DNA of 64,000 nucleotides from the NCBI GenBank assembly GCA_964344965.1, contig CAYFPJ010000001.1, positions 86,771 to 150,770 on the forward strand, read 5' to 3'. The translations under genes were made by a program, and so were the position numbers. Numbering within the stretch: position 1 is the stretch's first letter; the number at the start of each line of letters is the position of its first letter. The notes below the pieces were generated by a model. That model had not been told where the DNA came from, ran no database searches, and saw only the letters and a program-made list of their open reading frames with translations. Source of the DNA: an uncultured Gammaproteobacteria bacterium. GTDB taxonomy: Bacteria > Patescibacteriota > Patescibacteriia > Magasanikbacterales > UBA922. Of the stretch, positions 1 to 64,000 are shown one piece after another.

Positions 1-1754
1 CTATAGAAGGTGTGAAAGTGGGTCCATCGCCAGACTGGCTTCAGAAAAGGCTATTTTCTGCAGGCTTGAATCCGATCAATAATATAGTTGACATCACAAA
101 TTACATTGCTTTTGATCTTGGTCAGCCCATGCATGCTTTTGATATTGAAAATCTTAATTCCGAAGATGGAGAAGTAGATATTGAAGTCAGGAGAGCAGAC
201 AAAGGTGAAGAGTTTGTCGCTCTTGATCAAAAAGAATATGAACTCACTGAAGATATGCTAGTGATATCTAGTAGAGGTAAAGCTGTGGCCCTTGCTGGTG
301 TCATAGGTGGAGAAGAAAGCGGTGTATATGAAGAGACTACGGGTATAGTATTTGAAGCTGCCAACTTCGATCCAGTCAGTGTTCGTCGGACTTCTACAGC
401 TGTCGGAGTTCGTACTGACTCTTCGGCTAGATTTGAGAAGAGTCTGGATCCAAACAATGCAGAACTTGCCCTTAGAAGGGCAGTAGAGCTCACTCTTGAG
501 ATTTGTCCAGAAGCACGAGTGGTTAGCGAAGTGGCAGACGAAAGTAATTTTGAATTGAATCAAGGGCCGATTGAATTGTCTCTAGATTTTCTTAATAAAA
601 AAATTGGAAAAGAAATTGAAAAAGAAAAAGTGATTGAAATTTTGGAAAGCCTCGGGTTTGGTGTGTCTAGTAAAAAAGATATTTTGAAAGTGACCATTCC
701 AACCTGGAGAGCAACCAAAGACATCTCTATTCCAGTAGATCTGGTAGAAGAAATTTCTCGAGTCTATGGTTATGGAAACGTAGAAACAAAAATGCCTGTT
801 TTTGAAATAGTCCCCCCAGAGAGAAATAATTTGCGTATCCTAGAAAGAAAGATAAAGCAAGTGCTGTCACAGAATTGTGGACTGGCAGAGTCTCTCAATT
901 ATTCCTATGTCTCACCACAACAGATTGCCAAGCTTGGTTTTGATCCAGGTGAATATATTGAATTAGACAATCCGATTGCCAAAGATAGACCATACCTTCG
1001 CCGTCATATCCTGACCAACTTGCTAGATAATCTAGAAAAGAATATTCATAATTATAATCAGGTTGGTTTGTTTGAGATTGGTAAGATTTTTCGATTGGAA
1101 CAAGATGGGATCAACGCTGATTTAGATAGCGATGCCTTGTTACCAAGACAAGACAGTATGCTTGGCTGTGTCTACTCTGCTAAGAAAGATGATACGCCAT
1201 TTTTTGAAGTTTCTTCCTATTTGTCAGAGATTATGAATGACCTTGGTCTTGATTATACTATTAGCTCTGGGTGCACTTCTAATTTGTCTCTAAATCATCC
1301 TGCTAGATGTGCTGATATTTTGGTTGGTAAGAAAAAAATCGGTCTGATCGCTGAACTCCATCCAATGTATCAGGACAATCTTGGCATAGATAGTAGGGTC
1401 GGATTTTTGGTGGTCAATCTTAATGAGCTTTTGGAATTTGTCAGTGAAAAAAATAATTATAATCAAGTGTCTCACTATCCAGCAGTACTACGTGATATTG
1501 CTTTTGTATTAGACAGTGGCGTTCTTCATGCAGATGTGGTAGAGGAAATACAGAAGGTTGATGATTTGATATCTTCAGTAGAATTATTCGACGTTTTTGA
1601 AAATAAGAAACTTGGTGAAAATAAAAAATCAATGGCTTATCATATTGTATATCAGTCTGGTGAAAAGACTTTGGAGGCAGAGGAGGTGGAGAAAGTTCAT
1701 GAAAGGCTGGTGAAGAATTTGAAGAAGAGGTTTGGGGTTGAGGTGAGAGATTAG
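1..1754 (+). CDS. pheT: phenylalanine--tRNA ligase beta subunit, C-terminal portion (5' end lies outside the window)
   Basis: The ORF is open from base 1 in the same frame as the listed 12..1754 ORF. Its organisation (B3/4, B5 and FDX-ACB-like C-terminus) and length fit PheT. Confidence 0.8.
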   Translation, partial: IEGVKVGPSPDWLQKRLFSAGLNPINNIVDITNYIAFDLGQPMHAFDIENLNSEDGEVDIEVRRADKGEEFVALDQKEYELTEDMLVISSRGKAVALAGVIGGEESGVYEETTGIVFEAANFDPVSVRRTSTAVGVRTDSSARFEKSLDPNNAELALRRAVELTLEICPEARVVSEVADESNFELNQGPIELSLDFLNKKIGKEIEKEKVIEILESLGFGVSSKKDILKVTIPTWRATKDISIPVDLVEEISRVYGYGNVETKMPVFEIVPPERNNLRILERKIKQVLSQNCGLAESLNYSYVSPQQIAKLGFDPGEYIELDNPIAKDRPYLRRHILTNLLDNLEKNIHNYNQVGLFEIGKIFRLEQDGINADLDSDALLPRQDSMLGCVYSAKKDDTPFFEVSSYLSEIMNDLGLDYTISSGCTSNLSLNHPARCADILVGKKKIGLIAELHPMYQDNLGIDSRVGFLVVNLNELLEFVSEKNNYNQVSHYPAVLRDIAFVLDSGVLHADVVEEIQKVDDLISSVELFDVFENKKLGENKKSMAYHIVYQSGEKTLEAEEVEKVHERLVKNLKKRFGVEVRD

Positions 1755-1765
1755 TAAATAGAATT

Positions 1766-1793
1766 TTGTTCAATAAGAAAAACATGGTATAAT
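1766..1793 (+). promoter_or_regulatory. putative sigma70 promoter (TTGTTC -16 nt- TGGTATAAT extended -10)
   Basis: ttgttc at 1766-1771 and tggtataat at 1785-1793 read directly; it lies upstream of a small ORF. Confidence 0.35.
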
Positions 1794-1867
1794 ATTGGCA
1801 CTTAATAAATTTCCCTATTTGTTAATTGTAAATTGTCAAAAGTTAACTGTTAATAAAAGCCTGTCAT

Positions 1868-2218
1868 ATGTTCAACACTTCCCAAGATTTACTCTATATT
1901 GTTCTGTCACTCTCTATCCTCTGGTTCACAGTATTTCTCTGCTGGCTGCTATACCAAGCCGCTCGAGTACTGCGTAATGCCAATGAGATTATTGAGAACC
2001 TTACTCACAAACTTGAATTGATTTCTGATGCAGTAGAATTTATCCGTGGTAAGGTAGATAGAGCGACAGATCACATGAATTCAGTCAGTAAGTTTGTTAC
2101 TGGCACGGTGGGGAAGATGGTGATGAGTAAATTTGAGAATGCGTTTGAAGATAGGATTGCCGAGAGAGAGGTAGATAAGAAGAAGCCGAGGAAGAAGGCG
2201 AAGAGGAAGAAAAAATAG
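1868..2218 (+). CDS. hypothetical small membrane protein with lysine-rich C-terminus
   Basis: 116-aa ORF with an N-terminal hydrophobic segment and a KKKPRKKAKRKKK tail, followed by a terminator. Confidence 0.35.
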   Translation: MFNTSQDLLYIVLSLSILWFTVFLCWLLYQAARVLRNANEIIENLTHKLELISDAVEFIRGKVDRATDHMNSVSKFVTGTVGKMVMSKFENAFEDRIAEREVDKKKPRKKAKRKKK

Positions 2219-2230
2219 TTTTTATAAAAA

Positions 2231-2262
2231 TCTACTCATAAAACTGAGTAGATTTTTTGTTT
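2231..2262 (+). terminator. rho-independent terminator
   Basis: atctactca taaaac tgagtagat hairpin followed by a T-run. Confidence 0.6.
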
Positions 2263-2287
2263 TATAAATATTTCGTACGCTATGTTT

Positions 2288-2427
2288 TTATATACTCGTC
2301 ATTGCGAGGAGCGACGAAGGAGCGATCCATTCGATTACGCTCAGGACAGGCTCAAGCAATCTCGATGTTTTACTTCTAAATAATGAGATTGCCACGTCGT
2401 GTGGCTTCGCCCACTCCTCGCAATGAC
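2288..2427. repeat. family A palindromic MITE-like element (TIR GTCATTGCGAGGAG / CTCCTCGCAATGAC)
   Basis: Terminal inverted repeats at 2288-2301 and 2414-2427, with an internal GAGATTGCCACGTCGT core shared by copies at 51039-51154 and 52748-52843. Confidence 0.7.
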
Positions 2428-2495
2428 GAGTAGTGTTTTCAGGCTAGACAAGAGCCTAAATTGACGGTAAGATAGATCCAGCTAACTCGATTTTT

Positions 2496-5400
2496 ATGAA
2501 TTTTGTTCACCTTCATACTCACTCTCATTATTCTCTTTTGCGTGGGTTGCCAAAAATTAAAGAGCTAGTAACCGCTGCCAAACAGAAGGGTTTTTCTGCT
2601 ATTGCACTTACAGATTATGGGGCCATGTACGGGGCAATTGAATTTTATAAAGAATGTCAAAAACAAGATATAAAGCCGATCATTGGTTTCGAGGCATACT
2701 TGGCTCCGAGAAATCATACTGACAAAGATTCACAGCATGATAAAGAATTTTCCAATTTGGTGCTACTGGCCAAAAATTATGACGGCTATCGTAACTTGAT
2801 GAAACTTTGTTCCATTTCACACCTCGATGGATTTTTTGATGGCAAGCCAAGAGTTGATAAAGATTTGTTGCGACAGTATAGCAAAGATATAATTTGTTTG
2901 TCCGGCTCTATCCTAGGAAATATTCCTCGCTTATTAAAAAATAATGATTTGGAAGGAGCAAAAAAAGAAGCTTTGGAGCTCAATGAAATTTTTGGGCCTG
3001 ATAATTTTTATCTGGAAATGCAAGATCATCCGGGAATAGAAGGTCAGCTGGATGTGAACACAAAATTGACTCAGATGTCAAAGGAAACCGGAATACCACT
3101 TGTTGTCAGTCGCAATGTTCATTATTTGGAGCCAGATCAATCTGAAGCCCAGGATGTCTTAGTCTGTATTGGTGAAGGGTGGAAGATAGGTCAGACAGAT
3201 CGTGTAGATTATCGTCACGTCGATCGGTCTCTCAATACAGGAGAGGATATTGCTTCTCGTTTTCGTCATGTGCCAGAGGCAATAGAGAACACTGTCAAGA
3301 TTGCTGACATGGTCAATATTGAAATAGAGCTAGACAAGTGGCATTTCGCGCCAGTAGATTTACCAAAAGATAAGAATGCAGATGAATTTCTTCGTGATGA
3401 GGTTTACAAATATGTAGGAAATTTTTATGATCCAGTGACAGAAGAGATAAAAGAGCGAATTGAATACGAGCTAGACATTATAAAAAACAAAGGATATTCA
3501 CCATATTTCATCTGCGTGGCAGACTATGTTCGCTATGCCAAGGATAATGGAATAGTAGAATCCACTCGTGGTTCAGCAGCAGGATCAGTAGTCTCCTATG
3601 TTCTTGGAATTACTACTGTTGATCCAATTCACTTCAAACTCCCTTTTGAACGTTTTCTAAATCCATTTCGTCCCAGTCCTCCTGATGTAGATACTGATTT
3701 TGCCGATGACCGACGAGATGAGATGATCGAGTATGTAACTAATAAATATGGTGTTGATAAAGTTGCTCAGATCATTACATTCGGATCTATGGCAGCAAGA
3801 GCTAGTGTGCGTGATGTGGGTCGGGTACTTGGTTTTTCTTATGGTTTTTGTGATCAGGTAGCTAAGCTGATTCCTATAGGAGCCCAAGGTTTTCCTATGA
3901 CAATCGAGCGTGCCCTAAAAGAAGAGCCAGATTTGAAAAAATTGTACGATACAAATGAGGACGTAAAGCGTCTCCTCGGTCTGGCCCAGCAAGTGGAAGG
4001 GTGTGCTAGACATACTTCTATTCATGCTGCTGGGGTGGTAATTTCTCCTACACCACTAACTGATTTTACCCCAGTCCAAAGAGAAACCGGGGGAGAGCGT
4101 ATTCTCACTCAGTACAGCATGTATGACGTAGAGTCTGCCGGAGTTCTGAAGAATGATTTTCTTGGGATTCGTAATCTTTCTATCCTTGGAAAGGCTGTGG
4201 AGATCGTGGAAAAAACAACAGGCGAGCGTGTCGATATTTATAACCTTCCACTCGACGATATAAAAACATATGAAATGATTTCACGCGGAGAAACAATGGG
4301 AGTATTTCAGTTTGGTAGCTCGGGGATGCAGCGGTGGATCAAAGAACTTAAGCCGACAAACATCGACGATATCATGGCTATGGTCGCACTATATCGTCCC
4401 GGGCCAATGGATTTCATTCCAGAGTATATTCGTCGCAAACACAACCCAGAAGTAATTGATTATCCGCATCCGGATATTGAAGAGATTCTTGAGAAGTCGC
4501 TCGGACTCTTGATTTATCAAGATGATATCATGCTTACGGCGATCAAGCTTGCTGGCTATGATTGGCTTGAGGCAGACAAATTTCGTAAGGCGATGGGGAA
4601 GAAAATTCCTGAGCTTATGATTGAGCAAGAGAAAAAGTTTAAGCAAGGATGTGTTGAAAATAAGATTCCAAAAGATACCGTGGAAGATTTGTGGAATCGT
4701 ATCAAACCCTTTGCATCTTACGGATTTAATAAAGCACATGCCGCAAGCTATGGCATGGTTGCATATCAGACTGCTCACATGAAGGCTCACTATCCGGTGC
4801 AGTATATGACAGCCGTCCTTCAAGCTGAGTCACATGATGCTGACAAGATTTCTGCTATTGTAGGTGAGTGTAGAAGAATAGGTATTGAAGTGCTACCACC
4901 CGATGTCAACGAAAGTTTCAAATCTTTTGCAATGATCTCAAAACCTGGCGAGAAGGGAAGAATTCGATTTGGTCTCACTGCTATCAAGAATGTGGGTGAT
5001 CATATTTGTGAAGTAATTTATCAAGAAAGAAAGAAGAATGGTCAGTACAAAAGCTTGGAAGATTTTCTTGAGAGAATAGAAGATAAAGATCTGAACAAAA
5101 AGTCAGTAGAGAGTCTAGCAAAGACTGGGGCTCTTGATTGTTTTGGAATTGATCGCGGGGTCTTGATGGCTAATAGTGAGAATATTCTCGGATTTATTCG
5201 TCAAGAAAAAGAGAGGAGACAGACAAATCAGGATTCATTATTTGCCGGGACAAGTATTGCTATTGATTCTAAAGTCAGAATTGTAGAATCAGCAGAAGCT
5301 ACAATGGATGAAAAATTGGTTTGGGAAAAAGAATTGCTTGGAATATATGTGTCTTCTCACCCGTTTGCTTATTATCAAAAGTTTTTGGGAGAAAAAATAA

Positions 5401-5969
5401 CACCCGTATTAGAGGTGGAAGGACTGAACCGAGATTCTTGGGTAGTAGTTGGTGGTGTTGTGGATGCTTTGAAAAAAAAGATTACTAAAAAAGGATCTGT
5501 AATGATGTTTGCTACTCTTCAAGATATGTCTGGTAGAATTGAAATGCTAGTATTCCCAAAAGCATATGAAGCTACTAAAGATTCATGGGAAGTAGGAAAA
5601 GTGATTTGTGTAGTAGGGAAGACTCCTCGGGAAGAAGGGGATAATAAGATTTTTGTAGAAAAAGCATATAATCTCTCTAAAGAAAGTATTGAAGAGGTCT
5701 CTCGTTATTTGTCTTTAGGAAGTGGTACTTCAAAAAAAGAAGAAAAAAAGAGTGACAATTTTGTCACTATCACACTCTCTCACGAAGAATTACAGGGTAA
5801 TGCAGAAAATTTGAAAAGTCTTTTTGAAGAATTTCCAGGAAACTACGATGTATACGTCCAAGTGGGTTCTAGTACTATCAAGGGGCAAACACAAATTGCC
5901 TGGTGTTCAGAATTGGAAAGCAGGCTAGTTGATTTGTTGGGTGATGAGAAGGTGGAGGTGAGTGGGTGA
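2496..5969 (+). CDS. dnaE: DNA polymerase III alpha subunit
   Basis: 1157 aa with an N-terminal PHP domain (HLHTHSHYSLL), a polymerase core and an OB-fold region. Confidence 0.92.
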   Translation: MNFVHLHTHSHYSLLRGLPKIKELVTAAKQKGFSAIALTDYGAMYGAIEFYKECQKQDIKPIIGFEAYLAPRNHTDKDSQHDKEFSNLVLLAKNYDGYRNLMKLCSISHLDGFFDGKPRVDKDLLRQYSKDIICLSGSILGNIPRLLKNNDLEGAKKEALELNEIFGPDNFYLEMQDHPGIEGQLDVNTKLTQMSKETGIPLVVSRNVHYLEPDQSEAQDVLVCIGEGWKIGQTDRVDYRHVDRSLNTGEDIASRFRHVPEAIENTVKIADMVNIEIELDKWHFAPVDLPKDKNADEFLRDEVYKYVGNFYDPVTEEIKERIEYELDIIKNKGYSPYFICVADYVRYAKDNGIVESTRGSAAGSVVSYVLGITTVDPIHFKLPFERFLNPFRPSPPDVDTDFADDRRDEMIEYVTNKYGVDKVAQIITFGSMAARASVRDVGRVLGFSYGFCDQVAKLIPIGAQGFPMTIERALKEEPDLKKLYDTNEDVKRLLGLAQQVEGCARHTSIHAAGVVISPTPLTDFTPVQRETGGERILTQYSMYDVESAGVLKNDFLGIRNLSILGKAVEIVEKTTGERVDIYNLPLDDIKTYEMISRGETMGVFQFGSSGMQRWIKELKPTNIDDIMAMVALYRPGPMDFIPEYIRRKHNPEVIDYPHPDIEEILEKSLGLLIYQDDIMLTAIKLAGYDWLEADKFRKAMGKKIPELMIEQEKKFKQGCVENKIPKDTVEDLWNRIKPFASYGFNKAHAASYGMVAYQTAHMKAHYPVQYMTAVLQAESHDADKISAIVGECRRIGIEVLPPDVNESFKSFAMISKPGEKGRIRFGLTAIKNVGDHICEVIYQERKKNGQYKSLEDFLERIEDKDLNKKSVESLAKTGALDCFGIDRGVLMANSENILGFIRQEKERRQTNQDSLFAGTSIAIDSKVRIVESAEATMDEKLVWEKELLGIYVSSHPFAYYQKFLGEKITPVLEVEGLNRDSWVVVGGVVDALKKKITKKGSVMMFATLQDMSGRIEMLVFPKAYEATKDSWEVGKVICVVGKTPREEGDNKIFVEKAYNLSKESIEEVSRYLSLGSGTSKKEEKKSDNFVTITLSHEELQGNAENLKSLFEEFPGNYDVYVQVGSSTIKGQTQIAWCSELESRLVDLLGDEKVEVSG

Positions 5970-5975
5970 TGGCAA

Positions 5976-6056
5976 TGTCATTCTGAGTGAAACGAAGAAT
6001 CTGTATTCAGGAAGACACCCTCTATAAGAAAGATCCTTCGCTGCGCTCAGGATGAC
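5976..6056. repeat. family B palindromic element (GTCATYCTGAGYG...AGATCCTTCGCTGCGCTCAGGATGAC)
   Basis: Imperfect inverted repeat; its arms match those at 21605-21685, 30190-30313 and 14908-14936. Confidence 0.6.
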
Positions 6057-6059
6057 AAA

Positions 6060-7001
6060 CTATAGATCATTCACCGATTTCACACTCTCATTGTTATGAA
6101 TTCTCTTGATCACTTCGGCAAATCTACTGGTGACAGATACTATCTCTGTGTCTCGCAGATTATGTCTGGCAATCGGAATGGTGTCTGTGGTGAGGAATTT
6201 TCTAATTGGTGAAGCATTCAATTTTTCTCCTGCCCCTTCACCAAGGTTGGCATGGATAAAGCAGGCATCAACACTCTTTGCTCCTGCTGTTTCTAATAAA
6301 TATTTAGCATCTTCGATTAAAGTCCCGCCACTGAGAGTCTCATCGTCTATGATGAGACATTTTTTTCCTTTCACATCACCAAGGACGCTTTTTATTTTTA
6401 CTTTTTCATCATTCCCAACTCTTCTTTTGTCCATCATGGCTATTGGTAGATGCAGGCTGTCAGCGTAGGGCTCTACTAGCTTGGCAGCTCCACTATCTCC
6501 AGCCACCAAGATATAGTTTTCCATATTACTATTTTCTTTTATATATTTCGTAATGTCTGGGGCGGCAATCAGATGGTCGCAAGGGATATTGAAGAAACCA
6601 TGGAGCTGAGGAGAATGCATCTCCATAATGATAACTCGATTGGCTCCAGCAGTCTGGAGCATGTCAGCCATTAGTTTGCCAGTGATACAGATTCTGGGCT
6701 GATCCTTCTTGTCTGATCTTGAGTAAGGGAAGTAGGGGAGGACAGCTGTGATTCTCTTGGCTGAAGCATCACGAAGCGTACGGATATAGATAAGAAGTTC
6801 CATGATATGGGCGTCGACTGGAGGAGTGTGAGATTGAATGACAAATACATCATCGCCGCGCACTGGTTCATCTACTGTGATGAATCTGTTTTCATTACTG
6901 AAGGTGAAAGATGTGGTCTTAGTTTCTTCTATGCCAAGATGCTCGCATATTTTTTTGGTGAATTGTTTGTGACTTGATCCTCCTATGATTTTGAGTGACA
7001 T
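6060..7001 (-). CDS. prs: ribose-phosphate pyrophosphokinase (PRPP synthetase)
   Basis: 313 aa with a PRTase-type fold and an N-terminus MSLKIIGGSSHKQF that matches the Prs family. Confidence 0.88.
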   Translation of the reverse strand: MSLKIIGGSSHKQFTKKICEHLGIEETKTTSFTFSNENRFITVDEPVRGDDVFVIQSHTPPVDAHIMELLIYIRTLRDASAKRITAVLPYFPYSRSDKKDQPRICITGKLMADMLQTAGANRVIIMEMHSPQLHGFFNIPCDHLIAAPDITKYIKENSNMENYILVAGDSGAAKLVEPYADSLHLPIAMMDKRRVGNDEKVKIKSVLGDVKGKKCLIIDDETLSGGTLIEDAKYLLETAGAKSVDACFIHANLGEGAGEKLNASPIRKFLTTDTIPIARHNLRDTEIVSVTSRFAEVIKRIHNNESVKSVNDL

Positions 7002-7018
7002 AAAATATCATTATGTAA

Positions 7019-8929
7019 TTAGACTTTCTTTTTTTTATTTCTTTTACGCCCGCTTTCATACCGTTCAATTATGGCTTCTTCTAGTTCTTGGTCAATCGTG
7101 ATTTGAGATCCTAGTTTTTCATGATCACCCCAAAAATGGAGGACCCATTCTGGATTTTCTTCCACCAACTCTTTCAAACACCGGCGAGGAGCTCTGGGAT
7201 CTATATTATATTTAGGACCCAAACTCCCAACAAATACTTTTTTATTTATGATTTCCTGAAAATATTCTAGATCTTCTATTAGTGTTTTGTTGATGCATAG
7301 GCGAATTCTGAAGTCACCTTTCATACGAAATTCTCTTAAGAGCGGAACATCTATTGGTAGTCCATAACCAAAATCACCTGCTCGTTCTGCTAGTATTCTC
7401 CTTTTTTTCATAATTTGCAAACAGGCTTTTTTAACACTAGGGACAGCTCTCTGTTCAGAGGTAGAGGATGTTTTCCTAACAAAATGACTTAATGGTGTAT
7501 AAGCATCTGTGATTTCAGGATAAGTCTGGTGTATGTAGGACTTTACTTCGAGGATTAGTTTTTCGGAATAGATGATAGTGTTGTGTCCGATAGTTTTTAT
7601 ATTTTCTGACCTTTTTGCCTCACTATATAATTTTGTTGCAACTTGATTTGCCAGCCTCTTGAACAGACTTCTATCTACACCAATTTCTTTTGCGGCCAAG
7701 CTCTCTTTTTGAAATCCTGGGTGTGACAGCTCTAGAGCCGACTCTACCCCATCAGGCAATTTTCTTGGAAATCTAGCTTGGATATCCTTTATTTCTTCAC
7801 CCAATGTAGATTCTGTCGGATTATTTTTATAGACATACTTTAGTAATTCATAGACACCTATATACGATATATCTAAGTGTCTACTAATTTTAAGTCGGGC
7901 AGTGTTGGTCTTGTATACTCCGTATTCGTGTAGATCCACCATCTGTTCACTTGTTTGAAGTGCTGTGTATAGATTATTACACAGTCGGAGGTCAGTTATT
8001 GGTGGCACTAAATGACTATCATATGGGATGTTGTCACCTTCTGCAAAATCAGGTATTTTTTCTTCTGTTTCAAAATTGACAGCCATCACAACAGTATTTC
8101 CTAGAGCTTCAAGAGGTGTTCTGTGACTTTTATTTGCATATATATCTTGCAGTCCATATGTCCCGCGAGCTTCTTGACGTTCTGTTTTATCTAGTTTGGC
8201 TAGATTTTTCCAATCATCCGGATGAGAGAGTCGATGGGCTACAATAGTTGCTAGCCCAACTTGATCAGATACAAAGATTGCTTTATAACGTCTTTCGTCA
8301 TGTTGGTCCGCTATGAGAAAGACAGTATACTCGTGTGTTCGCATAGTCTCACGACCAAGCTCTCGATTGAGTTCATCCACAGACTTTCCGTGCCTGTCTA
8401 CAAAGGTAATTCCGTTATCACTCAATGCTTTTTCTACGGCTTCTGTCTTTTTGAGTTCTCTGAATAACTCTTTTCCTCTTTTGCCTTCAGCTTTTGAAGA
8501 TGGGCCTGACCCGTTTTTAGTATCTGGTGGGAAGATAAAAAAATCAACATCATCAGACTCTTCTGGCGTCAATAGTTCGAACTGGTCAAGTTTTTTTTCT
8601 ACCAGGGTTTCGAAGTAAATTTTTATCTCTCGTTCATCAATTGTGGGTATCTGTTGATCTCCGTCTTCTGCAGTTTCTGACATGAATGTAGTGATATCTT
8701 GTTCTGTCACTGGGTAGATGCCATCTTCATACAGATCCATAAAATCAAAGGCGAAGCGTACTGCGTCAACAAGTGATATCTGATTACCTTGACTCCTAAT
8801 AATCAAGTGAAACTGTTCACTCATCTGGCTTGATAGTCTCCTGATTGTTTCTGTTCTTAATTTTTCTCTGTCTGCAGGACGTTTTTCATCAGGGATAGGA
8901 CGATGTGCTGCTTCTTGTCTGGTTGTCAT
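7019..8929 (-). CDS. hypothetical protein (636 aa), function unknown
   Basis: Long uninterrupted ORF with plausible codon usage and no motif I can assign with confidence. Confidence 0.5.
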   Translation of the reverse strand: MTTRQEAAHRPIPDEKRPADREKLRTETIRRLSSQMSEQFHLIIRSQGNQISLVDAVRFAFDFMDLYEDGIYPVTEQDITTFMSETAEDGDQQIPTIDEREIKIYFETLVEKKLDQFELLTPEESDDVDFFIFPPDTKNGSGPSSKAEGKRGKELFRELKKTEAVEKALSDNGITFVDRHGKSVDELNRELGRETMRTHEYTVFLIADQHDERRYKAIFVSDQVGLATIVAHRLSHPDDWKNLAKLDKTERQEARGTYGLQDIYANKSHRTPLEALGNTVVMAVNFETEEKIPDFAEGDNIPYDSHLVPPITDLRLCNNLYTALQTSEQMVDLHEYGVYKTNTARLKISRHLDISYIGVYELLKYVYKNNPTESTLGEEIKDIQARFPRKLPDGVESALELSHPGFQKESLAAKEIGVDRSLFKRLANQVATKLYSEAKRSENIKTIGHNTIIYSEKLILEVKSYIHQTYPEITDAYTPLSHFVRKTSSTSEQRAVPSVKKACLQIMKKRRILAERAGDFGYGLPIDVPLLREFRMKGDFRIRLCINKTLIEDLEYFQEIINKKVFVGSLGPKYNIDPRAPRRCLKELVEENPEWVLHFWGDHEKLGSQITIDQELEEAIIERYESGRKRNKKKKV

Positions 8930-8946
8930 ACTGTTCTTTAATGGAG

Positions 8947-10161
8947 TTAATTATAGATATGGTTGGGATTTGATAAGTTAGTCTTGATAGAACGCATAAT
9001 TAAGACATCTATTAGTATAGCAGAAGCCATGATGGCTAGTACAATCTGGAAGGCTGTGCTCGATATACTAGGCACAAAGAAAAATAATCCATAACCGACC
9101 ACTCGACTGGCAAAGACATAAATCCATTCTCTGATAACAATATATTCTACACGGTGATTTTTGTAATCTGGAATTTGGTGAAGCAAATTGTCGCGGTATG
9201 TTTTGGCTGGAATTTGAAGAAGTGGTAAGAAAATTTCTCGAGCAAATCCATAAAAGATATAAGTAAATAGAATGGGGAAGCCAACGAGAGTCATGGTAGC
9301 AATAAAAAATAATGAGCCACCAATAGTAAGAATAAATCTATACTTAGAATAAGGGACTTTTTTCCCAAGGAAAAGAACTACAATTATTCCAAAGAGAGAA
9401 AACAAGGAAAGCAGTCCTCCCAAATGTAGCTCACTATTTATAATATCAAAAATAAATACTGGCAATAGTCTTTCGATAGCACCTTTGTATCCAATGTTCC
9501 CAAAAAATCTGGCTAAGATTAGTTTTACGATATCTTTTTTTTGCCAGATTAATTTTAATGTTTTTCTATAATGGAGAGGAGGGGATTTGTGATTTTCAAC
9601 TTTTACAAATCCGATGAAGATTGAAAAAATATAAACTATGATGCTGATGATAAAAATATTACCATAACCAAGATTTAAAAAATTCAGTCCAATCGCTGCC
9701 CCTCCCAAGATAGGGGCAAAGATGGAGATACTAGTAGTGAGGGCTTGCATGGTCCCGTTGAAATTGCCACGGTTTTTGGTGTGAGTAGTTTCAAATTGAA
9801 GAAACAAGTAGCTAATCCAGTACATACCATTGAAAAATCCAATCATAGATCCTGTCAGAATAAGATGATTAGCCACATAGTCTTTTAGAATAAATAGAAT
9901 GAGATAAATAATTGAAGAACCAATAAGACTAAGTACTCTTGGGGTGTGGTGTTTGCCTTTTTTTACAACACTAGCAAAAAGGGTAAATGAAATGATGTGA
10001 GCCGTAATAAGAGCAATCGAATAAATAGCCAGAGATCTGAGTGAATTGGTTTCACCCCACAGAAAGACAACGAAAAATATATTGAAAATGGAGCGACCAA
10101 ACATTGCTAGAGAGTGCGATACAATCAGCCTTTGGACATTTTTACTGAGATTGTTATTCAT
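8947..10161 (-). CDS. polytopic membrane transporter, MFS-like
   Basis: 404 aa with about 12 hydrophobic segments. Confidence 0.5.
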   Translation of the reverse strand: MNNNLSKNVQRLIVSHSLAMFGRSIFNIFFVVFLWGETNSLRSLAIYSIALITAHIISFTLFASVVKKGKHHTPRVLSLIGSSIIYLILFILKDYVANHLILTGSMIGFFNGMYWISYLFLQFETTHTKNRGNFNGTMQALTTSISIFAPILGGAAIGLNFLNLGYGNIFIISIIVYIFSIFIGFVKVENHKSPPLHYRKTLKLIWQKKDIVKLILARFFGNIGYKGAIERLLPVFIFDIINSELHLGGLLSLFSLFGIIVVLFLGKKVPYSKYRFILTIGGSLFFIATMTLVGFPILFTYIFYGFAREIFLPLLQIPAKTYRDNLLHQIPDYKNHRVEYIVIREWIYVFASRVVGYGLFFFVPSISSTAFQIVLAIMASAILIDVLIMRSIKTNLSNPNHIYN

Positions 10162-11203
10162 AAATTTTCCAATTTGGATTGGCTTCTATATCTTGCCACT
10201 TGGTGAAATTTTTATTTTTGGCATGGTGATAAGAGGCAACGGCGATCATGGCGGCGTTGTCCATGGCATATTTTAAGTTCGGAGCCAATAGTTCATAGCC
10301 AATAGTTTTTGTTTTGTCTTCCAGACTTTGGCGAAGTTTCTTATTAGCACTGACGCCGCCGGCGAGGATGATTGTTTTGGGGCTGTATTTTTGGGCGGCT
10401 TTGGTGGTTTTCTCGACAAGGACGTCGGTGATGGCTTGCTGGAAGCTGGCGCAGAAGTCTGGCAAGTTCGGAGCCAATAGTTCATAGTCAATAGTTTTTT
10501 TCTTTGCATTGTCTTGGAGCCAATATAAAGCAGCAGTCTTTAGGCCGGAGAAGCTCATGTCGAAGTTTTTGGAATTTATCATTGGTCTTGGAAAGTTTAT
10601 TGTCTCTGGATTTCCCTCTGTGGCGAGTTTGGAAATTTTTGGACCACCGGGATATTCGAGACCAAGTAGTTTTGCCACCTTATCAAAACATTCTCCAGCA
10701 GCATCGTCACGAGTGCCACCGACCTTTTCATAATTACCTTGTTTTTTGGAGAGGATTAACTCTGTGTGTCCTCCGCTAACAATTAAAGATAGTGCAGGAT
10801 ATTCAAATTGATTTTTGATTTTTGATTTTTGATTTAGGATTTGAACAGAGTGTATATGTCCTTCAATATGATTAACTCCAATCAGAGGTACTTCCCATAG
10901 GTATGACAGTGTCTTTGCCGCCTCAACTCCCACAATCAAACCTGTGATTAGTCCAGGACCAGAAGTGACAGCGATAAGATCTGGTTTTTTTACTCCTGCC
11001 TTTGAAAGCACCTCCTCAACAAGGGGAATAATCTTCTCAGCATGTTTCCTGCCAGCAATTTCTGGTACGACACCACCATATTTTTTGTGTACTTCAATTT
11101 GACTAGCTGTCAGTTCAGCTAGGATTTCAATTTTGTCATCAGTTATTTCTACGAGAGCGACAGATGTATCGTCACAAGAACTTTCTATTCCTAGTATTTT
11201 CAT
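10154..11203 (-). CDS. tsaD: tRNA N6-adenosine threonylcarbamoyltransferase
   Basis: MKILGIESSCDDTSVALV N-terminus and a C-terminal GGVSAN...DNAAMIA motif typical of Kae1/TsaD. Confidence 0.88.
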   Translation of the reverse strand: MKILGIESSCDDTSVALVEITDDKIEILAELTASQIEVHKKYGGVVPEIAGRKHAEKIIPLVEEVLSKAGVKKPDLIAVTSGPGLITGLIVGVEAAKTLSYLWEVPLIGVNHIEGHIHSVQILNQKSKIKNQFEYPALSLIVSGGHTELILSKKQGNYEKVGGTRDDAAGECFDKVAKLLGLEYPGGPKISKLATEGNPETINFPRPMINSKNFDMSFSGLKTAALYWLQDNAKKKTIDYELLAPNLPDFCASFQQAITDVLVEKTTKAAQKYSPKTIILAGGVSANKKLRQSLEDKTKTIGYELLAPNLKYAMDNAAMIAVASYHHAKNKNFTKWQDIEANPNWKIYE

Positions 11204-11243
11204 AACACAGATTATAAAGATTTTTAAGGATTACACAGAATAT

Positions 11244-12752
11244 TTAAGATATATAATGACAACCAATACTTTTTTCTCTCTCTAGTGCAGCTTCAGTAAT
11301 AAGTATTGCTACTGTATTTAAGTTTCGGAGCTCCAGTATTTCCTGATTGATTCCATTTTTATATATTTTTTCAACTTCTTCTTTCAATTTTTTTAATTTT
11401 TCCAAACTTTTTTTCATGTCTTTTTCATTCCTAACAATCCCAACATTTTCCCACATTGTTTTTTGAATATCAATTTTTAATTTCGTAATTTGTTGAGATT
11501 GTGTAGTCTCTGAAATTTGGTGATTGGTGGTTGGAAATTTTTTGGAAATTGTATCTTGTATCTTAGTTGCATATTTTTTTGCAGAATCGACTGCTCTGGC
11601 ACTAAATACCAAGCATTCCAATAAAGAGTTCGAAGCCAAACGATTGGCTCCATGCACTCCTGTATTAGCTACTTCTCCGAAGGCGTATAGTCCATCTAAG
11701 CTTGTCTTGCCATCATAATCAGTATGAATTCCTCCACAAACATAGTGAGCTGCGGGGGCGACAGGGATCATGTCTTGATCCATTTTTATACCATGCCACC
11801 AGAGTTGTTCGTAGATATAGGGAAAACGTTTTTTTATATAATTACTTCCTTTGTGGCGGATATCTAGCAAGACATGATCGCTTTTTGTTTCAAGCATTTC
11901 TGCATAGATTGCCCTAGAGACTATGTCACGAGGAGCAAGATCTTTATCTCCATGATATTTTTGCATGAATTTTTCACCATCAATATTTTTCAAGATACCA
12001 CCTTCTCCGCGTATTGTTTCAGAAATAAGGAAAGCTGGCTTGTCTTCTAGAGCTAGGACAGTAGGGTGAAATTGAATGAACTCCATGTCACGGATTTCAG
12101 CTCCAGCTCGCGCAGCCATGGCGACTCCATCTCCAGTGGCAATTTTGGGATTACAATTTCGGGCATAAATTTGTCCTGCACCTCCAGTAGCCACGATAGT
12201 GGCTTTGGCAAAAAATTGTTGTACCACATTTTTTTCTCCATCAAAGACTAGCGCACCGATACATTTTTTATCTTCTACAATCAGTTCAAAAGCAGTGTGT
12301 GATTCGAATGTGGTGATTTTCTCACTATGTCTCACTTGATGAAGAAGAGCTCGCTCTATTTCTTTTCCTGTAGCATCGTGGACATGGGCAATCCGCTTAT
12401 TGCTATGACCTCCTTCTTGAGTCAGACAAAGCTCTCCATTTTCTCTACTAAATCCGACTCCAATATTGATCAGATGTTCGATTTGGGCTGGGGCATTTTT
12501 TACCAGCAATTCCACAGCTTTTTTATCATTGATCTGACAACCAGCTTTCATGGTATCTTCTATGTGGCTAGCAAAACTATCGTGCTTGTCAAGCACTGCA
12601 GCTATACCACCTTGGGCGTAGTTGCTGTTGCTTTCCATTAATTCTTTTTTGGTGACGATTGCTACTGTGCCATGCTTACTTATTTCCAATGCAAAATTGA
12701 GGCCAGCTATTCCAGAGCCTATTACAAGAAAGTCGAATTGAAAATTGTTCAT
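11244..12752 (-). CDS. nadB: L-aspartate oxidase
   Basis: FAD-binding GSGIAGL N-terminus and a fumarate reductase/SdhA-like flavoprotein fold; it is adjacent to nadC and nadA. Confidence 0.85.
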   Translation of the reverse strand: MNNFQFDFLVIGSGIAGLNFALEISKHGTVAIVTKKELMESNSNYAQGGIAAVLDKHDSFASHIEDTMKAGCQINDKKAVELLVKNAPAQIEHLINIGVGFSRENGELCLTQEGGHSNKRIAHVHDATGKEIERALLHQVRHSEKITTFESHTAFELIVEDKKCIGALVFDGEKNVVQQFFAKATIVATGGAGQIYARNCNPKIATGDGVAMAARAGAEIRDMEFIQFHPTVLALEDKPAFLISETIRGEGGILKNIDGEKFMQKYHGDKDLAPRDIVSRAIYAEMLETKSDHVLLDIRHKGSNYIKKRFPYIYEQLWWHGIKMDQDMIPVAPAAHYVCGGIHTDYDGKTSLDGLYAFGEVANTGVHGANRLASNSLLECLVFSARAVDSAKKYATKIQDTISKKFPTTNHQISETTQSQQITKLKIDIQKTMWENVGIVRNEKDMKKSLEKLKKLKEEVEKIYKNGINQEILELRNLNTVAILITEAALEREKSIGCHYIS

Positions 12753-12759
12753 AGTTTTT

Positions 12760-12840
12760 CATGCTGAGTAACCCCTCCGCCCTTCCACCTTCGCTAAAAC
12801 TACGGCAGACAGGGCGGGCATCTCCCCTTATAAAGGGGAG
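12760..12840. repeat. GC-rich nested hairpins (CCACCTTCGCTAAAACTACGG motif; TCCCCTT ataaa GGGGAGGA)
   Basis: Read directly. A related motif, CCACCTTCGCTAAGGCTACGGTGG, occurs at 20197-20220. Confidence 0.4.
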
Positions 12841-12845
12841 GATAG

Positions 12846-13715
12846 TCACAATATATCTAGTGAAATATCTAAAGCTTTTGTAGAATGGGTGAGGCTCCCA
12901 AGTGAGATGACATCGACACCACTCTTGGCATAGCCAGCAATATTTTTTTCATTAATTCCACCTGATGCTTCGAAAATAATATTAGTTTTGCCAATTTGCT
13001 TGAGAATTTTTCTGATATCACTTGGCTTGAAGTTGTCGAGCATGATGGCGCCGGGGTTTTGTTTTACAAATTTTAATACTTGGGATTTTGTTTTACATTC
13101 TATTTCCCAGAAAGACTTAAGACTTAAGATAGAAGATTTAAGATTTTTGTTTTTTTTGATATGATTGTCCTTTATTAAAATCCAGTCATAGAGTCCTAGT
13201 CTATGTGTTCCGCCACCACCTAAGGTTACTGCTTTTTTGTCGACTAGTCCCCATTGAGTTTTACGGGTTGGGACGATGAGGATATCTTTGCCTACTTTTT
13301 TTACTAGTTTGTTTGTTTGGGTGGTAATACCAGACATTCTTTGTAGTAAGTTTAAAATTGTCCGTTCTACTTTTAGAATATTTTTTATTCCTCCAGTTAT
13401 CTTGAGTATTTTTTCGCCTTTTTTGATCTTGCGACCATCCTTTTTGTAACTTGTAACTTGTAACTTGTAACTAGAGAGAAACCATTGTATTTCTTGGAGG
13501 CCAGCAACAATTCCATTCTCCTTGGCTTTTACAATAGCTGTCACTTTTGGATTTCCTTTTATCATTGCATCACTTGTGACGTCACCGATATTTTCAAGAT
13601 CTTCAGACAAAAAATCTGCAGTCAATCGTTTGACTTGCTCCAAGTATTTTTTATTTTTGAGAGTTAGTTTGGCTCTCTGATTAAAATACTTATATATTTT
13701 TTGTTTTTTATTCAT
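12846..13715 (-). CDS. nadC: nicotinate-nucleotide pyrophosphorylase (quinolinate phosphoribosyltransferase)
   Basis: 289-aa QPRTase family protein. It contains an in-frame (TTGTAAC)x4 tract at 13444-13471. Confidence 0.85.
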   Translation of the reverse strand: MNKKQKIYKYFNQRAKLTLKNKKYLEQVKRLTADFLSEDLENIGDVTSDAMIKGNPKVTAIVKAKENGIVAGLQEIQWFLSSYKLQVTSYKKDGRKIKKGEKILKITGGIKNILKVERTILNLLQRMSGITTQTNKLVKKVGKDILIVPTRKTQWGLVDKKAVTLGGGGTHRLGLYDWILIKDNHIKKNKNLKSSILSLKSFWEIECKTKSQVLKFVKQNPGAIMLDNFKPSDIRKILKQIGKTNIIFEASGGINEKNIAGYAKSGVDVISLGSLTHSTKALDISLDIL

Positions 13716-13729
13716 ACTGATCAGTTTTT

Positions 13730-13810
13730 ATCTGTCTAATCTGTTAGATCTGTGTTCTATTTAATTACACCATTTAGATAGAACACGGATTGAACTGATC
13801 TAACTGATTT
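13730..13810. repeat. family C palindromic element (TAGATCTGTGTTCTAT...ATAGAACACGGATT)
   Basis: Inverted repeat; related copies lie at 49760-49864 and 57841-57920. Confidence 0.6.
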
Positions 13811-13819
13811 GAACGGATT

Positions 13820-14830
13820 TTATTTACTCAGCTCCATCATGCGATCCAAAGCCAATTTTGCTTTTTGTAGAATTTCATCAGGAATATCAACAATTTGTTT
13901 TTTGTGAGGATTTTTCAGAGCCATTAGGACTTGCCCGAGATTAATCTGCTTCATGAAGGGGCAGAGCTGACAAGTGCCAACTATTTGCTTGTTTGGGAAT
14001 TCTGTCTTTACTCTATCAGTGATCCCACATTCGGTGATGAGCATGTAGTTGTCAGCTGGATTTTCTTTTACATATTTGAGCATGTCAGCTGTACTTCCGA
14101 CGAGATCTACAGCGTCAGTGACTGATGAAGTACACTCATAGTGAGCTAAGATGTGAGTTCCAGGATATTTCGTTCGTATATCATCTATGGCTTGCTTGTC
14201 AAAGCGTTCATGCACAATGCAAGTCCCATGCCAGAGGATTAATTTCTTCTTGGTTCTCTTTTGTAGATTTTCTCCCATCAGTTTGTCGGGAATGAAGATC
14301 ACTTCGTCTTCTTCAAATGATTCAATAATTTTGAGAGCATTGGAGCTGGTACAACAGACATCACTTTCAGCTTTCACTTCTGCGCTAGTGTTGACATAGG
14401 TCACTACTGGTACGCCTGGATATTTCTTTTTCAATTCTCTTACATTTTCAGCAGTAATACTCTCAGCTAGAGAACAGCCAGCGACGTCTGGGACTAGGAC
14501 TTCTTTTTCCGGACTAAGTATCTTGGCAGTTTCTCCCATGAAGTGTACCGAGCAAAAGATTATTTTTTTAGCGCTGTGTTCGGCGGCAATCTTGCTGAGA
14601 CCATAAGAATCTCCCACAAAATCAGCAATACCATACATGATATCTGGAGTTTGGTAAGAGTGGGCGAGAATGATAGCGTCTTGCTCTTTTTTGAGCTCAT
14701 TAATTTCCAGGGTCATGTGGGCTATCAAACCACAGTCTTCGAGAGACCAGTTGACGTTTTTTAGTTTTTCGTATAGTCGATTGGTTTCTGCTTTGATTTT
14801 TTCTGGTGAATATTTCATAATTTCTGTCAT
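13820..14830 (-). CDS. nadA: quinolinate synthase
   Basis: 336 aa with the cysteine-containing motifs of the NadA family. Confidence 0.88.
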   Translation of the reverse strand: MTEIMKYSPEKIKAETNRLYEKLKNVNWSLEDCGLIAHMTLEINELKKEQDAIILAHSYQTPDIMYGIADFVGDSYGLSKIAAEHSAKKIIFCSVHFMGETAKILSPEKEVLVPDVAGCSLAESITAENVRELKKKYPGVPVVTYVNTSAEVKAESDVCCTSSNALKIIESFEEDEVIFIPDKLMGENLQKRTKKKLILWHGTCIVHERFDKQAIDDIRTKYPGTHILAHYECTSSVTDAVDLVGSTADMLKYVKENPADNYMLITECGITDRVKTEFPNKQIVGTCQLCPFMKQINLGQVLMALKNPHKKQIVDIPDEILQKAKLALDRMMELSK

Positions 14831-14907
14831 TCTGAACGAAGTGAAGAATCTTTCTTAAGTTGTTTTTTATTTGTAAATAATATAGTGGTTTAAAAGGTTC
14901 TTGGTAG

Positions 14908-14936
14908 AAAAGATCCTTCGCTACGCTCAGGATGAC
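14908..14936. repeat. family B half element (AGATCCTTCGCTACGCTCAGGATGAC)
   Basis: A single arm of the family B palindrome. Confidence 0.5.
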
Positions 14937-15403
14937 AATTCTAGGCTATTCTTTTTAGTCCATGGTGCATGTTGTTGCCATAATGAGTTATTATTTTTTA
15001 TCATCTTACGCAGTTCTGTTCCAGAAATATTAATATTAATCTTAATCTTTTTTACATTATATCCTTTTTCTTCAAACAAACCCGCTACCCATTCATTACC
15101 AGTATAGACTACATCAAAACTTCCAACGATCTTCACCACATGGTCGATCCAATTTTTTTCGTCATGAATATCTGGAATGGCAAGTATTTTGTAATTTAAA
15201 TTTTGATCTTGAAGAGATTTTTCAATCATTTCTTTTCTTTCTTCAAAAGTCCAGGGATTTTCATCAGTATCGCTATACTGTGAACTACCAACTCCAATAA
15301 TTATTTCGTCTTCTGAAATTTGTTTCAAGGCATCGAGGTGGCCGAGATGGAAGGGTTGGAAGCGGCCGATGAAGAGGACTTTTTGCATAGACACAGATTG
15401 CAC
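14927..15403 (-). CDS. nicotinamide/nicotinate mononucleotide adenylyltransferase, archaeal NadM-like
   Basis: 158 aa with a FIGRFQPFHLGH nucleotidyltransferase motif; it sits inside the NAD biosynthesis operon. Confidence 0.75.
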   Translation of the reverse strand: MQSVSMQKVLFIGRFQPFHLGHLDALKQISEDEIIIGVGSSQYSDTDENPWTFEERKEMIEKSLQDQNLNYKILAIPDIHDEKNWIDHVVKIVGSFDVVYTGNEWVAGLFEEKGYNVKKIKININISGTELRKMIKNNNSLWQQHAPWTKKNSLELSS

Positions 15404-15418
15404 AGATTTTTACGGATT

Positions 15419-16159
15419 TCACAGATCACAGATTGGAGCTGTAGTATTTTTGTGAGTTGAATTTTTCATCATCTCTTTTACCTTCTCTACATCTGCACTT
15501 TCAAATCCATCCAAACTAGCATCATCCTCAATCGCTTTCAAAATTTTATCAAGCACTTCGTACGTTATTCCAATCTCTTCTTCATCAGTCTGACCTTCCC
15601 ATAGTCCTGCAGTCGGCGGTCGGTCAATTATCTCTTGAGGAACACCAATATGTTTTGCCAGTTCGCGTTCTTCTGTTTTGTAAAGATCTCCGATAGGTAA
15701 GAGGTCCACTCCACCATCACCATATTTTGTAAAGTAACCAATCATCAATTCTGTTTTATTTCCTGTACCGAGTACTATCCCGCCGATCTCATTTGCCTCA
15801 CCATAAAGGAGCGACATTCGGATCCGGGCTTTGAGGTTACCGGTTGAATATTGGGAGCTGTAGAGATTGTTGGTAGATTTTTGGAATGCCTCTAACATTG
15901 GTTCTATACTGAATACATAAGACTTAAGATTTAAGATTTTTGCCACACGTTTGGCAAGTTCGAGATCTTCCGAAGTGTTGCTGTCAGAAGGGGACATGAT
16001 AACATGGACTTTATCGGCTCCGAGGGCTTCGGTAGCAAGAAAAGCTACGACAGATGAGTCGATTCCGCCACTTAGGCCGATTACTACTGGTTTGTCACCG
16101 ACGTGGTGTTTTATAAATTGGATAATTTTGTCTTTTGTCTGATCCATAGAAATTGGCAT
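15419..16159 (-). CDS. nadE: NH3-dependent NAD+ synthetase
   Basis: VVIGLSGGIDSSVVAFLA PP-loop motif; 246 aa. Confidence 0.88.
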   Translation of the reverse strand: MPISMDQTKDKIIQFIKHHVGDKPVVIGLSGGIDSSVVAFLATEALGADKVHVIMSPSDSNTSEDLELAKRVAKILNLKSYVFSIEPMLEAFQKSTNNLYSSQYSTGNLKARIRMSLLYGEANEIGGIVLGTGNKTELMIGYFTKYGDGGVDLLPIGDLYKTEERELAKHIGVPQEIIDRPPTAGLWEGQTDEEEIGITYEVLDKILKAIEDDASLDGFESADVEKVKEMMKNSTHKNTTAPICDL

Positions 16160-16250
16160 ATATTATGATATTCTTCCTTATTCTAGCAGAATTTGAGAAT
16201 TTTTCCAGTGTTGAGGATAAATGATCAAAATATATTGACATATATATATA

Positions 16251-16279
16251 TTGACATATTCTCCAAAATGCTATATAAT
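16251..16279 (+). promoter_or_regulatory. sigma70 promoter TTGACA-17-TATAAT for tRNA-Glu
   Basis: ttgaca at 16251-16256, a 17-nt spacer and tataat at 16274-16279. A second ttgaca lies at 16235-16240. Confidence 0.6.
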
Positions 16280-16307
16280 TTTTCCGTCTTAGTCAATTAC
16301 TGACTAT

Positions 16308-16379
16308 GGCCCCATCGTCTAGTGGTTAGGACACCAGGTTTTCATCCTGGGAACAGGGGTTCGATTCCCCTTGGGGCTA
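16308..16379 (+). tRNA. tRNA-Glu (anticodon UUC)
   Basis: Cloverleaf folded by hand: acceptor GGCCCCA / TGGGGCT, anticodon stem CCAGG / CCTGG with loop TTTTCAT, T-arm GGGG TTCGATT CCCC. The 5' end resembles E. coli tRNA-Glu. Confidence 0.85.
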
Positions 16380-16496
16380 CGAAACACAAAGAGGTCTTGC
16401 CAAAACAAGATTTTTTTGTTTTCATTAAGCTAAAACTATAGAGTTCCATTTTTTGTAATGGAATTTTTTTAAAAGGGCAACATAAAACGATTCTTA

Positions 16497-16532
16497 CGCC
16501 CAACTTAGCAAAATACAGGGTTCGATTCCCCT
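16497..16532 (+). pseudogene. chimeric tRNA remnant (5' part like tRNA-Thr GCCAACTTAGC, T-arm like tRNA-Glu CAGGGTTCGATTCCCCT)
   Basis: Read directly; it cannot fold into a complete cloverleaf. Confidence 0.45.
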
Positions 16533-16545
16533 AAACTTTTTTTCT

Positions 16546-18696
16546 ATGTCTTTTCTGAATAGAGAACAACGTATTGATTTGTTTATGTCTCTTTTTACCG
16601 GACGTGAAGACGTGTATGCCTACCGTTGGGAAAGTAGGGGCGGAAAGAAAGGGTATGCTCCCGCGTACGCAGATAGTAACAAAAAACAATATATCCCTTT
16701 CACTAAAAATGTTGTAGAGCAACACCTCTTGGGGAATCAAACAATTGGGGTATACCCATTTCTCACATATAATACATCTAGATTTGTCGTAGCGGATTTT
16801 GATACACCGGACTGTCTGAATTTGCTAAAAAGACTGATAGAAGTATGTAGAGAACGTGGAATAGAGACTTACATTGAGCGATCTCAGTCAGGTAGCGGAT
16901 TTCACGCGTGGTGGTTTTTTGAACAAGCGTATCCTGCATACAAATCACGAAAGATATTTCTTACCCTTCTCAAAAATGCAGGAATCATAGATCAATTTGA
17001 TAAAACGGAAAGTTTTGATCGATTATTTCCCAACCAAGATTATCTTTCAGGTAAAGGGTTGGGTAATTTGATTGCTCTGCCATTGCAAGGTAGCTCAAGA
17101 AAAAGAGGTGCCACTGTATTTCTCGACCCTGAGAATGATTTTCGAGTAGCCAAAGATCAATGGGGATTGCTCCAAGGGATAAAACGCATATCTATGGAGA
17201 CATTGGATAAACTATTTGAGATATCCACACAAAATAGGGATTATTTCATTGAGAATGACACAACAATGTTAGACGCAGATACCGGAAGTGTCCCAATTAC
17301 AATATCGACTCATATTGTTATTCCTAAAAAAGCTGTATCAAAAAATTTTGCGAATTTTCTTTCAGATCATTTACATTTTTTCAATACAGAATACGCGGTC
17401 AAACAAAAGATGGGGCTGTCGACGCATAATACGGAACGATTCTTCAATACAATTGAAAAGTCTGATGAACATATTTTCCTCCCAAGAGGTTTCTTCTCAA
17501 AATTTACTTCTTTTCTTGGAGAAAATAATATCCCGTACACTATTCGTGATGCGAGAATAGAATTTGATTCTCCGACAAAGGTTTCATTATCGTGTCCTCT
17601 CTTTGTATATCAAGAGAAAGCAGTACATGCTTGCCTTTCACAAGATACAGGTATTCTTGTTGCCCCTCCGGGATCTGGAAAGACAATCATGGGTTTGTCT
17701 CTCGTCGCAGCCAGGAAACAACCGAGCTTGATTATCACTCACAGAAAACAAATTTATGAGCAATGGTTAGAACGTATCGAACAATTCATGGGAATATCTA
17801 AAAAGAACATTGGACAAATCACATCTACAAAGAAGGTTATACGATCTCCAATTACTGTCGCTACGATTCAGACACTTGCTCGGATGGTAGATACGATAAA
17901 AGACGAGATGGCCACACATTTTGGATGTATTATTGTTGATGAATGCCATCATATCCCTGCAAAAATGTTCAGACGTGTCATTACCCAGCTCAGCCCGAAA
18001 TATCTCTATGGACTTACCGCAACACCAATGCGCAAACATAATGACGAAAGACTAATGTTTTTGTATCTAGGAGAAAACATATATGAAGTCTCAAAGGAGG
18101 ATATAAAACAAAATAGCTCCAAAGATTCATCTGATGTGAAAATTTATGTTCAAGAAACTGAATTATCTTTTCCATTTACCGTTCACACGAGAAATTATCA
18201 GACTGTGTCAAAAATGCTTATTGCCGATACCAAGAGAAATGAACAAATCATTGCCGACGTGACTTCGGAAATTGAACAAGGTAAGAAGTGTTTGTTGCTC
18301 ACAGAACGGAAGGAACACGTAAAGATATTCCAGCTGTATCTTGGTAAAAAATATGAAACCATCACGCTCACCGGTGGAGAAAGGATTATGAAGAGAAAAC
18401 AGAAGATTGAACAGATCAAAAGTGGTCATTTTCAGGTGATTATTGCGACCGGACAGTACATAGGAGAGGGTATGCATTTTGACGATCTGGATTCGTTGTT
18501 TCTGGTATATCCGTGTTCATTTAGTGGAAAATTGACGCAATATATTGGCAGAGTATTACACAGCGATAATAGTTCAAAGAATGTATATGATTATAGAGAC
18601 AGCGACATTCCTTATTTCGAGAGGATGTTCAAAAAGAGGAAAAAATATTATGAAAAAGAGTATGGAGGTAATAGTAATATGAGAACATTGCTATGA
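16546..18696 (+). CDS. PrimPol (archaeo-eukaryotic-type primase-polymerase) domain fused to an SF2 DEAD/DEAH-box helicase
   Basis: N-terminal PrimPol motifs VVADFDTPD (DxD) and SQSGSGFHAWWFF. The helicase carries Walker A APPGSGKT, DECHH, TATPMR and a C-terminal QYIGRVLH motif VI. Confidence 0.75.
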   Translation: MSFLNREQRIDLFMSLFTGREDVYAYRWESRGGKKGYAPAYADSNKKQYIPFTKNVVEQHLLGNQTIGVYPFLTYNTSRFVVADFDTPDCLNLLKRLIEVCRERGIETYIERSQSGSGFHAWWFFEQAYPAYKSRKIFLTLLKNAGIIDQFDKTESFDRLFPNQDYLSGKGLGNLIALPLQGSSRKRGATVFLDPENDFRVAKDQWGLLQGIKRISMETLDKLFEISTQNRDYFIENDTTMLDADTGSVPITISTHIVIPKKAVSKNFANFLSDHLHFFNTEYAVKQKMGLSTHNTERFFNTIEKSDEHIFLPRGFFSKFTSFLGENNIPYTIRDARIEFDSPTKVSLSCPLFVYQEKAVHACLSQDTGILVAPPGSGKTIMGLSLVAARKQPSLIITHRKQIYEQWLERIEQFMGISKKNIGQITSTKKVIRSPITVATIQTLARMVDTIKDEMATHFGCIIVDECHHIPAKMFRRVITQLSPKYLYGLTATPMRKHNDERLMFLYLGENIYEVSKEDIKQNSSKDSSDVKIYVQETELSFPFTVHTRNYQTVSKMLIADTKRNEQIIADVTSEIEQGKKCLLLTERKEHVKIFQLYLGKKYETITLTGGERIMKRKQKIEQIKSGHFQVIIATGQYIGEGMHFDDLDSLFLVYPCSFSGKLTQYIGRVLHSDNSSKNVYDYRDSDIPYFERMFKKRKKYYEKEYGGNSNMRTLL

Positions 18697-18770
18697 TCGG
18701 CTTGTCATTTTTTTCAGATATCCACAGTGATATATCACATTTTTTTTAATTTTGTGATATATTTACAGGG

Positions 18771-19901
18771 ATGTATCATATTCTGCTATATATCAAATAT
18801 ATGCCAAAAACATTCAATCCAACAACTCCATATACACCTCCCACGCTTCCTCCCAAAGATATCAAGGCAATTGAGGCAGCATTAAGCGAACAGATCATGG
18901 AGGCGCGTATAGCCCTCGCTGAACTCAAAGGGTTTAGTGTGGCTGTGCCCAACCCATTATTACTTTTGTCTCCCGCCATCTTGCGTGAATCATTGGCCAG
19001 TTCTGAAATTGAGAATATTCACACAACGTTGATTGATGTCTTGGAAAACCAGTTGTTTCCTGAACGGGAGCAGCGAGAAAAAGACAAAGAAGTTTTGCGT
19101 TATCGTGATGCTATTCTTTGGGGCTTCGAACAAGTAGAAAAATTGGCTGTCTCAACCAGATTGATTCATGGAGTGCATCACAAATTGATGCCTACCATAC
19201 ACAGAGGTTATCGCTCACAGCAAAATACTATTGCTGATGGAGCAGGTCGAGCAATATATACCCCACCTACTGTACCCGTAATGAAAGAGTGTATGAGCGC
19301 ATGGGAAACGTTTGTGAATGATGACAAGCAATCAGTTGATCCTTTGGTAAAAGCCATTCTTGGGCATTATCAATTTGAATCAATCCATCCGTTTCCTGAT
19401 GGAAATGGCAGAACAGGACGTATTTTAATGATTTTAGAATTGATCCAAGATCGAATTCTTATCTGGCCAATTTTGTATATCAGCGGCTACATCAACACGC
19501 ATAAGAGGGAGTATTACTCGTCCCTTATCAATGTAACTAAGAAAAATGACTGGATAAGCTATATTCGTTTTATGTTGGTTGGATTTGCTGACCAAGCAAA
19601 AGAAACCAAAGATGTATTGCAATCTATTATGACGCTCTTTGATGCGTACAAAAAAGAATTAAAGGAAAAGAAAACACGGGTGTATTCCGCTGATTTGGTA
19701 GAGTCGCTATTTACATATCCAATTATCACCCCCACAAAATTGAGTGAGTCTCTCAATATCCATTATACTACTGCCACGAGACATCTTGAGGTACTCAAGA
19801 AGTTAACACTCTTGGAGGAGAAGAAAGTTGGAAAGTACCGATTTTTTATCAATGTCAAATTACTTGAGGTATTATCCCCGAAGAAAGCAAAGAAGAATTG
19901 A
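18771..19901 (+). CDS. Fic/Doc family protein (putative AMP-transferase) with N-terminal inhibitory SxxxEN motif
   Basis: Canonical Fic motif HPFPDGNGRTGR. SSEIEN matches the [ST]xxxE[GN] inhibitory helix of class II Fic proteins. The C-terminus is wHTH-like. Confidence 0.8.
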   Translation: MYHILLYIKYMPKTFNPTTPYTPPTLPPKDIKAIEAALSEQIMEARIALAELKGFSVAVPNPLLLLSPAILRESLASSEIENIHTTLIDVLENQLFPEREQREKDKEVLRYRDAILWGFEQVEKLAVSTRLIHGVHHKLMPTIHRGYRSQQNTIADGAGRAIYTPPTVPVMKECMSAWETFVNDDKQSVDPLVKAILGHYQFESIHPFPDGNGRTGRILMILELIQDRILIWPILYISGYINTHKREYYSSLINVTKKNDWISYIRFMLVGFADQAKETKDVLQSIMTLFDAYKKELKEKKTRVYSADLVESLFTYPIITPTKLSESLNIHYTTATRHLEVLKKLTLLEEKKVGKYRFFINVKLLEVLSPKKAKKN

Positions 19902-20079
19902 TATTTTTTGAAAAAACACGTACACGTATTTCCATTCCAGATCATTCATCTAACCAAACCCGGAAGATAAAAATTGGCTCCACAGCCGCATTTCTTCCAC
20001 AAAAAGGTTCCAATGGTCAGTGGAGTGGTCTACACGGTAGACACCAATGTATGATGTACTTTAAGTGTATTTGAGAACA

Positions 20080-20107
20080 GAAGGGTTCTCCGCCCAAGGC
20101 GGACCCG
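20080..20107. terminator. GC-rich hairpin CCGCCCAAGGCGG acc CGCCTTGGGCGG abutting the att-like repeat
   Basis: The arms are a perfect reverse complement. Confidence 0.4.
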
Positions 20108-20126
20108 CCTTGGGCGGGGATTCCCC
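20106..20126 (+). repeat. direct repeat of the tRNA-Glu 3' end (putative attR)
   Basis: GGGGATTCCCCTTGGGGCTAC versus tRNA 3' GGGGTTCGATTCCCCTTGGGGCTAC; it differs only by a 4-nt deletion. Confidence 0.6.
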
Positions 20127-20139
20127 TTGGGGCTACTAG

Positions 20140-20442
20140 CTTGCTTGCTTGCTTGACAAATCTATTATAGAATGGTATTATCAAGCTCACCATAGACAGC
20201 AGCCCACCTTCGCTAAGGCTACGGTGGATAAGGCTCGATCCAATCGATGCCAAGTCCCATCTAGACCGAAAGGTGATAATATACCAGACTGCCGAGGTTA
20301 TTTACTCCGAATTTTCCAAATTTTTATAATTTGGTGATCGTAGAGAGGTCGAAAATAACAAGAAGTTCTGTGGTCAAACCACAGTTTTTTATTTTATAGC
20401 AATTGTCTATGAACTATTGGCTAAGAACTAAATAAATAAATT
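20140..20442 (+). promoter_or_regulatory. probable ribosomal protein L10 (rplJ) autoregulatory leader
   Basis: A roughly 300-nt structured untranslated region directly upstream of rplJ. The position is conserved for the L10 leader, but the motif itself could not be verified. Confidence 0.35.
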
Positions 20443-20964
20443 ATGGCCAAAACAAAACAAACCAAAGAGCAGGCTGTCCAAGATTTGATCGCTCATCTCA
20501 AGGATTCCAAAGCTGCTGTGTTTGCCAATTTCCAGGGCTTGAAAGTGTCTGAATCAGAAGAGCTACGCGGCATTTGTCGTGAACAAAACGTCAAATATAT
20601 CGCCAGTAAGAAAACTCTCCTGAAAAAGGCTCTCTCAGAATTAGGAATGGAAGTGGATACTAAAGCATTTGAAGGAGCTCCAGCTGTAGTCCTCGGAGTA
20701 GAGGATGAAGTAGCTCCAGCTCAGATCATTGCCAAGTTTGCTAAGGATCACGAGATGGTCAACATCTTTGGCGGAATACTAGAAGGCAATTTGATAGATG
20801 ATGCAAAAGTAAAAGAACTATCTGCTCTACCAAGTAAGCAAGAGCTGCTAGCAAAAGTAGTTGGCTCATTGAACGCTCCAGTCTCTGGATTTGTCAATGT
20901 ACTTGCTGGAAATTTGCGTGGATTAGTTAATGTCCTTAATGCAATTAAAGAAGAAAAAGCTTAA
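20443..20964 (+). CDS. rplJ: 50S ribosomal protein L10
   Basis: 173 aa, with MAKTKQTKEQAVQDLIAHLKDSKAAVFANFQGLKV typical of L10. Confidence 0.9.
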   Translation: MAKTKQTKEQAVQDLIAHLKDSKAAVFANFQGLKVSESEELRGICREQNVKYIASKKTLLKKALSELGMEVDTKAFEGAPAVVLGVEDEVAPAQIIAKFAKDHEMVNIFGGILEGNLIDDAKVKELSALPSKQELLAKVVGSLNAPVSGFVNVLAGNLRGLVNVLNAIKEEKA

Positions 20965-21178
20965 AATGCCACAAAAGCCCGAAAGGCTTGAAAGGTTAAT
21001 GCTTATTAAAAAATTTTAATAAAAAAATATGACAGAAGAAAAAAAAGAGGAGGAAAAAAAGGAAGAAGCTGCAGCTCCGGCTGCTGAAGCAGAAAAACCT
21101 GCTGCTGAGGAAAAGGCAGAAGACAAGGAAGTGGAAGTACCAGCTAAATTTAAGTCTCTTGTAGAAGAGGTTGAAAAA

Positions 21179-21520
21179 ATGTCTGTACTTGATCTAGCTG
21201 AACTAGTGAAGATCTTGGAAGACAAATTTGGTGTATCAGCTGCTGCTCCTGCCATGATGATGGCTGGCACTGCTGCTGGTGGAGACGCTGGAGCTGGAGC
21301 AGAAGAAAAGACAGAATTCACTGTTGAGCTTACTGATGCTGGTAGCAGCAAGATCGCTGTCATCAAAGCTGTCAAAGCAGCTACCGGTCTAGGTTTGGCT
21401 GATGCCAAAGCTCTAGTAGATGGTGCTCCAAAAGCAATTAAAGAAAATGTAGCCAAAGCTGAAGCCGAGGAGCTCAAGAAGCAAATCGAAGAAGCTGGTG
21501 GTAAAGTTGAATTGAAATAA
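21179..21520 (+). CDS. rplL: 50S ribosomal protein L7/L12
   Basis: [19 protein letters not shown] dimerisation domain, an Ala-rich hinge and a conserved CTD. A GAGG SD lies 8 nt before the ATG at 21179. The longer ORF from 21029 would add a KE-rich extension with no SD. Confidence 0.8.
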
Positions 21521-21554
21521 TGCAAATAGCACGAATTTTGATACGAATCAATAC

Positions 21555-21586
21555 GAATTTAAAATCAGCCGTGAAAGCGGCTGATT
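21555..21586 (+). terminator. rho-independent terminator after rplL
   Basis: atcagccg tgaa agcggctgat hairpin followed by a T-run. Confidence 0.65.
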
Positions 21587-21604
21587 TTTGTTTTTAATAG
21601 AAAT

Positions 21605-21685
21605 TGTCATCCTGAGCGCAGCGAAGGATCTTTCTTGTAGAGGACTTCTTCCTTACTAAAGATCCTTCGCTGCGCTCAGGATGAC
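21605..21685. repeat. family B palindromic element, full copy
   Basis: GTCATCCTGAGCGCAGCGAAGGATCTTT ... AAAGATCCTTCGCTGCGCTCAGGATGAC. Confidence 0.7.
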
Positions 21686-21696
21686 ATACGATTTAT

Positions 21697-23943
21697 TTAT
21701 ATTCCAAAAGAGTATATTTTGTTACTATCTAGAATATAGATAGTACCCCCTGCTTCATCCACTATCATTCCGGTCGGATTTTGCCATTCCTCGGCAGTGT
21801 ACTGATTTAGTAGCTTTCCTTCTTTATTTAGTACTACTACACGTTTTCCAGATGGCTCAAGGATATAAATATTTTCGACATCATTGTATGTCCAGAGTAT
21901 AGTTGGGTTGGCAAGTTTTGGGTCTAGTCCTGTGATATTGAATTCTTCTTTTTCTCCACTCACAAATTTGAAAATTTCTCCATCGGCTTTCAAAACAAAG
22001 ATGTCACCATCAACCGCCAGGGAAGTGGCGTCGCTTACGTCCGCCCCTTCTGTCTTTATCCATGAGCTACCTTTGTCATAACCAGTCTTAGTTTTGTTGT
22101 GTTTATATATCTGATTGCCGTCTCTGTCTACTGCGTATAGGCGTAAATTGTACACAAATATATCAGCAATATCCACCTTTTCACTGGGATAGTTTATGTC
22201 ATTCTTTGATAATGTTTTTGTCTCTTTGTTGTAGTCAGAAACGTGTTGACTGTCTGATAAAAACACTATCTTGTCTTGTTCTTTTGGAGTGGATGCTGAT
22301 GCTATGTTTGGTATTATGTCGTGGGAGTGAACTTCACTATTTTGGGTGTCAAGATCAAAATTGTAAAATGATTTATCGTCTGGTCCATAGGCGATCAGAG
22401 TATTGTCGATTCTGGCTATTTTTTGTATGTTTGCTTCAGGGTATTGACTCTGTAGATTTGCCAACAACTTGGGGGACACCACCTCAATATTTCTAAGCTT
22501 AAGGAGGCTTTCTTCAACTAGACTAGAGAATTGTAAGGCAATTTCCTCAGTATTTTTCTTGTTGTCCGGTATTGTGTCAATTAACTTTTGTGCCTCCCTG
22601 AGTAGCGTCAAAGCCTTGCTGCTGTCATTGTATATCATGCTTGCATCAGCTGCTGATATCTTATCTTCAATGGCCTGAATATGATTGATGTAAGCTTGTT
22701 CTCTTATTTTGTTTTCTTCTTTTATTTTTATCCCAGTGATGCTGACAACAAACAGCATGGCCGCCAATATCGTACCAATTAGTAATATTTTACTAAAAAA
22801 AGGTAGATTTTTTAGGTACTGCCCAATATTGTGACCTGTGTTTTTGAATGACTGAATGGACTCCTTTCTACTATTATTTTTATTAGTAATTAGAATAAAA
22901 AGCATGATAAATATTTTTCCAATTACAATTGCTATTTTTTTTATTATATTTATCAAGCCTATACAGCTTTGTACTAAGGCTCTACCTACGCTTACTAGGA
23001 TTGTGCTTTTTAAGGACTGTATTTCTTCGTCTCGTCTTGGTCTATAATTACTTTCTTTTATATTATCTCTGACTATCCTTCTCCTTTTTTTTGAAGATTT
23101 TTTTGAAGAAGATTTTTGTTTTTTGTCTTTTTTTATTTTCTTTTTTAGACTGCCAAATAGGGGAGGGGAAAGAGTCTCAGCTGTATCTCTCTCTGATTGG
23201 AGTAGCTGATCAAGGGATTCGGCTGAGCTTTGATCTGTTCTGCTTGAAAGTGAGTTGTTGGTTGTTTGCAATCCTTCTTTTTGTGCCAAATATTTGCATA
23301 AGATACCTCCAAAAGAAGATTTGTCATGGAGATTTCTCAGGACTTTTTCTATGTGAGATACGCTTTGTTGGATATTTCTAGACCCAATTATTTTTTGGAG
23401 TCTGTCGTATGAAAAGTGGTCGGCAACCTGAGGGGTCATGAGAAATATTTTGTCCTCTGGGTTTATGTTTCCTTCAATTACAGAAGAAAATAGTGTGGCA
23501 CCATCCTCCTCATCAGTGTGCTCATCCAAAATATTGAAAGTATTTGTGTGGTTTTTTTGTTTATAAAATAATATGGCATGAGGGGTACCATGATAACTTA
23601 TTGATATGTTGTCTTTTTTTACCACTGCAACTAGACAGTGGATGGAAACTTTTTTGTCGAGAATTCCTGAATTTTTACGATTGATATACTCTAAGGTCAG
23701 CTCAAATGGACTTTTTTCTCCGTCTTGGTTTGCTGTATCATAGTACCCAGCTTCTATATCATCAATGATTTCTTGCATTTGCTCTATGTGCTCTATTGAT
23801 CCATTATTGATTTCACAAAGTGCCAAAAAATATCCCTTCTCAGACTCTTCTTCTGTCGAGGGTTCTGTAATGTGGAGGAGGACATGTGAGGATTTCTGGT
23901 CATTTCCTTCAACAAAAAATTCTCGTATATCTACGTTATGCAT
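21697..23943 (-). CDS. hypothetical membrane protein: N-terminal degenerate PP2C/SpoIIE-like domain, TM segment, KR-rich linker, C-terminal beta-propeller-like repeats
   Basis: 748-aa ORF. The N-terminus loosely resembles the PPM fold (IHCLVAVV...LMTPQV) but lacks DGHGG. There is one hydrophobic stretch near residue 380. Confidence 0.45.
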   Translation of the reverse strand: MHNVDIREFFVEGNDQKSSHVLLHITEPSTEEESEKGYFLALCEINNGSIEHIEQMQEIIDDIEAGYYDTANQDGEKSPFELTLEYINRKNSGILDKKVSIHCLVAVVKKDNISISYHGTPHAILFYKQKNHTNTFNILDEHTDEEDGATLFSSVIEGNINPEDKIFLMTPQVADHFSYDRLQKIIGSRNIQQSVSHIEKVLRNLHDKSSFGGILCKYLAQKEGLQTTNNSLSSRTDQSSAESLDQLLQSERDTAETLSPPLFGSLKKKIKKDKKQKSSSKKSSKKRRRIVRDNIKESNYRPRRDEEIQSLKSTILVSVGRALVQSCIGLINIIKKIAIVIGKIFIMLFILITNKNNSRKESIQSFKNTGHNIGQYLKNLPFFSKILLIGTILAAMLFVVSITGIKIKEENKIREQAYINHIQAIEDKISAADASMIYNDSSKALTLLREAQKLIDTIPDNKKNTEEIALQFSSLVEESLLKLRNIEVVSPKLLANLQSQYPEANIQKIARIDNTLIAYGPDDKSFYNFDLDTQNSEVHSHDIIPNIASASTPKEQDKIVFLSDSQHVSDYNKETKTLSKNDINYPSEKVDIADIFVYNLRLYAVDRDGNQIYKHNKTKTGYDKGSSWIKTEGADVSDATSLAVDGDIFVLKADGEIFKFVSGEKEEFNITGLDPKLANPTILWTYNDVENIYILEPSGKRVVVLNKEGKLLNQYTAEEWQNPTGMIVDEAGGTIYILDSNKIYSFGI

Positions 23944-24092
23944 ATGGGATATTACCTTTGACTTTTGATATTGAGGGTATTATACTATAGATTATTATCG
24001 CTTGGCAATGAGGCAATATAATTTTAGTCAACCTATTTTGCAATTTTCAATATTTAGAATTTAGAATTTAGAATTTTTGATTTATCAAACAT

Positions 24093-24689
24093 ATGCTTGA
24101 ACACTTATTTGGTTCAAAGACTCGTTTTCGAATGCTTCGTCTTTTTTTTAGAGACTCTACCCAATCTTTTTATGTCCGTGAGTTGGCGCGCATGATAGAT
24201 GTTCAGATTAATGCTGTCAGAAGGGAATTGGAACTACTTATTAGAGCTACTCTTGTCATGGAGGTGACCGCCCCAGGTAATATAAATAAGAAGAAAGCAG
24301 GAGCAGGACTACGAAAATATTATACTATCAACACGGCCTCTCTGCTTTTCCCAGAAATGCAAGCCTTGCTTGTGAAAGCTCAAATGTTGGGTGAGCAGGA
24401 GTTTATCAATACAATCAGAGAAAAGTCAGGCGATATAAAATTACTATTACTTACTGGGCAGTTTGTCGGTAACTCTGAAGTGCAGAGTGATATGCTTGTC
24501 ATTGGTAAAATAAAAGAGAGGACTTTTTCTAAATTGATTACAGAGTATGAAAAGGAGGTAGGATTTGATATTCGCTATACTACGATGACTCCAGAGGAAT
24601 TTTTTGAGCGTCGGCAGATGATGGACAAGTTTATATTTTCTTTGTTTGAATCCAAAGGTGTGGTGGTGGTGAATGAATTGGGGGTATAG
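24093..24689 (+). CDS. hypothetical protein with N-terminal winged-HTH (ArsR-like)
   Basis: LFGSKTRFRMLRLF...VRELARMIDVQINAVRRELELL. Confidence 0.45.
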   Translation: MLEHLFGSKTRFRMLRLFFRDSTQSFYVRELARMIDVQINAVRRELELLIRATLVMEVTAPGNINKKKAGAGLRKYYTINTASLLFPEMQALLVKAQMLGEQEFINTIREKSGDIKLLLLTGQFVGNSEVQSDMLVIGKIKERTFSKLITEYEKEVGFDIRYTTMTPEEFFERRQMMDKFIFSLFESKGVVVVNELGV

Positions 24690-24690
24690 G

Positions 24691-24860
24691 ATAATTTACA
24701 ATTTATAATTTTCAATTTAAAAACAATTTTTAATTTATAAATTTATAATGTTACAAATTTGTCGCTCACTTCGACGAGTTATGTTTTGTGGGTTTTATAA
24801 ATTTAAAATTGAGTCATTAGAAATTGTTTAAAAATTTCAAATTGAAAATTATAAATTTTT
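24691..24860. repeat. family F AT-rich MITE-like element (TIR AATTTACAATTTGAAATTTTTAAACAATTT / AAATTGTTTAAAAATTTCAAATTG...)
   Basis: About 30-bp terminal inverted repeats. Copies lie at 26918-27080, 32616-32776 and 46978-47260. Confidence 0.65.
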
Positions 24861-24864
24861 TACC

Positions 24865-25251
24865 ATGTATTTACTTATCAACATGTCAGAGAAGGACCAA
24901 ATTCATTTGGCTCTTTTTGATGAACAAAATAGAGAAGACAAGACCTACGAAGGTCGCAATCGAGAACTTCTAGCTTCGATTGATGATTTTTTGAGTACCA
25001 AAAATTTGAACAAAGAAAGTGTTCGAGGGATAATGGTCGTAGTGGGAGCTGGCAGTTTCACAAGTACCAGAATCGTGTGTGTGGTCGCCAATACTTTTGC
25101 ATACGTTCGGCAGATTCCACTTTTGGCTATTTCAGTGGAAGACTTTGATAATATTCAAGATTTGATTCCTAAGCTGTTACAACAGAAACCAGGTAATTAC
25201 ATTTCAGCAGAATATAGTGGGGAGCCGAATTTGGGTAATAAAAAGGAGTAA
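24865..25251 (+). CDS. tsaB: TsaB/YeaZ-like protein, N-terminal domain only (tRNA t6A biosynthesis partner)
   Basis: IMVVVGAGSFTSTRIVCVVANTFA matches the TsaB GPGSFTGLRIG region. It is 128 aa, so truncated relative to canonical TsaB. Confidence 0.6.
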   Translation: MYLLINMSEKDQIHLALFDEQNREDKTYEGRNRELLASIDDFLSTKNLNKESVRGIMVVVGAGSFTSTRIVCVVANTFAYVRQIPLLAISVEDFDNIQDLIPKLLQQKPGNYISAEYSGEPNLGNKKE

Positions 25252-25253
25252 AT

Positions 25254-26069
25254 ATGAATGATAAATTATACGCTGATCCTTGGAAAAATATTGCCGAGAA
25301 ATGGGCAAGACTTGGAGAAGGTAATCACCCCTCAGCTCATGATCTCGATCTATATGAAAAGTTTTTTCTAGAAGCAACAGCCGGAATTGTGTCACCTCAA
25401 GCTGTTGTTTTTGGTGCCACACCAGAATTGAGAGATATGCTCGCCAGAAACAATGTCCAGGTCACAGTTCTTGATATTAATGGCAATATGATCGATGCTA
25501 TGGGCTCATACATGAAAGAGAGCCATAGTACGGAAACAAAAGTGGAGGGAAATTGGCTTTCGCCTCCATTTGATGGTCAGTCATTTCATGTGGTGTTTGG
25601 AGATCAAATAAAGTGTAATGTTGCATTTGAAGATTTGGGTCAGCTTTATAGAGAGATTGCTCGTGTGCTTGTACCAGGAGGCTACCATATTACTCGTCTG
25701 ACTAGTCGTCATTCCCATACAAAAATATTTGATGTGGAAGAACTGATAGATATGTACCGTGACAAACCTCCTACAAAACAAACTATTACAGAGTTGTGGA
25801 ATTGGCTTATTTTCCAAACTCACAATAATCCTGATTCTTCGTCAGATAGAATGCTTGATATTCTGGCAAATCATGCTAGTGACCCGGTCATCAATGAATA
25901 TTATCAGCAAATACGAGATATCATTCCGAGAGGAAAGGTATGGACAGTGGGACGATCATGGGAAGAAGAAAGACAAAAGATCGAGAAGTATTTTGAGATT
26001 GAGGACCAAGTACAAGACGATACACTTTTTGCTGATTCTACTTACCTTTATAAGATGAGAAAAAAATAG
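25254..26069 (+). CDS. putative class I SAM-dependent methyltransferase-fold protein
   Basis: A weak motif I (VVFGATPE), an acidic post-I residue (VTVLDIN) and LVPGGYHI. The assignment is tentative. Confidence 0.4.
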   Translation: MNDKLYADPWKNIAEKWARLGEGNHPSAHDLDLYEKFFLEATAGIVSPQAVVFGATPELRDMLARNNVQVTVLDINGNMIDAMGSYMKESHSTETKVEGNWLSPPFDGQSFHVVFGDQIKCNVAFEDLGQLYREIARVLVPGGYHITRLTSRHSHTKIFDVEELIDMYRDKPPTKQTITELWNWLIFQTHNNPDSSSDRMLDILANHASDPVINEYYQQIRDIIPRGKVWTVGRSWEEERQKIEKYFEIEDQVQDDTLFADSTYLYKMRKK

Positions 26070-26133
26070 AGTAATTGACAAAATATGCCAACATGAGGTA
26101 TTGTATATTTATTACTAAGTAATACACTTAAAT

Positions 26134-26382
26134 ATGCGCAAAACAGCCATCATCACTACATCTTTGCCTCACAGTATGGTCAAAAAAGTCAACAAAGCCG
26201 CCAAAAAGCAGCACATGACTCGCTCTGAATTATTGCGTCAAGCACTAAGACAGTACTTTGAATGGCAAGATGTTGACGAGGCAATTCGTATCGCAGAAGA
26301 AGAGAAAGCGGCTGGAAAATTGAAAACTTTGCCAGAAGGGGGTCTGGCAACCCTAATGGAGGAAGCACATGCAACAAATTAA
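26134..26382 (+). CDS. ribbon-helix-helix (CopG/ParD-like) antitoxin
   Basis: 82 aa; MTRSELLRQALRQYFE is RHH-like. It overlaps the downstream toxin by 14 nt. Confidence 0.6.
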   Translation: MRKTAIITTSLPHSMVKKVNKAAKKQHMTRSELLRQALRQYFEWQDVDEAIRIAEEEKAAGKLKTLPEGGLATLMEEAHATN

Positions 26383-26638
26383 AAACATTCTTTATTCTTC
26401 GCACTTCAAACGTTCACTCAAAAAAATTCCTCTCAAATTAATTTCTATTGTTGAAAAAAGAGAAATTTTGTTTCGAAAAAATTGTTTTGATCATAAACTG
26501 CGAACGCACAAATTGAAAGGTAAAAAACCAGCCCTCTGGTCTTTCTCTGTTACTTCAAGTCACAGAGTTCTGTTTCAATTTATTGATAACGAAACAGTAT
26601 TGTTTATGGAGATTGGCGACCACTCCATTTACAAATAA
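26369..26638 (+). CDS. RelE/YafQ-family mRNA interferase toxin
   Basis: 89 aa, with a C-terminal WSFSVTSSHRVLFQFIDNETVLFMEIGDHSIY RelE/YafQ signature. Confidence 0.6.
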   Translation: MQQIKNILYSSHFKRSLKKIPLKLISIVEKREILFRKNCFDHKLRTHKLKGKKPALWSFSVTSSHRVLFQFIDNETVLFMEIGDHSIYK

Positions 26639-26641
26639 AAT

Positions 26642-26917
26642 ATGAACAACCTCCACCTCACTATCCACGGCCAAGTCCAAGGAGTTTTCTTTCGTCAGAC
26701 AGCTTGTGAAAAGGCAAGTGAGCTTGGCCTGACTGGCTGGGTAAAAAATAATCCAGACGGAACAGTGGAGATCGTGGCTGAAGGCAGGGAGCAAGACTTG
26801 AAAAAATTGTTGGAATGGTGTAAAGAAGGACCGGAGTATGCTCATGTTGAGAGGGTTGTGGAGGAGTGGCGAGATGTGGAGGAGAGGAAGTTTGAGGAGT
26901 TTAGAGTAATGTATTAA
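26642..26917 (+). CDS. acyP: acylphosphatase
   Basis: VQGVFFR...GWVKNNPDGTVEIVAEG signature; 91 aa. Confidence 0.85.
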   Translation: MNNLHLTIHGQVQGVFFRQTACEKASELGLTGWVKNNPDGTVEIVAEGREQDLKKLLEWCKEGPEYAHVERVVEEWRDVEERKFEEFRVMY

Positions 26918-27080
26918 TTTGAAATTTACAATTTGAAATTTTTAAACAATTTTTAATTTATAAATTTATAATGTCACAAATTCACTTTTCACTCCGAAGA
27001 GTTATGTTTTGCAGGTTTTATTAATTTAAAATTCAGTCATTAGAAATTGTTTAAAAATTAAAAATTTCAAATTAAAAATT
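26918..27080. repeat. family F MITE-like element
   Basis: Same TIRs and core (TTATAAATTTATAATGTCACAAATT ... AGTCATTAGAAATTGTTTAAAAATT) as the copy at 24691. Confidence 0.65.
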
Positions 27081-28574
27081 GTGTTAACTGATTACCAACG
27101 CTACCGTCTCTACGAAATCCTCCCCGGTCTCTCTATTTGGGGTACTTTGATATTGGCTATTTTTCTCTCATTTGTGAAGCCTTTATGGATGATTTATTTT
27201 ATCATCATCTTTGATATTTACTGGGTTTTGAAAGTAATTAATTTTTCTTTTTATTTGATAGTGGCTTGGAGCAGATTTCGACAGACCAGAAGGATTGATT
27301 GGAAAGATAAAATCAAACATGAATTAACAAACTATCAAGATAAATATCACCTAGTTTTCCTCACACTATATAATGAGGAGTGGGAAGTGGTAGAAACTGC
27401 AGTCGATAGTATTGCCAAGGCTGTCTATGATCGAGACAAGTTTGTCATCGTGGTGGCTGGCGAAGAACGGAAGAAAGAACACTATCAAAATATCTTGAGT
27501 CATATCAAGAATAAATTTTATAATAATTTCCATGATATTGTGGGAGTTTGTCACCCGAGTGACTTGCCGGACGAGATCCCAGGCAAGGGGTCCAATCTCC
27601 ACTATGCCGAACGAGAAATGAAAAAATACATTGATGAAAGAGATTGGAATTATGACAAAATAATTACCACTATTTTTGATATCGATACTGTCTGTCATCA
27701 CCAGTACTTTGCTTATCTTACTTATCTGTACTGCACTCACCCCAATCCAACCCGCAGCTCTTATCAACCAATCGCAGTCTACAACAACAACATTTGGGAT
27801 TCTCCAGCAGTACTCAGGATCATGGCTTTTGGTACCACCTTTTGGATGCTCACTTCTCTTGCCAGACAAGATGCTCTTGTCACTTTCTCTTCTCACTCTA
27901 TGAGCTTCCGAGCGATAGTCGATGCTGGATTTCATGAGAAGCGAATTGTCAGTGAAGACTCCAGAATTTTTTATCAATGCTTACTTGCTTATGATGGTAA
28001 CTATGAAGTAACACCAATGTACTTGCCAGTATCCATGGATACTGTTCGTGATGACAAGTGGAAAAAAAGTATTAAAAATCTCTACAATCAACAAAGGCGT
28101 TGGGCCTGGGGAGTAGAGCATGTTCCATATCTGCTCTGGGAATTTCGCAAAAAAGGAGAGTCTATTCCACTTTGGAAAAAGTTCAAATGGGTTTTCATCG
28201 AATGGGAAGGGAAGTGGTCTTGGTGTTTGATCGCTCTTCTCATTACTGTCCTTGGTCAATTACCGCTATGGGTGGCTCCAGAATCAGTTAGGCAGAGCGC
28301 CTTGTTTTTCAATGCTCCGCACATGTTGCAGATTCTCATGACTAGCGCCATGCTAGGGCTTGTACTTTCTGCTATACTGAGTTTACCACTTTTGCCACGA
28401 CGTCCAGAGTCACATCCTCGACACAAGTACGTGATCATGGTTTTGCAGTGGGTTCTTTTGCCAATCTCTCTAATATTTATTAGTGCTATCCCGGCAATCG
28501 ACGCTGTTACTCACATGATGAGGGGTAAGTATTTGGGATTCAATGTTTCGCAGAAGAAGCGTCTTAGGCACTGA
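27081..28574 (+). CDS. family 2 glycosyltransferase, processive type (cellulose/chitin synthase-like), membrane-bound
   Basis: QQRRW motif (NLYNQQRRWAWG), multiple TM segments and a GTG start. Confidence 0.7.
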   Translation: MLTDYQRYRLYEILPGLSIWGTLILAIFLSFVKPLWMIYFIIIFDIYWVLKVINFSFYLIVAWSRFRQTRRIDWKDKIKHELTNYQDKYHLVFLTLYNEEWEVVETAVDSIAKAVYDRDKFVIVVAGEERKKEHYQNILSHIKNKFYNNFHDIVGVCHPSDLPDEIPGKGSNLHYAEREMKKYIDERDWNYDKIITTIFDIDTVCHHQYFAYLTYLYCTHPNPTRSSYQPIAVYNNNIWDSPAVLRIMAFGTTFWMLTSLARQDALVTFSSHSMSFRAIVDAGFHEKRIVSEDSRIFYQCLLAYDGNYEVTPMYLPVSMDTVRDDKWKKSIKNLYNQQRRWAWGVEHVPYLLWEFRKKGESIPLWKKFKWVFIEWEGKWSWCLIALLITVLGQLPLWVAPESVRQSALFFNAPHMLQILMTSAMLGLVLSAILSLPLLPRRPESHPRHKYVIMVLQWVLLPISLIFISAIPAIDAVTHMMRGKYLGFNVSQKKRLRH

Positions 28575-28607
28575 ATACTTTAACACTTTAACACTTTAAC
28601 ACTTTAA
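28573..28607. repeat. tandem repeat (ACTTTAAC)x4
   Basis: Read directly. Confidence 0.8.
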
Positions 28608-28710
28608 CATCTTGATATCTTTTAATCCCCCTAATATCTTAATACTTTTTGGTTCTGTGCACGTTGTGTGTCTAGGTGTTTAAGTGCTAAGGTGTTCAAG
28701 TGAAGCCCGT

Positions 28711-30198
28711 ATGTTTTTTAGAAGAAAGAAAAAATCTAGTATTTGGAAATGGCTGTTTGGTTCTTGTTTAATTGTGGTTATTTCTTTTGCAATTTTTAGT
28801 TACTATGCCTTGCGTGATTTTGATTTGGCCACTGTGATTGATAATGATTTTGTAGAAGAGGTAATTCGGGCTGAGCTAAGTGAAGACCAAGGTGAAATTT
28901 TGGATATATTGCCGATAGTTTTGGGATTTACAGAGCCCAAGACTTACTTATTCCTTTTCCAAAACAACACAGAATTAAGACCAGGTGGAGGGTTTATTGG
29001 TGTCTATGCAGTTGTGGAAGTGGATAGAGGAAGTATGGAAATTGTTGAAGTTGAGGGGAGTGGAATTTTGGACAAAAGAGCTTCAAAAGATCTTTTACAG
29101 CCCCCACCTGAACCAGTCGGAGAATATCTGGGTGTCGACAGGTGGTATTTCCGTGACAGTAATTGGTCTCCAGACTTCGAAGAAAGTGCCAAAAAAGCTC
29201 TTGAGTTTTATAAAATTGAAGATGGGGTGAAAGCAAATGAAATTGATGTTGTGGTCGGAATTACCCCAACAGTTTTAGAAAGATTAATGAAAATTACAGG
29301 TGACTTCACTATTGAAGGTGTAGATTTTACTACTGAAAGTGTGACAGAGACTCTAGAATACGAAGTAGAATATGGTTATAAAGAAAAAGGAATTGTTTTT
29401 GAGGAGAGAAAAGCTATCATAAGACCATTTATGGAGGCACTTGTGAAAAGAGTGAAAGACACTTTGTTTGAAAATTATGAAAAATATTTTGATACCTTAC
29501 TAGATCTTGCTCATGAAAAACATTTGGTTTTCTTTTCCAAGACAGATGATCTCCAATTTTTGTTAGATCAGTTTGATTTGTCTGCAAACGTATTTGATAC
29601 AGAGGGCGATTATTTACTTTGGGTAGATGCCAATCTTGGTGCTTTAAAAACTGATCATGCTATGGACAGAACTTTGGACTATACTCTGTCCAAGCGTCCA
29701 GCTGCTCATGAGAGTGAATCAGATCGCTATCTTGCTTCGGCTACTATGGAATATGATCATCAGGGTACTTTTGATTGGCGGACTAGTCGCTATCTGACCT
29801 ATGCCAGAGTCTATGTGCCAAAAGGTTCAAAGCTGGTGTCTGTAGTTGGTAAAAAGAAAAATGGACAAGATATAAAATTGGAAGAAGTGGATAGCGGTGA
29901 AGAGCTTGGCAAACAATGGTTTGGGACTTATTTTTCAGTTGAGCCAGGTAACAAAAAATTATTATCATTTATTTATCAGTTACCATCAAATATAAAAGAA
30001 AATATTGATAGTAATAACTATAATTTAACCATTCAAAAACAACTTGGCACGGTTGATCACAGATTGACGCTCCACCTTGATTTTGGTAAGCTTATTCAGT
30101 CTGCAAATCCGGCTGAGTCAGAAGAAAAATGGGGCGATACTACTTATGAATACGAAGGTGACCTGAGGTTGGATCGGGAGTTTAATATTTCATTCTGA
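28711..30198 (+). CDS. DUF4012-like membrane-anchored protein
   Basis: N-terminal TM, then NTELRPGGGFIGVYAVVEV, which resembles the DUF4012 core. This family is often found beside glycosyltransferases. Start set at the ATG at 28711. Confidence 0.55.
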   Translation: MFFRRKKKSSIWKWLFGSCLIVVISFAIFSYYALRDFDLATVIDNDFVEEVIRAELSEDQGEILDILPIVLGFTEPKTYLFLFQNNTELRPGGGFIGVYAVVEVDRGSMEIVEVEGSGILDKRASKDLLQPPPEPVGEYLGVDRWYFRDSNWSPDFEESAKKALEFYKIEDGVKANEIDVVVGITPTVLERLMKITGDFTIEGVDFTTESVTETLEYEVEYGYKEKGIVFEERKAIIRPFMEALVKRVKDTLFENYEKYFDTLLDLAHEKHLVFFSKTDDLQFLLDQFDLSANVFDTEGDYLLWVDANLGALKTDHAMDRTLDYTLSKRPAAHESESDRYLASATMEYDHQGTFDWRTSRYLTYARVYVPKGSKLVSVVGKKKNGQDIKLEEVDSGEELGKQWFGTYFSVEPGNKKLLSFIYQLPSNIKENIDSNNYNLTIQKQLGTVDHRLTLHLDFGKLIQSANPAESEEKWGDTTYEYEGDLRLDREFNISF

Positions 30199-30313
30199 GC
30201 GCAGCGAAGAATCTTTCGGAGTCAATACACTTACATCATACAAATAATATATGTATATTGAATATTATTCACTCCGAAAGATCCTTCGTCGTCCTTTGGG
30301 ACTCCTCAGGATT
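30190..30313. repeat. family B palindromic element, degenerate
   Basis: TCATTCTGAGCGCAGCGAAGAATCTTTCGGAG ... CTCCGAAAGATCCTTCGTCGTCC. Confidence 0.55.
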
Positions 30314-30324
30314 ACAAATAATTT

Positions 30325-31332
30325 ATGTGGATAAAAAAAGTGGCAATTGATCTTGGTACTACGAACGTTTTGGTTCATATTCCGAAGCGAGGTATTGTGA
30401 TTAACGAACCTTCTGTGGTGGCGATATCAGTGAATGATAAGAAGGTGTTGGCAGTTGGTCTAGAGGCAAAAGACATGATTGGGCGTACGCCAGACACTAT
30501 AATAGCTGAAAGACCACTGAAAGATGGGGTTGTGGCTAATTATCGTACTACCGAAGCCATGCTTCGTTATTTTATCAATAAAGCTATTGGTGGCGCTCGG
30601 CTTTTTCGACCGGAAGTGATGGTGGCTGTGCCTGCTGGAATTACTTCTACAGAACGCAGGGCTGTAATTGACGCCTCAATGGCAGCAGGGGCCAAGGCGG
30701 CCTACATCATCAAGGAGCCAATTGTAGCTGCCATTGGAGCTGATATTCCGATTGGGACGGCTAGTGGGCACATGATCATAGACATTGGAGGCGGCACAGC
30801 AGAGATTGCTGTCATCTCTCTTGGTGGGATTGTCTCTTGCGGTTCGGTCAGGATTGGTGGCAATCGTTTTGACAAATCAATTGCTGAGCATATTCGTAAA
30901 AAGCATGGGTTGGCAGTAGGGGAAAGGACTGCAGAAGAGGTGAAGATCAGGGTTGGGTCAGCCATGTTTATGAATAAACCTCTTGAGATGGAGGTCAAGG
31001 GTCGAGATATGATATCTGGCTTACCTCGTATTATCAAAGTGACATCTAGTGATACTACAGAAGCTTTACAACTTGATCTAGAGGATTTGATAGATGCTGT
31101 CAAAAAAGTTCTTCATGATACTCCACCAGAATTATCTGCTGATGTAATGGAAAAGGGTATCATCATGTCTGGTGGATCAAGCCAACTTCGTAATCTTGAC
31201 GAGCTAGTCACCCAGGCCACAGGTGTTGCTTGTTATGTGGCAGAGGAACCGATGCTTTGTGTAGCCAAAGGTACTGGCATTGCACTTGAGAATCTTGATA
31301 GCTACAAGAGGAGTATTATGGCAACTAAGTAG
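30325..31332 (+). CDS. mreB: rod shape-determining protein MreB
   Basis: Actin-like ATPase; IDLGTTNVLV and the other phosphate-binding motifs are present. Confidence 0.9.
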   Translation: MWIKKVAIDLGTTNVLVHIPKRGIVINEPSVVAISVNDKKVLAVGLEAKDMIGRTPDTIIAERPLKDGVVANYRTTEAMLRYFINKAIGGARLFRPEVMVAVPAGITSTERRAVIDASMAAGAKAAYIIKEPIVAAIGADIPIGTASGHMIIDIGGGTAEIAVISLGGIVSCGSVRIGGNRFDKSIAEHIRKKHGLAVGERTAEEVKIRVGSAMFMNKPLEMEVKGRDMISGLPRIIKVTSSDTTEALQLDLEDLIDAVKKVLHDTPPELSADVMEKGIIMSGGSSQLRNLDELVTQATGVACYVAEEPMLCVAKGTGIALENLDSYKRSIMATK

Positions 31333-31403
31333 TTTCCTTCGACTTTACTCAGGGCAAGCTTTGTTCATAGTTCATAGTTCATAGTTTTTGTGGACGGTGA
31401 ATT

Positions 31404-32615
31404 ATGAAAACAAACTTTGATTCAATTGAGGATGCTGTCCGTGCTATAAAAGATGGAGAGGTGGTAATTATCGTCGATGACGAGGGTCGGGAGAATGAGG
31501 GAGACCTAGTAATGGCGGCCGAGTACGTCACAGAAGAGCAAATGGCTTTCATCATCCGTCACACTGGCGGAGTTGTTTGTCTTGCAGTGGAAAACGATCT
31601 AGCCGACAGATTGGATTTACCACCGATGGTGGTCAAAAATACTTCCAAATTAGAGACTGCTTTCACAGTCAGCATCGAGGCTAAAGAGGGGACGACCACA
31701 GGTATTTCAGCTCAGGATCGAGTAACGACCATCAAGGCTGCCATTGCTGATGACGCTAAGCCAGATGATTTGTCTCGTCCTGGCCATGTTTTTCCACTGC
31801 GAGCCCAGCATGGTGGTGTGCTTTGGCGCGGGGGGCACACCGAAGCTTCGGTTGATCTCTGCAATTTGGCTGCCGTCAAGCCGGCTGCGGTGATAAGTGA
31901 ACTTATGGATGATGATGGTAAGATGATGCGTCTACCAGAGTTGCTTAAATTCGCCGAAGAACACAATCTGGCGATTGTCTCAGTAGCTGACCTGATTGCT
32001 CACAGACACAAGAATGAATCCTTCATCGAACTGGCGGCAGAAACAGACTTGCAGACCAAGACCGGAATCTGGCAAATGAAAGTCTATAAGGACTTGCTTC
32101 ATGGTACTCTCCATACTGCTTTAGTCAAAGGAGATGTCAGTGGCGATCAATCAGTTCTAGTTCGTGTTCATTCAGAATGCTTCACTGGTGATGTGCTCGG
32201 GTCTCTTCATTGTGATTGTGGGCAGCAGTTGTCAAAAGCAATGGCTGATATCGAAAAAGAAGGTTCAGGAATTATTCTCTATATGGAGCAAGAGGGAAGA
32301 GGGATTGGATTGGTTAATAAAATAAAAGCTTATCAGCTCCAACACAAAAAAGGTCTTGATACGGTGGAAGCCAATTTGGCTCTTGGTCTACCAGAAGATC
32401 TCCGTGAATATGGAATAGGAGCGCAGATTATCAAGGATCAGGGAGTACGCAAGATTCGTCTCATGACAAATAATCCTAAGAAGATGGGGGGAATTACAGG
32501 TTATGGAATAGAAGTTGTCGAGCAAGTTCCGATTGAGATTCCAGCCAATGGAGTGGATGATAAATATTTGCAGACTAAGAAGGAGAAGATGGGGCACGTG
32601 TTGAGTAATTTTTAA
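31404..32615 (+). CDS. ribBA: bifunctional 3,4-dihydroxy-2-butanone-4-phosphate synthase / GTP cyclohydrolase II
   Basis: RibB and RibA domains are both present; the GTP cyclohydrolase half has CxCGxQL zinc ligands. Confidence 0.9.
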   Translation: MKTNFDSIEDAVRAIKDGEVVIIVDDEGRENEGDLVMAAEYVTEEQMAFIIRHTGGVVCLAVENDLADRLDLPPMVVKNTSKLETAFTVSIEAKEGTTTGISAQDRVTTIKAAIADDAKPDDLSRPGHVFPLRAQHGGVLWRGGHTEASVDLCNLAAVKPAAVISELMDDDGKMMRLPELLKFAEEHNLAIVSVADLIAHRHKNESFIELAAETDLQTKTGIWQMKVYKDLLHGTLHTALVKGDVSGDQSVLVRVHSECFTGDVLGSLHCDCGQQLSKAMADIEKEGSGIILYMEQEGRGIGLVNKIKAYQLQHKKGLDTVEANLALGLPEDLREYGIGAQIIKDQGVRKIRLMTNNPKKMGGITGYGIEVVEQVPIEIPANGVDDKYLQTKKEKMGHVLSNF

Positions 32616-32776
32616 TTTATAATTTAAAATTTTTAAACAATTTTTAATTAATAAATTTACAATGTTACAAGTTTAATACTTGCTTTGACATACTGTATTT
32701 ATAAGTTTTGTACATTAAAAATTAAATCATTGTAAATTGTTTTCAAATTAAAAATTTCAAATTGTAAATTTTCAAT
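32616..32776. repeat. family F MITE-like element
   Basis: Shared TIRs; the central part diverges. Confidence 0.6.
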
Positions 32777-33874
32777 ATGTTCATGCAACGCGCCATCGAA
32801 CTCGCTAAAAAAGGAATTGGCCATGTCTCACCCAATCCTGCTGTTGGTGCTGTCTTGGTGAAGAAAGGAAAAATCATTGGCGAAGGGTGGCATCGGAAGT
32901 ATGGTGGTCCTCATGCTGAAGTGGAAGCTGTGAAAAATGCAAGAGAGAATGTAAAAGGAGCTACTCTTTATGTTACGCTTGAGCCCTGCTGCCATTTTGG
33001 TAAGACTCCGCCTTGTACAGATTTGGTAGTTTCTTCTGGTATCAAGAAGGTGGTGATCGGAATGAAAGATCCCTTCCCAAAGGTCCATGGTAAGGGTTTT
33101 GGGATTTTGAAAAAAAATAAAATTGAGGTGGAATATCTCTCCAAAAGTTCTCCAGATTACAAAGCAATCAGAACCATGATGCAGTCCTATATCAAGTGGA
33201 TGACGACTGGACTGCCCTATATTACTCTCAAGGCGGGGATCAGTCTGGATGGTAAAGTTGCCACCAGGACTGGTCAGTCACAATGGATTACAAGTGATAG
33301 AGCTCGGAAAGATGCTCGCATGGAGAGAAGTCTATGTGATGCTGTGCTGGTAGGATCGGGGACTGTACTGGCTGATGATCCAGAGCTTGCTCCTCACGGT
33401 AGATTTCGCAACAAGAATTTACTAAGAGTAATTATTGACCCTGCCCTTGAGCTGAAAACAAGTCTAGATGTCTTTCGAGATGAGAATGTCTTTGTTGCCT
33501 GCAGTAATTTAGCCAGTGAGAAAAATAGAGAGAAGTTCAAAAAGGCTAACATTGACTTCAAATCTTTTGGAGTAAAAAAAGTCTCTTTGAAAAAGCTTCT
33601 TCAGCACTTGGGTAAAAAATATGTTCAACATCTTTATGTCGAGGGCGGTAGCGGTACTCATGGTTATTTTGTCGACGACGCTTATTATGATCCACTACTT
33701 GTTGACCGGGTTTTATTCTATATCGCTCCGAAGATTATTGGTGGGGTAGATTCTTTGCCAGCTGTTGGGGGTAGGGGATTTGCCACTTTGGAAAAAAGTC
33801 TGAAATTGGATAATGTGGAGACTAGCATGGTAGGTGATGATTTGAAATATATGGGAGTGGTTAATTTTTATTGA
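32777..33874 (+). CDS. ribD: riboflavin biosynthesis deaminase/reductase
   Basis: HAEVEA...LEPCCHFGKTPPC deaminase zinc site plus a reductase domain. Confidence 0.88.
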   Translation: MFMQRAIELAKKGIGHVSPNPAVGAVLVKKGKIIGEGWHRKYGGPHAEVEAVKNARENVKGATLYVTLEPCCHFGKTPPCTDLVVSSGIKKVVIGMKDPFPKVHGKGFGILKKNKIEVEYLSKSSPDYKAIRTMMQSYIKWMTTGLPYITLKAGISLDGKVATRTGQSQWITSDRARKDARMERSLCDAVLVGSGTVLADDPELAPHGRFRNKNLLRVIIDPALELKTSLDVFRDENVFVACSNLASEKNREKFKKANIDFKSFGVKKVSLKKLLQHLGKKYVQHLYVEGGSGTHGYFVDDAYYDPLLVDRVLFYIAPKIIGGVDSLPAVGGRGFATLEKSLKLDNVETSMVGDDLKYMGVVNFY

Positions 33875-33881
33875 CTTATAT

Positions 33882-34496
33882 ATGATAAAAGCATTTTTTT
33901 TCGACTTCGATGGTGTACTGACTACTGATCCTAGTGGTTCTTTTTCTACTTCCAAATATCTTTCAGAAAAATATCAAATTGATCAAGATCTAATTAGATC
34001 TGCTTATCACGAAGAATTTTTTGGTAGAGATAAAATAAAAGGGTTAATCAATGAGTCTGGGTGGTCAAGAGCTTGTGAGAAAATAGGATCTGATATTCCA
34101 TATCAAGAGTTGAAATACGCAATGGGACACCCTCCAAGAAATGAAAAAATGATTGCACTTCTAAAAAGTTTGAAAAAGAATTACAAGGTGGGATTAATCA
34201 CTGATAATCCAACCGAAAGAGCAGTTTTGCTTTATCAAACTTTTAATTTTGAAGATCTCTTTGATTCTCTTGTTATCTCTGCTGAGGTTGGCTCTATGAA
34301 AAATGAGCAGCCAATTTTTGAAGCTGCACTAGATTCTCTCAATATGTTACCAAATCAATGTGTATTTGTAGACAATAAAGAGAAAAATTTGATAATCCCA
34401 AAACAAATGGGATTCCAAACATACTTTCATGATCAAGAAAAAAATGATGTTGATAGCTTTGTGGAATTTTTGAAAAGTTTGCAAGTAAAAATATGA
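33882..34496 (+). CDS. HAD-superfamily hydrolase (possibly the riboflavin-pathway phosphatase)
   Basis: FFDFDGVLT motif I; the specific role is inferred from its position next to rib genes. Confidence 0.6.
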   Translation: MIKAFFFDFDGVLTTDPSGSFSTSKYLSEKYQIDQDLIRSAYHEEFFGRDKIKGLINESGWSRACEKIGSDIPYQELKYAMGHPPRNEKMIALLKSLKKNYKVGLITDNPTERAVLLYQTFNFEDLFDSLVISAEVGSMKNEQPIFEAALDSLNMLPNQCVFVDNKEKNLIIPKQMGFQTYFHDQEKNDVDSFVEFLKSLQVKI

Positions 34497-35626
34497 TCAT
34501 CGGCATCGACGCTAGTCGGGCAAATCATGAGCAGAAGACAGGTGTAGAATGGTATGCTTATTTTTTGATTAGAGAGTTCATGGTTCATAGTTCATCGCTC
34601 ATGGAGCAGGACGTTGAGTTTGTCTTGTACACAGACAAGCCTTTGCAAGGAGAATTGGCTAAGTTGCCAGAAGGGTGGAGTGAAAAAGTTTTGCATTGGC
34701 CTTTAGGTAGATTTTGGACGCAGATTCGGATGAGTTGGGAGATGTTTCGTAATCCGCCTGATGTCTTGTTCATCCCAGCTCATGTCTTCCCGATTATTCA
34801 CCCGAAGAAGACTGTGATGACAGTTCACGATGTGGCTGCTACCAGGTTTCCAGAAAGTTATAATTGGTTTGAAAGGTGGTATTCGGTGTGGTCGGCGCGG
34901 TATGCAGTGAAAAAATTGTGGAAAGTGGTAGTGCCGAGTGAGTTTACGAAAAATGAATTGACTTCAGACTTCAGACTTCAGACTTCAGGTAATATATCCG
35001 TAGTGCATCATGGATATGATGAGAAATATCGAGTGATTGAAGATAAGATAAATATTAGACAAATATTAGACAAATATTCTATTGCTAAGCCGTTTGTGAT
35101 GTCGATTGGAAGACTGGAGCATAAGAAGAATACATTGCGTATTGTTGAGGCATTTGAAAAAGTAAAAAGTCAACTGTCAACTGTCAACTGTCAACTGTTG
35201 TTGATTGGTAAATCAGGCTTTGGATATTCAAAGATCAAGTCGGTAATAGATAACTCTCAATTCAAATCAGACATAATTGCACCGGGCTGGGTAGATGAAG
35301 AAGATATCCCAATACTCATGAATGCGGCAGAAGTTTTTGTTTTCCCGAGTCTATACGAGGGGTTTGGTATCCCAGTTTTGGAAGCACTTGCCTGTCGAAC
35401 ACCTGTGGTTGCATCTCGAGGGAGTAGCTTGGAAGAAGTGGGAGGAGATTGCGCTCTGTATGTTGATCCTGAGAAGCCAGAAGAAATTGCCAATGCTATT
35501 ATTGAATTAATGCAAAATGATAAACTTAGAATGAAAAAAGTTGAATTGGGAATGGAGAGAGTGAAAGAATTTTCTTGGGAAAAATGTGCTAAAGAGACTT
35601 TGGATATTTTGTTGTCTAGGGATTAA
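34493..35626 (+). CDS. family 4 (GT-B fold) glycosyltransferase
   Basis: EVFVFPSLYEGFGIPVLEALACRTPVV motif. It contains (ACTTCAG)x4 at 34961-34988 and (CAACTGT)x4 at 35171-35198. Confidence 0.8.
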   Translation: MIIGIDASRANHEQKTGVEWYAYFLIREFMVHSSSLMEQDVEFVLYTDKPLQGELAKLPEGWSEKVLHWPLGRFWTQIRMSWEMFRNPPDVLFIPAHVFPIIHPKKTVMTVHDVAATRFPESYNWFERWYSVWSARYAVKKLWKVVVPSEFTKNELTSDFRLQTSGNISVVHHGYDEKYRVIEDKINIRQILDKYSIAKPFVMSIGRLEHKKNTLRIVEAFEKVKSQLSTVNCQLLLIGKSGFGYSKIKSVIDNSQFKSDIIAPGWVDEEDIPILMNAAEVFVFPSLYEGFGIPVLEALACRTPVVASRGSSLEEVGGDCALYVDPEKPEEIANAIIELMQNDKLRMKKVELGMERVKEFSWEKCAKETLDILLSRD

Positions 35627-35648
35627 GACTGTGCTACACTAGGCCCAT

Positions 35649-36551
35649 ATGAGAGATGAAGTTATCGGTCACAAACAAGTTTTTGATTTTTTTGATAAGG
35701 TGATTGAAAATGGCAATCTCAGTCATGCCTATTGTTTTGTTGGTCCAGACAGTGTCGGTAAGTTGACTGTGGCAAAAGAAATTAGCGCCCAGTTGCTTGA
35801 AGTTTCTTCAGATAAGCTAAATATCACACCTGATTTTTCACTGGTCCAGCAGATCCAGGATGAGAAGACTGGTAAGACCAAAAAAAATATCTCGATTGAA
35901 CAATTACAAGCTTTGAGATCTTTTTTGACTGGAAGTCCCTTTGTCAAAAAGTACAAAATTGCTGTCATTGATGAAGCCGAAAAAATGAGTATAGGAGCCT
36001 CCAATGCTCTCCTAAAAACCCTTGAGGAGCCTAGCATAAATACCATAATATTCCTCATTACCAAAGATGAGAGTTTGCTCCCAGCTACCATTCAGTCTCG
36101 TTGTCAGATGGTCTATTTCCACCCAGTATCATCTCAAGATATATTTAATTTTTTATTTCAAGATGGTGGTAAGTTTGCAGAGGAGATTGTTAAGTATTCT
36201 TATGGCCTACCAGGCAGAGCCATAGCTTGGAAAGATGATCCGGAGTCGTTTGAAAAATACAAAGCAGAACGAGACAGGTTCGCAGGCTTAATTGGTAAGC
36301 CATTTTATCAAAAGTTAAAAAATGTTGACGAGTTATTTGGTGACAAGACAGATCATGTTGCTACCAGAAATAAGTTACAGGAAGTACTCGGTATTTGGCA
36401 GACTATGTTAAGTTCTTTCGAGGATAATCTAGAAATAGATACAAATCAAAAAGTGGATATATATGACCAAATCTTGTATACTATAGAAATGTTAAATAAG
36501 AATGTTCATCCTCGGTTGTTGGTTGAACAAGTTTTGTTGAAGTTGCCTTGA
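35649..36551 (+). CDS. holB: DNA polymerase III delta-prime subunit
   Basis: AAA+ clamp-loader fold with HAYCFVGPDSVGKLTVA; 300 aa. Confidence 0.75.
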   Translation: MRDEVIGHKQVFDFFDKVIENGNLSHAYCFVGPDSVGKLTVAKEISAQLLEVSSDKLNITPDFSLVQQIQDEKTGKTKKNISIEQLQALRSFLTGSPFVKKYKIAVIDEAEKMSIGASNALLKTLEEPSINTIIFLITKDESLLPATIQSRCQMVYFHPVSSQDIFNFLFQDGGKFAEEIVKYSYGLPGRAIAWKDDPESFEKYKAERDRFAGLIGKPFYQKLKNVDELFGDKTDHVATRNKLQEVLGIWQTMLSSFEDNLEIDTNQKVDIYDQILYTIEMLNKNVHPRLLVEQVLLKLP

Positions 36552-36693
36552 ATTACAAAAATCTCTACCTCAGTATTTCTTTTTTTCTTGGACCGAAGGT
36601 GCAAAATCACATCGGCTCCAATAAAAAAAGAAATATTGGGTTGTGTCTAGAATTTTGTAGTTCAAGGAAAGTTATCATAACTTACTTAAATTT

Positions 36694-37779
36694 ATGAAAA
36701 CACCTTTTTTTAAACCTCTTTTGGCAGTAGCTATCCCATTTCTCATAGGTGCCGGCTGTATGTCACTTTCATCATCCAATGTGCCGACTACATCTGGGCC
36801 AGGAGGTATGTTTATCTCTACAAGCAAGGGTGAATCTTGGCAACAAATTTCAGCAAAACCCACCACACAAGGAGTGGAAAATATATCTAATGTCAGTGTT
36901 TATCGTCTTATCCCAGATCTGCAAGACAATAAGACACTCTACTGGCTAACGAGAACAAATGGATTGTTTTTTACATATGATGATGGCAAATCTTGGCAGC
37001 AAGCTCCAGCTCCGCTGAACAAAGGTTTTGTCTATAGTATTGCTATTCATCCAGAAGATGTCTGTACTGTATATGCTACAGACGGCAGTCATGTTTACAA
37101 AAGCATAGATTGTAATAGGACTTGGACAGAAGTGTATCGTGAATCCCGTACCAATGTTGGTATTAGAGCTTTGGCAGTCAATCCGTTCCCTCCTCATCAA
37201 GTTTTTTTGGCTGAGACCAATGGAGACTTACTCCAAAGTCACGATCTTGGGAAGAGCTGGTCTGTATCAAAAAGATTTGGTTCTCATATAGTCAGTATTG
37301 TCGGTGACCCAGCCCAAGAAGGTGTGATGTACTTGATCACCAAAACAAAGGGTCTGTATAGATCTGACGATGGGGCCGAGACTTGGAATTCTCTCTCAGA
37401 AGGATTGAATAAGTATTCTAAAGCAACAGAGTATAGGAATTTTTATATTCATCCAAATAAGTTAGATACCTTGTATTGGATTTCTACTTATGGTATTTTG
37501 ATCTCCGAAGATGGGGGTATAAATTGGAATCCTCTCAATCTCATTACTCCTCCAGGAAGTGCCCAGATTTATAGCTTTGCCATAAATCCTGAAAATGATA
37601 AAGAGATTTACTATACAGCAACCATCAACAATCGCTCTACTTTTTATCGAAGTATAGATGGTGGTAACAATTGGATCACTAGGAAAATGCCTTCTGGTCA
37701 GATTCCAACAATACTCAGAGTTCACCCAGACAGAGAAGATTTGCTTTATCTAGGGTTTACCATTCCTCCAAAACAATAA
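36694..37779 (+). CDS. secreted BNR/Asp-box repeat protein (Ycf48/sialidase-like beta-propeller)
   Basis: Signal peptide and repeated SxDxGxTW motifs (DDGKSWQQ, DLGKSWSV, DDGAETWN, EDGGINWN, DGGNNW). Confidence 0.7.
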   Translation: MKTPFFKPLLAVAIPFLIGAGCMSLSSSNVPTTSGPGGMFISTSKGESWQQISAKPTTQGVENISNVSVYRLIPDLQDNKTLYWLTRTNGLFFTYDDGKSWQQAPAPLNKGFVYSIAIHPEDVCTVYATDGSHVYKSIDCNRTWTEVYRESRTNVGIRALAVNPFPPHQVFLAETNGDLLQSHDLGKSWSVSKRFGSHIVSIVGDPAQEGVMYLITKTKGLYRSDDGAETWNSLSEGLNKYSKATEYRNFYIHPNKLDTLYWISTYGILISEDGGINWNPLNLITPPGSAQIYSFAINPENDKEIYYTATINNRSTFYRSIDGGNNWITRKMPSGQIPTILRVHPDREDLLYLGFTIPPKQ

Positions 37780-37812
37780 TTTTTAAAAATTTGTAATTTA
37801 CAATCTAAACTT

Positions 37813-38364
37813 ATGGATTTTATTACACAGTATAAAGAAAAGTTTGAAAAGACTATCGAATTTTTGAAATCAGAAATTTCATCTCTTAGGACTGGTCGGG
37901 CTACACCCGCGTTAGTTGAAGATCTAAATGTGGAGGCTTATGGATCCAAGCAACCCCTAAAAGCAATGGCCTCTATTTCTGTGGCTGATGCCAAAACTAT
38001 CAATGTTCAGCCATGGGACAAAAGCGTGCTCCAAGACATTGAGACTGCAATTCGTAATTCTGACCTTGGTCTGAATCCAGTTAACGATGGCACTTTGATT
38101 CGATTGATTTTACCTGATTTGACTACTGAACGTCGTGCTGAGCTTATCAAAGTTTTACACAACAAATTGGAGCAAGCCCGCATAGCTATTCGTAAGATTA
38201 GAGAAGAAGTACGGGATGAAATAAATAAGGGAGAAAAAGATAAAACAATCTCTGAAGATGAGAAGTATAATTACCAAGAAGAATTGGATAAAGCTGTCAA
38301 AGAATATAATGAAAAAGTGAAAGAGATTGGTGAGGATAAGGAGGAGGAGATTTTGAAAGTATAA
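37813..38364 (+). CDS. frr: ribosome recycling factor
   Basis: 183 aa with the RRF family signature. Confidence 0.9.
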   Translation: MDFITQYKEKFEKTIEFLKSEISSLRTGRATPALVEDLNVEAYGSKQPLKAMASISVADAKTINVQPWDKSVLQDIETAIRNSDLGLNPVNDGTLIRLILPDLTTERRAELIKVLHNKLEQARIAIRKIREEVRDEINKGEKDKTISEDEKYNYQEELDKAVKEYNEKVKEIGEDKEEEILKV

Positions 38365-38388
38365 AATTAACTATCCAGATTTACGGAT

Positions 38389-38826
38389 ATGAAAGTTGTA
38401 GTTCAACGTGTATCACAAGCAAGTGTGAAAGTAGATAACAAAACCATTGGTCAAATCGATCGTGGTTTTTTGGTCTTACTTGGAATTACACACAATGATA
38501 CAAAAGCGCAAGCCGAGAAATTGGCTGAAAAACTTGTTAAGCTTAGAGTATTTGAAGACTCTGAAGGTAAGATGAACAATGATATTGTCCAGGCTAGTGG
38601 AAGCATCTTAGTGGTCTCGCAGTTTACTCTCTATGGAGATTGTAAAAAAGGCAACCGACCAAGCTTTATCAAAGCCGCTAGGCCAGAAGTAGCTGAGCCA
38701 TTGTATCTGTATTTTGTGGATAAAATAAGAGAAAAAGGTTTGAAAGTAGAAACAGGAGAGTTTGGTGGGTACATGCAGGTAGAATTAGTTAATGATGGCC
38801 CTACAACCCTAATACTAGAAAACTAG
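38389..38826 (+). CDS. dtd: D-aminoacyl-tRNA deacylase
   Basis: MKVVVQRV...SQFTLYGD signature. Confidence 0.88.
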   Translation: MKVVVQRVSQASVKVDNKTIGQIDRGFLVLLGITHNDTKAQAEKLAEKLVKLRVFEDSEGKMNNDIVQASGSILVVSQFTLYGDCKKGNRPSFIKAARPEVAEPLYLYFVDKIREKGLKVETGEFGGYMQVELVNDGPTTLILEN

Positions 38827-39024
38827 GTAATTATTCTATCTCTACTATTGACAAATTGATCTATATATAGTACTCTATAGCCATCAAAAACAGTGTTGTA
38901 AAGCAAACATAGTCGAAGTTTGACCTACTCAACCAAGTTGAGGACTATGCTGGATTTTGATAAACCTGCTTACGCTCAAGGCGTACAAGTATGGCAGGTG
39001 AGTTATTCATTTGTTTTACAATTT

Positions 39025-39246
39025 ATGCAACAAGGTGTAATTGCCAGACTTACCGATAAGGGGTTTGGTTTCATTACTCGCGAAGGTGAAGAAAAAGATC
39101 TCTTTTTCCACATGAGCGAGCTTGTAGACGTAGAGTATAACGATCTTCGTGAAGGTGACAAAGTTCAATTCGAGGTTGCTGAAGGTCCAAAAGGTTTGAA
39201 CGCTATCAAGGTTAGCAGAGTTGCTGCTACTTCAGACGAAGCCTAA
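39025..39246 (+). CDS. cspA: cold-shock domain protein
   Basis: GFGFI and FFHMSEL RNP motifs. The ORF could extend to 38920, but that would add an atypical 35-aa N-terminus. Confidence 0.7.
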   Translation: MQQGVIARLTDKGFGFITREGEEKDLFFHMSELVDVEYNDLREGDKVQFEVAEGPKGLNAIKVSRVAATSDEA

Positions 39247-39265
39247 GCTTTATTACAAGTTCAAA

Positions 39266-39295
39266 AACACTCCAATAAAATTGGAGTGTTTTTTA
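39266..39295 (+). terminator. rho-independent terminator after csp
   Basis: aacactccaa taaaa ttggagtgtt hairpin followed by TTTTT. Confidence 0.7.
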
Positions 39296-39376
39296 GTTTA
39301 GTATGTTATGTCATGTAATTATTTTTTGGTATAATACATTATCATAGAACTCATACCAAGTTTTTCAAACCCACCA

Positions 39377-39454
39377 AAATATTAACTTATTTTTTAGCCC
39401 CAAAACTCGTCTTTGGGCTCACACAATTGTGTCTAAAAAATAAGTTAATATTTT
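39377..39454. repeat. 21-bp perfect inverted repeat (AAAATATTAACTTATTTTTTA / TAAAAAATAAGTTAATATTTT) enclosing two smaller hairpins
   Basis: Read directly; candidate small RNA, operator or MITE. Confidence 0.5.
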
Positions 39455-39515
39455 GTTCTACTTTGGTCAAAAATAGGTAAAACTTAATACCAGTTCACAA
39501 ATTAATTTCAATATC

Positions 39516-39893
39516 ATGGTTAAAAATTTTATTTTTGGCATCCAAGCTTTGGCAAGAGAAATTAGAATTTTTATATTACATATGTTTGGTAACACAACTA
39601 TATTGGGATTTTTTTTCGGCTTTTTTTTCACCTTACTTGTGTCTTCTCTTGTTATCACAAGAGATCCTAGGTCTATCCCACTTATTTTGCGTTATTCAGC
39701 GGCAGATGGTTTTACAAAATTTGTCAATAAAAAAAGTGGTGGAAGAGGAAAAAACGGAACTATCAATGTTTCATTTGTTAAGTTTTTAAAAATTTATTCT
39801 CAGATACGTATTTTATTTTTGATGGCTTTCATAATTTTTTGTGTGATGATTTTGACCATTGTCTTGATGGCAAATTCTTTTCAAATTGTTTAG
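39516..39893 (+). CDS. hypothetical small membrane protein
   Basis: 125-aa ORF with several hydrophobic stretches. Whether it is coding is uncertain. Confidence 0.25.
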   Translation: MVKNFIFGIQALAREIRIFILHMFGNTTILGFFFGFFFTLLVSSLVITRDPRSIPLILRYSAADGFTKFVNKKSGGRGKNGTINVSFVKFLKIYSQIRILFLMAFIIFCVMILTIVLMANSFQIV

Positions 39894-39903
39894 TATTTTT
39901 TCA

Positions 39904-39931
39904 CTTGACTTTTTTCATAATTTTGCTATAG
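39904..39931 (+). promoter_or_regulatory. putative promoter TTGACT-16-TATAGT
   Basis: ttgact at 39904-39909 and tatagt at 39926-39931. Confidence 0.45.
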
Positions 39932-39937
39932 TTTAGA

Positions 39938-40125
39938 TACCTTTGAAGAAGCAGGATGGAAACTGCGGAGAAGGTACAAATTTAAAGAGAGTCTCCCGAT
40001 TGAATCGGGGGAAACTTAGGTGGAACCGTCCTTAAAGATGCTAACATACTAATAGTACAAATGATACTAATGGTATACGAATATTATTGAGGACCCTGAG
40101 ACAGTGATAAACTGTCTTTTTTTAT
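39938..40125 (+). promoter_or_regulatory. candidate glycine T-box leader upstream of glyQS
   Basis: AAACTTAGGTGGAACCGTCC resembles the T-box consensus AAUUAGGGUGGNACCGCG with a UGGA bulge complementary to the UCCA 3' end of tRNA-Gly. There is an AGAGA element in a stem I-like region and a downstream hairpin gacagtgataaactgtc followed by T7. Confidence 0.35.
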
Positions 40126-40246
40126 TCTTTTTTAGTTGATATAATGTAGAAAAATCCTAAATCTAAAATCCGAAATCATAAATTATTTTTGTCTGTTTGG
40201 TAATTTTATTTATGATTTCAGATTTATGATTTATGATTAAATACAT

Positions 40247-41617
40247 ATGTTGAATTCTTTAGAAAAAATTGTCTCCTTTGCCAAGCAACGTGGTTTTATT
40301 TTCCAATCATCAGAAATCTACGGAGGTCTTTCATCTTGCTATGACTATGGGCCACTCGGGATGCTCCTCAAGGATAATATAAAAAAATCCTGGTGGCGTA
40401 CTATGGTCCAGACCAGAAATGAAGTGGAAGGTGTACAAACATCTATCCTTATGCATCCCAAAATTTGGGAGGCGAGTGGGCATGTTGGTGGTTTTTCTGA
40501 TCCATTGGTCGACTGTAAGGAATGCAAAAAAAGATTCCGAGCAGATCATCTCCTGGAGGCAAAGGGGATCAAGCCAGATTTTCGTCCAGGTGCATGGCTA
40601 GAGGCAAAGGTCGCTTGTCCAGAGTGTGGTGGTGAGCTGACAGATGTCAGACAATTCAATCTCATGTTTAAGACCCAGATGGGAGTGATTGAAGGAGAAG
40701 GGAATGACATTTATCTTCCCCCAGAGACAGCACAAGGCACATATGTCAATTTTTTGAATGTCCACAAATCAATGCGTAAAAAAATTCCATTTGGTATTGC
40801 GCAGATTGCCAAGGCTTTTCGTAATGAGATTACGCCAGGGCACTTCACTTTCCGAACTCGTGAGTTTGAGCAGATGGAACTCCAGTATTTTGTTCACCCA
40901 AACGATGCAGCAGATTGGTATGAAAAATGGAAAGCAATAAAGAAAGAATGGTACCTCTCTCTTGGTATGAGACAAGAGTCTATTAGATTTCGCGATCATG
41001 CTGAGAATGAGCTTGCCCATTATGCCAAAGCTGCTGTTGATATTGAATATGATTTTCCTGGCATGGGATTCCAAGAGCTCGGTGGTGTACACAATAGAGG
41101 AAACTGGGATCTGTCTCGACATCAGAAATTTAGTGGTCAGAATCATGAATATTTCGATCAAGTGACAGGAGAAAAATACATCCCACATATAGTAGAGAAC
41201 ACAGATGGAGCAGATCGAGCGACGCTTGTGTTTCTTCTCAATGCTTATGATGAAGTAGAGACCAGAAGTGGAGAAGAAGGAAAGCATGAAAAGGAAGTCG
41301 TCCTTCGATTGCACAAAGACCTGGCTCCAATCAAGATTGCAGTCTTACCATTGTCAAAGAAAGAACCATTGCAAAAGCTTTCACAAGAAATACAATCGTC
41401 ACTCTGGCACAGCCATCAAACTCAGTATGACGAGACGGGCAGCATCGGTAAGCGCTATCGTCGTCAGGATGAGATTGGTACACCGTATTGTGTGACAGTT
41501 GATTTTGATTCATTGGAAGATAAAAAGGTGACAGTAAGGGATCGGGATACGATGCAACAAGAAAGAATAGATATTATTGAATTGCACACTTACTTTGTTG
41601 AAAAGTTTGGGTGTTGA
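40247..41617 (+). CDS. glyQS: glycine--tRNA ligase (alpha2 dimeric GlyQS type)
   Basis: 456-aa class II aaRS whose N-terminus, MLNSLEKIVSFAKQRGFIFQSSEIYGG, is typical of GlyRS. Confidence 0.9.
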   Translation: MLNSLEKIVSFAKQRGFIFQSSEIYGGLSSCYDYGPLGMLLKDNIKKSWWRTMVQTRNEVEGVQTSILMHPKIWEASGHVGGFSDPLVDCKECKKRFRADHLLEAKGIKPDFRPGAWLEAKVACPECGGELTDVRQFNLMFKTQMGVIEGEGNDIYLPPETAQGTYVNFLNVHKSMRKKIPFGIAQIAKAFRNEITPGHFTFRTREFEQMELQYFVHPNDAADWYEKWKAIKKEWYLSLGMRQESIRFRDHAENELAHYAKAAVDIEYDFPGMGFQELGGVHNRGNWDLSRHQKFSGQNHEYFDQVTGEKYIPHIVENTDGADRATLVFLLNAYDEVETRSGEEGKHEKEVVLRLHKDLAPIKIAVLPLSKKEPLQKLSQEIQSSLWHSHQTQYDETGSIGKRYRRQDEIGTPYCVTVDFDSLEDKKVTVRDRDTMQQERIDIIELHTYFVEKFGC

Positions 41618-41764
41618 ATTTTTGATCGGTACTCCTTGGGTGGAGAGCAGGAGAGAGTGGAGATTGAAGAGTTGAAAAATTATTTTGTTGATAAGTTTTA
41701 TAATTCAAAGTAATTGAGTATTTTATTATAAATTTGAAATTTTTAACTTGAAATTTTATTAGCT

Positions 41765-43033
41765 ATGTTCGAACATTATAGTCTAAAAAACAACGCCAAC
41801 GTCTATCTCGTACCCCAAGCCGATGCCCAGTCAGTGACAGTCTTAGTAATGTACCCAGTCGGCTCACGTTACGAACCAAACAAAATGGCCGGAGTTTCAC
41901 ACTACATCGAGCATTTGATGTTCAAGGGTACTAAAAAAAGAAAAGATACACTTACTTTAACCCGTGAGATTGATAGACTCGGAGCACACTACAATGCTTT
42001 CACTGGCAAAGAATATACAGGTTACTATATTAAGACAGATAAAAAGTATTCTGAAATTTCTATCGACATCCTTTCCGATATGCTCCACGGGTCAAAGTTC
42101 GACCCCAAAGAAATGGAGCGGGAAAAAGGGCCAATCGTGGAAGAGATTCGCATGTATAAAGATAATCCAATGATGAATATTGATAATATTTTTGAGGATC
42201 TTATGTTTGCTGGTTGTCCACTGGGTCGGGATATTGCTGGAACAGAAAATCATGTCAGGAGTTACAAACGTCCAGATGTGTTGAAGTTTCGAGACAGATA
42301 CTATGATCCAAGTAATATGCATATCGTGGTCGCTGGAGCTGTGAATGAGGAGACAAGTAAATATATTGAAAAATATTTTGGCTCAGTAAAATCTAAGCGA
42401 GCACTTGGAGCTAGCGCCAAAAAGTTCAAGCCATTTTGTTTTGGTTCTACTGCCAAGAAAGATCGTATTTTTGTAGAAAAAAAAGATACTGATCAGGCTC
42501 AGATGATGCTCGGATTTCCAGCTTTCAAATATGGTGATAAGCGTAATATTGCTCTATCAGTACTGAACAATGTACTTGGCGGATCTATGAGTTCTAGATT
42601 ATTTATCCAGATTCGTGAACGACGTGGTCTTGCGTATCATGTTCGCAGTGGGGTAGAGAATTTTCGAGACACAGGATATAGTTATGTGCGGGCAGGACTG
42701 GAAGCCAAAAATATCAACAAGGCAATAGCTGTCATCAAAAAGGAAATTGAAAAAATTGTTGCCAAAGGTGTCACAAAAAGAGAGTTAGCTGATGCCAAAT
42801 CCAACATTCGTGGGAGTTTGACCCTATCTATGGAAAATTCAAGCACCCAGGCCAATTGGTATGCTAGCCAAGCTCTCTTTGCCAGTAAGATCAAGTCGCC
42901 GGAAGAAAAATTGGCCAGAATCGACAAGGTCACTAATGAAGATGTAATGAAAGTGGCAAACCAAGTTTTCAAATGGAATAAAATGAGAGTAGCGATTATT
43001 GGGGATGTAGATAAAGGAAGTATCAAGTTTTAG
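41765..43033 (+). CDS. M16 family zinc peptidase (insulinase-like)
   Basis: HYIEHLMFKGT inverted zinc-binding motif (HxxEH). Confidence 0.8.
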   Translation: MFEHYSLKNNANVYLVPQADAQSVTVLVMYPVGSRYEPNKMAGVSHYIEHLMFKGTKKRKDTLTLTREIDRLGAHYNAFTGKEYTGYYIKTDKKYSEISIDILSDMLHGSKFDPKEMEREKGPIVEEIRMYKDNPMMNIDNIFEDLMFAGCPLGRDIAGTENHVRSYKRPDVLKFRDRYYDPSNMHIVVAGAVNEETSKYIEKYFGSVKSKRALGASAKKFKPFCFGSTAKKDRIFVEKKDTDQAQMMLGFPAFKYGDKRNIALSVLNNVLGGSMSSRLFIQIRERRGLAYHVRSGVENFRDTGYSYVRAGLEAKNINKAIAVIKKEIEKIVAKGVTKRELADAKSNIRGSLTLSMENSSTQANWYASQALFASKIKSPEEKLARIDKVTNEDVMKVANQVFKWNKMRVAIIGDVDKGSIKF

Positions 43034-43051
43034 ATATTTATTTATAATCTT

Positions 43052-43297
43052 ATGTCAGAAAGAGACAGAAGAAGGAGAGGTAGAAGAAGGACTGGTGACC
43101 AGCCCGCATCTCCTGAACAATCAGTAGTGGAAAGACAAGAGTCTTGGTTTGATGCATTTGAAAAAAAACACAAAGAAAATATCAGACAAGCAATACTTGA
43201 AAAATACGATGTGTTTGAAGAATTTGAAAATGTGACCCCCGTTGAATCTTTAAGCGGTTTTATTCCTCGATGCTTGCATCGAAAAAGTGAAAACTAA
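43052..43297 (+). CDS. hypothetical small Arg-rich protein
   Basis: 81-aa ORF; its last 50 nt fall inside the 145-bp direct repeat. Confidence 0.3.
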   Translation: MSERDRRRRGRRRTGDQPASPEQSVVERQESWFDAFEKKHKENIRQAILEKYDVFEEFENVTPVESLSGFIPRCLHRKSEN

Positions 43298-43389
43298 CAT
43301 TGGTTGAAATAAGATTTTCTGCCAATACCCCGCAGCTTGCTGCGGGGATGGCCCGATGAAGTCTTACTTAAACCAAATTTACTTTTATT
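43245..43389 (+). repeat. 145-bp direct repeat, copy 1 (identical to 47019-47163)
   Basis: Base-by-base comparison shows identity across all 145 nt. It contains the hairpin CCCCGCAGC ttgc TGCGGGG. Confidence 0.85.
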
Positions 43390-45005
43390 TTCAAGGGGAT
43401 ATAAAAGGTCGGGTGGTTGATATTATTCTGGAGAGAGAATTAGCTTTCTGTCGTCATTTGTTTGATAGACTGGAAGACATAAATAATAGACTAAGAACTA
43501 GTCAAGAGGATTTGTCGCCAGATGATTCTGATTCACATCTGGTATTACAATTCAATACTTCCATGCTCTATGATGTAGATGAAACTTTGTATACGAAATG
43601 TTTCTCAAAAGGTGTTATTCGTCCTAGTGCCAGAATTATTTTGCAATCTCTTCACGAAGATTATGGTGTTATTAATGGTATTGTTACTACTAGAAATGAT
43701 GATGTAGTAAGAAGGCAGTTGGCAGGAGAATATAGAGAAAACAATATAGATGATATATCAGAATATATAGATAATCAATATGTGTATGGTATGCCAGGCA
43801 CTGTTTCATTTGATCTTAGCGGGCTTCGTATAGATACACTATTGGGCCAATATGACATAGAATCTCCGAGATTGGGTGTATTTTTACCAGGGACTAGATA
43901 TATTTCTCCAGAAGATGCGTGGAGAGAATCTGTTGAAGCAGTAGAGGGTGTAAGTATAGAAGGATTAGAAGAATTATTGTCCAGTCAAAGTGGACTGGAT
44001 ATGTATACCAAGTCTTTGAAAAGAGGTTTTTATGGAAAATTATTTAGAGAAAATCCCGACATGCCAATGCTAGATGATTTAGAAGAGAGATATTTGAAAT
44101 ATCTGGAAGAACAGGCACGGCACCTTCAACGTTATTTGGACGAACAAAAGGCAGAAATAGACGAAGCAGATATTGGTGAAAAATGGGATAAATTATTTCA
44201 ATTTTTTCAGTATGATAATACCATATTCACCGATGACGGCAGGGATCCTGTGTTGCCAGATTTCCTAGATGCAGAAAAATTGGGGATTCTCCGTGAATTG
44301 TTTTTAGTTTTTGGTAAGGAAGATAAAGAGCTTGTGGATTATTTTGACAGTCCAGAATTAGCTCAGGAGTTTTGGGAAACAATAGGTAAGAGACTATATA
44401 ATTATCTCCTTACTAATTATGCAGAATTCAATTTTGGAGGATCTCTTGCGCAACCAGAAAAAGTTCTAGAAGATATTAAAGATAAAATAAAGGCACGTGC
44501 CAACAAATTTTCAGAATCTGACTTTTTTGTTAAATTGGACATGATGGGTAGAATAATTGATAGAGAGGAATGGAGTCATGAGATGATAAAAGTGATAACT
44601 TCTCATCGCAAAATTGTAAAAAAATACGAGGACAATAATGTCGAAGCATACAGAGATTTGTTTGTTGGTTTGTCTAAACTATTTGGGATAAATATAAAAA
44701 AAAGAAAAAATGAAATAAATTTATCTATTGTTTTTTGGAAGCTTATCCAGGCAAAAAATGCTATTGATAACAGTGGAGATGACAATGTGGTGGTATCTAT
44801 TGCTATAGATAATGAAGAGTTGGCCGAAAAATTTTATGAGTTACTTAGCGGGAAAATAGAAGATGAAGATGGTGTGGTTGATGGCTATGCGATGTTTGGT
44901 CTAGATGATCCTAAGTATCGGGATAAGGTTTATTTGATTTCGTGTGGAAAACGAGGAGTATTTTCTGAAAAGGAAATTAAAAAGGAATTGCAACAAGCTG
45001 CCTAA
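43356..45005 (+). CDS. hypothetical 549-aa protein with N-terminal HAD-like DxDxT motif
   Basis: MLYDVDETLYT matches HAD motif I and GIVTTRN resembles motif II; the long C-terminal region is unassigned. The first 11 codons lie inside the direct repeat. Confidence 0.5.
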   Translation: MKSYLNQIYFYFQGDIKGRVVDIILERELAFCRHLFDRLEDINNRLRTSQEDLSPDDSDSHLVLQFNTSMLYDVDETLYTKCFSKGVIRPSARIILQSLHEDYGVINGIVTTRNDDVVRRQLAGEYRENNIDDISEYIDNQYVYGMPGTVSFDLSGLRIDTLLGQYDIESPRLGVFLPGTRYISPEDAWRESVEAVEGVSIEGLEELLSSQSGLDMYTKSLKRGFYGKLFRENPDMPMLDDLEERYLKYLEEQARHLQRYLDEQKAEIDEADIGEKWDKLFQFFQYDNTIFTDDGRDPVLPDFLDAEKLGILRELFLVFGKEDKELVDYFDSPELAQEFWETIGKRLYNYLLTNYAEFNFGGSLAQPEKVLEDIKDKIKARANKFSESDFFVKLDMMGRIIDREEWSHEMIKVITSHRKIVKKYEDNNVEAYRDLFVGLSKLFGINIKKRKNEINLSIVFWKLIQAKNAIDNSGDDNVVVSIAIDNEELAEKFYELLSGKIEDEDGVVDGYAMFGLDDPKYRDKVYLISCGKRGVFSEKEIKKELQQAA

Positions 45006-45032
45006 ATTTTGTTTATATAAAAATTAATCACT

Positions 45033-45776
45033 ATGAAACACATCTTCGCCAACTGGAAAATGTATCTCAATTTTGATGAGACCATGATCCTCACCAACCA
45101 ACTATTGGCAGAAAATTTTGATACAGAAAAAATTAATTTAGCAGTTTTTCCCAATGCCCTTGCGACAAGCGAAGTGCTCAAGGCGACACAAGATAGTTCA
45201 ATTAGTGTAGGTGCTCAGACTGCCAACTGGACACCACGAGGGGCCTATACTGGAGCTATTTCTGCTGATTTTTATAGCAGCCTTGGGTGCCAGTATGCTC
45301 TAGTTGGTCACTCAGAGAGACGCTATATTTTTGGAGAGACTTATGAAGATGTGAGGAAGAAGTTAGAAGCAATCATTGACGCAAAGCTAACTCCAGTCTT
45401 ATGCATTGGAGATACAAAAGGAGATCAAGATGATGGTAAGGCAGAATATAGGCTGAAAAAACAACTGATGAAAGCATTAGAGAATTTGGAACTTGATGGT
45501 AGCGAGTTGATTATTGCCTATGAGCCAGTTTGGGCTATTGGCAGCGGAGAGCCCTGCATGCCAGAAGACGCAAACAAAATGGCAAACATTATAAAAATGG
45601 AAACAAAACAATACATTGATAAAGAAATTTCCATTCTTTATGGTGGTAGTGTAAAGGCAGAAAATGTGCTATCATATTTGTCACAAGACAACATTTCTGG
45701 TGTGTTGGTGGGAGGAGCATCTGCCAAATTTGAGACCTTAATGCCTATTATTCGTGAAATAGAAAATATTTCTTAA
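45033..45776 (+). CDS. tpiA: triosephosphate isomerase
   Basis: ANWKMY, GHSERR and AYEPVWAIGSG motifs are all present. Confidence 0.92.
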   Translation: MKHIFANWKMYLNFDETMILTNQLLAENFDTEKINLAVFPNALATSEVLKATQDSSISVGAQTANWTPRGAYTGAISADFYSSLGCQYALVGHSERRYIFGETYEDVRKKLEAIIDAKLTPVLCIGDTKGDQDDGKAEYRLKKQLMKALENLELDGSELIIAYEPVWAIGSGEPCMPEDANKMANIIKMETKQYIDKEISILYGGSVKAENVLSYLSQDNISGVLVGGASAKFETLMPIIREIENIS

Positions 45777-45827
45777 CTCCGGGTTGGTCTAAATACATAA
45801 TTTATTTTTTGTTGTTCAAGTCAGATT

Positions 45828-46715
45828 ATGCTAGATATAATCCCATTTATTCTCATTATTTTATCTTTATCTTCTATCGTGATTCTTATTGTACGCAAAT
45901 TCCCTCAGTTAAGCATACTAGATGTTGACACCATACCAGAAGCAAAAGAAGAAAGGAAGAAAGACGAGATTATAATGAATCGAGTAAAGAAAAAGACAAA
46001 AGAAAAAGACAGTCTCTGGAGGCAGCGCACCTTGCCCCTGGTAAAGAAATGGGGAGATGTCCAGCTTTCATTTCGTAAGTATGTTGGTAAAATAAAAAGA
46101 GATGTAATGGAAGAAGAACAGAATAAAATTGTCAGCAACTCTTCTAGTTATTCAGGGTTTGATATCCGCAATTTACTGACTGAGGCCAAAAGTGCTGCTG
46201 AACAAAATGAATGGGAAGATGCAGAAAAGGTATATATTGCTCTTATCAAGCGTGACACAAAGAATAAAGAAGCGTATAAAGGTCTGGCTGATGTTTACTT
46301 TTCTCAAGGGCAGCTCGATGAAGCCAAAGAGACCTACAAATTTTTACTACAATTTGACTCAAAAAATGAAGCGGTATTTACAAAGCTGGCTGAAATAAGC
46401 GAAGAGCAAAACAATCTAGAAGATGCTGTCATGTACTATCAGCAAGCAGTATTAATCAAAGATAATGTCCCTGATATTTTTGTAAAAATATATGAATTAC
46501 TGCTGAGACTTAATCAGGGTGATAGTGCTCTAGAGGCAATCAGGCAAGCCGTAGAATTATCACCAAACAACCCCAAGTATCTTGACAAATTAATAGAAGC
46601 TAGTATAATGGTCGGGAATAAGAAATTGGCAGAAGAAGGATATCAGCAATTACGGATGACAGACCCAGAGAATAGGAGATTGGGAGTCTTGAAGGATAAG
46701 ATAGACAGGTTATAA
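45828..46715 (+). CDS. TPR-repeat protein with N-terminal TM anchor
   Basis: An N-terminal hydrophobic segment followed by several 34-aa TPR-like repeats. Confidence 0.6.
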   Translation: MLDIIPFILIILSLSSIVILIVRKFPQLSILDVDTIPEAKEERKKDEIIMNRVKKKTKEKDSLWRQRTLPLVKKWGDVQLSFRKYVGKIKRDVMEEEQNKIVSNSSSYSGFDIRNLLTEAKSAAEQNEWEDAEKVYIALIKRDTKNKEAYKGLADVYFSQGQLDEAKETYKFLLQFDSKNEAVFTKLAEISEEQNNLEDAVMYYQQAVLIKDNVPDIFVKIYELLLRLNQGDSALEAIRQAVELSPNNPKYLDKLIEASIMVGNKKLAEEGYQQLRMTDPENRRLGVLKDKIDRL

Positions 46716-46809
46716 CAATTGACCTTTGACAATTAACAATTAACTTTTTTGAAAAAGCTACATGACAATTAGTCAATTGTCAAAAGTTAAATGTTAATTG
46801 TAGCATTAT

Positions 46810-46830
46810 GCCAACTTAGATCAGCTGGTC
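46810..46830 (+). pseudogene. duplicated 5' fragment of tRNA-Thr (GCCAACTTAGATCAGCTGGT) followed by the GC hairpin CCGCCTACGCTGAAGCTTCGGCGG
   Basis: Matches the first 21 nt of the tRNA at 46900 with one mismatch; there is no T-arm. Confidence 0.6.
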
Positions 46831-46899
46831 CGCCTACGCTGAAGCTTCGGCGGATAAATGCCGCAATCGTTTTGTTCTTTCAATTATTATACAACACAT

Positions 46900-46975
46900 G
46901 CCAACTTAGCTCAGCTGGTAGAGCAATGGTTTTGTAAACCATCGGTCCGGGGTTCGAGTCCCCGAGTTGGCTCCA
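46900..46975 (+). tRNA. tRNA-Thr (anticodon UGU), CCA encoded
   Basis: Acceptor GCCAACT/AGTTGGC, D GCTC/GAGC, anticodon stem ATGGT/ACCAT with loop TTTGTAA, T-arm CGGGG TTCGAGT CCCCG, discriminator T, then CCA. Confidence 0.85.
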
Positions 46976-46977
46976 CG

Positions 46978-47260
46978 ATAATTTACAATTTGAAATTTTT
47001 AATTTGAAAACAATTTTAAATCTTTAAGCGGTTTTATTCCTCGATGCTTGCATCGAAAAAGTGAAAACTAACATTGGTTGAAATAAGATTTTCTGCCAAT
47101 ACCCCGCAGCTTGCTGCGGGGATGGCCCGATGAAGTCTTACTTAAACCAAATTTACTTTTATTGATTTAATTTTTTAATTTTAAAATTTGTTTAGTCCAT
47201 TGAATAATTAAAAATTAAGACATTGTTTAAAAATTTCAAATTGTAAATTATAAATTTAAC
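46978..47260. repeat. family F MITE-like element interrupted by copy 2 of the 145-bp direct repeat (47019-47163)
   Basis: Left TIR at 46978-47018 and right portion at 47164-47260. The inserted segment is identical to 43245-43389. Confidence 0.6.
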
Positions 47261-47265
47261 AATAC

Positions 47266-47333
47266 GGGTCGGTACTCAAGCGGTCAACGAGGGCAGACTG
47301 TAAACCTGCCTGCCGGCAGGTCTGCTAGAGTAC
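47266..47333 (+). pseudogene. tRNA-Tyr-like 5' fragment with a GC hairpin (CCTGCCTGCCGGCAGG) inserted after the anticodon loop; no T-arm
   Basis: GGGTCGGTACTCAAGCGGTCAACGAGGGCAGACTGTAAA parallels the 5' half of the real tRNA-Tyr at 47344. Confidence 0.55.
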
Positions 47334-47343
47334 TAACTAAAAT

Positions 47344-47426
47344 GGGTCGGTAGCGAAGCGGTCAAACGCAACAGACTGTAAATCTGTCGGTATATACCTT
47401 CGAAGGTTCGAATCCTTCCCGGCCCA
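47344..47426 (+). tRNA. tRNA-Tyr (anticodon GUA) with long variable arm
   Basis: Acceptor GGGTCGG/CCGGCCC, anticodon stem ACAGA/TCTGT with loop CTGTAAA, variable arm CGGTATATACCTTC, T-arm GAAGG TTCGAAT CCTTC, discriminator A. Confidence 0.85.
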
Positions 47427-47499
47427 CACAGGAAGACACTGCCAAATTGGTGGTGTTTTTTATATTTTTTTCTTGCAAAACAATTCAAAATGGTGTTTA

Positions 47500-47694
47500 A
47501 TATATGTGCTAAAAAGAAGATGGTGCTCGTTGTTGGTCGGTCTTATCAGATATTGGTCGATGGTCTGGTTACTACTCAACAACGTTCGTTCCCGATTAGA
47601 TCGGGACATCTATCTTCTTGGGAGGTTAAAATAAATTTTAATCAAAAAAGCTTTTCAAGCCTTTTAGGCTTTTTCAGCTTTTCAAGCTTTTTTT
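47500..47694 (+). promoter_or_regulatory. structured leader upstream of metK (candidate SAM-responsive element; class not assignable)
   Basis: Long-range helix CGTTGTTG...CAACAACG encloses CTTATCAGATATTGGTCGATGG, which echoes the CUUAUCA of SAM-I. It is followed by the hairpins CCCGAT tag ATCGGG and AAGCC tttt AGGCTT followed by a T-run. Confidence 0.3.
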
Positions 47695-48843
47695 ATGGAA
47701 AAACAATTTTTTACTTCAGAATCTGTGACCGAAGGTCATCCCGACAAAATTTGTGATCAGATTTCTGACGCAGTACTTGACGCAGTATTGAAAGATGACC
47801 CAGACGGAGCATGTTGTTGTGAAGTGTTCACAACTACTGGTCTAGTAGTGGTCGGTGGTGAGATTACTACCAAGACTTATGTTGACATCCCTGGCGTTGT
47901 TCGCAGTGTCCTTACTGACATTGGATATACAGATGATGATTATGGCATTGATGCCAAGAGTTGCGGAGTGATGGTGGCAGTAGACGAGCAGAGTGCAGAG
48001 ATTGCTCAGGGAGAGATTGAAACTGAGGGAGATCACAAAGCTCAGGGAGCAGGTGACCAAGGGATGATGTTTGGCTATGCCTGCAAAGAAACGCCAGAGC
48101 TGATGCCACTTCCAATCATGCTTGCTCATGGTCTCACTCGTAAGCTAGCAGAAGTTCGTAAAGATGGAACTTTGTCTTACCTTCGTCCAGATGGGAAGAG
48201 CCAAGTGACAGTAGAGTACGAAGATGGTAAGCCAAAGCGAGTAGACGCTGTGGTGATAGCTGCCCAACATGACGAGATAGATTTAGAAATTCTTCGCAAA
48301 GATATTAAAGAGAAGGTAATCAAGTCAGTGTGTGGAGAATTTGTCGATGACAATACCAAATATTATATCAACGAGACTGGTAAATTTGTCATCGGTGGGC
48401 CACATGGAGACACCGGCCTGACTGGACGAAAAATCATCGTTGACACATATGGGGGAGTCGGACGTCACGGTGGGGGAGCATTCTCTGGTAAGGTGCCAAA
48501 CAAGCAAGACCGTTCTGGAGCCTACATGGCGCGCTATGTGGCGAAGAACATTGTTGCGGCTGACCTAGCTGACAAGTGTGAAGTCCAGTTATCTTATGCT
48601 ATTGGCTATCCAGAACCAGTCAGTGTACTAGTAGATACTTTTGGTACTGGCAAAATAAGTAATGAAAAATTAGAGTCAGCTGTGCGAGAAGTCTTTGACC
48701 TTACTCCAGCGGGAATTATATCTACTCTTGATTTGAAGCGTCCAATCTATAGAGCTACTGCAGCTTACGGTCATTTTGGGAGAGACGAATTTCCTTGGGA
48801 GAAGGTGGATAAAGTTGAGGAGTTGACTGAGTTGGCTAAGTAG
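47695..48843 (+). CDS. metK: S-adenosylmethionine synthetase
   Basis: 382 aa with [18 protein letters not shown] and GGGAFSGK motifs. Confidence 0.93.
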
Positions 48844-48872
48844 ATAAGTTTACTAAGTTACATGATAAAAAA

Positions 48873-48902
48873 GCCACTTTTCGCTTTGGGAAGTGGTTTT
48901 TT
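48873..48902 (+). terminator. rho-independent terminator after metK
   Basis: ccactt ...loop... aagtgg hairpin followed by TTTTTT. Confidence 0.55.
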
Positions 48903-48928
48903 GTTTGTATTTTTGATAAAATATAGAC

Positions 48929-49741
48929 ATGACAATCACCCAATCAATTGTCCTTGGGATTATCCAAGGCCTGACAGAATTTCTTCCAGTATCCTCTTCT
49001 GGTCATCTTATTTTTTTGCCAGAATTTTTTGGTTGGGTTGACCAAGGTCTATCTTTCGATGTGGTTGTCCACTTGGGGAGCTTGTTTGCTGTGGTCTTTT
49101 ATTTTAGAAAAAAGTTGTGGCAGATTGTCCGGTCTTTTTTTGAGAGAGGTGTAGATTCAAAATTAAATAGAAGATTGGGATTGCTTCTAATTTTGACAAT
49201 TATCCCTGCTGGACTAGTAGGATTTTTTGGATCTGAATGGATAGGGAATACTCTTCGTTCTTCTTCTGTAGTTGCTTTTGGTCTAATATTTTGGGGACTG
49301 GTATTGCTCGGAGCTGATTATCTAAATAAGTTTTGGATGAAGAAAAAGGAGAATTTGAGTGACTTGAATAATTTGAATTGGAAGCAAATTACCTTTGTGG
49401 CTTGTAGTCAGGCCATTGCCCTCATTCCTGGTACTTCGAGGTCTGGCATTACCATGACAGCGGGATTATTTGCCAAATTTGATAAAAAAACTGCTGCAGA
49501 ATTTTCATTTTTGATGAGCGTACCAATTATTGTTTTGGCTGGTTTTCTAAAGATATTTGAACTTTTTCAAACTGGTCTAGATACTCGTAGCCTTACTCCA
49601 CTGGTATTTGGATTTTTGGCAGCGATGATTAGTGGATTTTTTGCTATTTCTATACTTATGAAGATTATTCAGAAGTGGAGTTTTAAGCCTTTTGCTATTT
49701 ATAGGATTATTGTAGGTATTTTAATACTTATATTGTTGTGA
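48929..49741 (+). CDS. uppP: undecaprenyl-diphosphatase
   Basis: 270-aa polytopic membrane protein with the SSSGHL and PGTSRSG motifs of BacA/UppP. Confidence 0.88.
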   Translation: MTITQSIVLGIIQGLTEFLPVSSSGHLIFLPEFFGWVDQGLSFDVVVHLGSLFAVVFYFRKKLWQIVRSFFERGVDSKLNRRLGLLLILTIIPAGLVGFFGSEWIGNTLRSSSVVAFGLIFWGLVLLGADYLNKFWMKKKENLSDLNNLNWKQITFVACSQAIALIPGTSRSGITMTAGLFAKFDKKTAAEFSFLMSVPIIVLAGFLKIFELFQTGLDTRSLTPLVFGFLAAMISGFFAISILMKIIQKWSFKPFAIYRIIVGILILILL

Positions 49742-49759
49742 TTATTTTGAATTAAAAAT

Positions 49760-49864
49760 TTAGGTAATAGAACACGGGCCTTCGGCACACGGATTCAACG
49801 GATATGAACGGATTTAATACGTGTCAATCCGTTGAATCCGTGTCATCCGTGTTCTATTACCTAA
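49760..49864. repeat. family C palindromic element (TTAGGTAATAGAACACGG ... CCGTGTTCTATTACCTAA)
   Basis: Nested inverted repeats with ACGGATTCAACGG / CCGTTGAATCCGT inside. Confidence 0.65.
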
Positions 49865-49951
49865 AGTTTTTACCAAACAAAATATCCGTAAATCTGAATT
49901 ATTCCTGAAGAGGAATGCCTTGTGGGTATACGTATAATCCGCATTATTCCT

Positions 49952-50965
49952 ATGCACAAAACACACCGCACAATCACCACTGTCCTCGGTGCTGGTAATA
50001 TGGGTACAGCTTTGGCCCAGGTTTTGGCTGAGAATGGCCATCGAGTTCATCTATGGAATTGGCATGATGATCTCTTGCCTTTGCAACAGATTGAAAAAAA
50101 GCGTGAAAATAAAAAATATCTTCCTGGAGTTAAGTTGTCACACCGTATTATTACAGAAGAAAAACTTGAGGATGCTCTCAGAGGTTCGTCTGTTGTATTT
50201 TTTGTTATTCCTGCCAAAACTATGAAGCATACCATTGCTTTTGCTTCTCGGAATATTGAGCACAATGCTGTTTTGGTTGATGTATCAAAAGGTGTTCATC
50301 CTCACACTCTCCAGCCAATCACTACCATCATGTCTAAGTATGTACGACCAAAATTGAAGAAAAACATTGTCACTATGTCTGGGCCAGCAGTGGCCAAACA
50401 GATGTCCCACCATCATCACACTGTCATGAACATTGCTTCCAAAAATAAGCAGGCTATTAGATTTGTCAGGAGAGTGGTGGAAAATAAATATATGCACTTG
50501 ATCCCCACTTCTGACGTTATTGGAGTAGAGGTAGCTGGTTCATTCAAAAATGTTTATTCTATTGCTATGGGAATTTGTGATGGGCTGGGACTTGGTCTCA
50601 ATACCAAGGCTTATTTGATTACTAGGTCAGTAGATGAGATTGCTGACCTGGTTCAGGCGATGGGTGGTAGACGGAAGACTGCTTACGGCTTGGCTGGACT
50701 GGGAGATCTGATTGGTACTGGTCTTGCTAAGGAGAGTCGTAATAGGCAATTCGGGGAGTGTCTGGCCGGAGGGCTGTCTACAGAGAAATCTTGTAAGAGG
50801 ATAGGACAGACTATAGAGGGGATATCTTCTTCAGAGTCACTAATGAAGTTGTCTCGTAAGTATAAGCTAGATTTGCCTTTCGCTAAGGTAATTTTTGATA
50901 TAGTTCATAAGAAATCAGGGGCTAAGAAGGCGATGTTAGATTTTTTGTCTAGGGTTGACTTTTGA
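49952..50965 (+). CDS. gpsA: NAD(P)H-dependent glycerol-3-phosphate dehydrogenase
   Basis: GAGNMGTALA Rossmann motif. The likely start is the ATG at 49952 (MHKTHRTITTVLGAG). Confidence 0.75.
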   Translation: MHKTHRTITTVLGAGNMGTALAQVLAENGHRVHLWNWHDDLLPLQQIEKKRENKKYLPGVKLSHRIITEEKLEDALRGSSVVFFVIPAKTMKHTIAFASRNIEHNAVLVDVSKGVHPHTLQPITTIMSKYVRPKLKKNIVTMSGPAVAKQMSHHHHTVMNIASKNKQAIRFVRRVVENKYMHLIPTSDVIGVEVAGSFKNVYSIAMGICDGLGLGLNTKAYLITRSVDEIADLVQAMGGRRKTAYGLAGLGDLIGTGLAKESRNRQFGECLAGGLSTEKSCKRIGQTIEGISSSESLMKLSRKYKLDLPFAKVIFDIVHKKSGAKKAMLDFLSRVDF

Positions 50966-51038
50966 GCTTTTTGTGGTTAGGATAATGACTGTCTTAAGGT
51001 TAAAACTGTCAAGCACGTCAGACTTATTTTGCAACTCT

Positions 51039-51154
51039 GTCATTGCGAGGAGAGAGTCGGAGCCAAAGCGAAGAAGAACGACGTGGCAATCTCATCGTTT
51101 TTACACAAAACCCATGAGATTGCCACGTCGTTCTTTCAGACTCCTCGCAATGAC
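51039..51154. repeat. family A MITE-like element
   Basis: TIR GTCATTGCGAGGAG / CTCCTCGCAATGAC with an internal inverted repeat ACGACGTGGCAATCTCAT / ATGAGATTGCCACGTCGT. Confidence 0.7.
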
Positions 51155-51183
51155 GAAATAGTTAGCGGATTTTATAATCTATA

Positions 51184-52708
51184 TATGGATAAAAAAGAAA
51201 TTTTCAAAAAAATTTATCATGTTTCTGATGAGACGTATACGGACGTCTATGTTGTTGGTGGGTATGTGAGGGATGAGTTGCTTGGGGTTGAAAATAAGAA
51301 AGATATTGATTTTGTTGTAGCAGGAAGTGGCCTTAAGTTTGCTACCCAGCTTTTTACCAATTTTGATGAAGAAGATACTAGGCTTGTCGAGTTTCCAGAT
51401 TTTGATACTGCTCGGATCGTTTTTTTGGTTCCTCAAGAGAAAGATAAAAAAACAAAAGTAGTAATTGGTGGACAAGGTCTGGAAGAAGTGGAGATTGATC
51501 CATCCGATGAAATAAAAAAGAAGGTTTTGTTTGAAATAGAATTTGCTGGAGCAAGAACAGAGGAGTATAACGACAAATCTCGTAAGCCAAAAGTACAATC
51601 AACAACTCTTGAGGATGATTTGAGACGCCGTGATTTCACAGTTAATGCAATGGCTCAAAAAGTTGAAAAGAATGGCAAATTGGGAAAGATTGTGGATTTA
51701 TTTGATGGTCAAAAAGATTTAAAAAATAAAATTCTCCGTACACCATTAGATCCAGACGAGACTTTTGTCGATGACCCGCTTCGTATGCTCCGAGCAACTC
51801 GTTTTGCAGCTCAGCTCGAGTTTGCTATTGAGCCGAAGACCCTCCAGGCAATCAATGAAAACAGAAAGAGACTGAAAATAGTTTCCAAAGAAAGAATTCA
51901 AGAAGAAATTATCAAATTATTCGCTTCTGTCCAGCCTTCAGTTGGTCTTTTTATTCTCTATCAAACTAAGTTGATTGACGAATTCATGCCAGAAGTATCC
52001 AAGCTTGCTGGGGTGGAAGAAGTCAAAGGGTATAGTCATAAGGATAATCTGTCTCATACTTTTGCCGTGGTCGACAATATCGCTGAGAATTCAGACAAGC
52101 CATTACTTAGGTTCGCTGGTCTAATGCACGATATTGCCAAGCCAGATACTAAGAAATTTACCAAGGGGAGAGGTTGGACCTTTGATATGCATGAGCATTT
52201 GGGTAAGAAAATGACCAGAGATATTTGTCGTCGACTGAAATTTAGCAAAAAAGACACAGAGTATCTGGCCAAGTTGGTCCGCTATCATCTCCAGCCGATT
52301 GCTCTTATGGACAGAGGAGTGACAGATAGTCCAGTTCGTCGTTTAGTCATTGATGTTGGAGAGGATTTGGATGATTTGCTTGTCCTTTGTCGGGCTGATA
52401 TTACCACTGGTAATCAAAAGAAAAAGGCCAGGAGATTAAAAAATTATGATATTCTAGAAAAGCGAATTGTCGAGCTGATAGAGAAAGACAAGCTCAAATC
52501 ATTCCAATCCCCAGTACGCGGAGAAGAAATTATGGAGCTCACAGGTCTCAAGGCTGGTCCGACTGTGGGGAAAATAAAAAAACGCATTGAAAATGCTATT
52601 CTTGATGGTGAGATTGGTAATGATTATGAGGAGGCGAAGAATTTTTTGGAAAGCATTCGAGAGGAGTATGTGAGTGAGGCGGAGGAGTGGGAGAGGGGTA
52701 GTGGTTAG
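51184..52708 (+). CDS. cca: CCA-adding tRNA nucleotidyltransferase with HD domain
   Basis: Head domain GGYVRDELLG...DIDF and the HD motif LMHDIAKP. The start is set at the ATG at 51184, because the longer ORF would begin inside the family A repeat. Confidence 0.8.
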
Positions 52709-52747
52709 ACCAAAGTTTATCTTGAACTATAGAAAACTACAACTTTC

Positions 52748-52843
52748 GTCATTGCGAGGAGCGACGAAGGAGCGATCTATCTCATTGTTTTCTCTACTAC
52801 CACTGAGATTGCCACGTCGTTCTTTCAGACTCCTCGCAATGAC
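52748..52843. repeat. family A MITE-like element
   Basis: Same TIRs and orientation as the copy at 51039-51154. Confidence 0.7.
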
Positions 52844-52860
52844 GAATTAATTTTGAAAAT

Positions 52861-52895
52861 AAAAAAGCGCTGTGAATGCAGCGTTTTTGTTTTTG
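52861..52895. terminator. bidirectional terminator hairpin (AAAAAAGCGCTG tgaa TGCAGCGTTTTTG)
   Basis: An A-run, a hairpin and a T-run between cca (+) and the minus-strand RNA gene cluster. Confidence 0.6.
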
Positions 52896-52902
52896 TGTTG
52901 TG

Positions 52903-53035
52903 TGGACCGGCCCGGTTCGCACACTCTCTTCCGGAAGGATAGGTACTCCTTCGAGGGCGCCCCTCCCCCTTGGGAGAACCTGGGTTTGAGAGTGGCGAAC
53001 CGGTCCGGTCTGGTTACCGGAGGCGGGGTCATATC
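52903..53035 (-). ncRNA. GC-rich structured element of unknown identity (candidate small RNA)
   Basis: Long-range pairing GACCGGACCGGTTCGCCACTCTC / GAGAGTGTGCGAACCGGGCCGGTC on the minus strand encloses about 60 nt containing a TTCCGGAAGGA motif. There is no ORF, and GC is far above the local average. The strand is uncertain. Confidence 0.35.
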
Positions 53036-53042
53036 TATGCTA

Positions 53043-53116
53043 TGTGTGCGACAGGATTCGAACCTGCGACCTCCCTCATACCAAGAGGGCGCTCTATCCG
53101 CTAGAGCTACGCACAC
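53043..53116 (-). tRNA. tRNA-Thr (anticodon GGU)
   Basis: Minus strand: acceptor GTGTGCG/CGCACAC, D GCTC/GAGC, anticodon stem CCCTC/GAGGG with loop TTGGTAT, T-arm GCAGG TTCGAAT CCTGT, discriminator A. Confidence 0.8.
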
Positions 53117-53147
53117 AAACATGATGACCCCGCCTCAACGGCGAGTA

Positions 53148-53254
53148 TTGCGGGGGCAGGAGTCGAACCTGCGAGCCCTTGGAGAGTCTCGGTTTTGAAT
53201 CTCCAAGGCACCGGGTCATGAACCCGGCGGCCAAACCAGCTGGCGTTCCCCGCG
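53148..53254 (-). tRNA. initiator-like tRNA-Met (anticodon CAU) with an approximately 31-nt hairpin inserted in the variable region
   Basis: Minus strand: 5' CGCGGGG ... CCCCGCA A 3' as in E. coli tRNA-fMet, including the C1xA72 mismatch. Anticodon stem CCGGG/CCCGG with three G-C pairs and loop TTCATGA. T-arm GCAGG TTCGACT CCTGC. The extra hairpin CCTTGGAGA ... TCTCCAAGG lies between the anticodon and T arms. Total length is 107 nt. Confidence 0.55.
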
Positions 53255-53303
53255 ACAACTGGCTTTTACCCTAGCGATATCTCTCATTTTTGTCAAGTAT
53301 AAT

Positions 53304-54059
53304 TTGTGGAAGTATAATGTTGTAGTCAAAAACAAAAGAATGTATAATAGGTGGTATATGATTATTGAATTTTGGAATACATTTCTCTACGAACCCCTGT
53401 TCAACTTCTTGATCTGGATGTACAACAATTGGACAGACGCCAATATGGGTTGGGCGATAATTGCCTTGACCGTTTCTTTGCGTTTGGTCTTATTACCTCT
53501 TACCATCATTACGGAACGTAATCAGGCCAAAAATGATGGTCTAGAGGACGAAATCAAGCGAGTGGCGAAGGACTATCACTATGACCCAGTACTTCAGAAA
53601 GAAGAAATACGTCGCAAATTGAAACAGCGCAAAGTAAAGCCATGGGCCAAGGCTATCAATCTTGGCATCCAAGGTCTGGTCTTACTTTTGCTTTACCAAG
53701 TGTTTGTGAATGGGATTACTGGAGAGCGGATGATCAAGACCCTCTATTCTTCTGTAGATTTTCCTGGTGTGATCAATACTATGTTCTTTGGTCTTGATCT
53801 TAGTGAACCTTATGGATTATTCCTATCTGGAGCAGTGGGAATCTGGCTCATGCTTGAGATTTATATGGGTTTCAAAGGTCACCGCAAGTCTTTATCCCGA
53901 GCTGATTTGTTTTATTTCCTCCTTCTCCCTCTGTCAGTCTTCTTGCTACTCTGGGTGTTGCCCATGGTCAAAGCTCTTTTCATCCTCACTTCATTAGCAT
54001 TCTCACTAGTCGCTCACTGGCTGATGAAACCGTTTTTTAAGAAAAAGAAAAAGGCTTAG
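53304..54059 (+). CDS. yidC: YidC/Oxa1-family membrane protein insertase (short form)
   Basis: GWAIIALTVSLRLVLLPLTI and a KPWAKAINLGIQGLVLLLLYQVF core. The exact start is uncertain. Confidence 0.7.
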   Translation: MWKYNVVVKNKRMYNRWYMIIEFWNTFLYEPLFNFLIWMYNNWTDANMGWAIIALTVSLRLVLLPLTIITERNQAKNDGLEDEIKRVAKDYHYDPVLQKEEIRRKLKQRKVKPWAKAINLGIQGLVLLLLYQVFVNGITGERMIKTLYSSVDFPGVINTMFFGLDLSEPYGLFLSGAVGIWLMLEIYMGFKGHRKSLSRADLFYFLLLPLSVFLLLWVLPMVKALFILTSLAFSLVAHWLMKPFFKKKKKA

Positions 54060-54124
54060 CTAAGGCATTTTAACGCTCTCTTTGTTTACATTTGATTGAT
54101 TTTGTGATAATCTATTGTAGATTT

Positions 54125-54230
54125 GGGTTATACAACTAACAACTAACAACTAACAATTTTTTTAGATAATGTGATGTGAATTGTTAATTGTTAATTGTTA
54201 ATTTGTAATTTCAGATTTTGTAGCTCAGCT
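54125..54230. repeat. AT-rich palindrome with (CAACTAA)x3 ... (AATTGTT)x3 arms
   Basis: Read directly; related to GTCAATTGTCAAAAGTTAAATGTTAATTG motifs at 1830-1860 and 46722-46800. Confidence 0.55.
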
Positions 54231-54270
54231 TTTTTGTTTTGAGCACAGTCTCTATATTCATTGACTAGGT

Positions 54271-54861
54271 ATGTCCCAATCTCTCGACAAACTGATGTAT
54301 TCCTTTGTGATGGAAGATGTTCTCAAGGGATTTTTTATTTACGTGCCACCAGGATATGTTGCTTGTGTCTATGATCTTGGTAGGGGAGTACTCAAAAAAG
54401 TTTTGACTCCAGGTCTTCACTTCAAAATTCCGTTTTGGCAAAAGGCCAAGCTTTTCAACACTCAAACTCTCGAATACAGCATCTCTCGTAATTTCAATCC
54501 AGAAAATGAAAAAGCAATGGGAGATATCCCAACAGCAGCGGTGACAGAAGATGGGAAGAGGATTGGAGTGGAAGGGACTATCTTGCTTCGTTTAGACATT
54601 CATCAGATCCCAGCTATTTGGCAGACCATTGGTGAGGATTTTGTAGCGAAGATTATCCGTCCCACTGTCAGAAGTAGGATTAGGATGGTTGCCAGTCGAT
54701 TTGAATTTCAGGATCTGGTCGGAGCGAAGCGAGATACTGTAGAGACAGAGCTCAAGAATGAATTAGAGCGCATATTCTATTCTCGTGGTATTTATGTCGA
54801 GAATGTCCTTCTTAGTGAGATTGCTAATGTGCAGGAGTATAAGCGGACTGCGGAAGAATGA
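54271..54861 (+). CDS. SPFH/Band 7 (stomatin-prohibitin) domain protein
   Basis: 196 aa with a Band-7 core (GLHFKIPFWQKAK...TEDGKRIGVEGTILLR). Confidence 0.65.
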   Translation: MSQSLDKLMYSFVMEDVLKGFFIYVPPGYVACVYDLGRGVLKKVLTPGLHFKIPFWQKAKLFNTQTLEYSISRNFNPENEKAMGDIPTAAVTEDGKRIGVEGTILLRLDIHQIPAIWQTIGEDFVAKIIRPTVRSRIRMVASRFEFQDLVGAKRDTVETELKNELERIFYSRGIYVENVLLSEIANVQEYKRTAEE

Positions 54862-55029
54862 TGATACTAATGACACGAATATTGAGTTGGAATAACACGA
54901 ATTTTACCACCCAAGCTGGGTGGTTTTTTGATACTACGGATTACGGATAATACGGATTTACGGATAGAAGACTGGTTGCCTTTTTTAAAAAATGGTTTAG
55001 AGTGTATACGCACTGAAGGGAGGTGCAAG

Positions 55030-55320
55030 ATGGCAGGATTCTGGGCGTCTGTGGCGGTGGCGACTGTGGTCGTTGTCGTCGTAAAGACGATCCTCTGGGT
55101 CCGAGAGGACCGCTTGCAGAAGAGGATCCTTGCGTTTCTTGAGACCGAGGAAGGGCAACTTTCCGACCTGGCAGAGATCACATCCGAGGTTATCCCGGCC
55201 GGGAAGAAGATGTACCGGGATCAGGTTCGAGTTGAGGAGTCCTTGAACACACTCCTCGACAAGAAAAAGATTTGGTACAATTGCGACTACGGGTACTCCG
55301 TCGTTAAGAAGGAGGACTGA
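55030..55320 (+). CDS. small hypothetical protein encoded in an anomalously GC-rich segment
   Basis: A GGAGG SD 7 nt upstream, an N-terminal hydrophobic stretch (VAVATVVVVVV) and a helical C-terminus. Its codon usage is GC-rich (GCG GTG GCG GTC), unlike neighbouring genes. Confidence 0.4.
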   Translation: MAGFWASVAVATVVVVVVKTILWVREDRLQKRILAFLETEEGQLSDLAEITSEVIPAGKKMYRDQVRVEESLNTLLDKKKIWYNCDYGYSVVKKED

Positions 55321-55599
55321 CATGCCCTGTCAACCCAACCTACGAATTTGCGGTTTCTCTCGTGGGTTGGCTGAGGAGGGGTCAGCATGGCATTTTCTCG
55401 ACCGATTTGGTCAGAGGAAACTGTAAATGCTTATCCGGGCCGTGGTCTGGAGGGGGTGTCGCGGCTCGGTCGAAGAACATTGGTTTTAGCCACTCTTTGC
55501 CACTTTTTGAAGTGGTTTTTGTATATTTTCTCATCGTAGGTAGAAAGTGCCTGCACTACGTAGCCCGACCGTAGGGGGGCGAAGCAGTGTGGATAAGTA

Positions 55600-55652
55600 T
55601 TGACACCTTATTTGAAAGTATGATATTATCACTCACAGTATTAGAGTGATAA
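55600..55652 (+). promoter_or_regulatory. hrcA promoter (TTGACA-17-ATATTA) with overlapping CIRCE-like operator TTATCACTC-N9-GAGTGATAA
   Basis: ttgaca at 55600-55605. The inverted repeat at 55626-55652 matches CIRCE (TTAGCACTC-N9-GAGTGCTAA) at 14 of 18 positions and sits immediately before the hrcA ATG. Confidence 0.6.
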
Positions 55653-55653
55653 T

Positions 55654-56334
55654 ATGCTAAGTCCTCGCAGAGAAAAACTTCTTCGATTGGTAATTGAGAA
55701 TTATATAGACACTGCAGAGCCAGTAGGCTCTAGTTTTTTGGCCCAAAAAGGAGGCTTGAAAGTTAGTGGTGCCACGATCAGGAATGAGATGCGTGTTCTC
55801 GAAGAATTAGGATATCTTACCCATCCTCATACTTCTTCTGGACGTATTCCGACTGAGATTGGGTATCAATATTATGTAGAGAACATCATGGAAGTGCCTT
55901 CTGTAGACAAAGATATGATTAGAAAGGTAGAGACTGTAGTAAAGGAAGAGTCAGATATGCGCACCCAAGTAAAGCAAGTAGCCAAGTTTACTGCCGAGCA
56001 TTTGCAAAATTCTATTATCGTAGCTTTTGGTCCTCACTCTGTTTATTACACTGGCATTTCATATTTGTTTGCCCAGCCAGAATTTCGAGATTCAGCCTAT
56101 ACTGTCAATATTTCAAAAATTTTTGACCACTGTGAAGACAATTTGGAAGCTATGTATGACCTCATATCTGAAGGGAAAACAGAAGTACTAATAGGGCAAA
56201 AAAATCCTTTTGGCAAATCATGTGGACTGGTGGGGACTAGAGTAGGAGATACATTGTTTACAGTCCTAGCACCGCTTCGTATGAATTATGCCAAAGCAGT
56301 CGGACTTCTTACTTATATAAATTCTGCAAAATAA
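55654..56334 (+). CDS. hrcA: heat-inducible transcription repressor HrcA (short form)
   Basis: The N-terminal wHTH LVIENYIDTAEPVGSSFLAQK...GATIRNEMRVLEELGYL is typical of HrcA. Confidence 0.85.
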   Translation: MLSPRREKLLRLVIENYIDTAEPVGSSFLAQKGGLKVSGATIRNEMRVLEELGYLTHPHTSSGRIPTEIGYQYYVENIMEVPSVDKDMIRKVETVVKEESDMRTQVKQVAKFTAEHLQNSIIVAFGPHSVYYTGISYLFAQPEFRDSAYTVNISKIFDHCEDNLEAMYDLISEGKTEVLIGQKNPFGKSCGLVGTRVGDTLFTVLAPLRMNYAKAVGLLTYINSAK

Positions 56335-56335
56335 C

Positions 56336-57235
56336 ATGACAAATGATATAGATAACAAAACACAAAAAAAGACACGGGATATTTCAATAGTTACAGGAGT
56401 TTTTGTTGAAAATGAAGATAATGAAGTATTGTTTGTAAAAATGCCAAAATGGGGAGACAGATGGGGTATTCCGGGAGGGCATCTTGATAGAGGTGAGGCA
56501 CTAGAAAAGGCTGCACTCCGTGAATTGAAAGAAGAGACAGGAGTTGATGCAGACAAGGCTGAATATATTGGATACACAGAGATGGCAGAGCCAAAAGATT
56601 TCCACAAAAGCAAACATTTTATTAGCTTTCAATTTAAAGTAAAAGTAAAAGGTAGACCGAAGCTTAAATTAGAAAAGAGAGAATTGACTGATCATCGGTG
56701 GATGACACTAGAAGATGCCCGAAAGCAAGATGATCTAAATTCCATCATGGTGAAGACTTTGGAGATGATGTCAGATCAGGTGAAAGAAGAAAACATTGAT
56801 TATAAAGATAAATGGCTTCGTGCTCAAGCAGACTATTCCAATCTACAAAAAGAAATTTCTGAAAAAAGAAGCCAATGGGCAGAGATGAGTGAGTGGCAGA
56901 TTCTCGAAGAGTTTATCCCAGTCTATGATAATTTCAAAAAAGCATTTGACAATGATCAGCGAGCAATGATCAACGATCAGAAGCTACAGAATTGGGTTAT
57001 CGGGGTAGAATATATTAAAAAACAATTTTCGGACGTACTTGCAAGTCATGGTGTTGAAGAGATAGAAACAATCGGGGAAACATTTGATCCAAATTTTCAT
57101 GAGTGCATGAGTGAAGAAAGTTCAGATGAGCATGAAGACGGAGCGATCATTCGGGAAGTAAGTTCTGGGTATAAGAAAGGGGGGCGGGTATTGAAAGTTG
57201 CGGGTGTGGTTCTCAATAAAAAAAATAAAGAATAG
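56336..57235 (+). CDS. grpE: NUDIX hydrolase domain fused to nucleotide-exchange factor GrpE
   Basis: Residues about 45-68, GGHLDRGEALEKAALRELKEETGV, form a perfect Nudix box (Gx5Ex7REUxEExGU). The C-terminal 145 aa (WLRAQADYSNLQKEISEKR, FIPVYDNFKKAF, GETFDPNFHE, GYKKGGRVLKVAGVVL) align with GrpE. It is a single continuous ORF. Confidence 0.8.
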   Translation: MTNDIDNKTQKKTRDISIVTGVFVENEDNEVLFVKMPKWGDRWGIPGGHLDRGEALEKAALRELKEETGVDADKAEYIGYTEMAEPKDFHKSKHFISFQFKVKVKGRPKLKLEKRELTDHRWMTLEDARKQDDLNSIMVKTLEMMSDQVKEENIDYKDKWLRAQADYSNLQKEISEKRSQWAEMSEWQILEEFIPVYDNFKKAFDNDQRAMINDQKLQNWVIGVEYIKKQFSDVLASHGVEEIETIGETFDPNFHECMSEESSDEHEDGAIIREVSSGYKKGGRVLKVAGVVLNKKNKE

Positions 57236-57364
57236 AACCATCCTGAACGATGGCGAAGGATTTCGTGAATTCCCTGATATCTCTTGGCTCCCTTCGGTCG
57301 CTCGAGATGGCGTACCAAATTCTACATTCTATATTCATAATTCTTAATTCTTAATTCCAAACAT

Positions 57365-57823
57365 ATGTCATTAATACGTTGGTCACCAAATTGGGACCCA
57401 TTTCGAGAGATGGAAGAGATGATGAATCGTCTTCCTGCTCTCTCTGGTTCTTCCTTGCCATCAAAAGGATTTGTGCCCGCTATGGATGTCTATGAGACAA
57501 AAGACTCTGTAGTCGCAGAAACTACACTTCCTGGAGTGCGTCCAGAGGATGTCGAAGTAAGTGTCGAGGATGGGATGATCACTATCCAAGGTGAAACAAA
57601 CAAAGAGCGAGAAGTGGAAGAGAAAAATTATTATCGCAAAGAAGTTCGTTCTGGATCATTCTTTCGTCAAGTACCTCTGCCAGTTGCTGTTCTAGAAGAA
57701 AAAGTGACAGCAGAGTTTGATGGTGGTGTGCTAAGGGTCACTTGTCCAAAGGTTGGAAAAAAGAAAGAAGTGAAAAAGATTAAGATTGCGGTGAAGAAAA
57801 AAAAAGAAGTAACTAGTAATTAG
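57365..57823 (+). CDS. Hsp20/alpha-crystallin family small heat-shock protein
   Basis: An ACD core (PAMDVYETKDSVVAETTLPGVRPEDVEVSVEDGMITIQGE) and a C-terminal IKI-like motif. Confidence 0.85.
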   Translation: MSLIRWSPNWDPFREMEEMMNRLPALSGSSLPSKGFVPAMDVYETKDSVVAETTLPGVRPEDVEVSVEDGMITIQGETNKEREVEEKNYYRKEVRSGSFFRQVPLPVAVLEEKVTAEFDGGVLRVTCPKVGKKKEVKKIKIAVKKKKEVTSN

Positions 57824-57840
57824 TAACTTGTAACCAGAGA

Positions 57841-57920
57841 ATAGAACACGGATTAAACGGATCGAACAGATAAAAACAGATCAGTTCAGATCAGTTTAAT
57901 CCGTTAGATCTGTGTTCTAT
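57841..57920. repeat. family C palindromic element (ATAGAACACGGATTAAACGG ... CCGTTAGATCTGTGTTCTAT)
   Basis: Read directly. Confidence 0.65.
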
Positions 57921-57922
57921 AA

Positions 57923-58062
57923 TTTTATAACTAACTAAAAATATGCCAAAAATATTAGGAATCTTCCTACGCTCTCCGCTGCGCTCCGAGCTTCGGAAGG
58001 ACAAGTCGACTTTAATTATAACTAACTAAAAAATATGCCAAAAATATTAGGAATTGATTTAG
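57923..58062 (+). repeat. duplication of the dnaK ribosome-binding site and first seven codons (two copies about 92 nt apart) flanking a GC-rich hairpin insert
   Basis: TTATAACTAACTAAAAATATGCCAAAAATATTAGGAAT at 57923-57962 and again at 58015-58056, with the insert CTTCCTACGCTCTCCGCTGCGCTCCGAGCTTCGGAAGG between them. The upstream copy opens a 27-codon ORF ending TAA 6 nt before the dnaK ATG. Confidence 0.7.
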
Positions 58063-59996
58063 GAACAACAAACAGTTGTATGGCCATCACAGAAGGTGGT
58101 CAACCCAAGGTCCTTGAAAATAAGGAAGGAAATAGGACTACACCATCTATGGTGGCAATAAGTAAGACTGGTGAGCGCCTGGTCGGTCAGCTAGCAAAGC
58201 GCCAAGCTGTGACCAATCCTGGAAATACACTATTCTCTATAAAACGTTTGATTGGACGCCGTTTTGAGGACAAAGAAGTGCAGGAAGTGATAAAGCACGC
58301 TCCTTACAAGATTGTCAAAGACGGTGAAAAAGTGAAGGTCACCATGGGTGACAAAGACTACACTCCTCAAGAAATCAGCGCCATGGTCTTGCAAAAGCTG
58401 ATTGCTGATGCCAAAGAAAAAACTGGTGAAAATATTGAGGAAATTGTCGTGACAGTCCCAGCTTACTTTGACGATGCTCAAAGACAGGCCACCAAAGATG
58501 CTGGGACCATTGCTGGAGTGAAAGTCAGTCGTGTCATCAATGAGCCGACTGCAGCAGCATTTGCTTATGGATTTGACAAGAAAGGTGAACAGAAGATCGT
58601 TGTCTATGATCTAGGTGGTGGCACATTTGATGTCTCAGTTCTTGAGATTTCTCACGACGCTGAGACAGACGCCGCTACAGTAGAAGTGCTCTCAACTCAC
58701 GGTGACACCCATCTTGGTGGTGATGATTTTGACAAAGCAATTATTGAGTGGATTCTCGAAGAATTCAAGAAATCAGAAGGAATTGACCTTTCCAATGATC
58801 CATTGTCTCTACAGCGAGTCAAAGATGCTGCTGAGAAGGCCAAAATTGAGCTCTCTAGCACTCCAGAGACAGAAATCAATGAACCATTCATCACCCAAGG
58901 AAACGAAGGTCCAAAGCACCTAAACATGAAAATCTCTCGTTCTAAGCTAGAGGAGATCGTTAGTGAATTGGTAGAGAAGACTATGGGTCCAGTGAGAGAA
59001 GCTCTCAAAGAAGCCAGTGTTGATAAAAATGCTATCAATGAAATCATCATGGTCGGTGGTATGACTCGTATGCCACTAGTCCAAAAGAAGGTGGAAGAAT
59101 TTTTTGGCAAAAAGCCAAATGTCAGTGTCAATCCAGATGAAGTGGTAGCGACAGGTGCTGCTATCCAAGCTGGTCAGCTCCAAGGTGATCTTGGTAAAGA
59201 TATTCTTCTTCTTGATGTCACTCCGCTTTCATTTGGTATCGAGACTCTCGGTGGTGTATCTACCAAACTGATTGAAAAAAATACTACTATCCCTACCAAC
59301 AAGACTCAGGTATTTTCTACAGCAACTGACAATCAGCCTAGTGTAGAGATCCATGTTTTGCAAGGTGAGCGTGAGATGTCTGGCGACAACAAATCTCTGG
59401 GTAGATTCATGCTCGATGGTATTCCGCCAGCACCACGTGGAGTTCCTCAGATCGAAGTGAAGTTTGACATCGATGCCAATGGAATTTTGAACGTAAGTGC
59501 CAAGGACAAGGGTACTGGTAAGGAGCAAAGTATTCGTATCGAAGCAAGCTCTGGACTTAGTGATGAAGAAATAGAAAAGATGAAAAAAGATGCAGAGCTT
59601 CATGCCGAAGAAGATAAGAAAAAACGTGAAATGATTGATGTCAAAAACACCGCAGACACCATGGTATACACTACAGAAAAAATGATGAAAGACGTGGAAG
59701 AGAAAAAAATCGACATCACAGATGAAGAAAAGAAAGCTGTAGAAGATGCACTCGCAAAAATGAAAGAATTGAAAGATGGAGAAGACATGGAAGCTATCAA
59801 AGCAGCTTCTGAAGAGCTTTCCAAAGCTGGACAAGCAGTCGGTATGAAGATGTATCAACAAGAGCAGGCCAATTCTGCTGAAGGCGGAGCTGAAGCAGGA
59901 AAGCAAGAGAGTGGCGATGCCCCAAAGGATGAAAAAAAGGATGAGGCTGTAGAAGGAGAGGTTGTGGATGAAGGAGAGCAAGAGGCTGGAAAATAG
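58035..59996 (+). CDS. dnaK: molecular chaperone DnaK (Hsp70)
   Basis: 653 aa, with [18 protein letters not shown] and the rest of the canonical Hsp70 sequence. Confidence 0.95.
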
Positions 59997-60006
59997 TGTA
60001 TACTAC

Positions 60007-60035
60007 AATCCTCCCCATATTGGGGAGGATTTATA
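60007..60035 (+). terminator. hairpin ATCCTCCCC atatt GGGGAGGAT after dnaK
   Basis: Perfect 9-bp stem followed by a T-rich tract. Confidence 0.5.
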
Positions 60036-60099
60036 TAGGAAGTAATGAGATAGGTCAATCTATCTTATTTATCTCTACCAAGAAAAATAATTTTGACAT

Positions 60100-60546
60100 A
60101 TGAACTATTTTTTTAGGATTGGAATGTTAGTTATTTGCCTGTCTTTTTTTATGGGTTGTGGTAATGCACAAAATATACCAGACACTTCTGTCACACCAGA
60201 AGATGAGGTAGAATTAGATTATCTACCTGAACAAGCCCCAATTATGATGGAAAATGATGAGGGTATCTTTTCTTTTGTGGAGGTAGTCGAGCCAGAGCAG
60301 ATTGTTGGCAATTGGCAAGCCGTGGAAGGTGCTTCCTATGAAGAAATTATTTTTGACGTTGATGGGACTTATAGTACTTTTCTAAATCAAAAACCTTTTG
60401 TAGAGGGTACTTGGCAGATAGCGAAAGGATTTTTGATAATGGCTGACTCTGTCCATGGAAATAATATTTATACTGATGTAGCAATAGAAGAAAATATGTT
60501 TGTAGTTGAAAATGATGATGATAAAATAGTTTGGCAAAAATTATAA
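60100..60546 (+). CDS. hypothetical lipoprotein
   Basis: Signal peptide with a lipobox (FFMGC); 148 aa. Confidence 0.5.
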   Translation: MNYFFRIGMLVICLSFFMGCGNAQNIPDTSVTPEDEVELDYLPEQAPIMMENDEGIFSFVEVVEPEQIVGNWQAVEGASYEEIIFDVDGTYSTFLNQKPFVEGTWQIAKGFLIMADSVHGNNIYTDVAIEENMFVVENDDDKIVWQKL

Positions 60547-60577
60547 ATCTTATAATTATTTTTTAGATTATAATCAT

Positions 60578-61273
60578 ATGTTCAAGTTGATTAAGATAGT
60601 TTTAATGGTCGGTGTTTTGGCAGTGGCTTGGTGGCTTTTGTCTCCACTTTTCATTGACAAAGAGGTGGATGATGAGCTAGATCCAAAGGTAGAGTCAGCG
60701 ATCAATTTTGCGCTTGAAAAAACTGGCGAAGGACTCCAAAAAGCTGGAGAAAAAATCAAAGATACAGATGTGGCGGAAATAAAAAAGAAAATAGCAGAGC
60801 TCAAAGAAGATGCCTCTACAAACTTAGAAGACCAGATCAAGAGTGAGGAAGAGATGGCAGAATTTGCAATAGAGATGAGCAAGATGGAAGATAAGGAAAT
60901 GAGTGAAGATGTGATGGATAGTGGAGAGCCAAAAGTTTTATCTACGGGTGAATTTGTCAGTGTAGGTCATACCGGCAGTGGTCAGGTAAAGTTGATAGAT
61001 CTTGGAGGTGACGCAGGCTCTGTTCTTAGATTTGAGAATCTTGATGTTTCCAATGGGCCTGATTTGAGGGTGTATCTATCTAAGAATGGTGATGTTACTA
61101 CCAGCAAGAATTTGGGAGATTTTGTAGAACTTGGACAATTGAAAGGGAATAAAGGAAATCAGAATTATGTTATTCCTAGCAGTATCAATGTTGATCAATA
61201 TAATTCTGTTGTGATATATTGTAAACCGTTTAAGGTGGTATTTAATACTGCTAATTTGGAAAAATCTCAGTAG
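60578..61273 (+). CDS. secreted protein with C-terminal DM13-like domain
   Basis: An N-terminal TM or signal segment and an acidic region. The C-terminal block GEFVSVGHTGSGQVKLI...NGPDLRVYLS resembles DM13. The assignment is tentative. Confidence 0.45.
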   Translation: MFKLIKIVLMVGVLAVAWWLLSPLFIDKEVDDELDPKVESAINFALEKTGEGLQKAGEKIKDTDVAEIKKKIAELKEDASTNLEDQIKSEEEMAEFAIEMSKMEDKEMSEDVMDSGEPKVLSTGEFVSVGHTGSGQVKLIDLGGDAGSVLRFENLDVSNGPDLRVYLSKNGDVTTSKNLGDFVELGQLKGNKGNQNYVIPSSINVDQYNSVVIYCKPFKVVFNTANLEKSQ

Positions 61274-61356
61274 TAGTTTGAAACAATTAGTTATTTTTAG
61301 CCAATTGTGGTAGAAAAATTAATTTATTTATAAAGTTTATTTAATAGATTTCAAAT

Positions 61357-61899
61357 ATGAAACTATTGTCAAAGTATGTAGGAATGCTCGCACTGGCATT
61401 GCTCTTGGTAGGTGGGGGTTGTGCATCACAAGGAGATGTGTCAGACTCAGCCATGGAAGCTGGTCATGATTTAGATTCTGCTATGGAGGGTGTAGAAGAG
61501 GTGGTAGATGAAAATGTAGAAGGGGGTGGTGAAGTTGTGGGAGAGGTATCTGTCGAATTGACTTCTGAGACTTTTACTCATGAGAGTGGGGCATATACAT
61601 ATACATTTGATCCAGCCAAATATGCTACTCAAATTTACGTTAGTTCAGATTCTGTAAGTCTGGATGATATATCTGGGGAATTTAGTAAGACAGCTTTGCA
61701 AGTATTTGTAAAGTCAGCAGATGATAGTAAGCTTGCTCCAGAAGTGTTGGAAAATGCAACTAGTCAAACTCCTACTTTTGCCAAAAAATTTGGTACACAG
61801 AGTATCTATGGCGCATTGGCAAGTGATGGGCAAATTTTGGAAGTAAGATGTCAGGCAAAGAGCTGTGATGATCTACTACCAATGCTTAGTGTAAATTAA
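61357..61899 (+). CDS. hypothetical lipoprotein
   Basis: Signal peptide with lipobox LLVGGGC; 180 aa. Confidence 0.5.
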   Translation: MKLLSKYVGMLALALLLVGGGCASQGDVSDSAMEAGHDLDSAMEGVEEVVDENVEGGGEVVGEVSVELTSETFTHESGAYTYTFDPAKYATQIYVSSDSVSLDDISGEFSKTALQVFVKSADDSKLAPEVLENATSQTPTFAKKFGTQSIYGALASDGQILEVRCQAKSCDDLLPMLSVN

Positions 61900-61984
61900 T
61901 CTATACTTATTAGATTGAGAATCAAAAGTGGTTGTCTCAACCACTTTTGTCCTTAATATAATATTTTCAAAATAAAATAAAACC

Positions 61985-63088
61985 ATGTCCAAAGATTACT
62001 ACAAAATTCTTGGTGTTGAAAAAAATTCTTCACAACCAGATATCAAAAAAGCATTTCGTAAGCTAGCTCATAAATATCATCCTGATAAAAAAGGAGGTGA
62101 CGAAGCAAAATTTAAAGAAGTAAATGAGGCTTACCAAGTCCTTGGTGATGAGAAGAAGCGTCAACAGTACGACCAGTTTGGATCAGATTTTGCTCAGCAA
62201 GGTGGATTTGGTGGTGGAGCTGGCTGGGAGGATTTCATGCGAGCGGCTAGGGGTCAAGGCGGTGGTAATGTCCACTTTGATTTTGGTGGAGTAGATATTG
62301 GAGATATTTTTGGTGACTTGTTTGGCTTCAGCGGTGGTCGGAGAGCTGGCGGAAGACGTAGACAGCGTGGTAATGATATCCAAGTTGATATACAACTAGA
62401 TTTTCGTGAGGCAGTATTTGGTACTGAAAAAGAAATAAATCTTACAAAACACAATGACTGTGATGTCTGTAAGGGGTCTGGAGCAGAGCCTGGAGCAGAA
62501 GTGCACAAATGTGGCAAATGTAATGGTGCTGGACAAGTTCGTGTCGTTCAACAGACTATTCTCGGGGCTATGCAAACTGCCACTACTTGTCCAGACTGTG
62601 GTGGGGCAGGGAAGAAGGCTAGTAAGATGTGTAAGCATTGTGGTGGAGATGGGGTGACTAGGAGTGAATCCAAATACAAAGTAAAAATTCCAGCCGGTAT
62701 AGATGATGGTGGTGTAATAAAGCTTTCTGGTAAAGGAGAAGCGATTGGTCTTGGTGGTCATCCTGGTGATCTTTATATCAGGGTTCGTGTTAAGTCAGAA
62801 AAATATTTTGAGCGTCGTAATTTTGATATCTATACAGAAGTGAACATAAATTTTGTTCAAGCTGTTTTGGGAGATAAAATTGAAATAGAAACTCTTGATG
62901 GTCGTAAGAAGTTGGTAATCCCAGCTGGTACACAATCACACCAACAATTTCGTCTCAAGGGGCTCGGTGTGCCAAGACTACAACGTAGTGGTAGGGGAGA
63001 TCAATTTGTAAATGTTATTGTAGATATACCGAAGAAGTTGAATAGGAAAACGAAGAAACTTTTACAAGATTTAGAAAAAGAGCTATAA
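61985..63088 (+). CDS. dnaJ: molecular chaperone DnaJ
   Basis: J domain (YYKILGV...HPDK), a G/F region and four CxxCxGxG zinc-finger repeats. Confidence 0.93.
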
Positions 63089-63110
63089 TATAGATAGCTC
63101 TTTTTTCTTA
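63079..63110 (+). terminator. hairpin AGAGCTAT aatat AGATAGCTCT followed by a T-run, after dnaJ
   Basis: Read directly. Confidence 0.5.
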
Positions 63111-63153
63111 GGTTGGTGTATGGAGGTTTTGACTTTTATTTTTATAATAATTT

Positions 63154-63666
63154 ATGGAGTATATAGTTTCTCTCTTCCCGTCTGTTGATATATTTATTTT
63201 AGTTTTATTTGGTTTTGCGTTAATAGTTCATCTTATTTTTGTCAGGAAGACGAAATTGTTTATAGATATATTGTCGGTTTATCTCAGCTTCAGTATAATT
63301 TTTCTTTTACCAATATCTCACAAACCTTGGCAGGAATGGATGATCTCACACGCTAATTTGCGCGCTTGGGTTTTTGTTGGTTTGATTATTTTATTTCACA
63401 TTCTATTTTCTTTCAGTAACTTGCGGTTTTTTTCTTCACGAGTGAGACCGCTCCATTTTTTTCAATCTCTACTGTATCGTTTTTCAATTGTTGGTTTGAT
63501 GTTTTCTGGATTTTTGTATTTTGCTCCAGAAGAAATAAAATCAAAATTAGGTGTTCTTGGTGGATCTTTGTTTACTAATTTTGGTGCTTTGGCATTTTGG
63601 TTTTTCCTCCCATTATTTTTGGCTTTTGTCTACAGGTTTCACACTAAGAGTGGGTGGACGGAATAA
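63154..63666 (+). CDS. hypothetical polytopic membrane protein
   Basis: 170 aa with five or six hydrophobic helices. Confidence 0.45.
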   Translation: MEYIVSLFPSVDIFILVLFGFALIVHLIFVRKTKLFIDILSVYLSFSIIFLLPISHKPWQEWMISHANLRAWVFVGLIILFHILFSFSNLRFFSSRVRPLHFFQSLLYRFSIVGLMFSGFLYFAPEEIKSKLGVLGGSLFTNFGALAFWFFLPLFLAFVYRFHTKSGWTE

Positions 63667-63678
63667 ATTATAAGAAAT

Positions 63679-63706
63679 AAAAACCCCTCATAACGAGGGG
63701 TTTTTA
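63679..63706. terminator. bidirectional terminator AAAAACCCCTC ataa CGAGGGGTTTTT
   Basis: Perfect stem flanked by A and T runs, between convergent genes. Confidence 0.7.
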
Positions 63707-63716
63707 TTTCTTCTTC

Positions 63717-64000
63717 TTATTTTTCTTGCCGCCAGTTGCCTTATATCCTTTTTTTGGCTTGTCAGCTACCACTAGGCCATGCTGACTGAGAATATTCTCT
63801 AGAGTGTTATAAATATTACTTCTTTCTTCCTTTTTTATTTTTTCGTGGTCCGCCTTTCTCTTTTTTGTTTTACTGTCTTGAATCAGTTCTTCCCACAGTT
63901 CAAAATCTTCGGCAGAAGCCAGTGCTATTTTTGGCTTGCCGTGCTCTGTAAGAATGTATACTACTTTTTTATTTTTTACCTCTTCAGATATCTCAAATAT
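63717..64000 (-). CDS. Phd/YefM-like antitoxin-family protein, partial (5' end beyond the window)
   Basis: Minus-strand translation ...VVYILTEHGKPKIALASAEDFELWEEL...GGKKNK* with stop at 63717-63719. The core is YefM/Phd-like. Confidence 0.4.

Follow-up and report, generated by a model that had tools for sequence, protein, structure and literature searches.

What separates tRNA-Glu from rplJ in this genome of Candidatus Magasanikbacteria (CPR), and how did it come to be there? In the window, by which we mean the whole 64-kb stretch of DNA analyzed, an islet of 3,756 bp (16381-20136) with two genes lies between the tRNA gene and the rplJ promoter. We read it as the relic of a site-specific integration at the tRNA-Glu 3' end (T loop) that left two defence genes likely to be independent of each other, and give this reading a probability of about 70%. 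Its borders comprise the following features:

16251-16279, + strand: promoter-like site of tRNA-Glu, TTGACA-17-TATAAT (12/12 consensus match)
16308-16380, + strand: intact tRNA-Glu(UUC), the left islet boundary and attL-type junction
16363-16380, + strand: left 18-nt direct repeat GATTCCCCTTGGGGCTAC (T-loop 3' part, T-stem 3' strand, acceptor 3' strand)
16386-16470, + strand: two terminator-like hairpins just inside the left border (16386-16419; TTCCATT/AATGGAA with a T-run, 16444-16470, read from the sequence)
16515-16532, + strand: inner T-arm remnant ACAGGGTTCGATTCCCCT, lacking the acceptor strand (18/19 tRNA positions, one G missing; 15-nt exact match)
19902-20072, + strand: non-coding right arm without recognisable gene or gene remnant (small ORFs without Pfam match)
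20073-20088, + strand: left piece of the displaced tRNA fragment, GAGAACAGAAGGGTTC, aligned with GGGAACAGGGGTTC of the tRNA
20089-20118, no strand: GC-rich perfect palindrome of 30 nt inside the T loop of the displaced fragment (arms 20090-20102 and 20105-20117)
20119-20136, + strand: right 18-nt direct repeat GATTCCCCTTGGGGCTAC, the attR-type junction, with the final base of the insertion at 20136
20153-20400, + strand: rplJ promoter (20153-20181) and L10 leader (20172-20400) with attenuator hairpin (20368-20384)

The tRNA gene (anticodon ttc) was identified by ARAGORN and Rfam (tRNA, 65.7 bits), and aligned relatives also carry a TTGACA/TATAAT counterpart 5' of it. Its 3'-terminal 18 nt occur exactly twice in the window, and the count stays at two when up to three mismatches are allowed. 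The initial annotation had noted this recurrence; a chance match is unlikely, as 0.02 occurrences are expected per window and none of 100 shuffles reached two copies. The right copy had been taken for a tRNA end with a 4-nt deletion. Alignment instead gives about 34 nt of the tRNA 3' part, split by the 30-nt palindromic insert and with the T loop broken between TTC and GATT. The GC hairpin reported at this border is a perfect palindrome of 13 bp per arm, and near-identical palindromes occur in three relatives, L014 (6442), L059 (18473) and L022 (10703). The 3' non-coding stretch of the islet has a folding z of -4.4, and an Rfam search of its right arm gave zero matches. Of the tRNA remnant proposed for 16497-16532, the part at 16515-16532 stands and is possibly the scar of a second event; no tRNA similarity was found by alignment in 16497-16514.

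Beyond the right repeat the chromosome resumes as proposed, with a TTGACA-17-TATTAT promoter (11/12 consensus match, TG-extended) and the L10 leader. The Rfam L10_leader model scores 27.5 bits in the window, below threshold, and 48-60 bits at the homologous site of L006, L007 and L008. Islet GC (0.36-0.41) is the same as that of the flanks and thus gives no compositional sign of foreign origin, which a CPR donor would explain.

Comparison with relatives establishes that the segment is an insertion. In 80 related species-level Magasanikbacteria genomes, neither cargo gene was found from 9 kb upstream to 5 kb downstream of rplJ. In the closest relatives, nadA-nadD-nadE, tRNA-Glu, the rplJ promoter, the L10 leader and rplJ-rplL are joined without a gap; since tRNA-Glu there leads straight to rplJ, 16381-20136 is a lineage-specific insertion. 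Four genomes (L005, L009, L027, L040) have a clean empty junction, with tRNA-Glu 250-375 nt ahead of the rplJ start. Of these, L005 and L040 have the whole nadA-nadD-nadE/tRNA-Glu/rplJ-rplL order in common with the window; the L10 protein of L005 is 82% identical, and this genome also has orf748 and orf198 downstream. In silico removal of 16381-20136 leaves a sequence that can be aligned base by base with the empty sites, from the tRNA over the promoter and the L10 leader to the ATG, as expected of a true insertion at the tRNA 3' end bounded by tRNA-derived repeats. The proposal that the element split a ribosomal-protein neighbourhood has to be withdrawn: in islet-free relatives rplJ already lies behind tRNA-Glu and a divergent nadE-nadD-nadA rather than behind rplK-rplA, so tRNA and rplJ promoter are all that the islet separates. 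Every public contig from the same population contains the islet and is broken within the tRNA.

The islet carries two genes, both called correctly in the initial annotation, with a short intergenic region:

16546-18696, + strand: AEP primase-polymerase (residues ~9-225, TOTE/CAPP clade) fused to an XPB-like SF2 helicase (residues ~345-680), 716 aa, intact
18727-18762, + strand: palindrome GTGATATATCAC (18727-18738) and repeat of GTGATATAT (18754-18762), read from the sequence
18771-19901, + strand: class II Fic AMP-transferase of the SoFic family, 366 aa if the start is 18801, as in public gene calls

The primase-helicase matches Pfam AEP-TOTE (4e-73, 246 bits), ResIII (1.5e-29) and Helicase_C, PADLOC PrimPol (2.9e-61) and the structures of CAPP (7nqd, 6e-16) and XPB (6p4f, 4.5e-18). 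The catalytic residues are invariant, as D84, D86, H120, K379, D465, E466, H468, Q665 and R669 do not vary in 24 homologues. The cargo, once suggested to be uncharacterised, belongs to described conflict families: the primase-helicase, with its AEP-TOTE domain, to one of more than 7,800 sequence clusters, and Fic to SoFic, a validated single-gene defence against phages. The AEP domain is homologous to CAPP (7nqd/7nqf) along its whole length and matches the CRISPR-associated PrimPol models of PADLOC and NCBIfam; unlike CAPP, it is fused to a helicase, and the window contains neither cas genes nor a CRISPR array. TOTE conflict systems are outlined, in Aravind, Iyer and Burroughs 2022 as cited in PMC12458937, as TPR, OB, TBP and Effector. 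A TPR-OB or TBP-like protein was found neither in or next to the islet nor in 20 contexts of the helicase fusion, so the fusion exists independently of canonical TOTE operons. The search for promoter-like sites gave none directly ahead of the primase-helicase, and the two terminator-like hairpins stand between it and the tRNA promoter; both results bear on its expression, which is thus presumed, and count against our reading.

The Fic protein has the three-domain architecture (Fic_N, Fic, SoFic-like_C) of Shewanella oneidensis SoFic and E. coli EcSofic. It matches PADLOC SoFic (1.6e-102) and, at full length, the solved SoFic structures 3eqx/3zcn (~1e-55) and 9vjc (7e-59). As in SoFic, the catalytic motif of Fic proteins and the inhibitory motif near the N-terminus are present, and the translation contains both HPFPDGNGRTGR and SSEIEN. 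Unlike the characterised proteins, it falls below the NCBIfam equivalog cut-off (271 bits, 550 required) and has a CPR host, and no convincing counterpart of AS1, the 47-aa downstream antitoxin, was found. SoFic has been reported to work alone as a defence gene (preprint 10.1101/2022.05.11.491447) and to be a toxic AMPylase (PMC12249575). Weak promoter-like matches lie at 18734-18779, and the region 18727-18762 may be its operator or promoter.

The islet lacks a recombinase, as the initial annotation stated, and neither a gene for one nor a remnant turned up there or in those ORFs of the 64-kb window that were tested; the two genes are the only islet ORFs with any family match, and the small ORFs of the non-coding ends have none. 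Relatives have recombinases at the same site. L018 has a 5.9-kb island with tRNA-Glu on one side and a displaced copy of the tRNA 3' end on the other; among its genes is one for a large serine recombinase with Resolvase, Recombinase and Zn_ribbon domains. In L010 a serine recombinase lies directly 3' of tRNA-Glu. Short inserts bordered by copies of their own tRNA-Glu 3' ends occur in L006, L008, L035 and L022. The large serine recombinases of L018 and L010 lend weight to the suggestion of a decayed element. Entry by an integrase is read from the scar, neither recombinase nor remnant being present, and this counts against our explanation.

Two other accounts of the origin were weighed. That the repeat is a chance match or local duplication and the genes are ancestral, lost in relatives, would agree with the GC content and the lack of a recombinase; it is extremely improbable, being contradicted by the repeat statistics, with similarity running past the 18 nt, by four clean empty junctions that match the islet-deleted window, and by the lack of the genes at this locus in all 80 relatives. 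Both genes, moreover, come from patchily distributed, horizontally mobile defence families. The islet could also be a non-autonomous mobile element, an integrative mini-replicon or satellite replicated by the primase-helicase, with a recombinase from elsewhere in the genome or from a helper element acting at the tRNA-Glu T loop. Replicases of the pRN1 type pair a primase-polymerase with a helicase. Many integrative plasmids and mobile elements are replicated by an AEP primase-polymerase paired with a helicase (PMC11724360), the att-like repeats and junction palindrome resemble a possible recombinase site, and relatives have serine-recombinase islands at the same tRNA, that of L018 with an SF2 helicase gene in the same tRNA-proximal position. 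We nevertheless consider it improbable. The L018 helicase shows just 24% identity across 265 aa, and the islet helicase is SF2/XPB-like, whereas known replicases of mobile elements have helicases of the SF3, DnaB or PriCT-associated type. In 20 contexts, members of the family lie on chromosomes or plasmids amid defence and toxin-antitoxin genes, and a recombinase adjoins the gene in just one (L111, a plasmid); full-length copies were absent from 50,697 phage records and from IMG/VR, and the window ORFs tested include no recombinase. The nearest homologue is only 66% identical and has a different gene context, so there is no sign of recent spread. The PrimPol of Thermus thermophilus ICETh2, which by description is likewise paired with a helicase on acquired DNA, although the two are encoded separately on a large ICE, was not needed to replicate the element and was reported to limit the uptake of foreign DNA instead (PMC7693054).

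The relation between the two genes is a further question. They might form one cooperating conflict system, in which the primase-helicase detects invading nucleic acid, or processes it, and licenses an adjacent toxin, here Fic; the islet would then be a single two-gene cassette, paralleling the variable Effector slot of TOTE or toxin-antitoxin-linked sensors. In a small, non-random sample of 20 distinct genomic contexts, primase-helicase homologues usually sit among toxin-antitoxin, Abi and restriction-modification genes, and a Fic-family gene is the immediate neighbour in three, which exceeds random-neighbour expectation and argues against full independence. In the window Fic lies downstream, 74-104 nt away; in a Kaiserbacteria genome (L101) a Fic of the same overall architecture (27% identity) lies upstream at 3 nt; the third case is L094. 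In most others the nearest genes are toxins or toxin-antitoxin genes (AbiEii three times, HipA twice, HigB, PemK, PIN, RelE, Xre/MbcA antitoxin), and in five or six a DUF6155-like protein of ~180 aa lies upstream, overlapping the helicase start codon. Cooperation seems unlikely all the same. The partner varies in type, side and spacing, and adjacency alone is weak evidence because toxin-antitoxin genes are enriched in any defence island. SoFic functions standalone, and its closest homologue here (59% identical) stands by itself in a housekeeping neighbourhood, so the two-gene module once suggested is not established as obligate. In the window the helicase and Fic genes do not overlap, and Fic is preceded by a palindrome and a promoter-like region of its own.

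We therefore retain the relic of a tRNA-targeted integration. The incoming DNA would have entered the T loop/3' end of tRNA-Glu and supplied a replacement 3' end, which would account for the intact tRNA at the left junction, while the original 3' part would have ended up at the right junction, next to the present rplJ promoter. The gene for the recombinase would have been deleted or never carried, leaving the islet immobile as far as the window shows. In the remaining miniature defence island, both intact genes would most likely act independently. By analogy with characterised SoFic proteins, Fic may be an auto-inhibited AMP-transferase that, once released during infection, AMPylates cell proteins and aborts the infection. 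The primase-helicase may translocate on foreign or replicating nucleic acid at the expense of ATP and so position its primase-polymerase against replication of the invader.

Like tRNA-anchored genomic and defence islands, the islet is inserted exactly at a tRNA 3' end, meets the chromosome with a whole tRNA on one side and a displaced 3' fragment on the opposite side, is missing from relatives and carries defence genes. It differs from them in lacking an integrase or remnant, in its very small size (3.8 kb, two genes), in a GC content equal to its flanks and in the palindrome interrupting its displaced fragment. It is a genuine insertion of a familiar kind, probably the decayed remnant of a tRNA-targeted genomic island that persists as a relic mini defence island. 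Its primase-helicase is a widespread conflict-system protein, for which gene context and Pfam family name suggest a role in defence.

The 3,756-bp insert at window positions 16381–20136 belongs to a familiar kind: a genomic islet anchored at a tRNA gene, with its integrase lost and its defence cargo retained. Such islets are well known in other bacteria, and both cargo genes belong to described families. The insert begins exactly at the 3′ end of a complete tRNA-Glu gene, and the locus has the following features.

16308–16380, + strand: tRNA-Glu(UUC), intact (ARAGORN and Rfam, 65.7 bits)
16386–16419 and 16444–16470: two terminator-like hairpins after tRNA-Glu
16515–16532: third, shorter tRNA copy, ACAGGGTTCGATTCCCCT, with one G missing and no acceptor strand
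16546–18696: ORF for an AEP primase fused to an SF2 helicase (716 aa)
18771–19901: Fic ORF; public gene calls start at 18801, giving 366 aa
20073–20088: GAGAACAGAAGGGTTC, corresponding to the tRNA-Glu variable loop plus the 5′ half of its T arm
20089–20118: 30-nt insert with a perfect 13-bp palindrome, between the two pieces of the displaced tRNA copy
20119–20136: 18-nt exact tRNA copy at the right junction

The last 18 nt of tRNA-Glu, GATTCCCCTTGGGGCTAC, recur exactly at 20119–20136. This sequence has only two copies in the 64-kb window, even when three mismatches are allowed, against an expectation of 0.02 copies, and none of 100 dinucleotide-preserving shuffles contained two. The flanking tRNA-derived repeats described in the initial annotation are thus real and withstand the objection that they match by chance. 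Its reading of the right copy as a tRNA end with a 4-nt deletion is refuted: alignment with the 3′ half of tRNA-Glu extends the right-hand similarity to about 34 nt in total, and because this similarity lies on both sides of the palindrome, there is no such deletion. Instead, the right junction is a displaced copy of about 34 nt, broken in the T loop between TTC and GATT by the 30-nt palindromic insert. The ACAGGGTTCGATTCCCCT remnant at the left ends 13 nt before the first cargo gene. At its E-value threshold, Rfam identified nothing in 16200–20500 beyond the tRNA and a sub-threshold L10 leader. Near-identical palindromes of the form CCGCCnnnGGCGG-NN-CCGCCnnnGGCGG are scattered over different Magasanikbacteria genomes; besides 20089–20118 in the window, they occur in three loci fetched from relatives (L014 6442–6469, L059 18473–18500, L022 10703–10730), the L014 copy lying 190 nt upstream of its tRNA-Glu. 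Such palindromes could be sites for protein binding or small mobile elements.

To compare the site with that of relatives, the genome collection was queried with the L10 protein, which gave 80 loci, each from a different species. Every one belongs to the Patescibacteria, mostly Candidatus Magasanikbacteria, with L10 identities of 54–82%. Homologues of the cargo were found in 0 of these 80 relatives between 9 kb upstream and 5 kb downstream of rplJ. The closest relative (L005) has the same gene order as the window on both sides, namely nadA, nadD, nadE (minus strand), tRNA-Glu, rplJ, rplL, a 748-aa conserved protein and a 198-aa protein, with tRNA-Glu starting 252 nt before the rplJ start codon. 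The site is also empty in three further relatives (L009, L027, L040), where tRNA-Glu lies 308–375 nt before rplJ. After in silico removal of 16381–20136, the window can be aligned with L005, L009 and L040 from the tRNA to the ATG, through a spacer of 3–16 nt, a TTGACA/TATAAT-type promoter and the conserved L10-leader blocks (CCATAGACAGCAG ... CTGCCGAGGT ... AGGTCGAA ... CTGTGG-loop-CCACAG-T run). The tRNA-Glu to rplJ junction is therefore empty in these relatives, and the chromosome does resume with the rplJ leader to the right of the islet, as initially proposed. The accompanying claim that the element splits the usual ribosomal-protein neighbourhood is wrong, since rplJ is natively preceded by tRNA-Glu and nad genes in this clade.

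Insertion at a tRNA 3′ end, tRNA-derived direct repeats and an empty site in relatives were all found, as expected of a tRNA island, whereas composition does not set the islet apart (GC content of 0.36–0.41 inside versus 0.32–0.43 outside). Look-ups of the exact primase-helicase, L10 and NadE proteins returned only short contigs from the same project, which either carry the islet or break inside tRNA-Glu. Public assemblies of the same population (the ends of L096 and L001/L002) all break inside tRNA-Glu, at window positions 16337–16351. A tRNA sequence common to several co-occurring genomes would explain such breaks, so the contig ends are no evidence of polymorphism.

Several features of the surrounding sequence were recorded during this comparison. 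The L10 leader scores 48–60 bits, above the Rfam threshold, in three relatives (L006, L007, L008) and 27.5 bits in the window. A hairpin repeat, CCACCTTCGCTAAGGCTACGGTGG..., has three copies in the window (20204–20234, 12785–12815, 46830–46860), one of which sits in the first stem of the window leader and is probably the reason for its low score. In L007, about 450 nt of GC-rich sequence that looks non-coding (9353–9830) separate tRNA-Glu from the rplJ promoter and have no Rfam match at E below 0.1. Downstream of rplJ, the mechanically called rplL ORF (21029–21520, 163 aa) aligns with relatives over its last 123 aa alone, and the true start is thus probably near 21149. The adjoining 748-aa protein (21697–23943, minus strand) has no Pfam domain and is kept beside rplL in most of the 80 related genomes at 23–48% identity; it is a predicted clade-wide gene with no assigned function.

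Repeats also occur elsewhere in the window. A 148-nt direct repeat (43243–43389 and 47017–47163; 99–100% identical, 3,774 bp apart) takes in the tail of one ORF and an intergenic hairpin, together with the opening 34 nt of a 549-aa ORF, and its second copy begins 41 nt after tRNA-Thr (46900–46975). It may have arisen by recent duplication or by a further rearrangement linked to a tRNA, or it may be an artefact of assembly. Between convergent genes, at 5976–6063 and 21605–21692, sits an intergenic repeat of about 88 nt whose ends are inverted (TGTCATCCTGAGCGCAGCGAAGGATCTTTC ... AAAGATCCTTCGCTGCGCTCAGGATGACA), with partial copies at 14827–14938 and 30190–30217, and could be either a REP- or MITE-like element or a shared bidirectional terminator. 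Finally, an AT-rich intergenic family (24692–24857, 26915–27080, 32606–32771, 46977–47027) comprises repeats of up to 166 nt that are 64–86% identical and precede several genes and follow tRNA-Thr.

The absence of a recombinase from the islet, as first noted, was borne out by three approaches. Among the islet ORFs, Pfam gave family matches for two, neither of them a recombinase, and it detected no recombinase among ten otherwise unidentifiable window ORFs; the small ORFs of the non-coding ends of the islet gave no family match at all. Regular expressions for tyrosine- and serine-recombinase motifs were negative across the full set of 60 predicted window proteins; the other proteins of the window were called housekeeping by eye from their translations rather than by profile search. 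A tblastn search with the serine recombinase of a relative (L018) likewise found nothing in the window.

The tRNA-Glu gene is occupied in other ways in relatives. L018 has a 5.9-kb island bounded by tRNA-Glu (7301–7375, minus strand) and by a displaced copy of the tRNA 3′ end (1427–1444), with a second, degenerate 3′-end copy 84 nt beyond the first (whole region 1343–7375). Its genes are for a MerR/HTH_17-SF2 helicase, an unknown protein of 509 aa and a large serine recombinase of 482 aa. Another relative (L010) has a large serine recombinase directly 3′ of tRNA-Glu (424–1961). The L018 and window islands are not the same element, as their helicases share 24% identity over 265 aa, a generic SF2 relationship; kinship of the islet with the serine-recombinase island was rejected on this basis. 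In L022, a gene for a 92-aa GIY-YIG nuclease follows tRNA-Glu directly (6579–7030) and is flanked by a direct repeat of about 40 nt of the tRNA 3′ part, an arrangement that resembles the insertion of a free-standing homing endonuclease with duplication of its target.

In three relatives (L006, L008, L035), a copy of the 3′ end of their own tRNA-Glu lies 167–176 nt downstream of the original. A conserved GC-rich element of about 130–150 nt is placed between a terminator and the displaced copy of the host's own tRNA-Glu 3′ end in these genomes and L018 (L006 9021–9152, +; L008 8580–8714, −; L035 9363–9491, −; L018 1427–1576, −). The element begins with GGGGAATCGAAC, which is antisense to the T arm, forms two tetraloop hairpins and ends with GCGAGTGAGAT and the tRNA end. 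Among the four sequences, compensatory changes are seen in 18 of 38 predicted pairs, and the share of paired cells is 92.8%, compared to 38–60% with the partners slid. The element is without a match in Rfam; it could be a structured RNA, or else a module that serves as recombination site for an element targeting tRNA-Glu. A covariance model (R1) retrieved only hairpin fragments from IMG/VR. It had no match in the window, even with filters off, and a relationship with the right arm of the islet was accordingly rejected. R1 likewise had no match in L097, filters off included, where a segment (8415–8570) just downstream of another primase-helicase gene resembles the GC-rich element: it is itself GC-rich, is bracketed by terminators, starts with GGGAATCGAAC and ends in a tRNA-like 3′ end, AATTCCCTCTAGCCACCCCA. 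The architecture of the tRNA-Glu inserts also recurs at a different tRNA in L075 (2940–3180), where a 16-nt copy of the 3′ end of tRNA-Leu(GAG) lies 141 nt downstream and encloses a GC-rich insert.

The predicted folds of the cargo are settled by sequence matches to solved CAPP, XPB and SoFic structures. In the primase-helicase, the N-terminal AEP domain matches Pfam AEP-TOTE (PF22548; 4e-73, 246 bits against a cut-off of 27) and the C-terminal SF2 helicase matches ResIII (1.5e-29) and Helicase_C. Residues 9–225 correspond to CAPP (7nqd, 6e-16) and residues 350–535 to archaeal XPB (6p4f, 4.5e-18). The best PADLOC match is to the CRISPR-associated PrimPol model, and NCBIfam gives matches to CRISPR-associated primase-polymerase and XPB. 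Across 24 aligned homologues, taken from CPR bacteria and from proteobacterial or actinobacterial plasmids, the metal ligands D84 and D86 as well as H120, D158 and R159 are invariant in the AEP part, as are Walker A K379 and T380, D465, E466, H468, H469 and motif VI Q665, G668 and R669 in the helicase part. As all of these are present, the window protein looks catalytically complete.

The second protein contains Fic_N (3e-21), Fic (6e-17) and a SoFic-like C-terminal winged helix (6e-13). It matches the PADLOC SoFic profile at 1.6e-102 over 352 of 361 positions, and aligns at full length to the SoFic structures 3eqx and 3zcn (about 1e-55) and to a 358-aa adenylyltransferase (9vjc, 7e-59). The catalytic motif HxFx(D/E)GNGRxxR is present as HPFPDGNGRTGR. 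In class II Fic proteins, an inhibitory motif (S/T)xxxE(G/N) lies N-terminal to the Fic core; the translation has SSEIEN upstream of the core. With 271 bits against the NCBIfam SoFic equivalog cut-off of 550, the protein is assigned to the SoFic family as a member rather than as a strict orthologue. SoFic has been reported to be a standalone Fic-domain defence protein (preprint 10.1101/2022.05.11.491447), and the toxic AMPylase EcSofic is counteracted by the 47-aa product of a downstream gene (PMC12249575). No convincing candidate for a small antitoxin-type gene was found downstream of the window Fic. The gap between the cargo genes holds a palindrome, GTGATATATCAC, along with a second occurrence of its half-site; these may serve as a putative operator for the Fic gene.

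The primase-helicase family is large. A word-indexed protein search gave at least 7,872 significant clusters; among the matches listed, most are 695–735 aa, many are from CPR phyla and the nearest is 66% identical. Neighbours were read in 20 distinct genomic contexts. A Fic-family gene is immediately adjacent in three of them, namely the window, a Kaiserbacteria locus (L101) and one further locus (L094); the L101 Fic is separated from the helicase gene by 3 nt and is 27% identical to the window Fic with the same architecture. AbiEi/AbiEii adjoin the primase-helicase in three contexts and HipA in two, with HigB, PemK, PIN/DUF2281, RelE, an Xre/MbcA antitoxin, NOV_C, RhuM and restriction-modification genes among the other immediate neighbours. 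In five contexts, from CPR bacteria and proteobacterial plasmids, a protein of about 180 aa is encoded directly upstream, often overlapping the helicase start codon:

L085 2479–3042: DUF6155
L097 5450–5995: DUF6155
L112 2307–2870: weak DUF6155 match
L111 2331–2876: no domain match, assigned by size and position
L113 2328–2879: no domain match, assigned by size and position

This protein is likely a conserved partner of the primase-helicase that is missing beside the window copy. A recombinase is adjacent in one context, the plasmid L111, and in none of the other 19. The 50,697 phage records hold no full-length homologue; the matches there are all to generic helicases and span under 60% of the query. 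IMG/VR yielded neither copies of the islet nor a full-length homologue of the primase-helicase, a metagenome scan for islet copies returned four distant loci, and 98 plasmids carry a homologue at about 32% identity. Taken together, the neighbours, the scarcity of recombinases and the lack of phage and IMG/VR copies form the pattern of a resident of defence or toxin-antitoxin islands.

This pattern speaks against the primase-helicase being the replicase of a replicon, and the helicase differs from those of mobile-element replicases in being SF2/XPB-like rather than SF3, DnaB or PriCT-associated. Published work connects PrimPol-helicase pairs on acquired DNA with replication and repair (PMC11724360) as well as with defence against foreign DNA (PMC7693054). 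Despite the CAPP-like primase, the islet is not a CAPP locus, given that the window contains no spaced-repeat array and no cas domains among the ORFs tested. The AEP domain is also of the TOTE clade (PF22548). TOTE conflict systems were reportedly defined in a review by Aravind et al. in 2022. According to a further source, the name stands for TPR, OB, TBP and Effector, and the systems are defined by a TPR-cold-shock-domain protein and a TATA-binding-protein homologue (PMC12458937). In contrast, the two islet genes encode no TPR, OB (S1/cold-shock) or TBP domains, and both defining proteins are absent from all inspected contexts of the helicase fusion. The locus is therefore not a TOTE system and has the AEP clade alone in common with them.

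The two cargo genes are most likely independent, since the closest SoFic homologue (59% identical) stands alone between aconitase and metallophosphatase genes and the primase-helicase follows a defence-island pattern. It is unlikely that the primase-helicase works with the neighbouring toxin, even though Fic and other toxins recur beside the helicase. Similarly speculative is a broader proposal in which the AEP/XPB-like fusion would be the core of undescribed, widespread two-part conflict systems with a swappable toxin, the candidates being Fic in the window and at least two other lineages, and AbiEii, HipA, PemK and DUF6155-like proteins elsewhere; the islet would then be a minimal complete example, brought into the T loop of tRNA-Glu by an element of the serine-recombinase type. 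The simplest history for the islet would be that an element integrated at the T loop of tRNA-Glu and that all but two selectively useful genes were then deleted. We infer this history from the locus, though GC content gives it no support; both the palindrome and the inner copy of the T arm give a hint that there were several events.

CPR bacteria (Patescibacteria) have tiny genomes, mostly without CRISPR, and to our knowledge the gain and upkeep of their defences are poorly documented. The islet is consistent with reports of genomic islands and enriched, horizontally acquired defence genes in Patescibacteria (PMC12455944). As a genomic feature it is of an ordinary kind, and its novelty is modest: it provides a base-resolved CPR example, with an exact insertion point in the T loop and an empty site in sister genomes, in which two intact defence-type genes were kept after the mobility gene was lost, and it draws attention to an abundant putative primase-helicase family found among toxins. 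With serine-recombinase islands present in relatives, tRNA-Glu emerges as a recurrent landing site in Magasanikbacteria. The 3.8-kb islet also offers a compact natural construct for the AEP-TOTE primase-helicase family, alone or with its SoFic toxin.

Follow-up and report, generated by a model that had tools for sequence, protein, structure and literature searches.

The gene PPH in the window analyzed here (the whole stretch of DNA studied, 64,000 nucleotides long) encodes a polypeptide in which a primase-polymerase (AEP) domain of the CAPP_A/Pfam AEP-TOTE clade is almost certainly joined to an accessory domain and an XPB/UvsW-like SF2 helicase. The catalytic motifs of PPH are intact. Its family is large and horizontally spread and consists of single-polypeptide enzymes. 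In the window, the 3.76-kb segment between a tRNA-Glu gene and the rplJL operon is taken up by PPH and a SoFic-type Fic gene. As for function, we infer the enzymatic activities, the substrate, and a role in defense, and we consider the chances to be even that PPH is a horizontally moving enzyme of conflict or defense islands and not a replicon's own replicase. The features of the locus are compiled in Table 1.

Table 1. Features of the PPH locus, with positions numbered from the first nucleotide of the window
Feature	Position	Strand	Details
tRNA-Glu(UUC)	16308..16380	+	ARAGORN; Rfam tRNA, 65.7 bits
Proximal 18-nt direct repeat, attL-like core	16363..16380	+	GATTCCCCTTGGGGCTAC; last 18 nt of the tRNA-Glu gene
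Partial third copy of the tRNA T-arm	16518..16532	+	GGGTTCGATTCCCCT; 14 nt upstream of the PPH ATG
Primase-polymerase/helicase gene (PPH)	16546..18696	+	Open reading frame, 716 aa
AEP (Prim-Pol) catalytic domain	16570..17211	+	PPH residues 9-222
AEP motifs			I, D84xD86; II, S113-x-S115-G-x-G118-x-H120; III, D158
Middle alpha/beta domain	17290..17550	+	PPH residues 249-335; AF2 model mostly pLDDT 80-95
SF2 helicase core	17593..18663	+	PPH residues 350-706
Helicase motifs			Q motif, Q356; I, GSGKT 376-380; II, DECHH 465-469; III, TATP 491-494; V, TGQxxGEG 635-642; VI, QYIGR 665-669
PPH-Fic intergenic region	18727..18762	+	Palindrome GTGATATATCAC, 18727-18738; repeat GTGATATAT, 18754-18762
SoFic-type Fic gene	18801..19901	+	366 aa from ATG 18801; longest ORF from 18771
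GC-rich inverted repeat (I13)	20087..20120	+	TCTCCGCCCAAGGCGG / CCGCCTTGGGCGGGGA; abuts the distal 18-nt repeat
Distal 18-nt repeat, attR-like	20119..20136	+	18/18 nt; 3,756 bp from the proximal copy

All motifs from which the original prediction had read a primase-polymerase fused to a complete SF2 helicase (VVADFDTPD, SGSGFHAWWFF, GSGKT, DECHH, TATPMR, and QYIGRVLH) were found in the translation of PPH, a protein (P0001) of which an identical copy is recorded on 3 contigs according to a public sequence search. The N-terminal domain matched the Pfam family PF22548 (AEP-TOTE) with an E value of 4.1e-73 (246.2 bits; cut-off, 27) and covered positions 2 to 229 of the 230 in the profile; this match in the first ~200 residues bears out the AEP motifs. 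Among proteins of known structure, the Prim-Pol domain of Marinitoga CAPP (7nqd/7nqf) matches the N terminus with an E value of ~1e-17. In the alignment with 7nqd, D84 and D86 correspond to the DiD metal-binding motif of MpCAPP, H120 to its His, and D158 to its third acidic residue, and conservation between PPH and the Marinitoga protein extends to the blocks SGSGFH and GLGNLIALPL. In an alignment of 100 homologues, D84, S113, S115, G118, and D158 were invariant, and D86 and H120 were retained in at least 90%. The AF2 model of PPH (pLDDT 88 overall and ~90 in the AEP part) was superposed by Foldseek on the CAPP Prim-Pol structures 7nqd, 7nqe, 7nqf, and 7p9j with TM(target) values of 0.78 to 0.81, an rmsd of 3.4 to 3.6 Å, and 27 to 30% sequence identity, placing the motifs within a conserved fold. 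For the CAPP relatives, primase and polymerase activities have been established biochemically, and an AxA mutant of the DxD motif was inactive (PMC8211822).

This kinship raises two possible identities. (i) PPH could be a CRISPR-associated Prim-Pol (CAPP) that aids spacer acquisition. Its best named matches are the PADLOC model "PrimPol, CAS associated" (E = 3e-61; 2.9e-61 for the N terminus) and NCBIfam PrimPol_Msp, and its solved relative is a CAPP. However, the PrimPol_Msp score of 118 bits is under the cut-off of 200, there are no cas genes among the neighbors and no CRISPR-like array in the 64 kb, and Cas families were not seen among the top families listed for the neighbors of homologues (139 + 126, 265 in total; top 25 families listed). 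We thus regard this identity as exceedingly improbable and as effectively refuted at the window locus. The CAPP-Helicase type defined by Zabrady et al. 2021 (PMC8211822) shares with PPH the AEP clade, the DxD/H/D residues, and the order of Prim-Pol and helicase, whereas PPH in the window is accompanied by neither cas1/cas2 nor a CRISPR array; the helicase of the example in that paper (RHW43474) may be of another SF2 subtype than that of PPH. (ii) The TOTE conflict systems gave their name to the Pfam family of the AEP domain; their components are given as TPR, OB, TBP, and Effector where PMC12458937 cites Aravind, Iyer et al. 2022. We detected no TPR in PPH, in the adjacent genes, or among the top 25 listed families of the 265 homologue neighbors, and no OB/cold-shock or TBP-like domain in PPH, in the window islet, or among the same listed families. 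Because these partners were not found, PPH is not a TOTE operon but a stand-alone fusion.

The claim of a complete SF2 helicase was likewise borne out, since ResIII (E = 1.5e-29) and Helicase_C (Pfam) both match the C terminus. The SF2 motor motif set is complete, and most motifs are invariant among the 100 homologues, including residues K379, T380, D465, E466, T491, T493, R496, D500, Q665, and G668. TATP is followed by a conserved R496-K-x-N-D500-E segment, a variant of R-E-D that is not identical to it and that we take to occupy the position of the XPB RED motif. Of the helicase families among the Pfam and NCBIfam profiles, PPH matched only those of SF2, with no matches to D5_N, D5_C, PriCT, DnaB, or MCM. 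The best structural matches of the C-terminal two thirds were archaeal XPB, XPB of TFIIH, and T4 UvsW (Foldseek), and PDB matches to the helicase included XPB, RadD, and a SauUSI-type helicase. Although the fold is XPB-like, PPH was rejected as an XPB orthologue, as it scores well under the family cut-offs of NF045503 XPB (103.7 bits; cut-off, 610) and TIGR00603 rad25 (68.3 bits; cut-off, 328.7); the RadD family profile gave 52 bits against a cut-off of 720.

The middle domain, in which K261, L276, N280, P313, R314, G315, and F316 are conserved, appears to be an accessory domain of the helicase. XPB and UvsW possess an N-terminal accessory domain ahead of the core as well, and stand-alone phage helicases have this same arrangement, with the middle domain preceding the helicase core; helicase-only matches from phages and IMG/VR begin at PPH residues 242 to 262. 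Modeled alone, the domain had no significant match in a fold search of the PDB, in which XPB chains recurred weakly (E of about 1 to 2.5; TM, 0.35 to 0.39), and its similarity to the damage-recognition domain of XPB is not significant. XPB/Rad25, RadD, and UvsW share the full SF2 motif set with PPH and are the best structural matches to its core, but none of them is fused to a polymerase, and PPH is without a Bax1 or TFIIH-type partner.

The nearest helicase matches (XPB, Rad25, RadD, and UvsW) are repair helicases, and PPH might therefore be a host enzyme of DNA repair or damage tolerance, kept for its benefit to the cell, in which an XPB/RadD-like helicase finds stalled forks or lesions for a repriming, translesion Prim-Pol. 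Consistent with this, end joining and translesion synthesis are activities of AgaPP, a bacterial Prim-Pol of a mobile element, DRT7 has a Prim-Pol domain that copies across oxidative damage, and the genes flanking the islet in the window are housekeeping genes. However, the distribution of PPH is patchy and horizontally transferred, its neighborhoods are hypervariable, and copies reside on plasmids and in att-bracketed islets. Repair genes (such as ligase, Ku, Bax1, and Uvr) showed no recurrent linkage to PPH homologues, and the scores are well under the equivalog cut-offs of XPB and RadD. A repair function is thus quite improbable.

A search for homologues of PPH was saturated, with at least 7,872 matches from 8,000 candidates. 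PF22548, ResIII, and Helicase_C were present in all 120 matches listed, nearly all of which are about 700 to 720 aa long. Full-length copies are found in Patescibacteria, Bacteroidota, Actinomycetota, Proteobacteria, and other groups (80 loci, many phyla), and clustering at 50% resulted in 421, 2,150, and 5,084 representatives of the AEP domain at E values of ≤1e-30, 1e-10, and 1e-3, respectively. These numbers, along with full-length copies on 98 plasmid records, contradict the earlier view that the architecture is uncommon. The fusion is a common architecture already recognized by Pfam, by NCBI, which names one 52%-identical homologue [quoted passage not shown] and by the CAPP paper (Zabrady et al. 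2021, PMC8211822), which ranks a helicase-fused form as the commonest architecture of those CAPP relatives that are not linked to CRISPR. The window locus is an ordinary member of the family, and its architecture is not new; a literature search retrieved no experimental paper on any member of this fusion family.

Viruses and plasmids were inspected for PPH copies that might serve in replication. Full-length PPH (≥80% coverage) was present in 0 of 50,697 phage records and in only 2 of 41 related IMG/VR loci (2.9 million viral contigs searched). The three plasmids inspected are 78 to 221 kb in size, possess their own typed replicons, and carry the PPH copy among toxin-antitoxin and IS genes; these copies are accessory-region genes and not the replication gene of the replicon. 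On the viral records searched and the three plasmids inspected, we rejected PPH as a phage or plasmid replicase. Like PPH, the mobile-element enzymes of the families described by Kazlauskas 2018 (pRN1 ORF904, poxvirus D5, P4 alpha, and PrimPol-PV1) combine an AEP primase-polymerase and a helicase in one polypeptide and are often found on integrated elements near tRNA genes. In contrast to PPH with its XPB/UvsW-like SF2 motor, they use SF3/D5, MCM, RepA/DnaB-like, or UL9-like helicases and often contain PriCT or winged-helix origin-binding domains, whereas PPH is without PriCT; PPH further differs from them in its absence from phage genomes and in not being the own replication gene of the plasmids inspected.

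The location of PPH on a tRNA islet next to a Fic gene, as originally predicted, was confirmed. The islet starts at the 3' end of the tRNA-Glu gene, which is preceded by a perfect sigma-70-type promoter (TTGACA-17-TATAAT, 16251-16279; promoter scan), and is bracketed by the two 18-nt repeats (family D15). These are the only 2 occurrences of the pattern in the window, and 100 shuffled sequences contained none even when 2 mismatches were tolerated. PPH and Fic are the sole ORFs of at least 100 aa between these repeats. A T-arm 14-mer occurs twice, with 0 occurrences expected (DNA search), and the partial T-arm copy may have been left behind by a previous integration or deletion. The distal repeat is directly followed by the rplJ promoter (20153-20181), an L10-leader-like element (Rfam L10_leader, 27.5 bits, sub-threshold), and rplJL, identified as the L10 and L12 genes; the neighbors of the locus are nadE, tRNA-Glu, Fic, and rplJ, with housekeeping genes on both sides of the islet. 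A Pfam scan detected no recombinase domain in PPH, Fic, or ten further ORFs of the window, and a repeat search revealed no iteron-like origin in the short noncoding parts of the islet. Since 18-nt repeats of the tRNA 3' end bracket a segment without an integrase, the segment looks like a decayed or cis-mobilizable islet. Cis-mobilizable, att-flanked islands without an integrase are known as CIMEs from the literature on ICESt1 and ICESt3. The window islet resembles them in its tRNA 3'-end direct repeats and in having no recombinase of its own, and at a homologous locus (L076) the distal repeat is succeeded by a unit that carries an integrase; the likeness is limited to the sequence of the window islet, for which searches revealed neither an empty site nor a circular junction. 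All contigs with an identical L10 protein that extend far enough upstream carry Fic, plus PPH where it is reached, and the predicted empty-site junction had no exact match in JGI metagenome contigs.

Four further PPH islets bracketed by tRNA repeats were found (L025, L051, L076, and L080). The five islets, including that of the window, measure 3.8 to 5.8 kb and have PPH as their sole common gene. This suggests an alternative in which PPH is the replication module of a small integrative element, so that the islet replicates independently of the host DnaA, DnaB, and DnaG: an integrase, encoded in cis or provided in trans, would excise the islet, the helicase would open an origin, and the AEP domain would prime and extend the circular islet, a scheme comparable to a primase teamed with the UL9-type SF2 initiators of herpesviruses. 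A number of observations agree with this alternative. (i) A classic role of AEP-helicase fusions is to replicate integrated elements and small plasmids (Kazlauskas 2018), and non-CRISPR homologues of CAPP typically reside in mobile elements (Zabrady et al. 2021, PMC8211822). (ii) L051 consists of little besides a tyrosine integrase and PPH between 47-nt repeats, and the second PPH copy of the same genome (L065) is also near an integrase. (iii) At L076, the position of an integrase immediately beyond the distal repeat points to tandem accretion. (iv) A tRNA gene was located within 6 kb at 20 loci, and its 3' end faces PPH in 15 of them. Other data argue against it. Tyrosine recombinases/integrases were found at only 7 of 81 loci, and Phage_integrase accounts for 2 of 126 second neighbors and is not a top family of first neighbors; only one of the five bracketed islets contains an integrase. 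Genes for an excisionase, a relaxase, or structural proteins do not recur near the homologues. Besides the viral and plasmid data above and the islet's lack of an iteron-like origin, the helicase is of the monomeric XPB/UvsW-like SF2 type rather than a ring helicase of the SF3, DnaB, or MCM kind, and a PriCT or origin-binding domain was not detected in PPH. On balance, we judge a replicative function to be unlikely, albeit the strongest of the alternatives considered here; of the two options originally proposed, mobile-element replication and defense or repair, both are still live hypotheses.

The neighborhoods of PPH homologues at 81 loci were compiled as raw counts without a matched control set. 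They are hypervariable, with 506 neighbors falling into 438 clusters, and AbiE, Fic, Schlafen-like, PIN, and HipA genes are overrepresented in this uncontrolled census. Schlafen-AlbA_2/HATPase_c_4 proteins were near PPH in 9 and AbiEii in 8 of the 81 loci; the AbiEii partner cluster (7 loci) has no Pfam match and is taken to be the AbiEi antitoxin. Further recurrent neighbors were HipA, PIN, RES, Abi_2, HsdR, and AAA_14/DUF4143, and the closer relatives of PPH adjoin restriction-modification genes, DUF6155, NYN, PemK, RhuM, and a KAP NTPase. Such guilt by association equally fits a gene that merely rides on toxin-antitoxin-rich mobile islands, where toxin-antitoxin modules also serve as addiction modules, and the toxins near PPH may be autonomous because many have their own antitoxins.

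In a defense role, the XPB/UvsW/RadD-like motor would load on duplex or branched DNA (forks, D-loops, or R-loops) and use ATP to open or remodel it. By analogy with CAPP, DNA synthesis would next be primed and continued on the strand thus exposed by the AEP domain tethered to the motor, so that replication intermediates of an invader are subverted or marked. PPH may often act next to toxin-type genes, SoFic among them, and possibly together with them. The toxin and defense genes that recur around PPH homologues and the rarity of integrases at PPH loci favor this role, as does the involvement of relatives in immunity, namely, of CAPP in CRISPR adaptation (PMC8211822) and of DRT7, a Prim-Pol/reverse-transcriptase fusion, in phage defense. 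On the other side, PADLOC contains no validated system model for PPH, its sole full-length-domain matches being "CRISPR-associated PrimPol" models, and two actinobacterial PPH copies reside in small integrase-bearing elements, which fits a replicase equally well. If PPH does act in defense, an enzyme that synthesizes DNA, coupled to a motor that opens it, would join the list of immune mechanisms, with thousands of family members across bacterial phyla, including genome-reduced Patescibacteria-type lineages, and the CAPP clade of Prim-Pols would have a non-CRISPR context.

The Fic protein of the window contains Fic_N, Fic, and a SoFic-like C-terminal wHTH domain (Pfam), an intact active-site motif (HPFPDGNGRTGR; HPFxDGNGRxxR), and the N-terminal inhibitory motif SxxxEN; the gene call in public contigs begins at 18801. 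It matches PADLOC SoFic with an E value of 1.6e-102 and scores 271 bits with NCBIfam SoFic, under the equivalog cut-off of 550. SoFic is a validated, stand-alone defense gene that is common in genomes (Millman et al. 2022; PMC12249575). The window protein thus shares the SoFic domains and motif, whereas SoFic has been described as stand-alone and not as the partner of a primase-helicase. All eight Fic proteins that directly adjoin PPH match PADLOC SoFic, an observation in favor of defense.

Co-occurrence with Fic, which the original prediction had proposed to survey, was real but partial. Fic is the most frequent neighbor cluster of PPH (10 of 81 loci) and directly adjoins it at many independent loci, whereas ~88% of the loci, including that of the closest relative (66% identity), are without it. 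As a special case of the defense reading, Fic and PPH could form a two-gene system, in which PPH detects foreign DNA and frees or controls the Fic toxin or, alternatively, Fic modifies PPH or its target; this offers a concrete, testable hypothesis for the recurrent pairing, although we consider it doubtful. The genes are co-directional with gaps of 0 to 30 nt at at least six independent loci (including L037, L038, L040, L088, and L094), and the pairs are scattered across the PPH tree in three phylum-level clades, with the gene order reversed in the window. The Fic partners are mutually only 27 to 32% identical, and the pairing is therefore not one recently copied operon. Against such a system, the orientation is divergent at three loci, SoFic acts alone elsewhere, and the same position is taken by other toxins at other loci. 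We assign a similarly low probability to a broader proposal: PPH would be the constant core of a modular anti-invader system, carried on a minimal att-flanked islet without an integrase, whose motor delivers the primase-polymerase onto foreign replication intermediates and whose adjoining toxin is swappable. The commonest partner would be a SoFic-like AMPylase, as in the window and the at least six tightly coupled Fic-PPH operons, and AbiEii, Schlafen-like, NYN, PIN, or PemK proteins would take its place at other loci. Finally, expression of the window Fic gene seems to be driven and controlled separately from PPH, which also speaks against a strict two-gene unit: weak promoter-like sites at 18734-18763 and 18752-18779 overlap the palindrome and repeat between PPH and Fic, and this intergenic region may thus provide Fic with an operator and a promoter.

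The reading frame of the primase-polymerase/helicase gene (PPH) is uninterrupted over 716 codons, and every motif string quoted in the original prediction was found in its translation. A PrimPol domain fused to an SF2 helicase had been called there, and this call was correct. In the profile search, residues 9 to 222 matched the Pfam family PF22548 (AEP-TOTE; AEP, archaeo-eukaryotic primase) at an E value of 4.1e-73, well over the cutoff, so that a significant AEP match covers the N-terminal ~200 residues. The same segment matched the PADLOC "PrimPol" model (E = 2.9e-61) and, at an E value of about 1e-17, the Prim-Pol domain structure of the CRISPR-associated Prim-Pol (CAPP) from Marinitoga, and residues 352 to 670 matched the Pfam families ResIII, DEAD, and Helicase_C. 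In the alignment with Marinitoga CAPP, D84/D86 pair with its metal-binding DxD, and the SGSGFH and FPNQ...GLGNLIALPL blocks are kept; the DxD-to-AxA mutant of CAPP is inactive (PMC8211822). Alignments of 20 and 100 homologs showed little or no variation at the catalytic residues of either enzyme, and so the primase and helicase halves are presumably both active.

An AlphaFold2 model built from 100 homologs (mean pLDDT, 88) confidently showed an AEP domain (residues 1 to 230), a flexible linker, a compact alpha/beta domain (249 to 335), and a two-lobed SF2 core (350 to 706). In Foldseek searches, the N terminus resembled the CAPP Prim-Pol domain (TM about 0.8), and the top PDB matches of the model were archaeal XPB structures (6p4o, 5tnu, and 2fwr; about 490 aligned columns), followed in order by TFIIH XPB, T4 UvsW (rank 12), and RadD. 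Just past motif III (TATP), R496-K-x-N-D500-E is conserved in the family, at what we take to be the position of the RED motif of XPB. The isolated model of the middle domain had no significant match in the PDB, with XPB chains recurring at E values of about 1 to 2.5. Because stand-alone phage helicases align with PPH from residue about 242 to 262 on, the middle domain belongs to the helicase module. PPH scores well under the XPB, rad25, and RadD family cutoffs; its helicase is XPB/UvsW-like and not an ortholog. Some of the matching phage helicases bear the UvsW-type annotation "RNA-DNA and DNA-DNA helicase" or "DNA repair helicase." A role of PPH in repair or damage tolerance could draw on the similarity to XPB, UvsW, and RadD; with the scores under the family cutoffs, we consider such a role improbable. 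CAPP performs DNA-dependent DNA priming, extension, and strand displacement (PMC8211822). From this biochemistry and the known actions of XPB/UvsW-type motors, we infer a scheme in which the helicase module would load on duplex or branched DNA and expose a strand, on which the tethered AEP domain would prime and extend.

The architecture had initially been considered rare, which is wrong. The homolog search saturated at 7,872 proteins from 8,000 candidates, a number that is thus a lower bound; all 120 listed homologs combine PF22548, ResIII, and Helicase_C, nearly all of them with about 700 to 720 amino acids and 45 to 66% identity; and the fusion is present in the literature. Zabrady et al. 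(2021) defined a "CAPP-Helicase" type and reported a helicase fusion as the most prevalent architecture among non-CRISPR CAPP homologs, typically in mobile elements. One listed homolog is named [quoted passage not shown] by NCBI. We found no experimental study of the primase-helicase fusion itself in the literature, and the PPH locus is a member of a known, uncharacterized family. In a one-genome-per-species scan, 80 loci were detected, and in nearly all of them the match spans almost the entire PPH; they represent Patescibacteria, Bacteroidota, Ignavibacteria, Actinomycetota, Proteobacteria, Myxococcota, Elusimicrobia, and other groups. Clustering of the AEP domain alone at 50% resulted in 421, 2,150, and 5,084 representatives at E values of ≤1e-30, ≤1e-10, and ≤1e-3, respectively.

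Several variants were observed in this family. (i) The homologs P0067, P0072, P0074, P0098, P0111, P0118, and P0077 have 17 extra residues, four of them cysteines (CLNEWKxGxCxK...C(K/R)DC), toward the N terminus of the AEP domain (columns 56 to 72 of homolog alignment A1); this insertion is probably a zinc knuckle, and the PPH of the window lacks it. (ii) The homologs P0058, P0060, P0086, and P0114 are long forms of about 1,100 amino acids with an N-terminal extension of about 370 amino acids, in which AEP-like motifs of its own (VIDID, SGNGCQLW, and DLPRIIKIIGT) were seen by eye; if these are true, two different primase-polymerase domains would stand in tandem before the helicase. (iii) Bacteroidota members (loci L025, L076, L019, L016, and others) have a C-terminal extension of about 300 to 400 amino acids (PPH residues about 700 to 1,100). 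Neither extension had a Pfam match, and these additions thus provided no hint of function.

Housekeeping genes lie 5' of the islet, namely, tsaD and the NAD operon nadB, nadC, nadA, a nadD-like gene, and nadE. A tRNA-Glu(UUC) gene with a perfect promoter follows, and its 3' end, GATTCCCCTTGGGGCTAC, recurs farther downstream (see the table); no further match of GATTCCCCTTGGGGCTAC was found in the window, and none was expected from shuffles. PPH and a Fic gene, and nothing else, lie between the two copies. The setting originally described, a tRNA islet with a Fic neighbor, was thus confirmed, so that the original prediction stands in its domain call and setting but not in the claimed rarity. A third, partial tRNA fragment is located 14 nt 5' of the PPH start codon, and the distal repeat is directly followed by a near-consensus promoter, an L10-leader-like element, and rplJ-rplL. 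No integrase is encoded between the proximal and distal repeats, and the segment thus resembles an att-flanked islet that either lost its recombinase or never carried one. Nor was an integrase detected among 10 further window ORFs, including those beside other tRNA genes, all of which are housekeeping or without a family match. No contig with an identical L10 protein shows an islet-free site, and the predicted empty junction (tRNA-Glu body and then ...GGGGCTAC joined to TAGCTTGCTTGC) is absent from JGI metagenome contigs. The 18-nt repeat of a tRNA 3' end had also prompted the idea of tRNA-primed, retroelement-like mobility, which was dropped because pairing is not continued to CCA by the flanking bases and the repeat is accounted for by an ordinary recombinase core. 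Directly adjoining the distal att-like repeat is a GC-rich inverted repeat of 16 nt (94% complementary), possibly an arm bound by a recombinase or the relic of a terminator. The Rfam L10 leader match scores below threshold (27.5 bits; gathering score, 44); its first hairpin carries a long insertion, and a terminator-like hairpin forms its end. It is probably a divergent form of the L10 leader in this lineage.

Coordinates of features in the window and in loci carrying PPH homologs (L numbers)
Feature	Location	Position	Remark
PPH	Window	16546-18696 (+)	716 amino acids
18-nt repeat, proximal copy	Window	16363-16380	Last 18 nt of tRNA-Glu gene
18-nt repeat, distal copy	Window	20119-20136	Exact recurrence
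PPH-Fic intergenic palindrome and nearby GTGATATAT	Window	18727-18762	
Inverted repeat	Window	20087-20120	
L10 leader match	Window	20172-20400	
Terminator-like hairpin	Window	20368-20384	
748-amino-acid ORF	Window	21697-23943 (-)	Downstream of rplL
ORF with tandem repeat	Window	34493-35626	
Tandem repeat, 7-/8-nt unit	Window	10808-10835	
Tandem repeat, 7-/8-nt unit	Window	13444-13472	
Tandem repeat, 7-/8-nt unit	Window	24052-24076	
Tandem repeat, 7-/8-nt unit	Window	28577-28609	
Tandem repeat, 7-/8-nt unit	Window	34960-34988	
Tandem repeat, 7-/8-nt unit	Window	35169-35198	
Tandem repeat, 7-/8-nt unit	Window	54132-54156	
Tandem repeat, 7-/8-nt unit	Window	54175-54203	
tRNA-Thr(UGU) near-copy	Window	46808-46829	22 nt, 95%
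tRNA-Thr(UGU), 5' part	Window	46898-46919	
26-nt direct repeat, first copy	Window	57937-57962	Perfect
26-nt direct repeat, second copy	Window	58029-58054	Perfect
tRNA-Arg fragment repeat	L040	8488-8737	
DUF6155	L135	2479-3042	
DUF6155	L083	7450-7995	
Tyrosine integrase	L076	14515-15966	
Recombinase trio	L092	9318-12771	

A tRNA lies within 6 kb of PPH in 20 of 81 loci, with its 3' end toward PPH in 15 of these 20. Besides the window, four loci have PPH bracketed by tRNA 3'-end repeats: (i) L025 (Sphingobacterium, tRNA-Glu; 17-nt repeat, 5.8 kb), with AbiEii, a putative AbiEi-like partner, and PPH; (ii) L076 (Bacteroidetes MAG, tRNA-Asp; 17-nt repeat, 4.8 kb), with PPH and Abi_2; (iii) L080 (tRNA-Met; 25-nt repeat, 4.6 kb), with PemK and PIN modules and PPH; and (iv) L051 (Paraconexibacter, tRNA-Arg; 47-nt repeat, 4.8 kb), with PPH and a tyrosine integrase. 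An integrase is also near the second Paraconexibacter PPH copy (L065). PPH therefore moves on small integrase-mobilized islets, most observed copies being without an integrase of their own; tyrosine recombinases are near PPH in only 7 of 81 loci. In L076, the islet ends with the distal tRNA-Asp repeat, and a tyrosine integrase gene begins just beyond it; this points to two elements accreted in tandem at the same tRNA, the integrase-less islet possibly being mobilized in cis. PPH might alternatively be the replicase of such a small integrative islet, a reading to which the islets would lend themselves; given the scarcity of tyrosine recombinases near PPH and the absence of full-length copies from phage records, we regard it as possible but doubtful. 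PPH is also carried in 98 plasmid records. In the three plasmids inspected, it is not the plasmid's own replicase, as each is large and has its own replicons; the PPH neighbors there are HigB, HipA, and Xre-type toxin-antitoxin genes, IS elements, or a tyrosine recombinase trio. The last was seen in L092 (Paracoccus aminophilus pAMI8), where three consecutive tyrosine recombinase genes (recombinase-in-trio) directly adjoin PPH.

To compile the neighbors of PPH, ORFs were called in the 81 loci, and the 506 genes within four positions were clustered. They fell into 438 clusters, and the context is thus hypervariable. Besides Fic (10 loci), the recurrent neighbors were Schlafen-AlbA_2 with HATPase_c_4 (9 loci), AbiEii (8 loci), a cluster co-occurring with AbiEii that has no Pfam match and is presumed to be the AbiEi antitoxin (7 loci), AAA_14/DUF4143 (4 loci), and HipA, DUF6088, and type I HsdR (3 loci each). 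Pfam matches also included PIN_3, PIN, and Abi_2 (two first neighbors each) and RES (two second neighbors). As to relatives of the window PPH, one with 66% identity adjoins restriction-modification genes and DUF6155, one with 56% identity has Fic directly upstream, and other close relatives adjoin DUF6155 with AlbA_2 and a KAP NTPase, NYN, or PemK and RhuM. This context is the signature of defense and toxin-antitoxin islands, the enrichment being qualitative, as the census has no matched control. DUF6155 (about 185 amino acids) is located immediately 5' of PPH, with gaps of 6 to 13 nt, in the closest relative (66% identity) and in another (54 to 55% identity), and is a second candidate partner gene.

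A number of known systems were discarded. (i) For a TOTE (TPR, OB, TBP, Effector) operon, there is no TPR, OB, or TBP partner in PPH or next to it, nor do the top listed families of the 265 first and second neighbors of the homologs include one. (ii) For a phage replication gene, none of 50,697 phage records had a full-length PPH match, the phage relatives covering the helicase part only; in IMG/VR, full-length relatives were present in only 2 of 41 related loci. (iii) For a CRISPR-associated Prim-Pol, the window has neither cas genes nor a CRISPR array; a helper function in CRISPR adaptation, to which the CAPP-like primase domain might point, is accordingly hardly credible. Established for PPH are two intact catalytic modules, an XPB/UvsW-like fold, a mobile, hypervariable, and toxin-rich context, and absence from phages; a conflict or defense function is a reading of these data to which we would give about an even chance.

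The window Fic protein contains Fic_N, Fic, and a SoFic-like C-terminal domain with an intact HPFPDGNGRTGR motif, and it matches PADLOC SoFic at an E value of 1.6e-102. SoFic is a validated abortive-infection AMPylase. The survey of homologs for co-occurrence with Fic revealed an association, but in only 10 of 81 loci (clustered genes within four positions), most loci being without Fic. All eight Fic proteins immediately beside PPH match the SoFic model of PADLOC, and in at least six independent loci Fic and PPH have the same direction with gaps of 0 to 30 nt; the gene order in the window is reversed with respect to these pairs, and three loci contain a divergent pair. In a neighbor-joining tree, Fic-linked PPHs are interleaved with unlinked ones in three phylum-level clades, the linkage being densest (6 of 15) in the clade of the window PPH, and the Fic partners are mutually only 27 to 32% identical. 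These data suggest a repeated or long-maintained association, though most loci lack it. A defense function exerted in a Fic-coupled, two-gene form is compatible with the close spacing of the codirectional pairs, yet it appears unlikely as most loci have no Fic. The testable leads from this locus are the pairing of Fic with PPH and the att-flanked islets that lack an integrase. In a contig of a viral collection, a serine recombinase is followed by Fic, a 4-nt gap, and PPH, and restriction genes of types I and III are close by. In L040, a 24-nt tRNA-Arg fragment adjoining the Fic-PPH pair is repeated 175 bp from the tRNA, paralleling the partial tRNA copy in the window, 161 bp from tRNA-Glu. Between PPH and Fic of the window, a palindrome, GTGATATATCAC, and the nearby GTGATATAT overlap weak promoter-like sites; they resemble an operator, on which the wHTH of Fic might act.

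Other features were observed in the window. Eight tandem repeats have 3.6 to 4.3 copies each (seven perfect, one 95%), an abundance that we estimate to be vastly above chance in 64 kb; none is inside the PPH-Fic islet, and several are within conserved coding genes, namely, tsaD (residues about 123 to 132), nadC, and the ORF listed in the table. The 748-amino-acid ORF has no Pfam or NCBIfam family over threshold, with only weak Tachylectin and RAC_head matches. The near-copy of the 5' part of tRNA-Thr(UGU) precedes that tRNA by 90 nt and could represent an additional tRNA, either decayed or missed by detection, or a further att-like relic. Finally, the direct repeat AAAAATATGCCAAAAATATTAGGAAT occurs twice with a spacing of 92 nt, its second copy overlapping the start of an ORF at 58035.

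Follow-up and report, generated by a model that had tools for sequence, protein, structure and literature searches.

SoFic, the Shewanella oneidensis protein SO_4266 or MloA (PDB 3EQX and 3ZCN), is the protein on which class II of the Fic enzymes was defined. It has been described as a single-gene anti-phage system: wild-type EcSofic is toxic, its toxicity requires the catalytic histidine, dimerisation, and the C-terminal domain, and AS1, a 47-amino-acid protein that is encoded downstream, counteracts it (PMC12249575). Also, in bacterial MAGs from groundwater, SoFIC is within the five commonest defence families (PMC12259885). Another study reported that SoFic both AMPylates and de-AMPylates switch I of EF-Tu, with the AMPylation depending on the dimer and the de-AMPylation depending on the inhibitory glutamate, and that the SoFic dimer binds its own promoter, in the 100 bp that lie directly before the gene; these authors proposed a dual regulatory function (bioRxiv 10.64898/2026.07.09.737422). 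The SoFic papers do not choose between a protein that is primarily a defence toxin and one that is a regulator of translation and transcription. The defence phenotype was shown in E. coli with enterobacterial and Shewanella-type proteins rather than in Patescibacteria.

In the 64-kb stretch of DNA that we analysed (the window), an ORF of 376 codons runs from 18771 to 19901 on the plus strand, as had been described. The gene most likely starts at the ATG at 18801 and encodes 366 amino acids, because a database gene call (P0001, 366 amino acids) and all of the homologues begin with M-x-FNP and because a promoter-like -10 lies at 18774-18779. The gene (18801-19901, plus strand) encodes a class II Fic AMP-transferase of the SoFic family. 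The active site claimed for it in the preliminary description is HPFPDGNGRTGR (19386-19421, plus strand; residues 206-217, with the catalytic histidine at H206, or H196 in the 366-aa numbering), which is the only match to HxFx[DE]GN[GK]RxxR in the protein. Similarly, the proposed class II inhibitory motif SSEIEN (18999-19016, plus strand; residues 77-82) is the only match to [ST]xxxE[GN], and its glutamate, E81 (E71 in the 366-aa numbering), aligns with E73 of SoFic and E70 of EcSofic. That glutamate lies 125 residues before the catalytic histidine, as against the roughly 100 residues that were first given.

Both motifs are well conserved: among the 120 homologues listed, 115 keep the inhibitory motif and 119 keep the catalytic one. 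In an alignment of 33 sequences, the invariant columns (366-aa numbering) are S67, S68, E71, H196 to R207, and Y238/Y239, so the whole of HPFPDGNGRTGR is invariant. Within these columns, E71, H196, R204, and Y239 align with E73/E70, H198/H194, R206/R202, and Y241/Y237 of SoFic/EcSofic, which bind ATP or are needed for catalysis or toxicity (PMC12249575). The loss of a motif upon careful alignment had been named as grounds for giving up the assignment. Both motifs hold in the alignment of homologues, and they are not chance matches.

An HMM search, as had been proposed, finds three Pfam domains. The Fic_N region (PF13784, 3e-21; 18891-19130, plus strand; residues 41-120 of the 376-aa ORF) includes a predicted dimerisation helix and the predicted inhibitory helix. 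It is followed by the Fic core domain (PF02661, 6e-17; 19152-19439, plus strand; residues 128-223) and by a C-terminal winged helix-turn-helix (wHTH), SoFic-like_C (PF21248, 6e-13; 19635-19862, plus strand; residues 289-364). This last region had been noticed as wHTH-like from the sequence; it also has a weak match to an ArsR-type HTH, and the secondary structure of the model agrees, with helices at 311-318 and 322-334 and a beta hairpin at 339-350. The AlphaFold monomer model, for which 33 homologues were the input, has a mean pLDDT of 91.3, and it superimposes on SoFic (3ZCN) with a TM score of 0.90 and an rmsd of 2.2 A over 361 columns. Near its N-terminus the model has helices at 29-48 and 52-70 (366-aa numbering), and the first of these, which is long, is predicted at high confidence. 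According to DSSP, S67 to I70 close the second predicted helix, while E71 and N72 (366-aa numbering) are just past its end.

Comparisons with sequences and profiles lead to the same family. Against PDB sequences, the best phmmer match is to EcSofic (9vjc, 8e-59), and the SoFic entries (3eqx, 3zcn, and 9tc*) follow at about 1e-55, with residues 15-369 aligned. (The 9vjc chain has an alanine at the position of the catalytic histidine, which is consistent with the EcSofic H194A mutant of PMC12249575.) The PADLOC model for SoFic scores 341.5 bits (1.7e-102) and is covered from 6 to 359 of its 361 positions. The NCBIfam equivalog model for SoFic (NF046030) gives 271.4 bits, which is below its cut-off of 550, so we call the protein a member of the SoFic family and not a proven functional equivalent. 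In structure-based alignments, it is about 33-35% identical to SoFic, and given this level of identity, its target and its regulation could differ from those of SoFic. Family membership, the conserved motifs, and the fold are shown by these comparisons: the product is homologous over its full length to SoFic, the archetype of class II. The idea of a class II Fic protein with a built-in inhibitory helix was thus correct, while the protein is less novel than had been assumed: the SoFic family has already been characterised and is very common. Among the candidates that we scored, more than 6,300 proteins reach E <= 1e-20. The family is common in Patescibacteria, Margulisbacteria, and Chloroflexi, and SoFic-like genes abound on plasmids, where 171 matches are near full length, and in viral contigs, where at least 488 stretches match, as would fit a foreign origin of the gene.

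Between the stop codon of the upstream gene, which encodes a PrimPol-helicase, and the ATG at 18801 there are 104 nt. This region holds a candidate promoter and operator (18727-18795), in which promoter-like hexamers are overlapped by four TGATATAT/ATATATCA copies, the palindrome GTGATATATCAC among them; the promoter-like sites are at 18734-18763 and 18752-18779. These four copies fall within 68 nt, and the 64-kb window has 10 copies on both strands, as compared with about 3 expected. The TGATATAT repeats sit in A+T-rich DNA. Since the SoFic dimer binds its own promoter, we infer by analogy that the repeats are a candidate autoregulatory operator. We found no terminator-like site between the PrimPol-helicase gene and the Fic gene, so transcription may also run on from the helicase gene into the Fic gene.

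The two genes are the only genes of a small islet next to a tRNA gene. An intact tRNA-Glu (UUC) gene lies at 16308-16380 (plus strand), and its last 18 nt (16363-16380), the left direct repeat or attL core, recur exactly at 20119-20136, when 0.02 such recurrences would be expected. The islet of 3,756 bp (16381-20136) begins with the first base past the tRNA and includes the right repeat as its last 18 nt, and it is missing from related genomes. Its right end is a degenerate tRNA-Glu-like copy (20009-20136, plus strand) whose last part is the right repeat (attR core 20119-20136). The stretch of 110 nt that precedes this repeat aligns to the tRNA with a score of 37.8, versus 23 +/- 3.7 for shuffled sequences, and the T loop of the copy is split by a G+C-rich hairpin of 30 nt (about 20087-20120). 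Such a copy is the remnant to be expected from an attP of tRNA origin on the element. We considered whether a functional tRNA or tmRNA lies at this boundary and rejected it, as ARAGORN and Rfam report nothing there and the copy is degenerate, with insertions. A third, partial copy of the T arm of tRNA-Glu (15 nt; 16518-16532, plus strand) lies 14 nt before the start of the PrimPol-helicase gene and is possibly the scar of an older insertion. Past the islet is the native promoter of rplJ (TTGACA-17-TATTAT) with an L10-leader-like region (20153-20442, plus strand), which the insertion has separated from the tRNA. We searched for an integrase with five recombinases (phmmer) and found no such ORF in the islet or in the 64-kb window. 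Base composition is not a sign of foreign origin here: the G+C content of the islet is 0.37-0.39, the same as in its flanks.

Related genomes show what the site looks like without the islet. Exact matches to the L10 and NadE proteins are found only in contigs of the same strain, and each of these contigs ends at the tRNA. Using NadE homologues of 65-66% identity, we located two syntenic relatives (L206 and L207), and these share with the window a series of genes for a 748-aa protein, L7/L12, L10, tRNA-Glu, NadE, NadD/A, NadC, NadB, and TsaD. In these two relatives, tRNA-Glu is identical to that of the window at 68/73 and 63/73 positions. The spacing from nadE to rplJ is 306 nt in L206 and 491 nt in L207, versus 4,283 nt in the window, and the rplJ promoter and leader come directly after tRNA-Glu (14 nt past it in L206 and about 60 nt in L207). 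If positions 16381-20136 are removed, then the window aligns collinearly with both relatives, with 83% identity over aligned positions. A third relative, which is named Candidatus Magasanikbacteria and whose NadE is 75% identical, also has neither gene beside tRNA-Glu. Because of the empty sites and the exact 18-bp repeat, we conclude that 3,756 bp of foreign DNA were inserted at the 3' end of the tRNA-Glu gene, and the alignments make both the insertion and its limits plain. The islet had been described as mobile, and a repeat-bounded insertion with two empty sites demonstrates this for its past; as it has no integrase, it may no longer be mobile. We also considered whether the Fic protein might belong to a housekeeping family that is conserved in all relatives. 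All three relatives lack the gene at this locus, and its nearest homologues (55-59% identity, from three contexts) are beside aconitase, beside phosphoglycerate mutase, or beside an integrase and YdjM; these contexts, including that of the 59% identical homologues, are unrelated to this one. Therefore the Fic gene is accessory.

A truncated ORF at the far end of the window (63704-64000, minus strand) had been described as a partial Phd/YefM-like gene. The ORF is present, but the family match is below threshold: PF02604 scores 23.1 bits, versus a gathering score of 29.8. The gene at 18771-19901 is the only Fic/Doc-like ORF in the 64-kb window, and we found no Doc in it. The suggestion of cross-talk in trans between the Fic protein and this fragment has no support, as class II proteins are inhibited in cis and Phd partners with Doc. 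We also rejected a Doc/Phd module. The Phd-like fragment is sub-threshold, lies 44 kb from the Fic gene, and has no toxin beside it, which counts against both ideas.

The other gene of the islet (16546-18696, plus strand) encodes a protein of 716 amino acids, which the preliminary description had correctly identified as a PrimPol-helicase: it has an AEP-TOTE primase-polymerase domain (4e-73) and matches SF2/ResIII helicases. We analysed a sample of 91 loci with homologues of this helicase (32-66% identical), of which 67 have a visible upstream gene. (A scan of genome contigs with the single protein yielded 3 loci only.) In 7 of the 67, a Fic gene is immediately upstream on the same strand (loci L026, L039, L045, L050, L083, L094, and L123), with gaps to the helicase gene of about 3 to 290 nt. 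By comparison, just 2 of about 566 other ORFs encode Fic proteins, so there is an enrichment of about 30-fold (odds ratio 33, Fisher p = 3e-6). Downstream of the helicase homologues, Fic genes are found in 0 of 65 loci. Other upstream neighbours of the helicases include AbiEii (5), AlbA_2-HATPase_c_4 (3), HipA, and AbiV. The preliminary description was right about the neighbour itself and missed that the pairing recurs.

The G+C content of the paired loci ranges from 34% to 65%. All of the Fic partners have the inhibitory [ST]xxxE[GN] motif, all but that of L041 (HPYVDGNGRTAR) have the strict Fic motif, and at least 6 have a C-terminal HTH according to Pfam. The partners represent at least 4 subfamilies, and the identities of the Fic proteins and of the helicases are uncorrelated (rho 0.09). 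For example, the Fic proteins of L094 and L039 are 74% identical while their helicases are 42% identical, and between the window and L123, the helicases are 56% identical and the Fic proteins 32%. Some of the pairs lie at tRNA genes or next to integrases: L045 has the order tRNA-Arg, integrase, Fic, helicase; L050 has integrase, Fic, helicase, and a DUF3375 (Wadjet-like) gene; and L123 adjoins tRNA-Lys and tRNA-Arg, and a tRNA 3' end is duplicated there. From the Fic side, the association is not seen: the helicase is within 5 kb of SoFic-like genes in 0 of 80 loci from viral contigs and is beside the nearest Fic homologues in 0 of the 3 contexts. The PrimPol-helicase behaves as a stand-alone gene that often has a toxin gene upstream. 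In our reading, it serves in conflict or as an accessory gene on its own, and a toxin-regulator gene frequently comes to lie upstream of it. Most of the pairing pattern would follow from both genes residing in integration hot spots. We tried two other identities for the helicase gene and rejected both. It does not seem to be a phage gene, with 2 full-length matches in 2.9 million viral contigs, nor a plasmid replicase, as the plasmid copies are in accessory regions amid toxin-antitoxin genes and IS elements. Plasmid copies are also found near integrases.

Putting these results together, our preferred reading, to which we would give a probability of about 0.6, is that the islet carries an intact, autoregulated, and self-contained toxin of the SoFic family, which probably acts in abortive infection and which travels with the PrimPol-helicase on an element at tRNA-Glu. 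By analogy with SoFic, we infer its enzymatic activity, EF-Tu as its target, its binding to the promoter, and its role in defence. On this reading, the N-terminal helix would dimerise and run into the inhibitory helix, with E81 held over the ATP site, and the Fic core carries the full HPFxDGNGRxGR catalytic loop. The C-terminal winged helix probably binds the TGATATAT repeats of its own promoter. If the homology to SoFic extends to function, then the enzyme would AMPylate and de-AMPylate a translation GTPase such as EF-Tu; phage infection would switch it on, translation would stop, and the infection would be aborted. As to how it arrived, it was cargo, alongside the PrimPol-helicase gene, of a 3.76-kb element that integrated at the 3' end of tRNA-Glu. 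The host genome was of a Patescibacteria (Magasanikbacteria-like) type, and the element has either lost its own integrase since then or never had one.

Addiction and abortive infection had been proposed side by side for this gene. Abortive infection matches the published function of SoFic (PMC12249575), while we keep addiction as a weak rival, under which the Fic gene would be a toxin-antitoxin-like module that chiefly stabilises the islet and would not be anti-phage. The inserted element that carries the Fic gene has nothing else to maintain it, which would suit this idea, as would the toxicity of wild-type EcSofic and the small antitoxin AS1 encoded downstream of it (PMC12249575). But when we looked downstream of the Fic gene for an AS1-like small antitoxin, we found just a 58-aa ORF with a TTG start, which has no family match and overlaps the tRNA-like remnant. 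It had been suggested that relatives be checked for antitoxin homologues next to the gene, and the loci of the nearest homologues have no conserved small neighbour. Furthermore, with the inhibitor in cis, a cell that loses the gene loses toxin and inhibitor at once, and there would be no post-segregational killing. We consider addiction quite improbable. We are less dismissive of a chiefly regulatory role, in which the protein would be a reversible AMPylase and deAMPylase of EF-Tu, or a CccR-like transcription factor, or both, and would tune translation or dormancy without any part in phage defence. SoFic is an efficient deAMPylase that binds its own promoter and for which a dual role was proposed (bioRxiv 10.64898/2026.07.09.737422); here too there is a candidate operator upstream, and all of the Fic partners of the helicase have HTH domains (at least 6 by Pfam). 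On the other hand, the patchy, horizontal distribution of the gene and its absence at this locus in relatives fit an accessory conflict gene better, and members of the family have been reported to act against phages (PMC12249575, PMC12259885). A purely regulatory role seems unlikely to us.

It is also conceivable that the Fic protein and the PrimPol-helicase form one conflict system with two genes, in which the helicase-primase senses or acts on the invader and the Fic-wHTH protein is the toxin effector, the controller, or both. The enrichment of Fic genes directly upstream of the helicase argues for this, as does the range of G+C content over which pairs occur with the inhibitory motif kept and the subfamilies shuffled. 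Also, other upstream neighbours are toxins (AbiEii, HipA, AbiV), and the AEP domain belongs to a Pfam family that was defined on predicted conflict systems. However, 90% of the helicase loci have no Fic gene, the helicase is missing from the surroundings of the SoFic-like genes and of the nearest homologues, and in the literature SoFic alone suffices for defence. The order of the genes in the window is the reverse of that in the other loci, and the Fic gene comes with a promoter-like region of its own. Co-residence of the two genes in integration hot spots or defence islands could produce this pattern too, as illustrated by the DUF3375 gene in L050 and by the toxin-antitoxin genes and IS elements around the plasmid copies. 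A division of labour within a two-gene system is therefore something that we doubt. A broader version would be that the Fic-wHTH gene and the gene for an AEP-TOTE PrimPol with SF2 helicase make up a recurrent modular cassette that crosses phyla, exchanges partners, and is often found at a tRNA or an integrase, and that its two products work as one conflict system (for instance, with the helicase-primase as sensor and a translation-blocking AMPylase coupled to it), with the copy in the window being circularly permuted. On that account, the downstream position of the Fic gene in the window is simply a different cut point of a circular two-gene element. We view this version as speculative, and we continue to favour the self-contained toxin.

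Whichever reading is right, the Fic protein belongs to a family that is very common and already characterised, and it is largely ordinary. It adds one SoFic-type defence gene to the Patescibacteria, which were already known to carry many. The islet shows, in clean form, a tiny element of two genes and no integrase at a tRNA gene, with empty sites in relatives. If the pairing of a Fic-wHTH protein with a stand-alone PrimPol-helicase is functional, then it would offer a testable partner and a testable phenotype for the widespread and uncharacterised AEP-TOTE helicases. Only the demonstrated islet and the pairing of Fic with the PrimPol-helicase are worth following up.

How does the islet compare with known systems? 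The N-terminus of its PrimPol-helicase shares the AEP-TOTE Pfam match with the TOTE conflict systems; according to PMC12458937, TOTE stands for TPR, OB, TBP, and Effector. We rejected a canonical TOTE system, as the neighbours in the window are tRNA-Glu, nadE, Fic, and rplJ, with no TPR-OB or TBP gene. Such genes are also absent from the 25 families that were most often matched by upstream neighbours in the 67 homologous loci. The Doc protein of the Doc/Phd system (phage P1) belongs to the Fido superfamily, like the Fic protein of the islet. Doc is a kinase; its Fido fold is incomplete, and Phd complements it. In contrast, the islet protein has a complete Fic fold and the GNGR motif of AMP-transferases. 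Doc likewise targets EF-Tu (bioRxiv 10.64898/2026.07.09.737422).

The class I pairs, such as VbhT/VbhA and FicT/FicA, have the same Fic catalytic motif as the islet protein. They use the same principle of an inhibitory glutamate as class II does. In class I, a small antitoxin of its own carries the inhibitory helix, whereas in the islet it is on the same polypeptide and there is no small partner ORF (the class scheme is summarised in PMC12249575 and PMC3667792). We rejected a class I toxin-antitoxin pair for this locus because the Fic protein holds the motif in cis and we found no small ORF beside it with a match to any family. CccR of Yersinia pseudotuberculosis and other Fic-wHTH transcriptional regulators combine a Fic domain with a C-terminal wHTH, as the islet protein does, and regulators of this type are dimeric and autoregulated by binding to their promoters (bioRxiv 10.64898/2026.07.09.737422). 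The best matches by both sequence and fold are SoFic and EcSofic. The islet protein differs from these two in its sequence (about 33-35% identity and a score below the NCBIfam equivalog cut-off), in its Patescibacteria-type host, and in its location beside a PrimPol-helicase on a tRNA-Glu islet; also, unlike EcSofic, it has no AS1-like small gene downstream. What it shares with SoFic and EcSofic (9VJC) is the three-part architecture, with a predicted dimer helix and the inhibitory helix at the N-terminus, a Fic core, and a wHTH. Its SSEIEN is identical to their inhibitory motif, and the catalytic loop is canonical in both.

At 20009-20136, a degenerate sequence that resembles tRNA-Glu leads up to the islet's right repeat. 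Its T loop is interrupted by a perfect 14-bp hairpin (about 20087-20120), which is rich in G+C, in contrast to the A+T-rich remainder of the genome. The whole stretch (20009-20136) is predicted to fold more strongly than shuffled sequences do (z = -3.4). There is also a third copy of the tRNA-Glu T arm, of 15 nt, at 16518-16532, and it ends 14 nt 5' of the start of the PrimPol-helicase. Similarly, at L123, which is another locus with a PrimPol-helicase homologue, the 3' end of a tRNA-Lys is repeated as a 22-nt copy at 3760-3781, 139 nt past that tRNA. These partial copies may be scars that older insertions left at the same hot spots.

The region beyond the right repeat (20153-20442) begins 16 nt past it with a near-consensus promoter (TTGACA-17-TATTAT, with a TG). 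The sequence 3' of this promoter matches the L10 leader weakly, at 27.5 bits versus a gathering score of 44. The region shares with relatives the blocks CCATAGACAGCAG, CTGCCGAGG, and GGTCGAA, as well as a CTGTGGT...ACCACAG hairpin, and it may be a divergent L10 leader of the Patescibacteria. On the other side of the islet, a NAD synthesis cluster that looks complete (nadB, nadC, nadA, a nadD-like gene, and nadE; 11244-16159, minus strand) has kept its gene order in three related genomes. The nadD-like gene and nadA are fused into a single ORF in L206 and L207, which are corresponding regions without the islet.

Farther along, at 26134-26638, two small overlapping genes encode an 82-aa antitoxin of the RHH/CopG type (PF01402, 1e-8) and an 89-aa protein with sub-threshold matches to RelE/YafQ/HigB-like toxins. 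This pair is probably a type II toxin-antitoxin module that is unrelated to the Fic gene. The Phd/YefM-like fragment at 63704-64000 (minus strand) has a long C-terminal tail that is rich in lysine. After the fragment comes a strong hairpin terminator, not a toxin gene.

Some homologues of the PrimPol-helicase are about 1,000-1,100 aa long (at loci L026, L032, L036, and L037, and the database proteins P0178, P0180, P0206, and P0234), with roughly 300-400 additional C-terminal residues; in L026, this region had no match in Pfam. Across the loci with homologues (L011-L123), the genes directly upstream include Fic (7), AbiEii (5), AlbA_2 with HATPase_c_4 (3), and HipA and HEPN-AbiV (one locus each). 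About a quarter of these upstream genes overall are of toxin or abortive-infection types. A high-G+C cassette at L045 (3901-9166) contains, in order, tRNA-Arg, a tyrosine integrase, Fic, and the PrimPol-helicase. Another high-G+C cassette, at L050 (110-12153), runs from an integrase through Fic, the PrimPol-helicase, and DUF3375 (similar to JetA of Wadjet) to three large ORFs, and this set of genes looks like a defence island.
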